Shown here piece by piece: positions 1 through 64,000 of a stretch of 64,000 bases of DNA. Made by a program: the position numbers and the translations under genes. Origin of the DNA: Takakia lepidozioides (lineage: Eukaryota; Plantae; Bryophyta); assembly GCA_030704615.1 (NCBI GenBank), contig CM060731.1:76446001-76510000 (forward strand). Direction: 5' to 3'. The first letter of the stretch is position 1. Each line of letters starts with the position of its first letter. The notes below the pieces were generated by a model. The model ran no database searches. It had not been told where the DNA came from and was given only the letters and a program-made list of their open reading frames with translations.

Positions 1-109
1 GATTGAACCACGAGTATTTATGCAAAGACCTTGTTTCTACTTCTCGCTTCAGTCTCTCACCGCAGACCGTGGTGAAGTCCCGAGTTGAAGAGAGATTCTC
101 AGCATCGCC

Positions 110-1396
110 TTGAAAATGTCTGCGCGCAAGGTTTGTCGCTGGGATCTCTTAGGGTGTCGTCCTGATCCACCAGTGCTCGTGTTCACGGACAAGGAGGTCA
201 TGGACAAGGAGGTGTGGAGTAGGCTACCGTGCGACTTACTGGACAGAGTGTTGGCACGCGTACCTTGTAGAGATCTCTTCCGCTTACTGACGGTGTGCAA
301 GAGGTGGCGATCCCTGCCCGCAACTCCAGGTTTTATTCATCTTTGCAATCAAGTAGGTCCCCATCAAATATTGGAGCCGTTCTTCCTCTTTTGCTTGGCT
401 GATGATAGCATATCAGGCATGGTTATGGAGTTTTGGGATCCTTCAAGGGGCATGTTGCACAAGATGGACCTCTCATTTCTTACACCTCATTGGTTTCATT
501 GTGACGCAATAGAAGGACAAGGTGTGTCACACCATCAACCATCTTCGCACATCCATTCTGCAGATGGAGGTCTCTTTTCCATCAAATCAAGCTGTATCTG
601 TGGGGATTTACACTTCACAGTGTTCAACCCAATGTCGAAGTGTAGCAGACGACTACCTCCAGTGCCGACAATTTACCGAGAAGATAGCAAAAACTCTGTG
701 GGGCAATTGGTGGTGGATAGCCGTACCGGTGGGTACAAGCTTATACTGGTATTTGGTGCAACTTTGCCTACCGGAGGAGTTGGAGTGAATAAGACTTTGG
801 TCTACGACTCTATCTCCGACTCGTGGAATGAGACAGGAAACATGCCTGCACCTCCACTGGGCGACGGATTTTTGAAGTTAGCCAAATGTGGGAACCTGAT
901 ATACGCCATGATCTATCCGGAGACCTCTCGTCGACTTCAAGCTGGATCACTCTTCTACAAATTCTTTGCATATGACATACTTGGCACTGGAGTGTGGGCG
1001 GAGGTTCGGACACAGATCCCCTGCAATCACGCAAGTTCATTTGCATATTTGGTGGAAAGTCGGGGCCACTTGTTGCTGGCTGGAGTTGAGACGAGTAGCA
1101 GACTTAGTGCTCCGTGTTTATGGGAATTGAATGGCTCCAGTCGAGAGTGGAAGCAGTTGCCAAAAATTCCTGAGAAAATATCACACGATTTCTTTGGTGA
1201 TCGTCATCAATGTGGCAGATGGTGGTGGGCATGGCGTGCGGAAGGGTGTGGTGATAAAGTAATTGTGATGCGCTTCAAGTCACGGCAAGTGTTGGTGTTT
1301 GACACTCTACAAAAATCATGGGAGGCACTTCCCTATGATTGTCAGTACAGTAGGCCGCCCAAGGCTGGAAAGTTTTGTATAGGAGTAAATGTGTAA
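110..1396 (+). CDS. F-box protein with kelch-like/F-box-associated C-terminal region (single exon)
   Basis: 428-aa ORF with an N-terminal F-box (VWSRLPCDLLDRVLARVP...LLTVCKRWRSL). Typical plant F-box/kelch motifs follow (SADGGL, VFNPMSK..RRLPP, LVYDS.SDSW, LVESRGHLLL). The true start may be a downstream Met. Confidence 0.9.
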   Translation: MKMSARKVCRWDLLGCRPDPPVLVFTDKEVMDKEVWSRLPCDLLDRVLARVPCRDLFRLLTVCKRWRSLPATPGFIHLCNQVGPHQILEPFFLFCLADDSISGMVMEFWDPSRGMLHKMDLSFLTPHWFHCDAIEGQGVSHHQPSSHIHSADGGLFSIKSSCICGDLHFTVFNPMSKCSRRLPPVPTIYREDSKNSVGQLVVDSRTGGYKLILVFGATLPTGGVGVNKTLVYDSISDSWNETGNMPAPPLGDGFLKLAKCGNLIYAMIYPETSRRLQAGSLFYKFFAYDILGTGVWAEVRTQIPCNHASSFAYLVESRGHLLLAGVETSSRLSAPCLWELNGSSREWKQLPKIPEKISHDFFGDRHQCGRWWWAWRAEGCGDKVIVMRFKSRQVLVFDTLQKSWEALPYDCQYSRPPKAGKFCIGVNV

Positions 1397-1964
1397 TGTT
1401 GAATGATCATTTCATGGATCACAGTTGCAAGTTTTATGACTCTTGGTTAAGTTTAGTGTCCAAGACATGTGGGGGAATCAAGGCAATGTTCAACTCTGAG
1501 TTGTGGGCCTGCACGGAGGAGGCATTTGGCAAGGTCGGGTGTCGTTCCTGCAGCTCCTTCCGAGGCCACATCTCTTAATTCTTCCCATATCTTTTCCATC
1601 AAAAGTCTGAACTGCAGTTGAGGAAAGGAAAACTAGTCTCTATATGTCACCCTGAAGCTTCTCTTGTGCGAGATTGGGCGCTGAAATGTTGGACTAACCT
1701 ACACTATCTTTTATTTGTTTTGTTTGAAGAAGACCACAAAAAACTAGAGACAAATCCGACACTGTCGTGTAATTTATGAGAATAAGAGTCCAAAGAGAAC
1801 GCAGACCAGGTGGGTGAGATTGCGAAGTAAATTTATACAGATACCTGCAGGGGTCATAATCATGCGTCAATGATCAAAGCAACTGTAGATTTTGATGGGT
1901 ATTCATGAGGTTTTTATGAAGAGTGTCCATCTCAAGCTATGGTAGGTTTTGTAGAAATGCCCAT

Positions 1965-3300
1965 CTATTTCAAGCTGAGACTCTCCTTAGTGCTGCATAA
2001 ATAATTCGCTTCTGACTGTTGTGACACATGACCTTGCTGCACCTCTTCGAAACGGCATACACGAGCCTGTGCATACAGTTTTCCTGGCCTGCAGAAGTAA
2101 CCTTTGTCTGGAGCACAGTGGACTCTATCGAATGAGCAAATACACAAGCCCTCTACAGCACAATAATCTTTGACAGTCGACACGCCTCGTGCTCCCGGCT
2201 TGTGAATTCCAAGGACGGCATCCGACCACTCACCGGAAAACTTGAAACCATTGGGTCGAATTTGTCTTTGATTGCTAAGAATTTGGCAACGACGGATGTC
2301 TTTTCTGCAGCTCCTTCAAAGGCCACAACATGATCAGCTACGCGGTCATCCAGTCTGTTAGCGACCTTCCACTGAGATGGATACCACGTTATGTCTCCAA
2401 ACTCGTGAGAATGTGCAAGAGATGAGACAATATTCTCCAAACCCACGTCATCCTCGAGCGTGTTTGTAACAGCCCGTTTAAACATGGGCACCACCTTTAG
2501 GGTGACCTGGGACACAGCACCAAGTACTCCCAGAGAGACCCGGGCTGCCTTCAGAGCGTTCTCATCTCATCAGAATGTGAGTTCAGGGTTATAAGCTCCG
2601 CAAACCCTTTCTCTGGTGGTGCTGGAATGACGAGGCTGATTCCTGTCACATACTCATGCAATGCGGTGCAGGCCCCGTTGGGTGGACGCACAGTTCTTGA
2701 GCGCAGGCCCCACGACGTTGCTCGACGGCGGCTGTGTTGCGGCCGCACAGGCTGCCCTCCCACAATCCGTTGAGTACGTGGCAAACCATGAGTGATTGAG
2801 ATGGTGTGTAATCCAACGGCCCACAACACACGTGAAAATGACCCAGGACGCGTGGACCTATCTGATCTGGTGCGCGCTTCCCAGAACGTACGCTCGGCTG
2901 AATAAGGCCGTCTCTTCGCGTTGGAGAACTCGGTTGCCCGGGCGCGAGGGCGCCAGTCTAGGAATGAACGTCTGACAACCTTGCGCGCCGAGGCCCCGCG
3001 TTATGGGAGCTGCGTTCCTCGAACGTATTTGGCCTGTGTGGCCCTGGTATGAGCACCAGGAGCTAGCAGTCCAACAATTGAAACGTCAGCCCAGTAAGGC
3101 GAGTGTGAGAGAGCGAGCCCATAAGTCGCAAGTCTATCAATCAAGTCTCCCAACTGCACGCCGCTATCCACGGTGACAGTATAAGCTTCTTCATCTATAA
3201 TAATGTTGGACGCATAATCACTCGTATTAATGAAAAGTCCTTGATCTCCACCTAGGCATACAAGCTTGCGGGTACTATGGCACTCCTTATTGACTTTCAC
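1965..3300 (-). pseudogene. L-gulonolactone oxidase-like (FAD-linked oxidase) pseudogene
   Basis: Fragments VTVDSGVQLGDLID..LALSHSPYW..VSIVGLLAPGAH, HEYVTGISLVIPA, VSLGVLGAVSQVTLK, FGDITWYPSQ, KDKFDP and C-terminal [28 protein letters not shown] match plant GULLO proteins. They are split over several frames, with a ~380-bp GC-rich insertion (~2665-3045) and an apparent large internal deletion. Confidence 0.85.
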
Positions 3301-3519
3301 TGTTCAACTATCACTATTATACTACACATTCATATATGATTAGACATGCAATCACCATTCAATGCTCTCTAATTTATCTTTCTTCTCATCTTCTCCATAC
3401 ACACAGCGCGAGTTTATGCTATGCTACAAAATCAACACCAACAAATAACCATCACACACTATATGTTGAAGTACTTTTAGCTGTAATTGTATAGTTCAAA
3501 GGGGGCCTTACCGTGCATG

Positions 3520-3709
3520 AAGCACCGCTAGAAAATTCGACACGTGTCCTTTTGTAAGTACCCTAGGGCGGTTACATTTGTGTAAGTATCCCCGCCAGGC
3601 TGGCTGTACAGGGTGTTTACCCAAATGTAAGGCGTTTGCCAGGGCCCACGGGTACCATTCACCTGAGCAAGTGCCCTAAAAATACAAAGAGAATTTTCGA
3701 CCGGTGCTT
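3520..3709. mobile_element. Small MITE-like element
   Basis: Imperfect terminal inverted repeats AAGCACCGCTAGAAAATTC (3520) and GAATTTTCGACCGGTGCTT (ends 3709). No clear TSD. Confidence 0.4.
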
Positions 3710-3894
3710 TACGTCAAAATAAGCTCTTTTGTCGTTACAAATGCAGCAATATACTCTCACTTTGTGATGCTACTTACTATGCAGACTTGTTTTGTACTTC
3801 CCCACCAAATATTAAGGCCCCCATTGAGTAGAAGCACATAGCCAGATTGGATTTGCGATCATCAAGATCATCACAGAAGGCTACCAATACATCC

Positions 3895-4055
3895 CATGTG
3901 CCACCCCTTTGAGCATTTGTCGCATACCAACATGGTCGCGGCACCACCAGCATGCAACGCAACCCTGCAGATATCACTGCAAGGTTGGGATCTATCATCC
4001 CATCCACATGTGGAAGGTGACATGACGCACAATTATACACATGGTCCTTCCATAC
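3895..4055 (-). mobile_element. Relic of the integrase C-terminus/PHD region of the DNMT-Gypsy family
   Basis: Translation NCASCHLPHVDGMIDPNLAVISAGLRCML aligns with NCAPCHLPNVDGRVDPNLAVVPAGLRCML of the integrase ORF 23982-25943. Confidence 0.85.
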
Positions 4056-4064
4056 CTAACTAAG

Positions 4065-4714
4065 TCGTGGCTAGGACTTCCTTTGCAGATAGGGCGACAC
4101 TTCTAGCCCCATAATAAACATCCCAGGTTCTCATTAGTCGAAGTTGGTCCTTTCACTCTGAACTAGCTCTCTTCTTAGAGATTATAATTGAGAACTTGAG
4201 AGTGGACAGTACTGCAGGCACATGCTCCCTAGCTACTCTTAGGTTCCTATGATCTTTTATGCCCGGTGCCTTCCGGATGTTCAAAAAGAGGACTATTGAA
4301 ATAACCGGAACCGTTGTTCCGGGATTACAAGTCCTCTGGAGCACAGAGAACACAACAGTCTGGATTGCAGGGGAGGAGGGGACTAAGAGAATTACGAAGA
4401 GAGGGAGACGGCGTTATCCTGAGCGGATTGGGGTCTTTCAACGGGTTTGGAGATCGCGCTCTGGACACGGTCGGCGCATTTGGAGCTGGCGGTGGTAGAC
4501 CGTGACGAAATGTTGGACCGGTTGCTTGAACGTGACACTACTTGAGTGGTGCCAAAGCGACGTTGAAGGCCATTGCAGAGCTCGACGAAGGTGCGGGGCT
4601 TGTAAATGCGGAACCACTGCTGGGCTGCGCCTTTCAAGCACAGTCGTGCCAGCAGCAGAATGTTGGGATCATCGTACCCATGAATCTGCTGCACTCTATT
4701 CATCTTCTCCTTCC
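4065..4714. repeat. 650-bp near-identical direct duplication, copy 1 (copy 2 at 7748-8397)
   Basis: Both copies run from TCGTGG(C/T)AGGACTTCC to CATCTTCTCCTTCC, have the same length and differ by few substitutions. Confidence 0.95.
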
Positions 4715-4889
4715 TAAGATAGTCTGACACAGCCGACGTTAGTTAGGTGCTTAGAACAGCTTGCGGGTAGATTAGGCAGGACGGCAACAGGAAGATGATC
4801 ACTTCTTGAGGAGGGCGACTTGTTCAGGAGAGGAGGAGACGTAACGGAGAGCGGAAACAGTGAAGAGGAGATGATGACTTGATTGAGGC

Positions 4890-5120
4890 TTAATTCATGT
4901 TGCACGATTTCTTTGCAATCGATAGTGAATTTGGTGGCCTGTGTTGGCATGCGGAAGGATGTGGTGATCACTTAGTTTTGGCACGCTTTAAATCACAAGC
5001 GCTGATATTTGACATTTTACACAAAAATCGTGGATGTATGTTCATAATCCTGATTCACTTCCCTCTTGGAAGAAGAGGACGATGGCCGGAAAGTTTTGCA
5101 CAGGAATTATAAATGTGTAA
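4890..5120 (+). pseudogene. 3' fragment of an F-box paralog of 110-1396
   Basis: HDFF...WHAEGCGDHLVLARFKSQALIFDILHK aligns with HDFF...WRAEGCGDKVIVMRFKSRQVLVFDTLQK. The shared end GGAAAGTTTTG..AAATGTGTAA is also present. The 5' part is missing. Confidence 0.8.
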
Positions 5121-5256
5121 TTTTGAGTGCTGATCATTTCTATAGATTTCCATGGAAGAGGGATTTGCAAGTGGACAATTTCCAGGGTCCGTGGTGTATA
5201 GATCTACTATAACATCAATTGCTTAATGCGAGTGTAGCTTCCATGCCTGCATCTTT

Positions 5257-7285
5257 TCAGCTTCTCGTGCCCTTTTACGTTTCTCGTCCAGTACCCTTTT
5301 CCTGTTGTCCTCATTACCCCAGTACTGTACAAGCCAACACAGCTCGAATCCAACACAAACTTAGATCTTTTTTGAAGAAATGTGAGCCTGCATTAGTGTT
5401 ATGAAATAGAGAGGCGCTGAGACTTCTAAGTCAAAGACCAGATGTCAATGGTTTTTGCATAATTGCATGAGAAACCTTGTGCATCAAGCCATATTCTCAC
5501 ATATCAGGAGTGAAGACATGGAGCACCTGGCGCAGAGGTCGAAGGAGTTGCAGATTGTGCGCCTTGATGCAAAATGGCTGCATTGCTGGGAGTGCTTTCA
5601 CACCCTTGCTCCAGTAGGTCTCAATCTGCTCCAATCCCCAGTTTCCTTAAGCATTTAATTCTAGTCTCTCCTGCCACACTACGCCCTACATGTGCACTAA
5701 AGTTGGCTCACTACTACAGTAAGAATATTTTTCTCGAGTTCTTACTGCCTTCAAGGAGGTTCAAGAGCCTTAATGTTTCGTCACCAGTTGAAGAATACCG
5801 TTTAAAACTGTTACCGTAAAAGTATGCTCTAGTGGTGATGATCCTTCACTTTCTTCGACCACTCGACCTGCCACTGTCCTTGTGCATAGATTACTGGCAG
5901 TCCCTCCCTTAAGTGTGCCGATCCTTCTGTTAGGCAACACCATGAAATAATTATCAGCATTTTCTCTTGGGTGCTGTTCTCACAAGCTTATGTTAGCACT
6001 AATTATGCAACTGGGAATCATAACGGCCGCAGCCTTCAGGTGGTGATTATGATCAGCTTGTGGTTCTCCTCTAACATATACATGAATTGAGGATTTGTGT
6101 ACAGAAACCTTGAACAGAAAACTTCAATCACACAGATTGTAATTCAGCTAATGAAGAAGTAGGAAAACTTGGTCAAAGGAGCCTGGCTTACCCATCCATT
6201 ATTTTCTGTTCAAACAGTATGACATCACCTATGCACACATCACCTTAGTCCCACCAACCACATCCCAGCAAGTCAGATTTAAGACCCCTCTCCTTAACAC
6301 AAGTTCAGTACACTGCAAAAGGCGAGCAAATGACGCACAAATTCCAAGCAACATTACATGCAATGCGAGGCCAAGTCACAAAATGTCAAAAGCAATTGAA
6401 ATCATGGCAGAAAGTTTTTAGCTACCCTGCCCTGACTCTCTCTAGACTAAATCTAATTCAGCACAAGATATTACGGAAGATTGAATAGTCTTCTGGCAAC
6501 CAGTGATCAATACTCAATCCAACAAGTTCAATGTTGTCAGCCTCATTGAAACGCCTATGTTCTAACTCAACAGAAGGTTATGTACAGCATTTCCAGAATC
6601 TTGAAAAACTATGAATCGAAAGTTCAGAGAGTGGACTGGCCTGTGCAGTTCAGCACGAAAAAGTTTCGCGGGTATTTGAGGATACCGTTTCCACCTGTCA
6701 CTCTATAAAACAAGCAGACATGTACAAATGAGAAATTTGTGAAAGCCCAGGCTTGATATCTTTGTGGTACTTAGGAAAGAGTACTTGAGGAGCGTCTGCG
6801 CACGGGTATGTTTCTCTTGATCATGCAGTGTCCTGAGACAATGACATCAGGACTGGAACATAACCATGGGCTTTCCTTGCTGAGCAGCTGAATGATCAAG
6901 CCTACAAGACATGTTGCCAAATTTCCGGCAGGCCGCAGGTTAATGTAAGTACTTATAGAGCCAAGGTCATTCAGTGCTACTTGGTCAAATCCATCTGGAC
7001 AACAGTTGCGTTTTGCTACCTTTTTGATAAACTGCGACTAATATGGTCAACAGAGAAAACTCACTCCATATGAGTCCTGATGCGGTCAAAGAGCTCCGTC
7101 TTGGAGCCTGACAAGCGCAAACCATAGCATCGCAGATAGAATGTGCAAAAGTCTACCGTCATGTTCTTCCAATTTCCTTCTGCATGATTTGCAGGCGATC
7201 CCAGTCTTACTGTAGTGTCATTTCTCATTAGCCTCTCTAGCTCCTCGGAACTGGTACCGACCTTATCAATCAGTTTCTCCACCTT
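5257..7285 (-). CDS. Multi-exon SAP-domain protein (zinc finger CCCH domain-containing protein 62-like family); 5' end unresolved
   Basis: Exons read on the minus strand: SAP domain CTFYLRCYGLRLSGSKTELFDRIRTH (~7061-7282), KYPRNFFVLNCT (~6640-6700), GDVCIGDVILFEQK (~6195-6245), TRTVAGRVVEESEGSSPLEHTFT (~5815-5910), IETYWSKGVKALPAMQPFCIKAHNL..LRQ (~5528-5625) and YWGNEDNRKRVLDEKRKKG to TGA at 5257. Order and GT-AG borders match the plant family. Confidence 0.75.
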
Positions 7286-7747
7286 CTAGAAGCTCAAAAA
7301 ACTCCCAAGTACTACAATTCAGATCACCACAACCAAGTTGCATGACAATCATAGCTCGCTATGTACGAGTGCTATGAAATCCCTTCTCTGTGTTGAAGAT
7401 TTTATAACCTAGACAAAGGTACCTACAGAGTTCGGACAACTACTTAGAACTGTTTTCTAATCCTTCCCTGGTCAGTAGATCCATGATCCAAGATCTATAG
7501 TTTTGAGCAAGTACAGAGTTTGCCAAGACACAAGTTGCTAGCACGCACTAATAATTCGACTGAAAGAAAGTTATAAAGCGATGACCATAGCATACTGCGT
7601 GCGATGGCGTAGAAATGGTACTAGCCCGAAAAGGATAGAGAGAGGACATACTCATGGCACAATGGATCGCTTGTTTGAATCGTATCAGCGCCTCTTGCCA
7701 GTCACATGAAAGCTGGCAGCAGCTACTGGGAAGATCGTTAAGGCCAC

Positions 7748-8397
7748 TCGTGGCCAGGACTTCCTTTGCAGATAGGGCGACACTTCTAGCCCCATAATAA
7801 ACATCCCAGGTTCTCATTAGTCGAAGTTGGTCCTTTCACTCTGAACTAGCTCTCTTCTTAGAGATTATAATCGAGAACTTGAGAGTGGACAGTACTGCAG
7901 GCACATGCTCCCTGGCTACTCTTCGCTTCCTATGATCTTTTATGCCCGGTGCCTTCCGGACGTTCAAAAAGAGGACTATTGAAATAACCGAAACCGTTGT
8001 TCCGGGATTACAAGTCCTCTGGAGCACAGAGAACACAACAGTCTGGATTGCAGGGGAGGAGGGGACTAAGAGAATTACGAAGAGAGGGAGACGGCGTTAT
8101 CCTGAGCGGATTGGGGTCTTTCAACGGGTTTGGAGATCGCGCTCTGGACACGATCGGCGCATTTGGAGCTGGCGGTGGTCGACCGTGACGAAATGTTGGA
8201 CCGGTTGCTTGAACGTGACACTACTTGAGTGGTGCCAAAGCGACGTTGAAGGCCATTGCAGAGCTCGACGAAGGTGCGGGGCTTGTAAATGCGGAACCAC
8301 TGCTGGGCTGCGCCTTTCAAGCACAGTCGTGCCAGCAGCAGAATGTTGGGATCATCGTACCCATGAATCTGCTGCACTCTGTTCATCTTCTCCTTCC
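7748..8397. repeat. 650-bp near-identical direct duplication, copy 2 (probable source copy)
   Basis: See copy 1. This copy continues into an ATG-initiated ORF. Confidence 0.95.
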
Positions 8398-8449
8398 ACA
8401 CCAGTGGATCCTCCTTGCCATCGTACCGCAGCTCATCCTGAAACTCCAT
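8075..8449 (-). CDS. Short retrotransposon Gag (capsid)-like ORF
   Basis: YDGKEDPLVWKEKMNRVQQIHGYDD..ILLLARLCLKGAAQQWF....PRTFVELCNGLQRRFG fits the Ty3 Gag pattern (F/YDG..D...W...; L.G.A..W; W/F..L...L..RF). No pol or LTR is nearby. Confidence 0.6.
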   Translation of the reverse strand: MEFQDELRYDGKEDPLVWKEKMNRVQQIHGYDDPNILLLARLCLKGAAQQWFRIYKPRTFVELCNGLQRRFGTTQVVSRSSNRSNISSRSTTASSKCADRVQSAISKPVERPQSAQDNAVSLSS

Positions 8450-9235
8450 CTCGAGATCGAAAACTCTCTCTCTCTCTCTCTCTCGATCGATCCCAAGACG
8501 AAAATTGGAGAAGAGGGTGTGTCTGTGCGCAGCTCAACTGTCACTAACTAACTTGCTGGCCGCGCGCACTCATCGATGAAAGGAACCCATCACTTCCATC
8601 CACGCGGAGATTGCTTAGCTTAACCTGCATCAGGCTCTCCGCAACCTCAAGTTCTCTCTCGTTTATCTCGTTTATGTAGAACTTTCTGCGACACATGTTC
8701 TCCTACTTGCGTACTTGAGATTCATGGCACCAGACCTGCAGACGGAGATCTTACTATACAATTTGAGGATTGCGAAAAGTCAAAAATTTCCCTTGGTTTT
8801 GGGACGACGTGTCGCAGTAAGGAGCAGAGTGGCATGCTGCATGGGCTGACCATGCAGCCCATGCATGCAGCGCGTGGGGTGGCGCTTCTTTGTGCGTTCC
8901 TACTCTTCAGCGCTGCGGTGTTTTTCTTGTACCCATGCAGATTGAACACAGCCTTGGGAGTAGACAAGATCACAGGCAAACATGTCGATGTTGGAAGTAA
9001 GCACTTGATTGTCCTGAGCTCGAATGTACTGTATAATTTCCAGATGGACTGCATGTTAACAGTTTGTCCACTTCCGCGCGCTGCAGTGTGCAGGAAATAT
9101 TGGAATTTATAGTTCGCAGAGCAGTTTTCCTCTCGATACGCCTGCATGCATGTTGAGCGCTTTCCGAATCGGTGGATGGATACGGTGTGTAGATCTGTAG
9201 GAAGATGGCGCGAGTGGGAGTGAACTGATGCGTGT

Positions 9236-10277
9236 ATGCGGAAATCGATTGCTGCGCAGGGGACAGCAAATGTGCGACGGGTGCTTGCGAGAGCCTTAAC
9301 AGCCCAATTTAGGAGGGCGGCCAGTTCAGCGAGGCAGGTGAGAGCGCCGGCAACATATAACCGGCCGAAAATCGATCTTGCTGAGGTGTCTCCTCTTCGT
9401 ATGGAGAGGACGTCGCCGAACGCAGAAACGTACATCCCTCGCTTATTGCATCCGGAAGAGTAAGTGTGTTTATGATCTTGCAACTGGTATTCATTGTTGG
9501 TTACTCTCTTCCCATGGCTGAATACGTTGGGTCGAGTACTGTGAATTACTGAACTTTATAGCTGGACATGGAAAGAGCTTCTCTTTATGAAGTTCACATT
9601 GGATTGATGGCCCGTGGGGAAGAAGGAAAGAAAATTCTAAAGATGTGCTTTATTCATACGTCTACTGGAAGAGCTCAAAGAGCTTAGTAAACTGTACAGG
9701 TCTAGGGTGAAAGTAGAGAAAGAGAGGGATCGAACAACACAATTTCGAGAGGGCAGGGAGAAATATTCCTTCAAGTGCTCAAGGAAAACGATGTGGTCTA
9801 AGCTCCATCCAGTTATAAGCAGAAGTCATAATTTTGAATTTGGTAAGATTCTTGTCATTTGTTTTTCAAAGCAGCTATTGCTTCATGATCAGTTGGACAT
9901 CTGACAAGACAGCATGGGCCACATGCCATGGTTGTGATGCTGCCAGGAAGAAGCTGTGGAAGCGAGAAGCGTTCCACTTGTTCCCAATGTTTGCGATGGT
10001 GAGTTTAGCGTTTTTGCTTGCTATGATCACATCAATTCATCATCTGGTGTATGACCCAGAGGTCTTGGTCGACAAGAAGAAGCGCGCGTACATGGTACCA
10101 CCGCTGGATATTCCCCAATGGACTATTGTGAAAGCAGTCAAGTATATCTTCCGTAGTCCCTACCGACGCTTTGCCTACGAAGTGACGGGAGACCCCATAC
10201 CTATCTTACCCTCAACTGAAGATGGAGCGATCCTTAGGGCAGTGAAGAACCCTCCTCCACCTCCTGTGCCTCCATGA
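9236..10277 (+). CDS. B12D/NDUFA4 (MLRQ)-like small membrane protein, 2 exons (9236-9459, 9947-10277)
   Basis: Donor GA|GTAAGT at 9460 and acceptor CCAG|G at 9946 join in frame (PEEKKLW). The product has a hydrophobic helix followed by HLVYDPEVLVDKKKR, similar to plant B12D-family proteins. Confidence 0.65.
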
Positions 10278-11244
10278 GCTCACACTTTCAATAAGTGTAG
10301 ATCTCAGGGTAGTGAAGGCAGCACAGCTTCGATTTGGTGTATAATTGTAAGCTCAAGTTCAATTTTTTTTTGTATAGGTTTTGGTGCCATATATTGGTGT
10401 GTCTGATACAATCTTTACCACTCCTCATGCATAAACTTCTCAGTTCTGCATCTTCTTCGTGCTTATCAAAAGATAGAAGCATTTGAGCACGTCTGATTTT
10501 GTCAACCTGGAGTGTATATACGTTATGTGGTTTAGAGACAATCAATGGCATACTCAACGACAAATTCTCTAACAAGATAAGTGACATTAGGATAATGATG
10601 CTAACGGATATCAGGAAACTTGTTCTGGTTGAATGTTGCGCTCGTCACGATTCCAAGGACTGTTTCAGTTCCATGAGTGAATTGTTACCTCTCTTATACT
10701 GCGGTACCAGGCTGGGAAATGGCTAAAGGTGGATAAATCCATTCGGATGCACAAATTGGTCAAAGTGGAGCAGCACCGATGATGGGCTACACATTCTGGA
10801 AGCCAGATGCCCACACTCACCGTCCCCGCGTTTCTCTAGGAGCTTTCAATCATCCACTTCTCCAAGAAAGAGAGCACTTCATGATACATGAGAGTCGGAA
10901 TGCTCTGGAGAATGTTGGAAGAACTTTAAGTTTGTCTCTAACTGCATGTAATTGTACTGAGATACTAAACATACTTCTAAATAAGCTTAGGGAGGCCCAT
11001 AAGCTTCACAGGAAGCCCACCAAGAGAGTCGTTGGGACACATAACAAAAGATAAATAGAAGTCTCCTTCATTCCTCCATAGGAAGTGGATTTGTTAAAGA
11101 GTCCCAATGACTGAAATTCCAGAAATAATCCAGATGCAAAAAGGTCTTCCAGATTGGAAACCACAGTGCTGTCATCATTCAACTTTCAGTCAAAGGATGT
11201 CCTAGACTGCACCTACAGCAGTTTGTGTTCAGGGCCAAATTGGT

Positions 11245-13648
11245 TCATGCCTCCTTGAGAGTGTTCCCAATATCAATTACAAAACGATACCTGACATCAG
11301 ATTTCCCGAGTCTTTCCATGGCCTTGTTTATGTCTGACATGGGGATCTTTTCAATCAGGGCTGTAATGTTATGTTCCCCACAGAAGTCCAGCATTTCCTG
11401 AGTCTCTGGCAATCCTCCTATACAACTGCCCGCTAAAAGCTTTCTCCCTGCAATTTCAACACCACTTATCAGTCAGGAGCTCATAACCGGCTGTATGTAA
11501 TCTCTGGAATATCAGACACAGCAAATATGGTGGTTTCAAGTAAAAATCCTGTTCACTGGAGGAACATCACCCTGGAGAGAAACAGATGCAGTGGCCCTCA
11601 TAAGTATTCAGGCCGGTCACAAAGACTTAACGTAGTAGTTCAGGGGCAGAAGTTCCAAATGCATGGTACATCAGTTAGGTTGCTCCTTTCACTTGAGTCC
11701 AAATTCAAAAGCCAGAACAATATTCAACGGGTCTAAAATCACACTCATGAGTTACATGAAATGGTAGTTGTTTCCATGATAGTATGCCATTGGGCTCAAC
11801 CTCCCAAGCAATGGATCTCATCATCATGACTATATTAATTCATGGAGATTTGTTACATTACATCCAGAGACCAGGAAATTGTCTCACACAACTATATAAA
11901 ACATAGAGGGAGCATTTGGGGAGCGTACCAGCAACAATTGAACTGGGGTTAAGGTCCAGGCGCTCATCAGGAAGACCAACTAACACAAGCTTGCCTGAGA
12001 TACGTATCCAAGGAGTGATAAGCTGACACAGTATCAATGATGTAGTCAATCGTCCCTTTCGCAGCCTGAACACAATCAGGGACCCTTTAAGAAGCAGCGA
12101 TATGTGATCTTCAAAAGAACGTGGCAATACTCAAGATGTACTGTAACAATGTCCATACGGTCTACCTAGTGTTCCTCTTCCTGCTCAAAAGAGTACTGGC
12201 CACTGCTTCAGTTTCTCTACATCTTTTTCTAAACAGGGTTTGACTCCTGGTGCATAAAAGCTCCATGATTCAACTGACATTACACCCCGGTAAGTGACGA
12301 CTCTGCCCATGCCCGGTGCTCCTCTGAGAACAAGATGATAACGTAACAAAGTACCTTCATTCTCTTTTCATCGCTGCTGACAATGAAGTCATCAGCTCCA
12401 AAGGTCTCCCGAGCCTCCTTCTCCTTGTTGGTGGTCGTGCTAAAAACTGTCATCTTCAAACCAAAAGCCTTGGCAAACTTTGGCCTAGGCCCCCCAAGCC
12501 AACCAACCCAAAGTGCTTGCCCTTCTGGGTCATCCCATAGTACTTCATAGGACTCCAGACAGTGATGCCTGCACAAAGCAATGGTGTTACTCCATCCAAG
12601 GGCAAGTTCTCAGGAATCCGCAACACAAACCTGGCCCATCTCCACATGCATAGTTGTCATTGACCATGGAGGGCCTATCAGCATCTAGACACTCAAGCAT
12701 GTTTCTCCAGAATCTGTGAATTGAGAAGTTCGCACCCTGGCATTACTCATAAGTCTACACATGAAAACTAGTAGTGCCAAAATATACACTCGTGACATAT
12801 GCTTCATACCGTGATGTACATTGCCAATGGTCAAGCAATACAAAGTACAACCAATTCTGTCTCAAAGAAATATAGAACAAGGCAGGTCAACTGGGTAGAG
12901 ATATTACACCTTTGCTCAGCAACCATTATGGCAGAGTAGCCTCCATTGGTGAGAGTGCCATCAATGTCCACATCATTGTAGGTATTCACATGCTTGCTGC
13001 AGTAATTCTCAAGACCCTCCTCACAGAACTCACAGCTCTGGCAGGATCGCACCAAGACACCCACTCCAACATGTTGCCCTACCTTGAAGCGTTCCACCTT
13101 TGAGCCTACTTCTGTCACCACCCCAACAATTTCATGCCTGTGCACATCCACTTGCTACTGTCAGTCTTCACAAACATCTTCAGACATCCACATTCTTTCA
13201 AAGGCATATTACCTAGTACACCTGACTACTTATGCAATCTTGAGACAATTTATAATGTCTTGGATATTGTGACACGGGATAGGAAAAAACTCACCCTGGT
13301 ACCATCGGGTACTTGGATCCTGTCCATTCATTCTTGATTTGATGCAGATCCGAGTGGCAAACCCCGCAGTAGAGGACTTTGAATTTCACATCCTCAGGAC
13401 CTGTCGGCCTGCATACCCGATGCAGGACAAAAAAACATGGCTTAAGATGTCTGTTATGTCTGTTCAGCAGGGCCCTTCACCTCCTCCCTTAAGCCTTGCA
13501 GTATTCTTGAGGAGGCAGGAACGTGGTCATCTGGCAAGAAAGTCTACAATCCAGCAACTCAAAGGTGAATGCAGACCTGCGAGAGGACAAGAATTCCTGA
13601 CGAATCATGCGAAGCCCAGCCAATCACTTGTTCAGGAGCTTCACCCAT
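11245..13648 (-). pseudogene. CAD: Cinnamyl alcohol dehydrogenase/mannitol dehydrogenase-like gene with frameshifting deletions (6 exons)
   Basis: Exons encode [85 protein letters not shown] and [24 protein letters not shown]. Small deletions break the frame at ~12483 (HMAV lost), ~12000 and in exon 1. Confidence 0.85.
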
Positions 13649-14386
13649 CTTTCTTCACAACCTGCGCTGTTGTGCAAATCTCTGAAACTGAGAGAAGAAA
13701 CTCGGATCATCAAGCAATGCGAAAGATACTCACATGTACACAAATAGTAGCTAGCATTACAAGTAAATTTTTCCCCTTTTAGTTACAGAACTCGACTCAC
13801 CACAAACAACCTCAAATATTATCAGTCGTAAGACCGATAACAACGACTGCGGATTTGCACACCTAGTTATCTACAACTCACACCTCAGAAATAAAGTAGG
13901 TCTCGTCGTCTCAATCACAAAACCCATGGAGTTCACCACGGAAGACCCTTCTGAGACTACCAAAGACGGTGGTGCAATCACGTGGAATATCTTCAACGTT
14001 CAAGCTCAATGCAAGGACAACTTACATCTTCAGACCTCAAGACAACTTTCCGCATCTGCCCAACTCTACATAAATACAAAGAAGGTGAGCTAACTTACCG
14101 CAATGCAGAGGACGTGCAACAAAAGTGCAGGAGAGAGAACTTATCAGAGATTTATGTGGAGGAATGCAAACATGGTGTTGCAAAGCGACACGGACATGTC
14201 CCCCACCAAACGTACACTGACGAGTCACCGTCCAGAGAAAACACTGCCCGTGTTTGAAGGGATGCTCTCTGTTCGTTGGGATTCCGCCGCCATAGTCAGG
14301 CTCCTTGGCCTGCACACCGCCAGAGTGAGAGTTCTATAATGACGACGATAAAAAACACATTCGCAGCCGGTTTCACTCGATCGCAC

Positions 14387-14468
14387 CGCAGCCTGAGAGA
14401 TTCGAACTCTCGCGGGGAGACCCCATGTACTTAGCAGGCACACGCCTTAACCACTCGGCCAAAGCTGC
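14387..14468 (-). tRNA. tRNA-Ser (anticodon GCT)
   Basis: 82-nt GCAGCTTTGGCCGAGTGGTTAAGGCGTGTGCCTGCTAAGTACATGGGGTCTCCCCGCGAGAGTTCGAATCTCTCAGGCTGCG folds as a cloverleaf with a long variable arm. A T-run terminator follows at ~14350-14355. Confidence 0.96.
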
Positions 14469-14611
14469 TTAGCGACAATTTAGTCGTGTAATTTACTGTT
14501 AGTATTGAAAAGTAGGAATGGGAATTGTGTCCTCAGTCACTGGTTTATTGATAAACGTCCGTTCAAGGGAGCACATTATGAGAGTCTTTAACATAATCTG
14601 ATAATATCCTT

Positions 14612-14828
14612 ATTGGCCCAAATTTCGGCGAGGCTATATGTGAAGGTAAGAAGGGAGAGGATTGGAGCGGCCAATGGGGAGGGAGGCACCCCTGTTGGAA
14701 TGGATGAAATGTGAGGCCACGTGTACAGGCTAGCATAGAAGTATGAGGGTGGACCTCCTTCTACCTAGTTGTAGAGCTTTCTGGAATCAAGGATGAGGCG
14801 GTGGGCCCTTCTAACTTAGAGGCTCCAC
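14612..14828. repeat. Diverged ~200-bp inverted-repeat arm (partner 17253-17455)
   Basis: GAGGATTGGAGCGGCCAATGGGGAGGGAGG...GGATGAGGCGGTGGGCCCTTCTAA is the reverse complement of sequence at ~17260-17405. Confidence 0.8.
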
Positions 14829-15051
14829 CACCATCACCATGAAGGCTATCTTTTATGGGGTTTCTTCCTCTAAGCAGAGCGTGAGCGTGCTCACGCTCAC
14901 TCGAGCACAACCCACTGTCATAGGGGTTAAATGTTTTCAACCCACGGTGCATATGAGTACCTTCAGATTTATTTTCTCAATGTGAAAATAACTTTTCTAG
15001 GGAAATAACTTTAATGATTTTTGTTTTTCTGGGGTTTTATGGGGTATCCAG

Positions 15052-15791
15052 CAGTGTTGGCCGGGTATGGCATCTGGACATGCATATCCGGCGGTTATTT
15101 GCCGGTTATGCACATATGCACAACCGGAAAGTGTAGCCCCCGTAGGAACCGGCTATGGAAGGGAACCGGCAAAAGCCATCGAGCTTCCTAACCGGCTAGA
15201 GAACCGGCATCGCGATTGTAAGGATGTTATACCCGGAGCAAGATCCGGAACAAATGTGGATGGGGGTTGGTGATGGTAATTAATAACATTACAAATGGAC
15301 AGATCCTGAGGGGAATGTTATGTCTTACTAGTTACAATACATTTACAATGGTTAGGGAGAATGTCCAAGTAGATAGGAAATTAATTAGTTGGGCATTTGG
15401 CTAAAATAATAGTTGTAAGCTGTAAGCTTAGTGTATTACAAGGGCAGAGCCCCTAGAGATAGATGACAGGGGTTGAACATTTGAAAATCAGATCCATAGG
15501 CCAAAAGACAAGGCCACAGCCCTCTTTGTGTAGTTTTACACATATACACAAAAAGTCTAGAAAAAGTAAAAAAAATAAAAATGGATGAATCCCATAACCG
15601 GTACCATGGAACCGGCATTTTTTAAGATGACATAACCGGTAGATTGAGAACCGGACAAAAAAAAATTCATGTGTTTAATGAGAACCTGTAACCGAGATGT
15701 TTTTTAAACCTATTGGTATACCCTTTTTTTCAAAGAGTAGGCTATAACCGGACCGGAAGAGGGCTCAAAACATGGTACCCGGCCAACATTG
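15052..15791. mobile_element. Non-autonomous hAT-type element (MITE)
   Basis: TIRs CAGTGTTGGCCGGGTA / TACCCGGCCAACATTG, exact 8-bp TSD GTATCCAG (15044-15051 and 15792-15799), and many subterminal ACCGG motifs. Confidence 0.9.
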
Positions 15792-16020
15792 GTATCCAGT
15801 TCGCATAACGTGAGGAAAACCCACGCCTATAGGGTAACATGTTTATCGTGTATAAGTGTTACTTGCTTCTTAAGTGATGCTTCGAGGGCCTATGTGAGCA
15901 GTTAAAAAAAGTTTCGCAAAGTTTTTAGTTTCTCGATTTTAGTTTCGTTGGAGAATATTCGAAAGGCATCTAGGCAATATCCTTAATATTCGCTTGTGCT
16001 CACCCAACCTCGGTTTCTTC

Positions 16021-16390
16021 CGGTGTTGGGCGGATATAGAGTGATCCGGATATCAATCCGGATACTAGTGTATCCGGATCCGGATCCGGCAGCTATTTGA
16101 TATCCGGCTATTATTTATATATGGCGGATACATAAAACAAAGGATCCGGATAGGTTCCTATCCGCCGGATATAAAAATGATTAATAACCGGATTGTATCC
16201 GGATATGTATTAAAAATACCGGATCTCAACCGGATATAACAAAGTAAATAAAAAATTTAATAAAAAAATAAAATATTTAATATTTTATTACAATTATGAT
16301 GATTTAAATTGATTAAATGAAAATATAAAAGATGTTATTTTCTATGATTCATATATCCGGATTACTCTATAACCGTCGGATGTTATAAAC
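16021..16390. mobile_element. Partial hAT-like MITE end rich in CCGGAT motifs
   Basis: Begins CGGTGTTGGGCGGATA, similar to the TIR family above, followed by dense ATCCGGAT repeats. No matching right end was found. Confidence 0.5.
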
Positions 16391-17171
16391 TGGACAATAC
16401 ATAGGTAACCAAAGACGTAATTTGGTTTTGCAGGTCTTTATTATATCCTAACAAACATTGCACATTATGCCAGACCCACCTCCCTCAGGTAGACACAATA
16501 TAGCCACACTTTCTTCTCTACTGTAAACACCCTATACGACAGAAGAAGCTTTTGAAGCTGCCAAACCTCTTGGTTACGTGAAGTCATGGTTCAACCTTAT
16601 GAATGCAAATATGTTCGAAGGTAGACCACCAAACCACACGATACCTCCATGGTTGTTACCATGCACATGCATTCATTACACATGTTGTTGTCTAGCACAG
16701 CTATGCCCTAATATTTGCTTGTCCATCGGACTTCCCATCCAGTGCCAGCAGGACCACTCCCTTACCTCACCATTCATATAATAGAATTTTCATTTTGCTA
16801 GGATAGATTGTCTATAAACGTGAAAAATATGAACTGCTCATTTTGGCCCTTCAACGTCAATATGGATGGAAGACCGCCCCTCTCACTATCATCACTACTG
16901 GTAGCAGAAGAGAAGCACACTGCCACAATAGTCTAATCCTAAGAGAAAAACTCAAGCTACTTCTAAAGTACATCACCACCCCCCCTCATATGTAGCATGC
17001 ACTTTACCCCTATCGCATCGCTTATAATTTTTAACAATTTAAAAAAATTGAAAGTGACTAGTTTGCCATTATGTAACTGGTTCTGGTTTTGATAGAGCCC
17101 ACTCCTGAAAGGGGACAGTAACTTACTTGCAAGGAGAAGACACTCTTATTTACGCTATCTCCGGCTGGCAT

Positions 17172-17175
17172 TATA

Positions 17176-17214
<39 letters not shown>
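17172..17214. repeat. (TA)n microsatellite
   Basis: Long TA run. Confidence 0.95.
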
Positions 17215-17219
<5 letters not shown>

Positions 17220-17252
17220 CGCCCTCTTTATATTTTGTCTCAAGCCAGCGGC

Positions 17253-17455
17253 GGTGGAGCCTTTTAGAAGGGGCCCACCGCCTCATCCATCTAGAAGTAT
17301 GAATGAGGCCCACCCTCCTACTTCTATGCTAGCGTCTATATGTGCCTCACATTTCATCCATTCCAGCACGGGTGCCCTCCCTCCCCATTGGCCGCTCCAA
17401 TCCTCTCATTTTTTCCGACCTTCAGGAACAGCCCTTGGCAGAATTTGGGACCCTT
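17253..17455. repeat. Diverged ~200-bp inverted-repeat arm (partner 14612-14828)
   Basis: Reverse-complement similarity to 14612-14828. Confidence 0.8.
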
Positions 17456-17982
17456 ATTTATTACGACATTTAACAAATTAATAATATTCATTATTTTTTG
17501 TACTTTTGTTGTTTGTCCAGGCTGTAAAAAATTAACACGAGTGGACGATAATGGACCTGATATATTAATTGCCATTGATGAAGATCCAGGAGAAACATTA
17601 GTTGAAGCCACCTAATGCACCATGTCAGTTGTAGATTGTGGAGGAAAATATAGATTAGGTAAATTCTTTCAAACACCTTGAGATTCCTCATATTTCTCCT
17701 TTTCATACTGCAAAGCAGCATTCCAACTCACGTCACCCCCGATAACTTACTTGACACACGACTAGATGATACATTGTAACACTCACATCATGATTCCTTC
17801 ATTGTCTGTGTTGTAACTTGTATCTCATATAACCTTCCCTTTGAGGTATGACTTGTCATCCTCATACCTATTTCAGGAAGTCTAACCCCCATAGCATTGA
17901 ACCGATTGATAACAGTTATCCGAGCACTCTTATTGGAGTAGTTGCCGCCCTTGCAATTAGGCAGATTAACAATCATTGTCTT

Positions 17983-18399
17983 TGTCATGGTTTCATGGTT
18001 ATCTAGAATTACCTACTTCTAGTTAACTACGACATTTTAGATATTTATATTTATATTTTGTGTGTTGGGACTTCATTTGGTCTCACATGCCAAGTGAGGT
18101 GTCGAGCCTCACTTGAGACATGGAGATAGGTTTTCCCCTTGTGAGTGTTGAGAAGGCTCATCTTCTTGTAGTTGAGCCTCCATGAGCTTCTCTCACCTCC
18201 ATAGCTCTAGGTATTGAGAGGGAGTGTGTTGAGGGCTTTGTAGGGTGGATTCCTTTAGCAAAGGTGCCCTTGGCTTGACTTAGTTTATGTGATAGAGTGG
18301 ATTTCACTTGGAAGGACTAGGGCTTGTTCTTCATGTGATTGCTTCATGCTTTGAGAGCTTTCATTGTCTTCTACTTCTCTCATTTCTCATCTCTTATCA
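17983..18399 (+). repeat. 5' terminal repeat (B segment) of the outer element
   Basis: TGTCA...TTATCA. Shares the blocks AGGCTCATCTT..AGTTGAGCCTC, GTGGATTCC and CTTGGCTTGACTT with the reverse complement of the inner B repeat. Confidence 0.7.
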
Positions 18400-18413
18400 C
18401 TACAAGAAGATGA
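18400..18413 (+). promoter_or_regulatory. Putative self-priming PBS of the outer element
   Basis: CTACAAGAAGATGA directly follows TTATCA and is the exact reverse complement of TCATCTTCTTGTAG (18158-18171) in the same terminal repeat. Confidence 0.75.
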
Positions 18414-19710
18414 CCTTATGCTTGTGAGTGCGGAGTGTAAGGATTAGTTTTGCATTTGTATTTTAAAAAGGTTGAGAGCTAGGAGAATTTAGCTCTTGTA
18501 TCACAAGGCTTGCAAGGGGTTGCAAGGAAAGGTGCTCGAGTATTGCATGCACCAAGGAGTTGGAGAGCTTGAGAAGAAAGCTCTTGAGTCACAAGATTTT
18601 GCAAAGATTGTAAGGAGGAAGTCTTGTGTGTGTGGAAGCATGGATTCTAGGGTTTGAGAATCATTTGTATGCATTATGGAGTCGATGGTGTGCGCTATGG
18701 CTTGTGGAGAGTGACTAAAGGCTTGTTAGTGCTCATTTCACTATCAAGCTAGGGTTAAGCAAGTTCAAAGTGTGGATGTTGTGGAAGAGAAGCCAATGAG
18801 CTATATATGCTTGGGCTTGAAGACAACAAGGGCAAGCACTTGGAGAGCACTAAGAAGCTCAAGAGGTTTTGAAATGGAGCATGTGAAGAAATCTTCCAAT
18901 CATGGTGGTGTGGAGCCAAACTTAGTATGCCATTGGAAGGGCTTGGAGAACATGTGGTGGGAAATCCTTGAAGGGAAATCATCATTCAATGTATGCATAG
19001 CTTCACCCTAACTATGTAATGTGACAAGAGGGGGAGGCAATACTTGGCTATTCATGCTCTTGGTAGTGCGAGTTTTGTGGTGGATAGTTGACCAAGCAAG
19101 TGGTGCATGTGTGGAGCATGCTCGCTTGACTTTGTAAGTTCAAGTTTGAGAAGGGGAGCTCTTGAACTAGCAAGAGGTGAAGGCCTTTGAGATCCATTTG
19201 TGTGTGAAGTGGAGAGGTGTTGATTCATGTTATGATAAAGGAGAGCAACACATAGGCCAAGAGGTCATGAAACATGCATTCAAATGACCACGGGGAGCAC
19301 ATGGATGATGGATTGGTGCAAGACCCCAAATGAGGCATATGGCGTGAGAGTGGGATCCAAGGCGGATTGCTTGGGAGCATTATTGTAAGTGACAAGCATT
19401 GCTCCTACACATTGAGATAATTTGTGTTGATTTGGAGCAATTGTCAAGTGATGAGGAGACAAATGCATGATTGCTCGGCAATGGAGATATGGTAGTTTGC
19501 AATCAAATCCCAAGGACTAGAAGATGGATTGATTTGGTGGACAATGACTTGCAAGTTGAGTTGGACCACTCTTGGTTGCACATTGGGGTGGAAGAGAGCA
19601 AGAAGATGCCTCTTATGACCACCTAGAGACCATATTTTTGCTTGAGTAAAAGCATAGAAGTCAAGGACTTGCATTCTAGCTCTTCATTACAAACCCTAGT
19701 AGTGTATGCT

Positions 19711-20105
19711 CAGACTATACCTCTGTTAGTATACCAAACATGAGCTTGTCCCTTTGACTATACCTCTGTTGAGGTATCACCATATGTGAACCCTAATGTG
19801 AGACTATACCTCTGTTAGTATACCAAACATGAGCTTGTCCATTTTACTATACCTCTATTGAGGTATCACCATATGTGAACCCTAATCAGCTCAGACTATA
19901 CCTCTGTTAGTATACCAAACAGGAGCTTGTCCCTTTTACTATACCTCTGTTGAGGTATCACCATATGTGGACCCTAATCAGCTCAGACTATACCTCTGTT
20001 AGTATACCAAACAGAACCCTCATTTTCAGACTATACCTCTGTAAAGGTATCATCAACATAAGGGACCCTAGCAACCTCAGACTATACCTCTGTTAAGGTA
20101 TCAAC
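19711..20105 (+). repeat. Tandem repeat in the outer element leader (~44/45-bp subunits, ~89-bp higher-order unit)
   Basis: About nine copies of (G/T)ACTATACCTCT(G/A)T, alternately followed by TAGTATACCAAACA or TGAGGTATCACCATATGTG. Confidence 0.9.
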
Positions 20106-20885
20106 AGTGAAAGGACTTGGGTGAAATTTAAGGGCATTTGGAGGATTGTTTGAAAGATATTTGAGGGCCCTTGAAGGAGTATTTGGAGGATCTTTGGGGT
20201 CCTTGGAGGAGTGTTTGGAGGATCTTTGGGGTCCTTGGAGGACCCTTCGAGGAGCTTTGGTGACAATGTTGAAGAGCTCTTGAAGGATTGATTGAGGGAT
20301 ATTGAAGGATACTTGCCACGGCCATACAAGCGAGTGGATAGAGACAGGATGGAGAGTGGTGGGATGAGAGCATTCTGGGGTTAGGAATTGCTTTAGTTTC
20401 TCTTCTCCATAGTCTTTCACCCTCTCTGTAGGCCAAAACCTTTCCGTAGGTGGAGGCAAGAGTCAGTCCGGGTTTGGGCTGGGGTGTCCTTACAGGAGCG
20501 ACACTGTGGAGTGTTTTTGGTGTGGGGGAGTTGCTGTCTTGATTTTCTTGTGTTTGGATCCCCTCCACACCTGCATGCTTGACTGTGCGTCATGTTAGCT
20601 TTGTGTAGGCGCTTGTTTTCATAGGAGGTTGGTCCGGATTTGATCACCGGCCAATCCTAGAATATGCTGTCGGTGGTGAGGCTGGAGTGATGACCAGCCA
20701 GACCATCATTGTTTCTCCTGTGGTGAGGTTGGAGGTGATGACCAGCCAACCATAAGAGTGCTTGCGGTGGATGCAGGTACAGGTGTAGGCTATGTTAGGA
20801 ACTTAGTATTCCAAACCATAAGCCGCAACAGGTTCTCTACCCGGTTACCTTGTGGAGAGGGGGTTAGGGACATGTTCATGACCGG

Positions 20886-23015
20886 TTGAGTGTCAACACG
20901 GAGGTGCCACTAGTTGCTGGGGACAGTGCTGGTTTGAGCACTAGCGATACTAGTGGGTACACGAGACGAGGTGTGCGGTTTAGGCCACATTCACCTCCCG
21001 TGTCTTTTACGAAAGGTTCTGATTCGGATTGTGAATCAGGAGGACTCATACCGGCGGTGCAAGTTGTTTCTTTGCCATTGTTGTGGGACACAATGGAGGA
21101 GATGTATGGAGCTACCAAGGGGCCACGAAGGTACTTTGGGGCGGTGGGCACCATCGAGTTGGATGATTTTATCCAAGAGTTTGATAGTTGGTGTGATTTG
21201 TAGCAAATGCGCAATCCACAGCTATTTACGCCTTTCATGGCATGGAAGGGGCTGTTTCAGCACCTTGAAGGGCCGCCTATAGATGATTACCATGAGTTCA
21301 GGCGGGGGCATGAGGTTGAGATCGAGGAGTGGAGGATGTACTGGTCACCCGACTATGTCTCCATCACTAGGGGCACTAGAGCCACGAGGGCAGTGGCTAC
21401 ATCTGCCGCTGCACCGGCAGCTTCAGCAAGTAGCAGTGGGACTGGTGGTACAGTAGCTACGATGTCCACCCAAGCCACTACCACACCAGCACTAGTACCC
21501 GTGCCTACCTTCAACCTTGTTGTGGAGTTCTTCGAAGAGTTGAGAGGGAACTACCAAGGGGTGAGGACAGAGAAGTTGCGGAGCTTGCAAGAGTTCCAAC
21601 GGAAGCCGACCGAGAGCTTGAGGAAGGCTTTCACTCGCATGAGGCGCTTGATAAATGTAACCCAAGGGGTTACGGAAGCTCAGGCAGTCCAATTCTGGTA
21701 TGGGATATTGGACAAGGAGCTGAGGAGAAGGGTGCAGGATGCAACTCTCCTACAAGCGGCCCAACCCACCTTAGCAAATGTGTTTTTGCTGGCAAAGCGG
21801 ATAGAGCTCAACATGGTGGAGGAACGAGTGGTCATGGTGGGATTTGCTAAGGAGACACCACGGGGTAGTGGTGCTCCTAGCCAACCACTACCTCAATGTG
21901 CTCAAGGCAACAAGGGGGCTCAAGTGAAGCTCAGGGAAGGGCAGAGAGGACCTCAGATGCAGGGGTCTCTCCCTTCATTTGCTGGCCAACAACGGGCGGA
22001 TGTGGTGTGCTGGACATGTAGAGGACCCCATGTCAAGAGAGATTGCCCAGAGAGTGGCAGAAGGCCGGCACAAGCACAGCCTGCACAGTTGCAGTGTGGG
22101 CATTGTGGCAAGTATGGGCATGGAGATGCCCAGTGTTATGACTTGCACCCTGAGTTGCGCCCAGGCCAATTCCAAGGGAACAATGGTGGCCGGGGGCGAG
22201 GTGGACCAGCCCAGAGAGGACGAGGTGGTCGGGCACGAGGTGCAAGCCAAGGGCAAGCTCAACATGGCCAAGGACGCGGAGGTCAGGGTGTTGACCAAGA
22301 CATGGCCAACCGGCTTCAGCAGCTAGAGCAAAGGCTCGCTGCCATGGCTATAGCTCAGGTGGTACCGGCTCCCAGGCGGGATGGTCCACCTCCTGCTCCC
22401 GAGGGAGGAGATATGGGAGGGATGGGATTCATGTGCGGAGCAGCACTACCACTAGTGCAGGTGGAGTCTGCTGTAGCCGTGACTCGAGGAGCAGCACGAG
22501 TTCCTGAGCCACGAGGTGCAGAGGTGGAATTGGATCCACAGCGTGGGGAGGCAAGTCGTCAGGCGAGGCTTCCTCAGTCATTCACATTGGTGGAGACAGT
22601 GTCGACGCCACCATGGCACCTAGTTCTCGCCCGACTGTTACCGAGGTGGAGGTTACTATGCCATTGGGGAGAGCTACACGTGCAGCACTAACACCTGCTA
22701 CCAAGGCTAGTGCAGCCGGTGTGTTATTGGGGGCAGCCACCTCTGTGTGTCAAGCCCCACTGTTCTCGGCAACCATGATTGCGACACCGGGGGTAAGACC
22801 AGCTGCAGTGTTCAGACTAGCAGCAACACTCTGCGAGAGTGGGGAGGTCACTTCATCTTCTGTAGAGTTACTGGAAGGTGTAGTGGCAGAGGGATCCTCG
22901 GATTTGAGGGTCAAGACTGCCACAACTGCGCCATGGCAAGCTGCAGCTGCCAGATTGATGGAGCTGCCAGCTAGGCCAGCCTTTGAACGCACCATGGTGA
23001 CACCTGGAGTTGTCT
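20886..23015 (+). pseudogene. gag: Outer element gag (disrupted)
   Basis: Highly similar to the inner gag. Has a CAG>TAG stop at 21201, a frameshift near 22610 and is cut by the inner element at 23015. Two zinc knuckles and an RGG region are retained. Confidence 0.9.
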
Positions 23016-23203
23016 TGTCGTGCGCATACATATCGCTACACAACTACATCGCTGTCCAAAACCACACAACACATGTGCACACCACAGACTAGTATACCAC
23101 TAGTCTACCACTAGTCCAGCCACTACTCCAACCACTAGGCTACAACTAGTCAGTCACTAGGCTGCCATTATGCTGCCCACTATGGCAGTCACTAGTCCAC
23201 ACA
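23016..23203 (-). repeat. Terminal repeat segment A, copy 1 (188 bp)
   Basis: Identical by eye to 23534-23721. Contains many CACTAG/ACTAG motifs. Confidence 0.95.
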
Positions 23204-23204
23204 A

Positions 23205-23531
23205 TGATAAAGAAGAAGAATACAAGCACAAGCTCATGCGAGCTCACAAAGCTGAAGCATAAACTCATGCATATATAACCTCATCACTCAAATACAAGTC
23301 AAGCCAAGTGCACCCCACGCCATGGGGAATCCACACTACGGCGCCATAGCTAGGCGCGGTGAGGCTCAACTCGAGAAAGATGAGCCTCCCGCGCTTGCCG
23401 TGAAGATAACCACTCCAGGGCCTAAATCTGCCTTGACCCCTGGATTGACACTTGGGCCAATCCCAAATGTCAATATGTAAAAGCTAGCTATTTCCTAGCT
23501 AGTTTCACACTAGTGGTAAAATAACTTGACA
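23205..23531 (-). repeat. Terminal repeat segment B, 3' copy (327 bp)
   Basis: Matches 34603-34929 with two substitutions seen (AGAAGAAG/AGAGGAAG and GATTGACA/GATTAACA). Confidence 0.95.
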
Positions 23532-23533
23532 GC

Positions 23534-23721
23534 TGTCGTGCGCATACATATCGCTACACAACTACATCGCTGTCCAAAACCACACAACACATGTGCACAC
23601 CACAGACTAGTATACCACTAGTCTACCACTAGTCCAGCCACTACTCCAACCACTAGGCTACAACTAGTCAGTCACTAGGCTGCCATTATGCTGCCCACTA
23701 TGGCAGTCACTAGTCCACACA
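23534..23721 (-). repeat. Terminal repeat segment A, copy 2 (188 bp), directly after the PPT
   Basis: Separated from B by the dinucleotide GC inside the palindrome GACAGCTGTC (23528-23537). Confidence 0.95.
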
Positions 23722-23733
23722 ATCGCCCCCCTA
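23722..23733 (-). promoter_or_regulatory. Polypurine tract (plus-strand primer)
   Basis: The minus strand reads TAGGGGGGCG-AT-TGTGTGG: a G-tract, a short spacer, then the TG start of segment A, downstream of the integrase stop. Confidence 0.7.
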
Positions 23734-23981
23734 GCTGGTGCTTAGGTCCCTCTAAGTCCAGGTAGCCACAAGATGTGATAGTGACCATAGCCTCACTAAG
23801 TCCTCCACCATTATCCCTACTACACTCAAACTCGATAGATCAAGAGGCCGGGTGCAAGAGTTGCCCCATCATTAGTCGCCGTCTTGCAACCTGTGAACTT
23901 GAGCTTGGGATCTCATGTATTGACTCCTATGAGCTTGGCCTCCCATGTCTTGTTAGCTGCCTCCAGTCATGTCCACTGCCA

Positions 23982-25943
23982 CTATCCCAAGCAGTGTGGA
24001 CACAACCAATCTCCGTCAGGAACCTTCTCAAGAGGTGGTGTCAAGCATCCCATATGCCAACCCCTTGAGCATCGATCACACACCAGCATGGTGGCTGCCC
24101 CTTTGGCAGACCCACAGAGCATGCACCTCAAACCTGCAGGTACCACTGCCAAGTTTGGGTCAACTCTACCATCGACATTGGGAAGGTGACATGGCGCACA
24201 ATTACGCACATGGTCTTTCCAAGTCATGTCATCCCGACCCTCTAAGATCAGGACCCCTGAGGGCAACACCTCTCGAACCCTCAGAATAACACGCCCTGCA
24301 GTAACATCCAGAGTCGTAGGAGCAGTCTGCTGCAAATAAACATAGTCACCAGGGCTAAACCTCCAAACCCCAGGACGATATCCTCCACCACGTATAGTGG
24401 CATACCTCAACGTATCACGGTACTGTGCAATGGCAAGGTTCTCAAAAGCCATGGGCATGACTTTCTTGAACAACTCTGCACGCTGATCACATGCACGTAC
24501 CCACCTGTCCGGATCGTCAAGGTTAAGGACTTGAGCAGTGTCCCTACGAATGGCTGCAGGCAAATCCGGCTCTCGGCCAAAGAGAAGGAAATATGGTGAG
24601 AAGGAGGCAAGTGATGCTTGTTTGCTGAACCTGTAGCCCATGGCTAACCAAGGAACCTGAAGATCCCAATCTCCTAGGTGTCCCTTCTGCAAGCCATACT
24701 TGCGCAAACCCCTCTTCACCGTCTGAACAACTCTCTCTGCTAAGCCATCGGCCTCAGGATGATCCCGAGAAGTGGTGCGGTGGTCTATCAAGGCTTTATT
24801 ACACAAAGCCTGAAACTCCCCCAAGAACTCTCTCCCTTGGTCCGTGAGTACCTCAGCTGGAGCACCAAATCGGCTAAGCACACAATCCAAGAATGCATAC
24901 GCAGCCCCCTCACTAGCCTTGTCAGGCAATGGAACCAACTCAATCCACTTGGAGAAGTGCTCCACCATCACCAACACATATCTGTGGTGGCGCATAGTCA
25001 GTGGCAACGGTCCTGCGAAGTCAAGACTCCACCTGTAGCCCAATCCCATGATAGGTAAAGGATGCAACTGTGGTGTAGGGGCGTTGAATGAAGCACGCAC
25101 CCTGTCACACACCATGCACCTAGCCACAAACTGTTGCACCTCTGTATGCATACCACGCCACCAATACTGCCCCTGCAGTAAACTGTGAGTGCGTCGCACT
25201 CCAAAATGCCCCAACTCCTCATGGGCATGCCGCACTAACCGTGCACGCTGTGTGGGGTGAGGCACAATCCTCACCCGACCATCCTCCCACACTCGAAGTA
25301 GGTGTATCCCCTCCCACTTGAACCTCTTGGCTCGTTGCAGGATCCGATCCCTCTCCCTGGCAGTCACAATGGCTGCCGTGTCTCCCGTGCGGAGGTAGTC
25401 CAACACAGCCGAATCCTCATGTATATCTCTGGCACCACCTAGCTCATCACTAGCCTCAGGGTCCTCAGACACTCCGTCTACAGTCATCCCTGTTGTAGGT
25501 CCAATCTGACCTCCCGATGCCAAGATACACAAAAATGCAGATGCGTGCCATCCCGACACCATCTCCTCGTCCGTCTCACCATGCCACCGAGCTCCAGTGT
25601 CATCCTGCTGGCTCATGCATGGATTGCGACTCAATCCATCCGCATCCCGATTGACCAAACCCGGTCGATGCACAACCTGAAAGTCATACTCCTGGAGTAT
25701 AAGTGCCCACCGTGCAAGCTTCCCTGTAAGCTTGTCTGACTCCATCAACCACTTGAGTGGCTGGTGATCCGTGACAAGGGTGAAAAGATTGCCGTATAGA
25801 TAGCACCTGAAGTGTGCCACGGCCCACACTGCAGCTAAGCACTCTCCCTCATATGAGCTGTACTTAGCCTCTGCAGCGTTGTTCGAGCGGCTAGCGTAAG
25901 CCACTACGAACTCTCTTCCCTCATCATCCACCTGTGTGAGCAC
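23982..25943 (-). CDS. pol: Pol C-terminal part: RNase H, integrase (HHCC, DDE) and C-terminal PHD finger
   Basis: RNase H (VAYASR..YSSYEGECLA..LVTDHQPL..LARWAL.LQEYDF), Zn-binding HAHEELGHFG..CMVC, catalytic WSLDFAG / LTDQGREF / GLAERVV, and PHD CMLC..MLVCDRCSRGWHMGCL.PPL..VPDGDWLCPHC. It joins the RT ORF across a +1 G (C5 run 25953-25957) that is absent from the outer copy. Confidence 0.93.
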   Translation of the reverse strand: MLTQVDDEGREFVVAYASRSNNAAEAKYSSYEGECLAAVWAVAHFRCYLYGNLFTLVTDHQPLKWLMESDKLTGKLARWALILQEYDFQVVHRPGLVNRDADGLSRNPCMSQQDDTGARWHGETDEEMVSGWHASAFLCILASGGQIGPTTGMTVDGVSEDPEASDELGGARDIHEDSAVLDYLRTGDTAAIVTARERDRILQRAKRFKWEGIHLLRVWEDGRVRIVPHPTQRARLVRHAHEELGHFGVRRTHSLLQGQYWWRGMHTEVQQFVARCMVCDRVRASFNAPTPQLHPLPIMGLGYRWSLDFAGPLPLTMRHHRYVLVMVEHFSKWIELVPLPDKASEGAAYAFLDCVLSRFGAPAEVLTDQGREFLGEFQALCNKALIDHRTTSRDHPEADGLAERVVQTVKRGLRKYGLQKGHLGDWDLQVPWLAMGYRFSKQASLASFSPYFLLFGREPDLPAAIRRDTAQVLNLDDPDRWVRACDQRAELFKKVMPMAFENLAIAQYRDTLRYATIRGGGYRPGVWRFSPGDYVYLQQTAPTTLDVTAGRVILRVREVLPSGVLILEGRDDMTWKDHVRNCAPCHLPNVDGRVDPNLAVVPAGLRCMLCGSAKGAATMLVCDRCSRGWHMGCLTPPLEKVPDGDWLCPHCLG

Positions 25944-27117
25944 CGCTCCAAGCCCCCAGCATGCTCCAATCCGTATGCAGCTGAAAGGGACGCCCCCTGA
26001 TAGGTCGTCTCAAGATAGGCGCCGAGGTCAACCTCGCCTTGAGCTCTTGAAAAGCTCGTTCCTGCTCATCTTCCCACTGCCACTCCTGGTCCACCTTGGT
26101 CAGCTTGGTTAGAGCCTTTGCAATGGTACTAAATCCCTTGACAAACCGTCTATAATAGTTTGCCAACCCCATGAAAGCTCGAACTCGGCTCACATCCGTG
26201 GGGCGTGGAATTTGTGCAATGGCCTCTACCTTAGTCTGCTGTACCCCCAATCCTCCAGGATATATCATGTGACCCAGATACTCAATCTGGTTGTGGAAAA
26301 ACTTGCACTTCCCCGGATGCAACTTCAATCCGTGCGCTCTCAAGCGCTCCAATACCACCTGAAGGTGTCTCTCATGCTCCTCCATCGTAACACTAAAGAT
26401 GATGATGTCATCTATGTAGCACCGAGCAAAGTCCACCCCTGCTAGAATCCTATCCATGACTCTCTGAAACTCTGCAGGAGCATTCTTAAGCCCAAATGGT
26501 AAGAACCGCCACTGATATAGGCAATCCTTGCCGTGCTCATTGATCCCCCAGAATGCCGTCTTCTGCTTGTCCGCCTCCTTGATTGGCAACTGGTGATATC
26601 CGGATCGTAAATCCAAAGTGCTAAAGGCCTTAGCATGCCCGATGGCATCAAAGATCTCCTCTGGTGTTGGCATGGCATACTTATCGGACTTGGTCTGACG
26701 ATTTACAGGCCGGTAATCACCGCACATACGTCTCTCCGTCCAATTGCCATAGACATCCTTCTTGGCTGGCATCACTGTGGCTGAAGCATACTCTCCACCA
26801 GAGAGCTCCACCAAACCTGCCTCCCAGAGATCTTGAGTCCTCATCTGAATCAAAGACCTCTCCATGTCACTGTATCTATAGGGTCTCCGAAAGATTGGCG
26901 TGTCAGTGGCCAACTCAATACGGATCTCTTGACCCTTCAGTGCTCCCAAGTCCTTCAAACTGAAGGCAAAGCAATTCCTGTAAGCCCTCAGGAACCGCCG
27001 TATACGTCGTCTCTCTCCTCCGGTGACAATGGGTCCAATGTCAGGCTCCCAATTGTCCTCCGTAACTACAACCTTAAGTCCAGTGGGCTTAGAGGTAGAG
27101 GACGCGTCCCGTGGTTG
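25924..27117 (-). CDS. pol: Reverse transcriptase (Ty3/Gypsy), in frame after the leaky TAG at 27118-27120
   Basis: Motifs RMCGDYRPVN, FSTLDLRSGYHQ, LPFGLKNAPAEFQR, YIDD, YLGH, FMGLANYYRRF. The frame is open for 53 codons from the upstream TAG to the called start at 26958. Confidence 0.93.
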   Translation of the reverse strand, partial: QPRDASSTSKPTGLKVVVTEDNWEPDIGPIVTGGERRRIRRFLRAYRNCFAFSLKDLGALKGQEIRIELATDTPIFRRPYRYSDMERSLIQMRTQDLWEAGLVELSGGEYASATVMPAKKDVYGNWTERRMCGDYRPVNRQTKSDKYAMPTPEEIFDAIGHAKAFSTLDLRSGYHQLPIKEADKQKTAFWGINEHGKDCLYQWRFLPFGLKNAPAEFQRVMDRILAGVDFARCYIDDIIIFSVTMEEHERHLQVVLERLRAHGLKLHPGKCKFFHNQIEYLGHMIYPGGLGVQQTKVEAIAQIPRPTDVSRVRAFMGLANYYRRFVKGFSTIAKALTKLTKVDQEWQWEDEQERAFQELKARLTSAPILRRPIRGRPFQLHTDWSMLGAWSGAHTGG

Positions 27118-29058
27118 CTATGCTGCAACCTCTTGAGCAGTACTCCCTACCTGCTCAGTCAATGACAAGGCATCATCCTGCCCCATCATCTCATCCTTGA
27201 GGACCTCCTCAACTCGAGAAGAATCCCCAACCTCATCCATCACAGCCGCCTTGGCTGCCAACTCCCTCTGAACCTCGAGCACCTCCCACGTGTGCCATGG
27301 ATGCATGCACCCCGTGGTCCTCATATGCTCGCCCCCACTCACTGCCTGTACCGTCTCGGTAGGCAGAGAGACCATTGAGGGAAGTGTATTCCGCACTCTG
27401 CGTTGCTCAGCTAGAGCCAAGCTGATAATCCAGGTCAAGCAATTGAGATCCATTGCTTGCCCCAACACTTGACGACGTGATGCCTCAGAAAGAGACGACA
27501 CCGCCGTGGTACCAGTGGTAAAACCCATTGCCCGCTCACGCTCGTCAGCATTAGGCTCCACTAACTGCTGCAACTGAGCATCCCACAGGAGGCCAGGTCC
27601 ACTATCCCGGAAAGCATGCGATCCTGGGAAGCTGAGCAGTGTAGGTAATGCTGCTCGTGGTTGACCCACCTTGTTGACCACTGCCAAAGGCGAACGGTCA
27701 TCGTGTCTCACACGTTGAGACTGCCTCCCTGTGTCCAGAATGTTATCCACTGTGAGATGTGCTGGCCGCTGCACCCCATCAAATGCACGCTTGAGCAGTG
27801 CGGGTGGCATCATGTTAGTCCACCATAGCCGTGGACGATGAGCCCGTGACCCCACTGTAGCTGCATCTAGCAACACTGCTGACCCAAGCCACGACCGGAC
27901 TTGATGCACACTGGCCATCACCCTGGCCCGAGAATCGCCCATCAGTGGCACATTCTCCAAGATGTATGCTGGAGATACAGCTTGATGAAGCTGCAAGTGG
28001 CGCAAAACCCGCACCATCTCCCAAAACAGACCCGACCTCGAGTCTCGCAATCCATTGCCATGCCCGGCTGATGAATGCCCTTGGCAGGGCCAACCTGCCA
28101 CTACCAGATCAATGGAGCCAACCCGCTCCAAATCCTGCGCCCCCAGCAACGAAATGTCTGCTGGCAAGGCCTGCTGATATCCACGAATTGCAGACACCGA
28201 CAACAACTCAGGGTACCGCTGCACCAACTGAGCAACATGGCGAAGTGAAACGCGTCGTGCAGTCTCATCCCTCTCCACATACAGGTAACGCCGAACTCGT
28301 ACACCTGCCTGTAACACAGCAGCCAATCCGGTGCTGATCCCGCCAAACAAGTCCAGAAGACAAATGCCTTCATCCGGAGACTGCCACACAATAGGTGTGG
28401 TGTCCAATGGAGACAATTGAGGTGGTCCTGGTGCAATCCCCACACTCTCCTCCTCTCCTGACGGTACAAAAGCCTCCACCCAGGCTTGTTGCACCCGTCG
28501 ATCAGCATCCCGCTGCAAATCCTTGCTCGTGCCCCACAATGGAGTCTGAGCAACCATGGTAGGCAACTCCGCCATACCATACATGTCATCCTGCTCTCCC
28601 GGAGGTGGTACATCCTCTGAATGAGCATTGCCCTCAAGCAACTCTCTAGGCCAACTCACTGCCGCTGTGAATGCTGCTAGTGTCGGCATCTTGCCTCGCT
28701 GGGCAACCGCAACTCCTCCTATGAACGTCACAGGGAGCTGCACACGCCGGCCCTCCCCTGACTGCCATGCAGGCCTATAGGAAGCTGACTCCTCCCAAAA
28801 ATCCAGGGTGAAGCCCATGGGGTACAACACTGCCCCACCAACCAGGACATCGTATGAGACTGCGTCTGTCACAATGGCCTTGGCTCGCATCACTGAGCCA
28901 TCTGTAGGGTGATCCGGCCGTAGTCTGATAGCCAACTCATGCCGTGTCATGCCCCGAGCCTGCTCCGATCCTCCCAGAGACGTCTGTATCTGGAAAGGAC
29001 AAGGCTCCATATCCGCCTCCGTGAGGCCCAAGCCTGCAATAGCAGCTCTGCCCAGCAT
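27118..29058 (-). CDS. Aspartic protease C-terminal part fused to a DNMT3-like C5 cytosine DNA methyltransferase (~27410-28370)
   Basis: Protease YDVLVG. MTase motifs in canonical order: I LDLFGGISTG, II YVERD, III ADISLL, IV LVVAGWPCQGHS, VI YILENVP, VIII AHRPRLWWTN, IX ERERAMGF, X RRQVLGQAMD. Confidence 0.92.
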   Translation of the reverse strand: MLGRAAIAGLGLTEADMEPCPFQIQTSLGGSEQARGMTRHELAIRLRPDHPTDGSVMRAKAIVTDAVSYDVLVGGAVLYPMGFTLDFWEESASYRPAWQSGEGRRVQLPVTFIGGVAVAQRGKMPTLAAFTAAVSWPRELLEGNAHSEDVPPPGEQDDMYGMAELPTMVAQTPLWGTSKDLQRDADRRVQQAWVEAFVPSGEEESVGIAPGPPQLSPLDTTPIVWQSPDEGICLLDLFGGISTGLAAVLQAGVRVRRYLYVERDETARRVSLRHVAQLVQRYPELLSVSAIRGYQQALPADISLLGAQDLERVGSIDLVVAGWPCQGHSSAGHGNGLRDSRSGLFWEMVRVLRHLQLHQAVSPAYILENVPLMGDSRARVMASVHQVRSWLGSAVLLDAATVGSRAHRPRLWWTNMMPPALLKRAFDGVQRPAHLTVDNILDTGRQSQRVRHDDRSPLAVVNKVGQPRAALPTLLSFPGSHAFRDSGPGLLWDAQLQQLVEPNADERERAMGFTTGTTAVSSLSEASRRQVLGQAMDLNCLTWIISLALAEQRRVRNTLPSMVSLPTETVQAVSGGEHMRTTGCMHPWHTWEVLEVQRELAAKAAVMDEVGDSSRVEEVLKDEMMGQDDALSLTEQVGSTAQEVAA

Positions 29059-31286
29059 CAGTGGGCTCCCGAGTCCAACAAGACTCGCAGTGGCCGGTAC
29101 CTCTTGCCTGCCGGTCCACTCAAACAGAAAATGCCATCCTGGTTGTCTAACATGACAACTCCAGGTGTCACCATGGCGCGCTCAATGGCTGGCCTAGCTG
29201 GCAGCTCCATCAACCTGGCAGCTGCAGCTTGCCATGGCGCCGCCGTGGCAGTCTTGACCCTCAAATCCGAGGATCCCTCCGGCACTACACCTCCCACTAT
29301 CTCCGCAGAAGATGAAGTAACCTCCCCACTCTCACAGAGTGTAGCTGCCAGCCTGAACACCTCAGCTGGTCTTACCCCCGGCGTCGCAATCATGGTAGCC
29401 GAGAACAATGGAGCCTGGCACACAGATGTGGCCGCTCCTAGCAGCACACTAGCTGCCGTAGCCTTGGCAACACTAGGTAGTGGTGCTACCCGTGTAGCTC
29501 TTCCCAATGGCATAGTGACCTCCGCCTCGGTAACAGTCGGGCGAGAACTAGGTGCCATGGATGGCGTCGACACTGTCTCCGCCAATGTGAATGACTGAGG
29601 AAGCCTAGCCTGACGGCTTGCCTCCCCACGCTGTGGATCCAACTCCACCTCTGCACCTCGTGGCTCAGGAACTCGTGCTGCTCCTCGAGTCACGGCTGCA
29701 GCAGACTCCACCTGCACTAGTGGTAGTGCTGCTCCACACATGAATCCCATGCCTCCCATATCTCCTCCCTCAGGAGCAGGAGGTGGACCATCCGGCCTTA
29801 GAGCCGGTACCACCTGAGCTGTAGCCATGGCAGCGAGCCTCTGCTCTAGCTGCTGAAGCCGGTTGGCCATGCCTTGGTCAACACCCTGACCTCCGCGTCC
29901 TTGGCCACGTTGAGCTTGCCCTTGGCCTGCACCTCGTGGCTGGCCACCTCGTCCTCTCTGGGCTGCTCCACCTCGCCCCCGGCCACCATTGTTCCCTTGG
30001 AACTGGCCTGGGCGCAACTCAGGATGCAAACTATAACACTGGGCCTCTCGATGCCCGTGCTTGCCACAATGCCCACACTGCAACTGTGCAGGCTGTGCAT
30101 GTGCCGACCCTTTGCCTCCCTCTGGGCAATCCTTCTTGACATGGGGTCCTCCACATGTCCAGCACACCACATCCGCCCGTTGTTGGCCAGCAAATGAAGG
30201 GAGAGACCCCTGCATTTGAGGTCCTCTCTGCCCTTCCCTGAGCTTCACTTGAGCCCCCTTGTTGCCTTGAGCACGTTGAGGTAGTGGTTGGCTAGGAGCA
30301 CCACTACCCCGTGGTGTCTCCTTAGCAAATCCCACCATGACCACTCGTTCCTCCACCATGTTGAGCTCTATCCGCTCTGCCAGCAAAAACACATTTGCTA
30401 AGGTGGGTTGGGCCGCTTGTAGGAGAGTTGCATCCCGCACCCTTCTCCTCAGCTCCTTGTCCAATATCCCATACCAGAATTGGACTGCCTGAGCTTCCGT
30501 AACCCCTTGGGTTACATTTATCAAGCGCCTCATGCGAGTGAAAGCCTCCCTCAAGCTCTCGGTCGGCTTCCGTTGGAACTCTTGCAAGCTCCGCAACTTC
30601 TCTGTCCTCACCCCTTGGTAGTTCCCTCTCAACTCTTCGAAGAACTCCACAACAGGGTTGAAGGCAGGCACGGGTGCTAGTGCTGGTGCGGTAGTGGCTT
30701 GGGTGGACGTCGTAGCTACTGTACCACCAGTCCCACTGCTGCTTGCTGAAGCTGCCGGTGCAGCGGCAGGTGTAGCCACTGCCCTCGTGGCTCTAGTGCC
30801 CCTAGTGATGGAGACATAGTCGGGTGACCAGTACATCCTCCACTCCTCGATCTCAACCTCATGCCCCCGCCTGAACTCATGGTAATCATCCATAGGCGGC
30901 CCCTCAAGGTGCTGAAACAGCCCTTTCCATGCCATGAACGGCGTAAATAGTTGTGGATTGCGCATTTGCTGCAAATCACACCAACTATCAAACTCTTGGA
31001 TAAAATCATCCAACTCAATGGTGCCCACCGCCCCAGAGTACCTTCGTGGCCCCTTGGTAGCTCCATACATCTCCTCCATTGTGTCCCACAATAATGGCAA
31101 AGAAACAACTTGCACCGCCGGTATGAGCCCTCCTGATTCACAATCCGAATCAGAACCTTCCGTGGAAGACACAGGAGGTGAAGGTGGCCTAAACCGCACA
31201 CCTCGTCTCGTGTACCCACTAGTATCGCTAGTGCTCGAACCGGCACTGTCCCCAGCAACTAGTGGCACCTCCGTGTTGACACTCAA
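29058..31286 (-). CDS. gag: Gag (capsid, two zinc knuckles, RGG-rich region) running into the protease active site DSG
   Basis: Capsid-like region, knuckles CWTCGGPHVKKDC and CGHCGKHGHREAQC, RGG repeats, and VLLDSGA. A 4-nt loss right after DSGA relative to the outer copy splits it from the next ORF. The first in-frame ATG is MEEMYG at ~31079. Confidence 0.9.
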   Translation of the reverse strand: MSVNTEVPLVAGDSAGSSTSDTSGYTRRGVRFRPPSPPVSSTEGSDSDCESGGLIPAVQVVSLPLLWDTMEEMYGATKGPRRYSGAVGTIELDDFIQEFDSWCDLQQMRNPQLFTPFMAWKGLFQHLEGPPMDDYHEFRRGHEVEIEEWRMYWSPDYVSITRGTRATRAVATPAAAPAASASSSGTGGTVATTSTQATTAPALAPVPAFNPVVEFFEELRGNYQGVRTEKLRSLQEFQRKPTESLREAFTRMRRLINVTQGVTEAQAVQFWYGILDKELRRRVRDATLLQAAQPTLANVFLLAERIELNMVEERVVMVGFAKETPRGSGAPSQPLPQRAQGNKGAQVKLREGQRGPQMQGSLPSFAGQQRADVVCWTCGGPHVKKDCPEGGKGSAHAQPAQLQCGHCGKHGHREAQCYSLHPELRPGQFQGNNGGRGRGGAAQRGRGGQPRGAGQGQAQRGQGRGGQGVDQGMANRLQQLEQRLAAMATAQVVPALRPDGPPPAPEGGDMGGMGFMCGAALPLVQVESAAAVTRGAARVPEPRGAEVELDPQRGEASRQARLPQSFTLAETVSTPSMAPSSRPTVTEAEVTMPLGRATRVAPLPSVAKATAASVLLGAATSVCQAPLFSATMIATPGVRPAEVFRLAATLCESGEVTSSSAEIVGGVVPEGSSDLRVKTATAAPWQAAAARLMELPARPAIERAMVTPGVVMLDNQDGIFCLSGPAGKRYRPLRVLLDSGAH

Positions 31287-31509
31287 CCGGTCATGAACAT
31301 GTCCCTAACCCCCTCTCCACAAGGTAACCGGGTAGAGAACCTGTTGCGGATTATGGTTTGGAATACTAAGTTCCTAACATAGCCTACACCTGAACTTGCA
31401 TGACCATGGGAATATCATGAAGATACTCCTCAAACCGCCCTCCACGAGCTTCAAAATTCGGCCTTCCAGACCACATGCCAGTCCTTAGTCCACCAGTGCC
31501 TCCACGAGT

Positions 31510-33365
31510 CAGCACAGGCCCACACAGCTCACTGGTCACAGCCGTCACAGTCCCACAGGCCACTGGGCACAGCCTGTCACAGCCCCTCACAGCTCGTCAC
31601 AGCCTCAAAAGCCTCAGGCACAGCTAGTCACAGCCCGTCACAGCCCGTCACAGCCCCAAAGGCCTCAGGCGCGGCCTGTCACAGCCCCTCACAGCCCGTC
31701 ACAGCCCCAAAGGCCACGGGCACGGCCTGTCACAGCCCCTCACAGCCCGTCACAGCCTCAAAGGCCTCAGGCACGGCCTGTCACAGCCCATCACAGCCCC
31801 AAAGGCCTCAGGCACGGCCTGTCACAGCCCCTCACAGCCCGTCACAGCCCCAAAGGCCTCAGGCGCGGCCTGTCACAGCCCCTCACAGCCCGTCACAGCC
31901 CCAAAGGCCATGGGCACGGCCTGTCACAGCCCCTCACAGCCCGTCACAGCCTCAAAGGCCTCAGGCACGGCCTGTCACAGCCCCTCACAGCCCGTCACAG
32001 CCCCAAAGGCCATGGGCACGGCCTGTCACAGCCCCGCACAGCCCGTCACAGCCCGTCACAGCCTCAAAGGCCTCAGGCACGGCCTGTCACAGCCCCTCTC
32101 AGCCCATCACAGCCCCAAAGGCCTCAGGCACGGCCTGTCACAGCCCCTCACAGCCCGTCACAGCCCCAAAGGCCTCAGGCACGGCCTGTCACAGCCCCTC
32201 TCAGCCCGTCACAGCCCCAAAGGCCTCGGGCACGGCCTGTCACAGCCCCTCACAGCCCGTCACAGCCCCAAAGGCCATGGGCACGGCCTGTCACAGCCCC
32301 TCACAGCCCGTCACAGCCGCAAAGGCCTCAGGCACGGCCTGTCACAGCCCCTCACAGCCCATCACAGCCCCAAAGGCCATGGGCACAACCTGTCACAGCC
32401 CGTCACAGCCCCACAGGCCTCAGGGCACAGCCTGTCACAGCCCCAAAGGCCACTGGGCACAGCCTGTCACAGCCTGACACAGCCCGTCACAGCCCCACAG
32501 GGCATAGGGCACAGCCTGTCACAGCCCATCACAGCCCATCACAGCCTCAAAGGCCTCAGGCACGGCCTGTCACAGCCCCTCACAGCCCATCACAGCCCCA
32601 AAGGCCATGGGCACAGCCTGTCACAGCCCGTCACAGCCCCACAGGCCTCAGGGCACAGCCTGTCACAGCCCCGCACAGCCCGTCACAGCCCCAAAAGGCC
32701 ACTGGGCACAGCCTGTCACAGCCTGACACAGCCCGTCACAGCCCCACAGGGCATGGGCACAGCCTATCACAGCCTGTCACAGCCCATCACAGCTTGCCAC
32801 AGCCTGTCACAGCCCGTCACAGCCCGTCACAGCCGCAAAGGCCTCAGGCACGGCCTGTCACAGCCCCTCACAGCCCATCACAGCCCCAAAGGCCATGGGC
32901 ACAGCCTGTCACAGCCCGTCACAGCCCCACAGGCCTCAGGGCACAGCCTGTCACAGCCCCGCACAGCCCGTCACAGCCCCAAAGGCCACTGGGCACAGCC
33001 TGTCACAGCCTGACACAGCCCGTCACAGCCCCACAGGGCACAGGGCACAGCCTATCACAGCCCATCACAGCCCATCACAGCCTCAAAGGCCTCAGGCACG
33101 GCCTGTCACAGCCCTCACAGCCCATCACAGCCCCAAAGGCCATGGGCACAGCCCGTCACAGCCCCACAGGCCTCAGGGCACAGCCTGTCACAGCCCCGCA
33201 CAGCCCGTCACAGCCCTAAAAGGCCACTGGGCACAGCCTGTCACAGCCTGACACAGCCCGTCACAGCCCCACAGGGCACAGGGCACAGCCTGTCACAGCC
33301 CATCACAGCCTGTCACAGCTTGCCACAGCCCGTCACAGCTTGCCACAGCCTGTCACAGCCCCACA
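31510..33365. repeat. ~1.85-kb tandem array of 10-11-bp TCACAGCC-core units in the inner element leader
   Basis: Units such as TGTCACAGCCC, CGTCACAGCC and CTCACAGCC with spacers AAAGGCCTCAGGCACGGCC, in a ~42-bp higher-order period. Confidence 0.97.
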
Positions 33366-34586
33366 CATGGCCGCTCTGGCAGTTTAGCCATTTCTCCAAG
33401 GGGTTTAGCCACGCCAAGCTAGGGTTTGTGTCTCTTGGACTCTAGGCTTCTTTCCACCGAGCTATGGTGGCTGTGAGGAAATCAGCAAGGTATCCTTGCT
33501 CTTTCGGCTCCCACACACCACCATAGTAGCCCTAAGCCATGAGGTGGTTGCCACAAACCAAGCCTTCTTTCTCACTTAGCCTACCCAAACACGCCACTAA
33601 ACTCAATGGCAAACAACCAAGCCCTGCTGGTTCCCAGCCCTTGTGAGCACTCATTCAAGCACTCTCCTTGGCCATAGCATCTGTCTTAGAGCCTCTTCCA
33701 GCCCCCTACACCTGCTGCTTCAAGAGTTGCGCTCCCTTCAAGCTTGAAGTTGAAACCCCAACTCACATAGGCCCTACAAGTGCTTTTCTTTCACTCCAAG
33801 TGGAAACCAGCCCTTCCCTCTTCTTTGCTTGCCCTCCAAGCTTGAAGATGGAAGCTTCAATGAGCTGAATACATGCTCCACACATACAACCTCTTCACAC
33901 AAGAGATATCAGCCCCCTATCTTGGCTCCTTGGCTCCTTGATGCTCTCTAAGACAAGACTAAGCACTCCATAGCCTTTGCCAAGCTCCTGAAACCCTAAG
34001 GCTTACATTTCCAGCCACAAGACACTTCTCTTGTGGTGCAAGAGCTCTTCTTCCAAGCTCTGTAACCCTAGGTGCACATTCCATGGCCTTGCCGCACCTC
34101 TTAGCTCCTGTTCCAGCCCTGCTCTCGCCATGACAAGAGCCCTCTCAATACTGAAGCTCGAGATTGAAACCCAATCTCACCATACTCCACAAAGTGCACT
34201 GATTTGCCCCAAGCCAAATCAGCCCTTTCGCTTGGTCTTGCAATCCTTCACACAATGACAGCTCGCATTCCCAAGTCCAGTTCTCAGCTTTGCCACCAAA
34301 GCCACCATAACCTGCTCTTGACTGGTCCTCTTCCCAATCGTGCTTGCTCATGCATGTACACAATCTGAAACCATCAAGGTGCTCTGGAATTACCTACAGT
34401 ATGGTGCTTTCATCTCTGAAGCTGAAGATCGAATGCCAAGGTTTACCACCTCGTAACCCACATCGCCTCCGCTTCTAACAACCAAGAGCTCCACGGTGCT
34501 CCTTGCATAACAACTTGGTTTCTCTCATTCTCAAGCAAAAACCACAAGTGCTACAACTAACTCGTATCTAGCACTCATAGATACGA

Positions 34587-34602
34587 GCTCATCTTTCTCG
34601 AG
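34587..34602 (-). promoter_or_regulatory. Putative self-priming PBS of the inner element
   Basis: Minus-strand CTCGAGAAAGATGAGC directly follows TTATCA of the 5' B repeat and is the exact reverse complement of minus-strand GCTCATCTTTCTCGAG (34768-34783) inside B. There is no TGG-type tRNA PBS. Confidence 0.8.
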
Positions 34603-34929
34603 TGATAAAGAGGAAGAATACAAGCACAAGCTCATGCGAGCTCACAAAGCTGAAGCATAAACTCATGCATATATAACCTCATCACTCAAATACAAGTCAA
34701 GCCAAGTGCACCCCACGCCATGGGGAATCCACACTACGGCGCCATAGCTAGGCGCGGTGAGGCTCAACTCGAGAAAGATGAGCCTCCCGCGCTTGCCGTG
34801 AAGATAACCACTCCAGGGCCTAAATCTGCCTTGACCCCTGGATTAACACTTGGGCCAATCCCAAATGTCAATATGTAAAAGCTAGCTATTTCCTAGCTAG
34901 TTTCACACTAGTGGTAAAATAACTTGACA
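34603..34929 (-). repeat. Terminal repeat segment B, 5' copy (327 bp)
   Basis: TGTCA...TTATCA on the minus strand. Not preceded by segment A. Confidence 0.95.
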
Positions 34930-34933
34930 GTCT

Positions 34934-37900
34934 TGTTAGACAACCAGGGAGACATTCTCACTTTGAGTGGACCGGCATGCAAGAAGTACCGGCCACTGCG
35001 GGTCTTGTTGGACTCAGGAGCTCAGCCACTGATGTGGCAGAGCTGCTATTGCAGGTTTGGGCCTCATGGAGGCGGATATGGAGCCTTGTCCTTTCCAGAT
35101 ACAGACATCTCTGGGAGGATCAGAGCAGGCTCGGGGCATGACACGGCGTGAGTTGGCCATTGGACTACAACCAGATCATCATGTAGATGGCTCAGTGATG
35201 CGAGCCAAGGCCATTGTGACAGATGCGGTCTCTTACGATGTCATTGTTGGTGGGGCAGTGTTATATCCCATGGGCTTCACCCTGGACTTTTGGGAGGAGT
35301 CAGCATCATACAGGCCTGGATGGCAGTCAGGGGATGGTCGTCGTGCACAGCTCCCTGTGACATTCATTGGGGGTATTGCGGCTGCCCAGCGGGGCAAGAT
35401 GCCAACACTAGCCGCCTTTACAGCTGTAGTTAGTTGGCCTGGAGAGTTGCTGGAAGGCAATGCCCATGCAGAGGATGTGCCACCTCCAGCAGAGCAGGAT
35501 GACATGCATGGTACGGCGGAGTTGTCTGCCACGGTTGCTCACACTCCATTATGGGGTACGAGCAAGGATTTGCAGCAGGCTGCTGATGGACGGGTACAAC
35601 AAGCCTGGGTAGAGGCCTTCGTACCGTTAGGAGAAGATGAGAGTGCGGTGATTGCACCAGGACCACCTCAGTTGTCACCATTGGACACCACATCTCTTGT
35701 GTGGCAGTGCCCGGATGAAGGCATATGTCTTTTGGACTTGTTTGGCGGGATCAGCACTGGATTGGCTGCAGTACTGCAGGCAGGTGTACGAGTTCGACGT
35801 TACCTGTATGTGGAGAGGGATGAGACTGCACGACGTGTGTCACTGCACCATGTTGCTCAGTTGGTACAGCAGTACCAACTGATTTGTTGCCAATGTCTGC
35901 AGTTCGTGTATACTAACAAGCCTTGCCAATAGACATTTCGTTGCTGAGGGCGCAGGATTTGGAGCGGGTTGGCTCCATTGATCTGGTAGTGGCAGGTTGG
36001 CCCTGCCAAGGGCATTCATCAGCCAGGCATGGCAATGGATTGCGAGACTCGAGGACGGGTCTGTTTTGGGAGATGGTGCGGATTTTGCGTCACTTGCAGC
36101 TTTATCAAGCTGTATCTCCAGCATACATCTTGGAGAATGTGCCACTAATGGGTGATTCTCGGGCCAGGGTGATGGCCAGTGTGCGTCAAGTCCGGTCGTG
36201 GCTTGGGTCCGAAGTGTTGCTGGATGCAGCTGCAGTGGGGTCATGGGCTCATCATCCACGATTATGGTGGACTAACTTGATGCCACCCGCACTGCTCAAG
36301 CGTGCATTTGATGGGGTGCAGCGGCCAGCACACCTCACAGTGGATAGCATTTTGGACACAGGGAGGCAGTCTCAACGTGTGAGACACGATGACCGTTCGC
36401 CTTTGGCAGTGGTCAACAGGGTGGGTCAACCACGAGCAGCATTACCTACACTGCTCAGCTTCCCAGGATCCCATGCATGGTGGACCTGGCCTCTTGTGGG
36501 ATAGCCAGTTGCAACAATTAGTGGAGCCCAATGCTGACGAGCACGAGCGGGCGATGGGTTTTACCACAGGTACCACGGCGGTGCCATCTCTTTCTGAGGC
36601 ATCACGTTGTCAGGTGTTGGGGCAAGCAATGGATCTCAATTGCTTGACCTGGATTATCAGCTTGGCTATGGCGGAGCAGCGCAGAGTACGGAGTACACTT
36701 CCCTTCATGGTCTCCCTGCCTACCGAGACGGTATAGGCAGCGAGTGGGGGCGAGCAGGTGAGGACCACGAGGTGCAGGCCGCATCCATGGCACACGTGGG
36801 AGGTGCTCGAGGTTCAGAAGGAGTTGGCAGCCAAGGCGGCAGTGATGGATCAGGTTGGGGATTTTTCTCGGATTGAGGAGGTCCTCAAGGATGGGATGAT
36901 GGGGCACGATGAGACATTGTCACTGACAGAGGAGGCAGTGGTCATTGCTCAAGAGGTTGCAGCATAGCAACCACGGGACGCGTCTTCTACCTCTAAGCCT
37001 GCTGGACTCAAGGTTGCAGTCACGGAGGACAACTGGGAGCCTGATGTTGGACCTATAGTCACCGGAGGAGAGAGACGACGTATACGACGGTTCTTGAGGG
37101 CTTACAGGAAGTGCTTTGCCTTCAGTTTAAAGGACTTAGGAGCACTGAAGGGTCAAGAGATTCGCATTGAATTGGCTACTGACACGCCAATCTTTCGGAG
37201 ACCCTATAGATACAGTGACATGGAGAGGTCCTTGATTCAGATGAGAACTCAGGACCTTTGGGAGGCTGGTTTGGTGGAGCTATCTGGGGGAGAGTATGCT
37301 TCAGCCACAGTGATGCCAGCCAAGAAGGATGTCTTTGGCAATTGGACGGAGAGACGTATGTGCGGTGATTACCGGCCTGTAAATCGTCAGACCAAGTCCG
37401 ATAGGTATGCCATGCCAACACCAGAGGAGATCTTTGATGCCATCGGGCATGCCAAGGTCTTTAGCACGTTGGATTTACGATCCGGATATCACCAGTTGCC
37501 GATCAAGGAGGCGGATAAGCAAAAGACGGCATTCTGGGGGATCAATGAGCACGGGAAGGATTGCCTATACCAGTGGCGGTTCTTACCATTTGGGCTTAAG
37601 AACGCTCCGGCAGAGTTTCAGAGAGTCATGGACAGGATTCTAGTAGGGGTGGAGTTTGCTCGGTGCTACATAGATGACATCATCATCTTTAGTGCTACGG
37701 TGGAAGAGCATGAGAGACACCTTCAGGGGGTATTTGAGCGCTTGAGGGCGCACGGATTGAAGTTACATCCAGGAAAGTGCAAGTTTTTCCACAACCAGAT
37801 TGAATATCTGGGTCACATAATATATCCTGGAGGATTGGGGGTACAGCAGACTAAGGTAGAGTCTATTGCACAGGTTCCACGCCCCACGGATGTGAGCCGA

Positions 37901-39065
37901 GTTCGAGCTTTCATGGGATTAACAAACTATTATAGACGGTTTGTTAAGGGATTTAGTGCCATTGCAAAGGCTCTAACCAAGGTGACCAAGGTGGACCAAG
38001 AATGGCAGTGGGAAGATGAGCAAGAACAAACTTTTCAAGAGCTCAAGGCGAGGTTGACCTCGGCGCCCATCTTGAGACAACCTATCAAGGGGCGTCCTTT
38101 TCAGTTGCATACATATTGGAGCATGCTGGGGCTTGGAGCGGTGCTCACACATGTGGATGATGAGGGAAGAGAGTTCATAGTGGCTTATGCTAGCCGCTCG
38201 AACAACGTTGCAGAGTCTAAGTATAGCTCATATGAGGGAGAATGCTTAGCTGCAGTGTGGGCCGTGGCACACTTTAGGTGCTATCTATACGGCAATCTCT
38301 TCACCCTTGTCACGGATCACCAACCACTCAAGTGGTTGATGGAGTCAAACAAGCTTACGGGGAAGCTTGCACGGTGGGCACTCATCCTTCAAGAGTATGA
38401 CTTTCAGGTGGTGCATCGACCGGGTTTGGTCAATCGCAATGCAGATGGGTTGAGTTGCAATCCATGCACGAGCCAACATGATGACACTGGAGCTCGGTGG
38501 CATGGTGAGACAGACGAGGAGATGGTGCCCGGATGGCATGCATCTGCATTTCTGTGTATCTTGGCAGCGGAAGGCCAGGTTGGACCTGCAACAGGGATGA
38601 CTGTAGATCAAGTGTCTGAGGACCCTGAGGCCAACAATTAGCAAGGTGGCGCCAAAGATATACATGAGGATTCAGTTGTGTTGGACTACCTCCGCACTGA
38701 AGACACAGCAGCCACTGTGACTACCAAGGAGAGGGATCGGATCCTACAACGAGCCAATAGGTCCAAGTGGGAGGGGACACACCTGCTCCGAGTGTGGGAG
38801 GATGGTCGAGTGAGGATTGTGCCTCACCCAACACAGCTGGCACGGTTAGTGCGGCATGCCCATGAGGAGTTGGGGCATTTTGGGGTGCGACGCACTCATA
38901 GTCTACTACAGGGGCAATATTGGTGGCGTGGTATGCACACAGAGGTGCAACAATTTGTGGCTAGGTGCATGGTGTGCGACAGGGTGCGTGCTTCATTCAA
39001 CGTCTCTTCTCCACAATTGCACCCTCTTCCGATTATGGGATTGGGCTACAGGTGGAGTCTTGACT
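34934..39065 (+). pseudogene. pol: Outer element PR-DNMT-RT-RNaseH-partial integrase (disrupted)
   Basis: Same domains as the inner copy (LLDSGAQPL, LDLFGG, GWPCQ, ENV, YIDD, HHCC). Frameshifts at ~35035, ~35880 and ~36478; stops at ~36734 and ~38639; similarity ends at 39065. Confidence 0.9.
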
Positions 39066-39568
39066 GCTCGTCTGCTTGGAGGGTCTACTGGTCTGCTGGA
39101 GGGGGTCTGCCCAGTCTGCTAGAGAGGTGCCAGTCCGCTCGTCGGTCTGGAGGGTCTGCTAGAAGGTTGGAGTCGGTCTGTTGGAGGGTCTGCCCAGTCC
39201 GTTAGAAGGTCCGCCACGGTAGATTAACAAGGACTTAGAAAAATTTCAGAATCTCGCCGACCCGGTGAATGGGCGGTGGGCTTATGAGCTCACCCCAAGG
39301 GTCGTACTGGCGGGGCCCGCCCGTGCATTCATGACCCTATTATTAAACAATGAGAGGCGTTATGTATTAGAGAACGCGCCCCCTAGGCTGCGTTCCGTGG
39401 CGTAAAACAATTTAGGGGGCAGATTATGCTTGGCCTGTGATTGGCTGTAGGCCATAATGAGCCGCTAAAAGTCAAACAGCCGATTAGGATAGTCAAACTG
39501 CTGATTAGGAATGTAGAATGCGCCAGCGTCGTGGAGCGACAATCTTCTGCTTCCTAATTTGCCTCAAG

Positions 39569-39840
39569 TTAAAAGCAGGTGTGGCGGATTCTGCCACTTT
39601 TTTCTACCGAATCGGCCACCCAAGGCAGAATCGGCAGGGATGGCCGATTACGCACAGAGGACGGCAGACCTACCACCGAGGCCCATGTCGTCAGCCATCA
39701 ACCCACCCGCCCGCCTTCCCTTGAGCTCGCCCCGTTTATATCCTCTCCGGGGCTCTGAATCTGGGCAATCGATATGGGATAATCAAACCTCAATCATATT
39801 GTGCCACGTAGCGGCGAGAATCCGCCACACCTGCTTTTAA
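39569..39840. mobile_element. MITE-like element with perfect 24-bp terminal inverted repeats
   Basis: TTAAAAGCAGGTGTGGCGGATTCT (39569) and AGAATCCGCCACACCTGCTTTTAA (ends 39840). It lies within a larger region of inverted repeats (~39365-39965). Confidence 0.7.
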
Positions 39841-40756
39841 CGCCAGTGAACGGGCCGCGTTGGCCGACTCTGCCCTGTGCGTGGCCATAGGGCTCGTCCT
39901 GACGGGCTCGCCCAAAGGCCGCTTATAGGGCAGAATCGGCCAAACACGGCCCGTTCTCTAGTACAAAAGGCATAATCTGTCCAACGTAACGAGATTTAAA
40001 CGCCACATCTTATGTTTATCATTCACTGCTCTTAACCACCACACTACCCGCCACTTTCTACAAACCAATGCAATAACTAATGCTTTATGTGCATATTGTG
40101 GCCCCAACAACCTAGCTCACGTATTTTGTAGGCCACATGTGCGGGCATTCATGACCCTATTATTGTTAAATGAGAAGCATACATAACGAACGTAATGCGC
40201 CATAAGTGCAGATTATTTATCCGTATGTGTTATTGTGCTTTGTTGTTCAATTTTTTTTTGACACGTGGCACGTAAGCACCCAAAATCCCTAATGTGCTGG
40301 AAAGGCCTCGCATCAGTGCCTAACACTGTACGGGACAGTGTTAGGCGCTGCTGCTTGAAGGTACATTATTCCAGGATATTCAATGGGAGTTTATTTTATT
40401 GACATATCTATTCATATCGGAATCGGAGTGTTTGTTTCATTGGGGCAACTATATGTGCGAGATGTCATTTGTTTAAAGCTGCCCGGACCACCCAAAATTT
40501 AAAAATTTAAGAAATAAAAAAGGACGTCATTTGATCTCTGCTACATTTTCAGAGGCCACATCGTCAAATGTACAGTTTTGAAGCTGCCCGAATTTTGCGG
40601 ATAAAAAACTGAATTATGGAAATTATTTTTGTCAAATCTGCTCTAATATGTATATTTTTCTTTCTATCTTTTATTCATTCTTTCTTTGGTTTGTTCACAT
40701 ACTCAATGTAAATGTTATAGCACTTCCAAATACTACTTTGATTTCGTGGTAAGCAC

Positions 40757-41315
40757 CAATGTTGGAGTGGTATACCGATAAGAAACTGGTATCAATACTG
40801 GTATGTATACTGGTATGAAGTACCAGACCAATCTGGAGGCCACTACCTAGCATATACCCGTATTGGCCTGGTATCTGCTTCCTAATACTATGGACATACC
40901 CTACCAGTTTGGTAGGTGGTTGAAAATTTGGTACCTGATACCAGTACCAGATCCATTTTTGTGAGGTAAACCTGGTATTAATACTTTGAGGAACTTGAGG
41001 AATACCTTGAGGAATACAATCAATGAGAAGCATGCTTGTACACATTTATATGAGAAGTGGGCCTTCAAAATTTAACATATCATGAGTCTTTTCGATACCA
41101 GACCAGTATTGATAATACCTTGGTATCAATTTCAAAAAAGTCTTGCTATTTATACCCGTAAAACACCACACCTATCAGGTATTATTGATACCACCATGGT
41201 ATCAAAATCTCAGATTTTTGCCAATACCAGTACCTCCCTGGTATCACAATTGGCCGGAGGCCTATCTACCAGTACCAGTCTGGTGTGTTCAAAATACGAT
41301 ACCAGTCCAACACAC
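40757..41315. mobile_element. Degenerate hAT-like MITE rich in (T)ACCAG/GGTAT motifs
   Basis: Ends CAATGTTGGAGTGGTA and TACCAGTCCAACAC resemble the CAGTGTTGG TIR family. The TSD is not preserved. Confidence 0.55.
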
Positions 41316-42119
41316 GTTTCAATTTACTAATATTTTATGATAATACATGTATATATGATAATGGTAATAGCTGATGGGATGTCAAAACTTTTCTGATTGA
41401 ATTTTTGTCTCCTGTCTATATTTTGGAAAGTTAAAAATGTAGATCTATTAACATATTATAACTACACATCTATGAAATCAAACAAATTCATATTGAAAAT
41501 GAAATGAATATCAACATCATTAATACATCCAAAAATGTTATAACTGCACAAAAGCAAAACAATGAGTAAGAGAGATAATCCTACAAATAATGTATGAAAG
41601 CCAAACAAGTGATCTCTGAGAAGACAATAGGCTAGTCTCCAACATATTGAATCTCCCTCACCCAGTCTTGAGAATAACAAGAACTGAAGGGAGCGTAATT
41701 ACTTCAGTATGGGTGACAATGGCAATGAAGAAGTGTAAACTTCAGTCGGGGTTGCACGGTGCGAGTGTAACTCCACTTGGGATTACATGGCGGGAAGTGT
41801 AACTCCACTCGGTGTAACCCACACTTGGTCTCGAGATTTGATTTAAGTCCAAATTTGGCTAAGTTTGAAATGGACTAAGGTTACACAATACGTGGGAGTG
41901 ACATGAACCATAGAAGCCAATGGCGAAAAATACCTAAACCTAGCGAAAATACCATCAGATCATATGCCTAAATTATATTGTTACATTGTTCCTAATTTCT
42001 TTTGCATAGGGTATATTTCGAATCAGCAGAAAAATTGTTCTCAGAAGTCGTCAGTCGTGCTGCAGAGCAATACATATTCCTAGCTTAAATAAATAAACTA
42101 AGCACGTCTATCAGTGCCC

Positions 42120-42191
42120 GGAGGTATAGCTCAGTGGCAGAGCAATCGGCTGCAGTCCGATAGGTCACCGGTTCAACCCCGGTTGCCTCCT
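42120..42191 (+). tRNA. tRNA-Cys (anticodon GCA)
   Basis: 72-nt cloverleaf GGAGGTA-TA-GCTC-AGTGGCA-GAGC-A-ATCGG-CTGCAGT-CCGAT-AGGTC-ACCGG-TTCAACC-CCGGT-TGCCTCC-T. Confidence 0.93.
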
Positions 42192-42217
42192 GTTATGCGC
42201 GAGTGGTGATATATATA

Positions 42218-42505
42218 GCTGCCACTGAATAATTTAAGCTTTTATAGTTATATATGAGCATTGTCAACCACAATGTTCGCCTTTGAGATGTCTTTAAATT
42301 TATACGTTTATACCCCCTTGCCTGCCACTGAATGATGCAGATGTTTTAGTTATATATGAGCATTGTCAACCACTATGTTCGCCTTTGAGATGTATACCCC
42401 CTTGCCTGCCACTGAATGATGCAGTGCAGATTTTTTAGTTATATGTGAGCATTGTCAACCACTATGTTCGCCTTTGAGATGTCTCAGGTCTATACCCCCT
42501 TGTCT
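42218..42505 (+). repeat. Three imperfect tandem copies (~90-110 bp) just downstream of tRNA-Cys
   Basis: Repeated CTGCCACTGAAT...TAGTTATAT(A/G)TGAGCATTGTCAACCAC(A/T)ATGTTCGCCTTTGAGATGT...TATACCCCCTTG. Confidence 0.9.
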
Positions 42506-43259
42506 GCTGGAGAAGTGATGAACAATCTGTAATTAGTGATCTACAAAGATCTCCACAGTTTTCGTGGTCCAACAAGCAAATCCAAGATGAATTCCATCAC
42601 TTGAGGCATCTGTAATTTGGAGTACATAATGCAATGGCTGCCAGGCAAGTGCCACCCTAAAACCAATACATCTGGCATTTCAACCATCAATACATCTGAA
42701 TTCCTTCTTACCTTGATCATGGTTTTTTACTACCTCAAGAAGCTGGGCTGGCACAAAGTCACATGGGATACACAATCACATACAGAGAGAAGCCATTATT
42801 AAAGAGGGAGAGAGAGAGTGTGGAATGTGCGCATGTGGGTTTTCTCAGGCAGGACACAGAAATGAGTCAGAAACTTCTTCTTTTGAGCCTACACTCAGAT
42901 ACTATTTCACACTCTGCCACAACAAATGTGAGAATCTAGAAGATAAGTAGAAAATAAGCAGAGACACAAACAGAAGGGGCATTGTGTTCACTACACACAA
43001 ACCAGTGGAATTTTTTTTCATGGAGGCGTAACAATCAAACCCGACAAAATCCTTCTATCTGAGAGCCAAGTTCTCAATTTCATTGCATGTGACTTCATTT
43101 TAGATGAAGTCCATGATCCATGTGACAAAGTCAGGCAGTAAATTCCAGAGCTACAGATAAGTTCTAACAGATGACTTTGTCCATTCTCAAGATCCTTGGA
43201 AGACAAAGCCCACGGAAACAAGAGTGTTAAGAACTGCATATAGAAAGTGTTCCTACAAG

Positions 43260-44549
43260 TCAGGGAAGCAAAAGACTGGGTGAAAATAAGTACCCAGTAC
43301 TGCTGGGGGGGCAACTTTGTGCACAGAGATGACAATCTGGCAGCCAATGCCACGATTTTTGAGAAAAATTATAAGCTAAAAACTTGGCACTCCATTTCAC
43401 AAAGAGCACCACATCATTGGGTTTCACATAGTCTGAGCTTTTCACCCTCCCCTGATTACAGAGTGTAGTTTCAAGGAGGATGTCCACTACAACCCATCTC
43501 AGGGTCGCTCGATCGAGCTCCCATATGCCTATATTTCTTGATTTGTCGTGCTGATTATGCAAGTAAGAACCCACTAGGAAAAGATGCCCAGGTCTTCCAG
43601 CGAGCAAGGGGGCCCGAATCTCTGCCGGTAATGAAACGCGGAATCTACTCCAATCCTCTTGCTCAACATTGTAAGCGTGAACTTGGTAGGGACGAGATGT
43701 CAGGCAATACAGTACCCCCTCGCACACAACCGAACAAAGCACAGACCTGATTGCAAAACCAACAAGGATGCGGAAGTGACTTGCCAGAAAGGTCGTAAAT
43801 GGGTCCAGCATATTCACCATTGTTTCATGGGCGCTCCAGAGCTGGGTGACAGAATCAAAGACGAACGCTATAAGCAACTTCTGTTCGCGATTTTCACTGG
43901 CATCATGTCTTGTCACTTCCCCGATCATGACGAGCTTGTATGTACCCGCATACCTATCCACAACAATGCCTGCAACAGCTACCAAGCTCCTCGCAGGGTC
44001 GAGGGACGGTGGCAATGGCAAATCCCTCCAGAACCTTGACAACGGGTTGCACACGACCAGACGACTGGGGGTGAAGCCTTTGTTCAAAGATCGCCACCCA
44101 GAGCCCAGACAAACAAGCCCATCCGCTGCTGCTAGCGGAGATTTACAATCTACTGTGAAAGGCAGAAACGAGAGGGGCAGAGTGTGCCATTTTCCGCGCG
44201 TATCATCATACGCCAACCCCACCGTGTCGGGCATGTGGCCAAACGTAAGTAACCATCGCTCGGGTTGCACCAGTGACAGGTCCTCGCAGATCCGGATGAA
44301 GCTGGGCGTTCGCAGCTTGATCCTCCATCTCTTGCAAACAGATTGCATCCTCACTAGAATGTGCACGGGAAGCCTCGCCAGCACTTTGTCCAGTAGATCG
44401 TCTGGTAGTAAACTCCATTTTTCTTCTTCCAGTATCACCTGCTGCCTTCCCTCCCCTCTTTTGCCAACGCCCTCATCCCCTGTAACTCCCAGACGAGAAA
44501 TCCACACACTCATCACAGAGTTCTCCATAAACTCCGAGCAACAACACAA
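43260..44549 (-). CDS. F-box/kelch-like protein (single exon)
   Basis: F-box WSLLPDDLLDKVLARLP...MQSVCKRWR, then LAAADGLVC, LVVCNPLSRFWRDLP and KFLAYNFSQKSWHWLP. The probable start is MENSVM at ~44528. Confidence 0.9.
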   Translation of the reverse strand: MCCCSEFMENSVMSVWISRLGVTGDEGVGKRGEGRQQVILEEEKWSLLPDDLLDKVLARLPVHILVRMQSVCKRWRIKLRTPSFIRICEDLSLVQPERWLLTFGHMPDTVGLAYDDTRGKWHTLPLSFLPFTVDCKSPLAAADGLVCLGSGWRSLNKGFTPSRLVVCNPLSRFWRDLPLPPSLDPARSLVAVAGIVVDRYAGTYKLVMIGEVTRHDASENREQKLLIAFVFDSVTQLWSAHETMVNMLDPFTTFLASHFRILVGFAIRSVLCSVVCEGVLYCLTSRPYQVHAYNVEQEDWSRFRVSLPAEIRAPLLAGRPGHLFLVGSYLHNQHDKSRNIGIWELDRATLRWVVVDILLETTLCNQGRVKSSDYVKPNDVVLFVKWSAKFLAYNFSQKSWHWLPDCHLCAQSCPPSSTGYLFSPSLLLP

Positions 44550-45819
44550 TCAAGCACCCATTGCCCCAAAGCAACCAACGCCCAGAGTAGCTTTTGGCAC
44601 GCCCAGAGAGAGGCACTTCACAAAGCGCTCCAACCGAAACAAGCTATAGGCACCGCACCATTGCCACGTATGAGCCTTCCGCATGCAATGCCCGAAGAAC
44701 AATCGTCTCTCTCTCCCTCTCGCACTTGTCCCGCCGACCCCTCACGTGGATCCCCACACACACCCCGTTGCTATTCTTGTCCTGTCACTAAGTTACCCGC
44801 AGGTTTCTTGCAAGACACCATCTTCTCCTCTTCAGAAAAAAGGTTAGCCCTATTCCATCCAGGCTGTATTTTAGCACTGTACCGAGGCTGCCATAATCCA
44901 ATCCTTCGTCTGTTTATCAGTTTCGTTTTGACTCACACACATTTTCAGTCTTGTATGTTACATACACTGGGTGTCCTTATATAGCCAATCCAGATCTAAC
45001 TTGGAGACGAGAGTGGAAACATGTGTGGGGATTCGATAAGAGAGACCAGCATTGCGGCCATAAAGGAGGACAGTCAGGGAGGATAGGTCTCATTAGTTTA
45101 AGTATGACGCGGGGGGGTATGGCTGCCCACCGCCCCTGCGCGTGATTCTTTGCTGGCGGTCCCTCTCGTGATCTCTACATGAGCTATGGGGGCACCAGCA
45201 TGTTTATGGCAGGAAGCTTCTGTGTGCTGCTGGCATGTCGAGCTGAGGTACCCTCGCACACGAGCTTCTCCGTCCACAAGTGTCTCTTTCATAGAGAACC
45301 CACCTACCAGTTGAAGCGATGATGATCGTTCACGCTACGTCGATAAGTAGGGGTTTTTGTGAAGTAGGAGACGGTGGAAGAACAAGGATGTGCAACAAGC
45401 TATGACCTCAGTGGCTGTGATGCGGCAGCCTGGCCCTGGCCTTGCGTGAGGGCCGCTGCCCTGCGCCCTGAAAATGGTTGGGAAAAGGCGAAGCTGAGTT
45501 CTTTTGTTTTCTTTTGGCTCTCGAATCGTGAGGTGGAGAGCTGAACCACATGAGTGCAAGCAGTTTGCATAGTAGGGTGCTCAAGCCTTCCTTTCTCGTA
45601 ATTCTCAAAGGGTCAACCCTGTTACCAAGTAGAGTGCATTACGATGTTCTTTGAGAAACTCCAGGCACATAGGGACTGCATCTCTGTAGGTGCTCCTTGT
45701 ATCTAGTGGGTTCATTGGCGCAGATGGACGTCGTCAGAGAAAGCAGCGCTTGTAGCCTACAGTTGCCCCATTCGTTCTGGTAAGAAAAGAGAGAAGAGAG
45801 AAGGCGAGAAAGTTTCGGT

Positions 45820-46760
45820 CACGAGTTGGAAATGCAGTAGGTGAGAGGGAAGGAAGTGGCAGCTCCAGCAACGGGGATAGAGTAATGAAACCTATACCGA
45901 CTTTGTATCAGGCTCTACCGGCGGGCAAGCAAACCCATTTTCGTGAAGCGGATCTGTTCGACGTTATGCTGAAATATCAATCTTGATTACCTTCAATCCA
46001 GCACTTCCCTCTTTCTGAAAACCTGAAACCGCCTAAGTAGAAGATGTTGAAGCTAGAGTGCTACCACTCAATGGTGACAAGGCAAGCATCCAAGCAGATA
46101 GAATGTACTCTAAAAGAATGCCAGATTCAAGAGGAGACATAGGAACCGAGTTGGGTGTATAGTTTGCTTGCCGTTTGTTTGCAACTTTGCTATCCTAGAC
46201 TATATCACTTAACAATCTGCACCGCCCACCAATGGAATTTCCGTTCCATGGAGTTCAAGCTTCAGAGCTTTCTCCATCTGACTACCGAAAGGCCCAACTC
46301 TCTTCAGGCCGAAAGGGCAACTCTCATACACGAAAGTGCGGAAGAGTCCAGAGTTAGCCAACTCTCTTCCAGGTTCATGTGCTCCTCACCACGGTCGCAC
46401 TTCGTGTATTGTGCCAGCTTGGTTAAACACCATCAGCGAGTTATAGAGCCACAACACTTTTGCGTGTGAATGCATTGCCTCACTGCGTGCATTGGCTACG
46501 TCCCCCAATATTCCCAATGCTGCCACAATGATGATCGATTCACACCATAGAATATCGAAACCAAGAATCTTCTGTGAATGACAAGAGCACAATTTGTTAC
46601 GTAGCAATTTTTAACTCCTCAGGGTCAGTCTCATTCAATGACATCCATTGCACACACACAATGTCTGTGCCTTTCTTTCAGAGTTTTAGTCACAATTCGA
46701 AGGGAAGCTTAAGCTGATGAGTATCTCGCTCTATGTTTCGAGCTTGCAAATATGAAAGCA
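45820..46760. repeat. Diverged local duplication (45820-46090 ~ 50395-50690; 46460-46760 ~ 52465-52820)
   Basis: Shared blocks such as CCCATTTTCGTGAAGCGGATCTGTTCGAC and GCTGCCACAATGATGATCGATTC, in the same order and orientation. Confidence 0.8.
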
Positions 46761-47437
46761 AGAGAACTGGACTGAGAGGTGTTTATAACCAACTACTGCA
46801 CACAAAGACGTGAGCCAAGAGGGACTTGATTCAAAGGGGCCTTGTGCACTAGGGACTTTGGCCAAAACCTTCTAGTGGGTGGAACCTCAAGACCTGCTCC
46901 AGAGGTATGTCTTTCTATTTCTCTGTTGTAGTTTTAGGTCGACAGTGTTAACTTTAGATGGGTCTGGTGAAAAGCTGCTAAGACTTTACACTGTCCGTTT
47001 TAGCTGCTTCCCCATTGTTTCCCTGGATGATCCTACATAATTTTCCATCAAATACGTGCATCTCTTTGGAAGGGATCTCTTCAAGACTGAGGCCCTGATT
47101 AGCAATTCTAATCTACCCACCAACAGGAAACCCCCAGTTCATTTGGCAATCAACATGACTGTAGGGAGAGAAGAGAAGAGTGGAATCGAACCGGGATGCA
47201 AGAGACTTACTCTCAGTTAGATGATTGGCACTGGTCGCCAGATTTAGGGCAAAGACCACAAATGCTACTACTATGGGGGGTTCGAGTACCTTCAGACACT
47301 GAGTACATTTTTTCAGGGCCATCCTCATCTAGCAGACAGTTTGACCTTCACCCTGCTTGAAGAATGGGCCTACAGCATTGGTGTGAAAGTGCTTGTATCT
47401 GACACTTAAATTCTAGATTTACCTCAATTGTGTCAGG

Positions 47438-48970
47438 AACGCATTGTATTTGACTGCTGCAGTGCTGAGAAATCATGAGGTGGTAAAGCTGGAAGTGGCA
47501 ATTGACAAGGAGAAGAGGATTACACATTCAGAGCTGATGGAGAGTACTGAGGATGTGATACTGAACCAAATCAAAGCCCTTGTAAAATTGGAGACCTGGG
47601 GGTTTTGAGTAATGGGTCTGCAGAGCCTGCTTTCCGAATGGTGACCTTGCGATCAGACAATCAAGAGATGACGAGGTACCATGTGATTGGCTTTGTGGAG
47701 AGGTTGTTAGTATGTTTTTCTGTTGTCACCCTCGGTGCCTGGGCACCCCAGCAGGTGGAATTTCTCTTAGTGTCAATATGATCTTGAAACAAGTGTAGAT
47801 GATCAGGAAATAGTCTCGTCATGATAGAGTTACAGAAATTCAAAGGCACAATTGACACTGATTTTCTTCTCCCAAACCATTTATAGACCAAGCACTAATC
47901 TGCAGGAAGAAAGGTGGGTCTGGTTCGCATTGGATGTATGCTCACTTGGTATTACCTATGATGAGCCAGAGACAGAGCTAAAATGACTCTTGAGATGTAG
48001 TCTCTGCACTGGCTTGTGCTGCTTGGATGAAGAACAATATGCAGTTTTGATATATGTTATGCCTCTTGAGTGTATAGTTGTATCCTGTTTATTTGCTTGC
48101 ATTTATATAATAATCCGGACCACCACAGTCCGGATGTTAAGAAGTGAATGGGCAGTAGGAGCAGCTAGTGGCTGCTATGCATGGTGATGATGTTGTGATA
48201 CGCAGTGAATGAGCTTTATACGGTTAGACTTCACTCTTTCAGTAGTTAACGTTACAAATATAAGTCTGCAGTTTACTTGGCACTTGCGTGGATATGCAAC
48301 AGAAAATGAAGTGATGGCTTCGAGAATACGTCTGACTTAGAAATAGAACAGGAATGATGGCTTGGAGAACACTCCATTTTCTCTTTAGTCTAAATACGCC
48401 ATCGTCCAGAGTCTAGTTTCCTTCTCTCCTCCTATTCTGTCCCATGCAGAAGTCATTTCTCTTGCTCGACTTTTCACTGATGCATCTGTTACCGTGAGGC
48501 AGGTTCGACGACAACATCAAGCAGAGTTAGGCAGGCAGAAGAACCAAGAGAGCCAGAAGACTGGCAGCAGGAGGGCTGGGGAATGGAGATGGAGACTGGC
48601 AACAGGATGGCTCCATTAGAGCAATGGGGGACATTGTGGCAATCGAAGTGTTGATGACATCCCGTCCTGAGAGCTCATGATTCAGGTAACTAAGAGTGAG
48701 GTCTATTTTTGTATCCTTCACTCTAAGTATCCAACCTCCTATGGGCAGGAACTACTTAATAATCCCTTCAGCTTCAGAAAAGATGTTGGATATAATGTTT
48801 TTTGATTTCTTCCAAAACATGTGTAGTTGATCTTCTAACGTCTTCTGTTGGGCTGTCCTTTTGGAAAATTGACAAAGTACAAAGGCTTGTCTTTATGGCT
48901 TCCTCAAGTCTGTTGCCACTCTATGGCCTGCTTGTCCCTTTCCACATTGCCACCCTAAAGAGTGTTTCAT
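47438..48970 (+). pseudogene. SPT16: Scattered fragments of FACT complex subunit SPT16
   Basis: ALYLTAAVLRNHEVVKLEVAIDKEKRITHSELMESTEDVILN (~47440-47566), RRQHQAELGRQKN..ARRLAAGG (~48507-48580, frameshifted) and LLPLYGLLVPFHIATLKSVS (~48909-48969) are collinear with plant SPT16. Most of the gene is absent. Confidence 0.75.
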
Positions 48971-49750
48971 GGATTCGGCCGTCCCACTTTCCCAGAGAGA
49001 GCACAGCACAAGGGAACTATGACAGCCAGGCTGGGACACCTCCGTGTCTCCCTGCCATTCTGAGACAGCATTCACTGATATCTCACCGCCTTCCCCACTG
49101 CTATCAGTGTCACCTCAAAGGCTGGCAATACCAAGTAGGCCTAAAAGACATTTTTGGCATGAACCTTCACAAATGAGAAAGTACCTGAGCAAGAATTTGT
49201 GCTGGAATCATTCTTCATAGTAATGGTCATGTTTTGCTTTGTCCCTCGACTTATGATTCATTCACAGAAGGTAGGAAGCATGCGTTGCAGTCTCCAACGG
49301 TCACAACATATCAACAGATCGGGCATGGGACTTGGAAACTGAGTATCTCGTGCATTTGAGTGGAGAAGTTGGAGTCAAGTTATCAAGACCTATGCCTGTG
49401 AATCTTCTGGCCATATATATGTCATTCTAACACTATTTTGTGAAATATACTAGGAATTGTTGATCGATCACTACATTAGTACTCAAGGCTGTGTTTGGGT
49501 GAAATCTAAGTTCATCATGTCTCCTAAGAGAATGTGCACATTGCTGTTTCCTGGGGAATTTTTGGTTATGGCATTCCCTCCATGTGTGAGTGTAGAGAGA
49601 GGGAGTGTCTATGCCGGTTCAGATCCGATTCAAGGAAAATATCAGGTCAAATGCATCTGGCTACATCTAAAAGTGAAAGTTTTCACCACTTGGACTACAG
49701 CTGGTGTAGTAAAATGTCAACATTCAATGTTGAAATTGGTGAAGCTTCAG

Positions 49751-49963
49751 GGATATGGAATGACAGAGGCTGGCCCAGTTGAGACTCTAGACATCTAGAC
49801 AATGTGTCTGGCATTTGCCAAGGACCCATTTCCTGTGAAGCCTGGGTCGTGTGGAACTGTGGTATGCAGTGTAGAGGTCAAGCTTGTTGGTACTAGACAG
49901 GTGGGTGACTACCATATAACCAGCCCGGCGAGATTTTCATTCAGGGACCTCAAATTATGAAAG
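49751..49963 (+). pseudogene. 4CL: Isolated 4-coumarate:CoA ligase exon (disrupted)
   Basis: AG|GYGMTEAGPV...[21 protein letters not shown]...[17 protein letters not shown]|GT, with an insertion/stop after GPV and a frameshift. Other exons were not found. Confidence 0.85.
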
Positions 49964-51256
49964 GTATGCAATCGCATAGAATTGTATACTACCTTCTCTC
50001 TTGCCATGTGTCTTATCATTTTCTGTTCCCCTACACATCAAACTGGACATTTTGCTGCTTCTGTGGATATAAAACATGGTGTGAGCTTCATAGACACAGC
50101 TCGTGAAATTGATAGAGCGACTTACAGATAGTTTGTCAAAGGCAGGAATATGCCTGCTGAGTGCTACCCAACAGCATGGCTGAGTGTTCCCGGTATTTCA
50201 AGAAATTGGCAGAAACTTGGTAAGAATTGAACTATCTTAAGTGTCCGATACCCACTGTCGGTAGCTGATGAAGTCAGTGGGGAGTGGTGTTGCCCAGCTT
50301 GTCACAGCCATACATGATGGAATCATGGTCTGAGACTTAAGGATTGACAGTACACGTTAAGACTGAAAACAGAAAAGCCAGAAAAGTCTCGCTCGCGAGC
50401 TCGAAATACAGTAGGTCAATTACTGAGGGAAGTGTGGCAGCTCCAACAAAAGGGGCACACTAATGAAACCTATGTGAACCTCAGGCTCTACCGGCAGGCA
50501 AGTATTGATCCCATTTTCGTGAAGCGGATCTGTTCGACTTAAGCTCATATCTGCCGAACTATGCTTGAATCCTATTGTAATCTGCCAATCCAGCACTTTC
50601 CTCTTTCTGAAAACCTTAAACCGCCGAAGCAGAAGATGTTGTTCAGGCTAGGCCTCTAGGGTGCTACCCCTCAATGGTGACAAGGCAAGAATCTCCTAGG
50701 ACACAGTCACCATTGAATAGGCAAGCATATAAGATTGCACTCAGATAATCATTGTCTGAAGAATCTATTTACTCATATGACTCATATGACTCAGCACAAA
50801 ACAGAGCCTGATGTAGAAGCCCATGTTTGGCATTAGAGAGTGATGGAAAAAGATGTTGTTGGAAGTAGTTAAACATATCATCTTCTAAAAGACTAGTTAA
50901 CGATCTAGAAACTAAAAGACTACCATTGAATTCACCATTAGAAGCTTACTGAACACCACAATAGGAAGTGGAAGGTGAATGGACACCATCTTAAGAAGTG
51001 GAAGTGACTGAAGTGACTAGATGGATCATAGAGATCCAATCTCTCTAAGACCTTCATGTCTAAGCTCAGGTGTGAAGCCACTAGTCAATGATCAAGTATA
51101 TGACAATGGTTTCTATGGTTGGGTGAAGAGCTTAACTTACTATTTATTGCGCTCAATTCTAAGAGATGTCGTAGGCTTCTTCTTGAGCAATGTTATGAAG
51201 GCGAAAGCTATTGAGACCATGGTGATTGAGTCGTCCAATTTTGAGGAAGTTAAAAC

Positions 51257-52359
51257 TAGTGTTGGACTGGTATATAGGGTCTGGCCGGATATCAACCAGG
51301 GTATTGAATAACCGACCCGGCTGGTATTGGCTTTGGTAATACTATGGTTAATAACAGACCCGGCTGGTATTGGCAATTCCGATACTATGATTGATAACTG
51401 GACCGGCTGGTATTGCCAAGGCAATACCTGGGTGCATACCCGTATTATGGGCAAAAACAAAGACTATACCATGGTATGAATAGGAAATTGGCTGGGTGCA
51501 CAATACGTCAGGGGTCAGGGTAAGAGGGTGCACATGTAGGGAGCATGTCCAGCCCCAAGGGCCCGCCACTATGCTTCATTTCTTACCACATGTAGGGCGG
51601 GCCTGCCCCTATTCTTTATTTTTTTCTTAGCACATGTAGGGTATCTTATGAGGACCTCATTGGAGATGCTGGTTTATTTGACAACGAGGGTTGCAATCAG
51701 TCTTTCTTTAGCTAAGCTTGCTTCAATTTGGATACTACAATCTGCAACGTTGTTATTTGTAATGCAAAGACTGAATTTTGCAACATAATAATTAATTTCT
51801 TTGTGAAATCAACTGAAATCTTTTAAATTCAATACATATTAATGATTTAGTGGTTATTTTAATTTTTAATTTTTATTATTTATACCCGGGTTGATAACCG
51901 GCTGGTATTAGATTGGAATACCCACCAACAGTCAGTAGCTCAGTTGGTAAAGTGCACTAAGTGCCATCCGGATGACCCTGGGGTCAAATCCCGCTACTTG
52001 ACGGGTGTGGTACGCTCTTCTCCTCCTTCCCTGCGCGGTGTCGCATCTGAAAGCCTTGCGGCGAGGTCCTTACGGTGAGGTTATTGAGAGGTTATTTTCT
52101 CCTCTCTCTCTATCAAGGGGCCTGATTTGTGAGCTGTCGCTCCCAGATGTTTCCATTTATAAATTATGAAAAAAAAAAAAAAAAACATCCTATTGATACC
52201 CGTTCGCAAATAAAAAATTATACTACTATTGAGAACCGACGGGTATTAAAATTAAGGGAATCTTTCAATACTATGGAACCGGCTGGCATTGCAAATTAAT
52301 TTTTTATTCAATACCCGGACCCAGCTGGTATTAGAAAAAGTAACACCCGCCCAACACTG
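51257..52359. mobile_element. Non-autonomous hAT-type element hosting a SINE
   Basis: TIRs TAGTGTTGG / CCAACACTG, exact 8-bp TSD GTTAAAAC (51249-51256 and 52360-52367), and subterminal CCGGCTGGTATT repeats. Confidence 0.88.
51925..52185 (+). mobile_element. tRNA-derived SINE with poly(A) tail
   Basis: A-box TAGCTCAGTTGG (51936), B-box-like GGGTCAAATCC (~51982), an unrelated body and an A17 tail (52169-52185). It does not fold as a complete tRNA. Confidence 0.75.
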
Positions 52360-53699
52360 GTTAAAACATTGGAAATGCTTCCTAAGTAGGATTTCATGTT
52401 TCATGTTTCTTCAGTCTTTTTTTATTCTGGCGTCGGAGGTCTGTCACCCCGAAACTTTCATCACTTGCGTGTGAAGTCACTGCAGTCTGCCTCATTCTGA
52501 GCATTGACTACGTCCACCAGTATTCCCAAAGCTGCCACAATGATGATCGATTCCCACCATAGAGTATCATAACCAAGAATCTTATGTGAATGACAAGAGC
52601 ACAATCTGTCATCAGTAGCAATGAGGTAGCAATCTAAGCTCCTCAAGATCAGTCTCATTCAAGGACCAGCTGAATAGTGTACGTCGCACCATGGTAAACC
52701 ATTGCGCACACAGAGTATGTGCCTTTCTTTCAAAGTTGTGACCACAATACCAAGGGAAGTTAAATTGATGGATAGAGCCCTCACTCCATGCTTCGAGTTT
52801 GCAATTATGAAGCAAGAGGTGCAGCATGTAGATGTGGTGAGAGCATGCCCAGGAATCTTGAGTACTCCAATCCAATTCAGCTATAAGAAACACTCCCGAA
52901 CACTCCCCAATCCTGGGAAGGCTGCAACATTTGATGAGGTCATTTAGTAAGAGAATTAGCCTCTTGACTGTTGGAGTGTTTGTTCACTTCAGAGTAACTG
53001 GTGCTCCTTGAATAGCAAGTTGGATACTTGTTAGACATGCACATATATGTTATTCATGACAGATAGTAATAGCAAGTTGGACACTTGTTAGACTAATTTT
53101 AAGTATGTGTACTTAAGTACTAGGCAGTCAGGCCATTCCGGCCATTATGAAATGGATAGAGTCTCTCCAGCTGGATGAAGATGTCAATGTCAAGCTAGGA
53201 ATCTTCACATCCCGTAGGTTGGATGCATTTAAATCACCTCCAGAAGCATCTGAATCTTGATCTGCACCAGTGTCAGTATATTCTCTAGTAAACTTGTGAT
53301 GACAGGTATAGTGCAATGGATAAATGAGCTTGGTGATATTCTCATTATGAGCTCTTCTGTAAAGTAGAAACCAGCTATGATGTTGTGCTCGCTACGTGAT
53401 GATAGATTGACTAAAAGCTTCAAGCAGCCACACTGAAACTTGTTGTCAAATAAATGTGCACCTCATTACAACACCACAAATAGGGATTCACATACTCAAA
53501 CCCAACCCAATTGTTTATACCAAGGTAAGTCCAAGGTAAGTCCCACTACTGGAGTGAGCCCTCACAAAGGCAGTGTCTATTTGCTCTTGGTCTGCCTTCA
53601 GTTGTAACGTTGTAACTCGGATGCACATACACAAAAATGTGGTTCAAACTTCAAACAGCTAAACGCAAAGCTTTGGATCTCACTCTATGTTTCCACTGC

Positions 53700-54480
53700 A
53701 AAGGGATTAATGAAGAAGGATCATGCTTTGCAACGTTATTAGGGCCACCTTGGAGTACCTAGCTGACGTGGCAGTTCAGGGCATAGCACCCTTGAGCTCT
53801 TGACATGATAAGTTCAGGTCAGATGAATTGCATGCCTAACCAGATACCCTAAGATGATTGACTCTATTTCTTGGAAGCAAGACCATCCTCTTAAATTGGT
53901 TAAGTCCTGGCGGAAAAGGTAGAGGAGATCCTCAAGTACCTGAATATATTAGGTAGGAAGAACTGACCCTGCTAGATGAAGCTGGAGGCTTAAGTGTCTA
54001 CTTGTCCATGTCAGAAGCGTGAAAAATTAATGTCCCAACAAAACAAAGTTAGGCATAAAACTTTACTGAACTTGATTCCAGTTTGTCACATGGGTTCTAA
54101 GGATGATCTGAAAGGCCTACCTACCCTTGGCACTAGAATGAAATTAAATCTCAGGGCTGGGAGTCTACCTTTGACCAACAAACAGATGCAGAGAGGAAAG
54201 AGAGATTGTCAATGCCCAATATGTGGGTGCCTTGAAGACAACATCCCTTTTTTGATACAATGTCTGGGATATTCTCATCAGTGACCCTCTTCAGGACCAT
54301 CAAGAACATAGTACTTGCACCTCTGTTCACCAACTTTCAAACCCTTGAGGCTGAGCCTAAAGCCTTGGCCCTGTTGGGGTCTACTTGCTGGGCGGTTCAA
54401 ACACAACATATTGATGTTTGTGTAAAGGGCTTTCTAGATGAAATCTGGAAAGCCCGAACTAATTGTTTATGTCAAGGTAA
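53700..54480 (+). mobile_element. 3' remnant of a non-LTR (LINE-like) retrotransposon ORF2
   Basis: LRAGSLPL...RDCQCPICGCLEDNIPFLIQC.GY resembles the C-terminal CCHC (zf-RVT-like) region of LINE ORF2. Heavily degenerate. Confidence 0.5.
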
Positions 54481-55149
54481 GTCACTACACTGGAGTGAGC
54501 CCCTCACAAAGGGGTCTGTGGCAACAAGGGTACAGCAAACAAAGTCTTATGAGTACATTCTCTCTCTCTCTTTCTTAATGGCAGCTGCGGTAAATTAAGT
54601 TCATACTAAGTACCCAACATGTTCAGAGAGACACAAACCCACATGTATGCATGTGTCTAGAAGGAGCAACAGATACGGGCTTGTTTTGGTGCTGGGTATG
54701 GAGTCCATAAAGTCCTAAAGGATGGAACTTTAGAACGTCAACCGGAAGCTCAAAGTGCTTATGAAGAGATGAAAGAATGATGCAAGAAAGAGAGAAGGCG
54801 GGCCCTCAAAGCAACCTGAAAGAAACCACTATTCACAATCCAGAGATTCCCTAAGGTGGAGAGATTCATGAGGTGTGCTGCCAGGCATTTCTGGTCGCCA
54901 TAATGATAGACCTCTGCAAGAAACAACTTTAAAACATCCATAGAAAGCTCAAAGAGAGATACTCTAAATTACTTGTCGATTGATGGATGTATGAGCCTGG
55001 GCAGGCTTCAATACCTGCTGTACAAGATGATGGAAGATGCCATGCAAAGGTGTAACCAGCTCCTTGACAACCAGCTCCAATTGCTGAGGAACAGGCTAAT
55101 GTGCCACTGTTGGGTCCTTGAAATACTAGACACCCACCACACCAACGGG

Positions 55150-55600
55150 CAGTCTCCAGAATGATATCTGGCTTAACTCCAGCTTTGATCATGTCAGCAT
55201 GCACCTCCTTGCCCTTGTCCAATGCTCCTAGTCCGGCACATGCCTTGAGAATGCAAATGAATGTGACCCTGTTGGCAGTACTGATTCCCGTCTCATCTGT
55301 TCATAGATCTTCAAAACCTCCATGCCAAAATCATGCTGCACATATCCTGCCATCATTATAATACATGTAAATATATTTCACTCAGACATTTTGTCAAACA
55401 CTTGGCATGCATCCACCACGCTCCCACAGTTGTCATACATATTAACAAGGGTGTTGAGTAAAAAGATGTTGGGCTTGAATCCACTTTGGATTATGTTGCA
55501 TTCCTGTAAGAGACAGACATAAGTATTGGAGTCTGGTGATCTGCCTCCTTGGTCCAAAATGCGCAATGCCCCTTTAAGCTGTCATGTCTTGGTTAGTGTC
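55150..55600 (-). pseudogene. PLS-class PPR gene fragment
   Basis: PDSNTYVCLLQEC, GFKPNIFLLNTLVNMYDNCGSVVDACQVFDKM and VTFICILKACAGLGALDKGKEVHADMIKAGVKPDI, with stops and deletions. Confidence 0.85.
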
Positions 55601-56404
55601 CTGACAGTGCCACCAGTACCAGAGGAATTCTTGTTGTATCCTTCTCTTACTCCTCCTTAAAAAAACACCGATCATAATGGAGGTGCACCACTGTGGAGCA
55701 TTCAACCCTGCCATCCTGCACAACTCAAACGGCTGAGTTACTGACCTTTATGCTCAAACTCACATCATATATTACATGGCTAACAGAAATTTCAAGGATA
55801 AAAACCTCTTCAAGATGAGAGCCCTTTACTGCACACTATTTCAGGGCTATTAAGCAACTTAAGTCCTACTAGGACTTTCAGAATTGACTGTACCAACTCC
55901 ATTTGTTTAAGCTTGGAGATTACATGATCATCAAAACAATACCTGTTGCAAGGAGCATTAGATTGTTCTTTGACCTTCTTTTATGGCAGATATGTCTGCT
56001 TTCACCCAGAGCAATATCGACCAACTCCAAATGGAATTTCACGATGTAAATAACTAACAGCACCTGGTTGACAATAGATCCACAAAAAACATTCATGGTA
56101 CCACACCACGGCATCCCAGCTTCCACCGAGATTTGACAGATAGGCAGAAACTTCTTCGAACCTCCTGCATTCTTATTCAACTGCACATCTGTAAGCGAGG
56201 ATGTTGCCAGTTGCACCGGTGTCGTTGCACCTGATTCATTCAAAGTGGGGTATCTGGGAATTGAATCTCTCCTTGACGAATATGATTATGGGAGTGGATT
56301 GTAGAGCATAATGGGCTTGGAATCCTCAGACTGCAGCCTCGTCTCTGTTATCTGTGAGAAATGTGCAGCATCCACCATGTAGGATCTCCCTCTGAGATCG
56401 GAAT

Positions 56405-57207
56405 AAACAGGCTGAAATGTGTTGAAGCGGAAAACTGATCATTCCAAAGCTTTTCCTCATCTCTGTTATCTGTTTTTGGATACTTTCCTGCTGCCACATC
56501 GGCAGTAACTTGTCAGGGCCGAGTCTGATGAGAAGGCAAAACAGGCTGAAATAGGTCAAAGCTGCTTGTGTCTGTTGTCAGGTAAAGTCGGACTGATCTG
56601 TGAGAACCTCCACGGTGCAGCTGAGCAGGCAGAGATTGACTCTCCCAAGAAACTTGTAAACATAAGGAAGAATACCAAACGACGGTACTAATAGGAGCCA
56701 AGAGCCCACTCAGATAAGAGGGAAAAACAGGCTGAAATGTGTTGAAGAAGTACCTTCATTAGCAGTGCATTGTTCTATCAATTGCGCTGCTGCCACTGCT
56801 GTTTCCTCCCCACGCAGATTTCTTGTAGCTATTGATCCACAGGGAATCAGAAGTAATCTTCTGTTTGAAATCCGGCCATCTTGGATGAATCTGGCATTCA
56901 CCCCTTTTTGCCTGGATTGTTCCACCATTGACTTGGGTCGGAAAACGTATTTATTCCATAGCTTCTCCTCGTTTCTGTTATCTGTTTTCCGATACTTTCC
57001 TGTTGCCACATTGGCAGTAACATGTCAAAATCACTCCAAAACCACCATAGATCCACCAACGAGCTAACTTGCAGAATTCAACGTGAGAATTTAGGGCAGA
57101 CTCTGATAACAGGGATAAACAGGCTGAAATGTGTTGAAGCGGAAAAGTGATCATTCCAAAGCTTTTCCTCATCTCTGTTATCTGTTTTTGGATACTTTCC
57201 TGCTGCC
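56405..57207. repeat. ~90-bp direct repeats (56405-56496, 57117-57207) plus partial copies
   Basis: AAACAGGCTGAAATGTGTTGAAGCGGAAAA.TGATCATTCCAAAGCTTTTCCTCATCTCTGTTATCTGTTTTTGGATACTTTCCTGCTGCC occurs twice; AAACAGGCTGAAAT occurs four times. Confidence 0.85.
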
Positions 57208-57659
57208 GCGCTCAAGCACGCCTTCCCCGCGCTGCAAGACAGTTACTTTTGGGCAGTCTGGGCACATATAAATAATTTGACGACGACAATGACATGGCAA
57301 CGATGACGTGTTTACAATGACGGGGCTACAAAACGTGGCGACAATGACGTGGCTATGATGACGAGGTGACGATGACGAGGCACTATGGCACCCTATTCCT
57401 GCTCTACGCTAAACTAGCTTTTTCGCCACATCCTCAGCGCTCAAGTACGCGGGGGCATCCCTTCCCCGTGCTGCAAGACAGTTACTTTTGGGCAGTCCGG
57501 GCAGGTATAAAGTTTTTGACGACGACGATGACATGGCTACAATGACGTGTCTAGGATGACGTGGCTATGAAACGTGGCGACAATGACGTGGTTATGATGA
57601 CGTGACGACGATGATGAGGCCCTATGGCACCCTATTCCTGCTCTACGCTAAACTAGCTT
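57207..57659. repeat. Tandem duplication of ~215-225 bp rich in ATGACGTGG motifs
   Basis: Both copies run from GCGCTCAAG to TATGGCACCCTATTCCTGCTCTACGCTAAACTAGCTT. Confidence 0.9.
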
Positions 57660-58771
57660 CGGTAGTCGCTAGAATATAGAACATGATCACTAGCAAAATA
57701 ATCAGGGCCACTGTAACTTTCTTGCACAAGGACTTTTCTTGGGCGAAACAAAATGTTTGTGTTAAGCAGAATTTTAATCCCGGATATTGGGGTATGAGCC
57801 CATAGAGTTGAAGATAAAACAGAACCGGCATTTATCTGAAAAAATGCACGGTCTCTCTTGCAGGGGACAATAACGTTAATGTGTCCCTTGACAACGAATT
57901 ACAGTGTTCATAGTAATTTTTTCGAAGGGTGGATATGGGAAGGGATGACAATGGTCACTGATTCTGAAGTTGAGGTGTGCAGGCCTAGCGTGTCGAGGCT
58001 CTCGGGGTTGTATTGAGACATGTATAGCCTCCGGAGCTGCAGGATTGGGTCGCACAGCATTTTAATTCTGAACTACAGTAACCATCAATATGAAAGCAAG
58101 CTACGACAAAGCCTCAACGCAGCCTTAGAGTGCGGCGTGGAGTGCAACGGCAATCAGAGGGGGATCGGGGTAGTGCCCAATATTCGTACCGATTTTTCGC
58201 TGATGCGCCAGGCCCAACGGCATCGGCTGTTTATAAGTTAAAATGGCTCCAGGCTCACGTGTTACTATTAAGCTGACTGATCTGAAGATTGAGTGGAAGT
58301 AGCTGATGGGTGTTGTGCAGTACAATTGCAGGGTTCCACATAAGAATAGTAGATGACATCTGCTTTGTGATGAAAATGTCGAGCCATGCACAGTAAGTGG
58401 ATATGTGTGGGAAGTCTCCCTCGGACGATAAGGTAACGATTTGACCCAACCTCCACAAATGTTTGTATGCACTAAAGTAGTATGCAAACTTCCCTATATA
58501 TATACTTGATCCAGATTCACAGCGCCTCATGAACGATCTAACGTCTAAGAATAATTATGTATCCGCATGATTTTCAAGAGTTTTGATATTCAGAAATCTT
58601 TATAGTATTTCAACTTTACTCCATGTTTATTTTATATCTGTTTCTGGCCGGCCAGCCTGATCTCCTCATGATTCAACTAGAGAGAGACATGACTCCACTA
58701 GCGTACATAAAAGTCTCTTCCCCATGCGGATTCAACTAACTAGATTTTGACAATTAGCTGATATCTGGGGA

Positions 58772-59744
58772 TCACAGAGTGCTAATATCAAAGAAACTAG
58801 GCACACCAGCTTCCAGCTTCGAAATCACTCTGTCGCCCACTCCCAAGGACTTCTTCAGGACTGCATAGGGGATGTTGGCGTGAAATATTTGGTTTGCGAC
58901 AAACAGAAATCCCGGATATTGGGCATTTAGTGAGTTGAAGGTACTCGCAGTTGTGTTGCCGGCATTTATCTGAAAATGGACAGACCCTCTTGGGAAGATA
59001 ATGAGGTCTCCCTTTTGCAAGGTTTGTGCATAGAGCACATTATCATAGCTCACAAAGCCTGCGTACACCGATCCGTCCAAAACGAAGAGTGTTTCGGTAG
59101 CCAAAGGATGGATGTGAGGAGGGATGACACCACCGATTCCGAAGTCAAGTCGTGCATGCGAGAGGCCTAGCGTGTTGATCCCCGGGAATTCTTTAACGGT
59201 TGCCAGTGTGGGAGAAGCATTGGTCCCTGTACTTGAGGGGGGGCCTGGCAGGCATGAAAATACAGAATTAGATCTTCAACTTGAAAGTCCAGACTTCAAA
59301 GACGTCTTTGACTCATGATGGATCCAAAGAGATTAAAATATCACTTGAGGTGTACACTTATCTTCTTAATCTAGCATGAAAAGGAAAGCTACCAACTAGT
59401 AGCCCAGTTAACACTTCTAGCTGCGACATACAACTTTCAAGAAGTAGTCAATCAACATATTCGTACACAGTTCAAATCCATCGCAAGTGAAAGTTAAGGA
59501 GCGCACCAGCCGGCCCGCGCAAACCCGTGAACACAAAGTCTTTGGAGGTGACAGATCCCCGCTCTTTGCATGCGAAACCATTCATATGTGACGCAGTCTT
59601 CGAAAAGTCTGCTACACAGAAGTCCTGCAAGGGATCGGGGTCTGCTGCTTGTACGATCATAGTGGCCATACTTGTAATGCACAAAGTTAAAACGATCGCT
59701 CTTGATACCATGTGGGCGGTACTGCAAGGTCCCAGTTTCTCCAT
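58772..59744 (-). CDS. Germin-like protein (cupin), 2 exons (59507-59744, 58772-59244)
   Basis: Signal peptide, then ADPDPLQDFCVAD, NGFACK, DFVFTGL, FPGINTLGLS.ARLDF..GG.IPPHIHPLATE and FPRGSVHFQ.N. Mn-ligand H/H/E/H residues are retained and the GT-AG intron joins in frame. Confidence 0.92.
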
Positions 59745-62694
59745 AGCTCGAGAAACAAGTCAGCTAGACAAGTACACGATCAGCTCAGCTCTCAAGAACT
59801 TGCACAGTGATTGAAGAGCTTAACTATATCCGACTGCTATATATTGTAGTATTGCTGACCTGAACTTTGCAGTACACGGGGCAGTACAGAGAACTGTTGA
59901 GTTCGGTTTGTGCTGTTGAGCTCAGCATTATGGCACTTTTATGGGCAGTGCAGATGAGTTGCAACCTGCAAACAAGCCCGGCCCCAGCTGACGACTGATT
60001 TGCGTGCTCTGCAAGCCGCCCTCTGTGATGCAGCATCTGCGATCCTGCAGCTGCCTCCAGCGTCGTGTCAACGCAGTTCCGAAGGGTAGATTCTGGATAC
60101 GCGACATATTGATATTACGATATAAATGTTTTGAGGCTCCCGGTGAGGAATTTACAGGGGAGATGCAGGGTTTAATCCTTCATGGATAGGTAGTGAAAAC
60201 CCGTTCCACGAATGCCTATAGTGTAACCTGGGTTCGTGTTACCCTTTATACTTAGCTAAATTTGGGCTTAGTCAAAAATTTCTCCCTGGGTGATCCTGGG
60301 TTCGATCCTTCAACATGTGCCTTCAAATCGTCCATTGGCCCCTCTATGCGCTGTGTGTTGAGCAGTAGGCGCTGTAAATTCACTGGACGTCAAAGAAACT
60401 TTATCTTTATCCCTTCAAAATGACCCCCTGACCACCCACATTGGAGTGTCCCCCCTTATTGCAGTTACACTTCCTTGAGTTCGTCCGGTGGTGACGTACA
60501 TTGCCCATTGGAGTTACACTCCCTTCAGTTCAATGTCACAATGTACCATCTTATCAGAGATCGCATTAAGTTCTTACATAGTTCCTAGTGTTCTCCCATA
60601 TGACTTTGCAAAAATATTCATCCTTAGATATAGATGAGATTATGTCAAATTTAAAATAAAATCCTAATGGCCTTGCTTGGGCTGTTAGTTGTACTTAACA
60701 AGCATGAGGGGCCAATGGTCTTGGCATGCATTTGATGATGCCAACTGCCGACAATTAAGCGAATTTCAAAATTTATCTTGATATTTTCTTTTAATTGTTT
60801 TTAATCTAAGCAAATGTTATTTGTGGTGTCACTTGGGTAGACCCCTTCTGAGGACACCCAACCCTCCCCCAAGAAAGTCCCCAAAGGTCCCCACACATTA
60901 AGTAATCAGTTGCCCGGATGCCCCTATCTATAGATGGATTGGCCGTAATGGGTAACATCCAACACACACCTATGGGGCTATGAGGCTTGGAACCCACGGC
61001 CATTTGTAACGCGGTTGCCCTCACTCCCCCCCAAGGTCCATGTACCCATACTTACATTCTTGAACCGCCGACTATCTCGGTGCAAACGGGCTAAGTAACC
61101 AATTGACCCGGGTATCCCTTTTTATGGCTGGATTGGCCATCGTGGGTAATGTCTAACATACACCCATGTGGCTATGGTTCTTGGCAACGGTCACAACCAT
61201 TTGTAAAGCGGCCTCGTCCCCTATGGTTCAGAAGGTGTGCTAGATGAACCGTGTTTGCTATCTCATGAACTTGGAACATATATTTGTGCTCGCTAATAAC
61301 TAGAACTTACTTTGGTGCATGTGCAGATTTGTGCCTTATGGCAAGTGGTGCAGGTTTACATGTATGTTGCAGAGACTCCGCCTTAAACCCGGATATATAT
61401 GTGGATCTGCAGGTCAAAAAGTGAAATATCCGCCTCTGTTAGGAACCGTCTGATATGAGGAGCTGATATAACCACCATCGGTTGAGAACCGGTTCTTTTG
61501 TAAAGTTTTTCTGTTTGATTTGATCCCGAACTAGTGGCCCAAAGCTAGCCCAAAGAGGGAGGTCATGAACCTTTTATCCAGCATTGGAACCGGAGGTTAT
61601 AATGCCGATAGTAAGAGGTTATTGGATTCACTCATAGATGATGAGGCAGGTGGAGGTTGGGTAGCGTGTGAGCATATTCCCTAAGAATCCGGAGAATGTG
61701 CGATAGCGAAACCAAAATGTGCTCACTCGAAGAAAAAAATATTAAAATAAAAATTGATATGAGGCAATGTCTAACTTTAACTTTTGTGTTGAGATCCTCT
61801 AGTTCCACGGTTTTGGAGCTTTCTCATTTCTAACATCTTGCCAGTTGGCAGCAAATCTAATTTTTAAGCAACAAATGAGTTTATGTTTGGATGGGCAGCC
61901 TCTGGCAGCTCAATTTTGTGAAGGAAATAAAACTATCCAAATTCAAAAATGTAGTATATAAAAATGAAGAGAGGGCATGCTTGTCACCTGCGCTGGGGAT
62001 TGGTACTGCATGAGCATAAAAAAACCGTCCCGTGAGCATGATCCACAATTATGGGAGTGATATGTATGACAGCGGAAATACATATAATAGACGGACATAG
62101 GGTCTCTGCGTTAATAGGGTCTATATGGTGTCTAAACATAATCTTAAACATATAGAAGGAGCTTGAAAGGGAGAAACCTTGTTTTTAAAATAACCACAAA
62201 AACAAATACCAAATCCCAAATTTTGTCGACGAACCCAAGTTTCACTGGCGAAAATCCAAGTTTCTTTTGGCGAAACCCAAGATGCGTTTGTGTTTCGCTG
62301 GCGAAACCCTTTTTTTGGGTGGTTCTTGGGGATGTTCCACACACACACTTTTACCAAATGCCACATTGTTTACGCTCCCTGACCTTTGAGTTCTGGCAGA
62401 TATATTTGTGGGTCTTTGTGCTCACGTGAGTTAAGCATGGACAATTTCATAAGTTTTGTCACGTGAGCACGGTTTTCAGATAGTTTCGTTTTTTTTTTTT
62501 TTTTTTCGCTTCAGTCGGTACCCACACCCTTCTCATGAACCCTAGGTAATACTCTCGCATCCTACGGCTCCATTTCGAGATAGCTGATGAGTTGGAAGGG
62601 AATACCAAGCTGAATATGTACCCCAAACGCCCGATAAATCAAATCAGGTAGAGGCGAGCCGACGCTTAAGCGGCTGTCCAAATAGAAGTGGCAG

Positions 62695-62882
62695 CGTGCA
62701 TTGGGCCCACATGGCCATTGCATGCCCCTTCAAAGTGGCTATTGCATGTGGGGCGCACATGGCTATTGCATGCAACATCTAGCAAGCTGACTCAACTCAA
62801 CTAGCGTGGCTATTTGCATTGGGCCCACATGGCTATTGCATGCCCCTTGAAAGTGGCTATAGCATGGGGGGCCCACATGGAA
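62695..62882. repeat. Short imperfect tandem repeat
   Basis: TGCATTGGGCCCACATGGC.ATTGCATGCCCCTT.AAAGTGGCTAT occurs twice, with partial copies. Confidence 0.8.
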
Positions 62883-63866
62883 TCCATGCCAAGGAATGCT
62901 AGGGAAGGTTCTAGAAAGGAGGTGATTTTCGCAAGGTATAGCCCAAAGTGGGAGCTCAGGCAAGGACCAGAGGGTGCAGGAGGATCTAGGGTTCAAGTAG
63001 GGTGGGTGATTTCAAAGGTGAGGGAGGAGTGGGCCCAGGTCTACGTGCAGACAAGGAGATGGAAGGATTTTGGAAGACTGTGGTTTACTTGGGGCGGAAG
63101 GGTTGCTTGGTGTTGTGCTGACCGCACGACATGACTTGAGGGATGTACTGTAAATAAGTGGCGTACCCTTGCTTATTACATGCGCTGTAAAGACTGTTGA
63201 TGTAATGATGAACTGTCGAGGTTTTATGCCGACTTGTATTATTATTATGTCATGCTCTCCGTATTGAAGGTTAAATTTTCTGCTCGAAATTACATCTCCA
63301 ACGCGCTTGGCTGTATTCCATTGTGACAGGATACGCCTCTACACCGAATTTATATGACATGCGAAAGAGAATATGTACCCCAAGATAGTTTAAAACATAT
63401 AGAAAAGAAAGAAAGAGATTGTTTCTGTTTTTTATTCTTTTCGGTGCACTCGCTTTAGATCTACCCAAAAAAATAAAAATAAAATGATCTACAACAAGGA
63501 GAGACCGTCGTTGTGGCTAACGTCTGAGTAAAATCTCTAGCCCAGTTTTTCCTCCAGTGCGTGTCAATGAAAAGAAGAAGAGAGGGCTGCATCCCGAATC
63601 AATTCGGTCCGGTTTCTTATTTCTTTTTGGGGTAAAACTCAAGCAAACGTGGCGGCAACTGGTACGTGCCAGCTCTACATTTTGGATTAAACATAGGGTT
63701 TCGTCACAGGTAAGTATAACTAACTCGTTCCGTGAAAAATTGGTCCGAGAATAAGTAAGTGGCAACTCTCGAGATGAAAGACCCAAACACAGATTGTCGA
63801 GACACAGTCTCATTCAGGAAGTGCGGGCCGCGATAAGCCACGGTTTCCGAGTACTTTCTGGGGATG

Positions 63867-63940
63867 GACTCTGAAACGCGGAGCAGCTTCTGGGTAGTGC
63901 AGGTATGGGCGTAAGATAAGCTGCTCCGCGTTTCAGAGTC
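63867..63940. repeat. Perfect 23-bp inverted repeat with a 28-nt loop
   Basis: GACTCTGAAACGCGGAGCAGCTT (63867-63889) and AAGCTGCTCCGCGTTTCAGAGTC (63918-63940). Confidence 0.9.
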
Positions 63941-64000
63941 AGTAGCCTTGTCTACTGCGACCTCTTCTCGTTCCTTGGCCCTTCTCAACTTGCCCTTATC

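Follow-up and report, generated by a model that had tools for sequence, protein, structure and literature searches.

Why retrotransposons keep an enzyme that is used by their hosts to silence them has been an open question since 2018, and it is raised again by a locus of the moss Takakia lepidozioides. The window analysed here, a stretch of 64,000 nucleotides (GCA_030704615.1, contig CM060731.1, positions 76,446,001 to 76,510,000 of the forward strand), contains two nested retroelements, in which a preliminary description had placed a cytosine methyltransferase domain of about 320 amino acids between protease (PR) and reverse transcriptase (RT). In window coordinates, the parts of the two elements are:

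23016..34929, minus strand: inner element, 11,914 bp, TG...CA ends, order A1-body-B1-GC-A2-B2, inserted in the outer protease region
23012..23015, second copy 34930-34933: target-site duplication (TSD) GTCT, 4 bp; the flanks rejoin to match the homologous inner-copy stretch
31425..33350, minus strand: tandem array with a 51-nt unit, within the long 5' leader
29061..31304, minus strand: Gag (weak Retrotrans_gag match) and protease; frameshift near 29064
27409..28392, minus strand: DNMT3-like C5 cytosine methyltransferase, catalytic motifs complete
27112..27120, minus strand: in-frame TAG, then CAA CCA, ending the Gag-PR-DNMT frame in a type I readthrough context
25927..27117, minus strand: RT (YIDD at 26418) and the beginning of RNase H, with a frameshift near 25953
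23985..26009, minus strand: RNase H, HHCC and DDE integrase, C-terminal PHD finger (24125-23991)
17983..23015, plus strand: outer element, 5' part, with A repeat, leader with a 92-nt array, and gag
34930..39065, plus strand: outer element, 3' part, with protease, broken methyltransferase, RT, RNase H and integrase

The domain was found where it had been described. It comprised 328 amino acids (27409-28392, minus strand) inside a minus-strand frame at 27118-29181, flanked by a retropepsin region and by RVT_1, RNase H, rve and the C-terminal PHD finger, and it matched the Pfam profile PF00145 with E = 1.1e-12 and 48.5 bits (cut-off 22) in the inner copy and E = 1.4e-12 in the outer one. In the translated inner-copy frame the motifs followed each other unpermuted from I to X: LFGG at 28350-28339, YVE at 28281, GWPCQ ending at 28081, ENV at 27957, RAHRPR at 27846, ERERAMGF at 27543 and RRQVLGQ at 27477 (all minus strand). 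Motifs I, IV (PC), VI (ENV) and VIII (RxR) were all intact, so that the reported integrity of PCQ, ENV and RxR could be read directly in the translation. A DRM identity was rejected, since in DRM motifs VI-X precede motifs I-V.

A family profile built from 72 sequences scored, among PDB entries, 86 bits against DNMT3A and 77 against DNMT3B, followed by DRM (45), HhaI (30) and DNMT2 (26); against four phage enzymes it scored 66-71 bits. The AlphaFold2 model of the domain (pLDDT 95) was fitted by Foldseek to DNMT3A over the whole length (TM 0.73, rmsd 3.2), and the best viral model gave a poorer fit (TM 0.66, rmsd 7.5). With the domain as a single query, phage enzymes (50-58 bits) ranked above DNMT3A (48), and phage methyltransferases spell motifs I, VIII and X alike. 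The motif spelling, which had been said to recall DNMT3 rather than DRM, is common to phage enzymes and therefore by itself no proof of descent from a host DNMT3. A recent bacterial or phage origin was rejected, the best genuine prokaryotic matches being 24-36% identical over long stretches; two strong 'bacterial' matches were both retroelement contigs, and a pattern scan of IMG/VR gave 13 matches with no relative among them.

By its unpermuted order and its best profile and predicted-fold matches the domain is classed as DNMT3-like. For descent from a host DNMT3 the support is the published tree of PMC5890265, whose text assigns the Klebsormidium relatives to a divergent Dnmt3 clade, and not the trees obtained here. 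Human DNMT3A and the DNMT3 of non-seed plants (PpDNMT3b, as presented in the text of PMC6453930) share the unpermuted DNMT3-type fold with the element domain. The latter is 22% identical to human DNMT3A, from which it diverges in the target-recognition region (about residues 195-283); since this region gave no sequence alignment to DNMT3A, the sequence specificity of DNMT3A is not transferable to it. In contrast to host DNMT3, the element domain is intronless and lies within a retroelement frame, the sequence comparison being with human DNMT3A.

In the inner copy, two Gag CCHC knuckles (30164-30126 and 30077-30036) and the protease active site DSGA (29081-29064, in the retropepsin region) were recognised. 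The repeats of this element differ at 2 of 517 positions, and the insertion is recent but broken, with one frameshift near 29064, just past the protease active site, and another near 25953, in RNase H. Since the former lies upstream of the domain, the inner copy cannot make the enzyme itself. The outer gag is 94.5% identical to the inner one from 20771, with a different leader; the 3' part is 91% identical and its integrase ends abruptly at 39065. The outer methyltransferase (about 35700-36670; LDLFGG at 35732, GWPCQ at 35995, ENV at 36133) is frameshifted near 35877 and 36477 and its RxR has decayed to AHHPR. The outer copy therefore has the same domain, as claimed, by its motifs and profile match, but in broken form, and neither window copy can make the enzyme. 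Among contigs of public runs of the same species (151,762 contigs on a 19-kb stretch in run X2), the sequence at the breaks (29064, 25953, 35035 and 35877) is different in other copies; judged from these public-run contigs only, the species holds a large family that includes copies without the window breaks. The window also contains an F-box gene (43263-44549) with nearest named relatives in a Sphagnum cluster (69%), Physcomitrium (59%) and Ceratodon (56%), a pattern that points to a moss distinct from all three.

Although broken here, the enzyme has been maintained in the family. Between the inner and outer copies dN/dS was 0.27 for the methyltransferase and 0.14 for RT (Fisher p = 3e-7), and in a distant family the methyltransferase gave 0.135 (L042/L044) and 0.13 (L042/L046). 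Values among young Sphagnum-type copies were higher (0.40-0.51), as expected from decay after insertion. Among the 40 of 52 common host-family variants listed, synonymous changes made up 15 of 26 in the domain (p = 5e-4) and 4 of 14 in the tail. The catalytic Cys was retained in 208 of 214 near-full-length homologs, the Glu of ENV in 213 and the two Arg in 209 and 206. The outcomes named beforehand as adverse to the reading, lack of an HMM match, a dN/dS near 1 and frequent loss of PCQ or ENV across copies, were thus not those observed, and the coding sequences indicate that the methyltransferase is under purifying selection. The enzyme is probably active, and we hold this with good confidence.

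Named relatives were found in Marchantia polymorpha (many, up to 75%), M. paleacea, Riccia, Calypogeia and Sphagnum, and among algae in Klebsormidium (45%), Closterium, Monoraphidium and Scenedesmus; 266 clusters at 50% identity scored E <= 1e-30, and no named match from vascular plants was among the homologs found. Two layouts were distinguished. The enzyme precedes RT in the named members from Klebsormidium, Closterium and bryophytes, and lies between RNase H and integrase in a chlorophyte-type branch with Scenedesmus and Monoraphidium, the latter layout being present in 97 of the 127 proteins whose domain position could be scored. In a midpoint-rooted RT tree of 78 sequences, all 26 with the enzyme before RT, including Klebsormidium, were set apart from 52 with the enzyme after RNase H (FastTree support 0.90 and 0.95). 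The methyltransferase tree, which did not include host DNMT3, grouped the after-RNase-H set, with Klebsormidium branching first and weak deep support. Since the same layout occurs in Marchantia, Calypogeia, Sphagnum and Klebsormidium, the enzyme is not a fresh capture; judged by layout and RT relationship, the capture took place long ago, and the KnitGypsy-Dnmt3 lineage includes the window element as a land-plant member. A kinship with the charophyte element (de Mendoza 2018) is in agreement with both the position before RT and the RT grouping with Klebsormidium. The description as a young example in an embryophyte applies to the insertion and to its moss host; the lineage itself is old and widespread. 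That the domain is a neutral passenger, or a host gene recently captured in the moss, would fit the frameshifts in both window copies; it is contradicted by the purifying selection, by the position conserved from Klebsormidium to bryophytes and by the agreement of the RT and methyltransferase trees in separating the two architectures, and is practically untenable.

KnitGypsy-Dnmt3 of Klebsormidium nitens, as presented in the text of PMC5890265, has a Dnmt3-related domain in a gypsy-type polyprotein, as here, with low Ka/Ks and repeats called DIRS-like in the legend of Fig. 4c; split repeats are common to both elements, the Klebsormidium layout being known by that description only. The K. nitens protein KFL_009030040 (P0185), with the order PR-DNMT-RT-RH-IN and 45% identity in the domain, was taken for a member, the text giving no accession. 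The moss element differs from it by being in a land plant, by its abundance and by a stop before RT, the Klebsormidium gene model having none. In that text the capture is treated as an event of the K. nitens lineage, and neither a priming nor an integration mechanism is offered for the repeats; the species table of the paper includes Physcomitrella and Selaginella and gave no match for Marchantia. According to the same text one KnitGypsy-Dnmt3 domain left yeast DNA unmethylated, a result called inconclusive, while DIRS-borne DNMT3 domains were active, that of SymbioDIRS on CG in yeast. The DNMT3-type domain of SymbioDIRS-Dnmt3 is also a likeness to the moss element. EpiLTRs of Cymbomonas and Euglena are likewise LTR elements with a cytosine methyltransferase; unlike that of the moss element, their enzyme is described as sister to DNMT4 and accompanied by DAM and a chromodomain, and the available text sets them apart from 'streptophyte Gypsy-DNMT3' (bioRxiv 10.64898/2026.05.21.726589). 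The wording there and in the text of PMC12344493 for the occurrence of the latter is 'streptophytes'. A 2019 opinion paper (PMC6338049) holds in its available text that land plants lack transposon-encoded DNA methylases, in wording centred on tracheophytes; that of PMC9985172 does not mention methyltransferases. In literature other than subscription journals and Repbase, no report of such elements in land plants was found, nor a description of the permuted-LTR mechanism proposed below; the supplementary trees of PMC12344493 and PMC5890265, outside this search, may include bryophyte sequences.

In the inner copy the TAG at 27118-27120 separates the methyltransferase from RT, and the outer copy has TAG CAA CCA at 36965. 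The assertion that the enzyme lies inside the polyprotein thus holds for the Gag-protease frame, but the stop leaves no continuous Pol. When 82 copies were surveyed, 53 were scorable, of which 44 had an in-frame stop followed by CAR-YY-N, in lineages down to 50% identity and also in L085; the strict CARYYA was present in 7 of the 44, among them CAG TTA and CAA TCA in families 50% identical, and the remaining 9 of the 53 had other contexts. Most of the 44 are close kin, and the Sphagnum-type family mostly has CAA CCC and then ATG, so that re-initiation may be possible there. Marchantia and Calypogeia Gag-PR-DNMT proteins terminate about 80 amino acids past the methyltransferase. Since the type I readthrough signal is UAG-CAR-YYA (text of PMC3542737), RT and integrase are probably translated by readthrough of the predicted UAG signal, and the conserved context after the enzyme suggests that it is likely made at the level of Gag, in excess over RT and integrase.

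Production in Gag excess would suit action on packaged nucleic acid. It would also fit coating, and the domain could methylate or coat the element RNA, or bind DNA without need of catalysis, a reading that agrees with the yeast result for the Klebsormidium domain (PMC5890265). Against it stand the nearly invariant catalytic residues and a DNMT3-like fold and profile, with DNMT2 at just 26 bits, and we regard it as improbable. Somewhat less improbable, though still doubtful, is that an active enzyme acts not on free cDNA but on host chromatin at or around new insertions together with the PHD-finger integrase. The PHD finger at the integrase end and the chlorophyte-type branch, where the enzyme lies between RNase H and integrase (97 of 127), speak for this; in the moss branch the stop leaves the enzyme on the Gag side, with RT and RNase H between it and integrase, to which it is therefore not tethered.

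The ends of the inner element are unusual, and contain the following features:

34603..34929, minus strand: repeat A1, 327 bp, 2 differences from A2; putative promoter, R and U5
34768..34783, minus strand: predicted self-primer at the RNA 5' end, complementary over all 16 nt to the site after A1
34587..34602, minus strand: predicted self-priming primer-binding site, directly past the CA end of A1
23723..23732, minus strand: polypurine-tract (PPT)-like site directly before B1, conserved in other families
23534..23723, minus strand: repeat B1, 190 bp, identical to B2
23528..23537, either strand: palindrome GACA-GC-TGTC, predicted integrase cutting site, element 3' end joined to 5' end
23205..23531, minus strand: repeat A2
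23016..23205, minus strand: repeat B2, with an exact joint to the A2 end

The order of Gag, PR, RT, RNase H and DDE integrase, the TG...CA ends and the 4-bp TSD are those of Ty3/gypsy, in which TSDs measure 4-6 bp. The element is thus an LTR retrotransposon, as first described, in its gene order and ends, but with split direct repeats in place of two full LTRs; a canonical LTR retrotransposon was rejected, because A stands at the 5' end and B-GC-A-B at the 3' end. Troyka, which is no split-repeat family, was rejected as well, since its ends are CG...CG, its TSD 3 bp and its range animals only (text of PMC12440569). At the B1-GC-A2 junction the 3' end sequence, two bases and the 5' end sequence together read as the palindrome GACAGCTGTC.

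The pairing of 16 nt between self-primer and binding site was not matched in 2000 shuffles of A, in which the longest complement was 10 nt. The inner and outer elements, the Sphagnum-type family and L042 have four different 14-16-mers with perfect pairing kept, 176-242 nt apart; in the outer copy the self-primer is at 18158-18171 and its site at 18400-18413, next to an A repeat at about 17983-18399 with a start placed from a TGTCA only. In a scan of all 80 loci, 4 self-primer pairings were found at A ends and 1 elsewhere. Of the 16 Sphagnum-type 5' ends scored, only 3 showed perfect 16-nt pairing, and the others were partly decayed. These complementarities make self-priming of reverse transcription very likely. 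Precedent is found in Tf1 (bioRxiv 2022.12.06.519325), and in the available descriptions of Tf1/sushi and Tcn1 (also PMC6317226) the self-primer site lies directly past the CA of the 5' LTR, as here. Some members of that group also use an in-frame stop; theirs follows Gag, unlike the moss stop, which follows protease and methyltransferase. They have two full LTRs and a chromodomain, whereas the moss element has a permuted LTR and, by Pfam, a PHD finger in place of a chromodomain at the integrase end. The available text of the plant LTR survey PMC6317226 restricts gypsy self-priming to Tcn1, with no mention of PHD.

The long layout was found in 6 of the 17 Sphagnum-type loci having a 3' end, plus the window element. 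The 4-bp TSDs match in the window and in L053, L066 and L079, the three long Sphagnum-type loci with both ends scored, and the palindrome is kept in L017, L046 and L053, the family of L046 being only 50% identical. All 7 long copies checked, one of them carrying a point change, have an A2|B2 joint that coincides with the boundaries of the binding site and of the PPT and so precisely unites the two cDNA ends predicted; the G-rich tract directly preceding B1 is conserved. Since the PPT and the priming site bracket B-GC-A, this unit would be the true LTR, and a circular cDNA cut at its internal palindrome is implied. A short form, A-body-B, occurs in 11 of the 17 loci, one of them without room to judge, with TSDs matched in L041 and L043 and one mismatch in L024; it was set aside as support for integration of a one-LTR circle, because recombination of B by B or assembly collapse fit equally.

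In place of an end-joined two-LTR circle, the split repeats could be copied from RNA through B2 with the internal junction as template, as has been proposed for PAT or Ngaro. SymbioDIRS-Dnmt3 and PAT/Ngaro/VIPER share the order A1-body-B1-A2-B2 with the moss element (texts of PMC5890265 and PMC6681497), and a two-LTR circle cut at random should also yield the mirror layout A-B-GC-A-body-B, which was seen in 0 of 19 5' ends, short-read assembly being able to collapse it. Those elements use a tyrosine recombinase. A DIRS order of the PAT or Ngaro kind was rejected for the moss element, which gave rve and Integrase_H2C2 Pfam matches, no tyrosine recombinase Pfam match, TG...CA ends and 4-bp TSDs; moreover, the PPT and the self-priming site exactly bracket B-GC-A and define the A|B joint. 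Templated copying is thus unlikely, if still to be reckoned with, and from these sequence features the circle route of integration is favoured with some confidence. The text of PMC1180852 reports that foamy-virus integrase cuts a palindromic circle junction.

The replication cycle would then run as follows. RNA would begin at the self-primer in A1. The main product would be Gag-PR-DNMT, with RT-RH-IN-PHD made via readthrough, and many copies of the enzyme would likely be packaged in the particle. Self-priming of the Tf1 kind and PPT priming would give cDNA with B-GC-A as LTR at both ends, and joining of both ends would form the A|B joint and a two-LTR circle. Integrase would cut one LTR at CA/GC/TG, and the inserted product would read A-body-B-GC-A-B, flanked by a 4-bp TSD. 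The methyltransferase may mark the extrachromosomal DNA, which would arrive methylated like host chromatin. That the element's own cDNA is the main target of the enzyme we put at even chances, as we do the combined reading of an old Ty3/gypsy-type lineage with a Gag-side, likely self-methylating enzyme and a circle cut at the palindrome. The confidence expressed for activity, readthrough, self-priming, circle and target is a judgement and not a measurement.

Base composition lends self-methylation no support. The CpG observed/expected ratio was 0.53 in the element and 0.53-0.57 in its flanks, with no extra CpG depletion, and C-to-T changes between copies (CG 8.0%, CHG 7.8%, CHH 3.5%) look like ordinary host silencing. 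The enzyme might instead guard the integrase site, methylation of GACAGCTGTC limiting cutting to a single one of the circle's two identical sites. The palindrome centre has a cytosine on each strand, aged copies often show C-to-T or G-to-A there, and methyltransferase and split repeats co-occur in Klebsormidium and bryophytes; methylation would also shield palindromes in integrated copies, and the uncut palindrome must survive in every long copy. The central cytosines are, however, in CHG context, where host chromomethylase explains the changes, and the chlorophyte-type L077 and L080 carry the enzyme with no split repeats seen. Guarding is therefore given little credence. Slightly more, as a long shot, is given to a green-lineage PHD-finger gypsy clade, numerous in both mosses and liverworts, that combines tRNA-free self-priming with a circle and integration through the palindrome, by which the LTR is permuted, and in which the enzyme, packaged at Gag stoichiometry, methylates the circle and may choose the cut. 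No description of such a replication route was found for retroelements with a DDE integrase. If true, this would be a restriction-modification-like pairing inside a eukaryotic retrotransposon.

The anatomy of the element, as read from the sequence, is real, conserved and well supported; it belongs to a known lineage, and the functional role put forward here is a proposal. The finding runs against the absence of transposon-encoded DNA methylases from land plants as printed in the text of PMC6338049. Element ends of this kind would escape tools that seek two full LTRs, and element copies inflate the methyltransferase gene counts in bryophyte annotations. The earlier carriers, Symbiodinium and Klebsormidium, are hard to manipulate. 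In Marchantia polymorpha, relatives with an unbroken Gag-PR-DNMT are annotated as genes, as exemplified by Mp4g09160 (1278 amino acids, motifs intact), and since intact relatives are present in this genetic model, the question of why the enzyme is retained becomes testable.

The coding sequence of the inner and the outer elements was 91–94% identical. Their leaders, A repeats and tandem arrays were unrelated (window 17983–20770 vs 31400–34929), the array unit being 92 nt in the former region (outer element) and 51 nt in the latter (inner element), and the pair formed by the primer and its predicted binding site was compensated between the two elements. This pattern would point to an exchange of leaders or to rapid turnover.

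At the centre of the palindrome that joins B1 to A2, the GC was frequently altered, C-to-T or G-to-A, in homologous loci (junctions of L036, L042, L063, L066 and L079), changes which agree with CHG methylation. At L042:8653–9040, the priming site and leader directly followed the B-junction-A unit, an arrangement as in a one-LTR circle, which may represent a collapsed assembly.

Other features of the window were:
3890–4052, old fragment of the integrase C-terminus of the methyltransferase-carrying family (74%), adjoining the following duplication
4065–4714 and 7748–8397, 650-bp duplication (98%)
89–1393, 1968–3303, 9819–10274, 12834–13154, 43263–44549, 48796–49173 and 58775–59275, host genes: F-box/beta-propeller (two), gulonolactone oxidase-like, B12D, alcohol dehydrogenase, SPT16 piece and cupin

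A larger second branch had the same methyltransferase placed between RNase H and integrase-PHD (loci L077, L080 and L086; proteins P0208, P0196 and others), with the chlorophytes Scenedesmus and Monoraphidium as named members; no paper on chlorophyte Gypsy-DNMT3 elements was found in the literature searched. Entire retroelements of the family (L085, L086) were present on contigs binned as bacterial genomes (Synechococcales, Cyanobium), and the close homolog P0019 carried an Obscuribacterales label; eukaryotic contamination of the bins is the likely source of these labels.

The moss domain (27409–28392, minus strand) was 75% identical to liverwort copies vs about 70% to Sphagnum-type copies (proteins P0122 and P0123 and locus L002 compared), and Marchantia and Sphagnum clustered together in both the RT and methyltransferase trees. 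These sequence relationships would be explained either by paralogous lineages of old date or by horizontal transfer between bryophytes.
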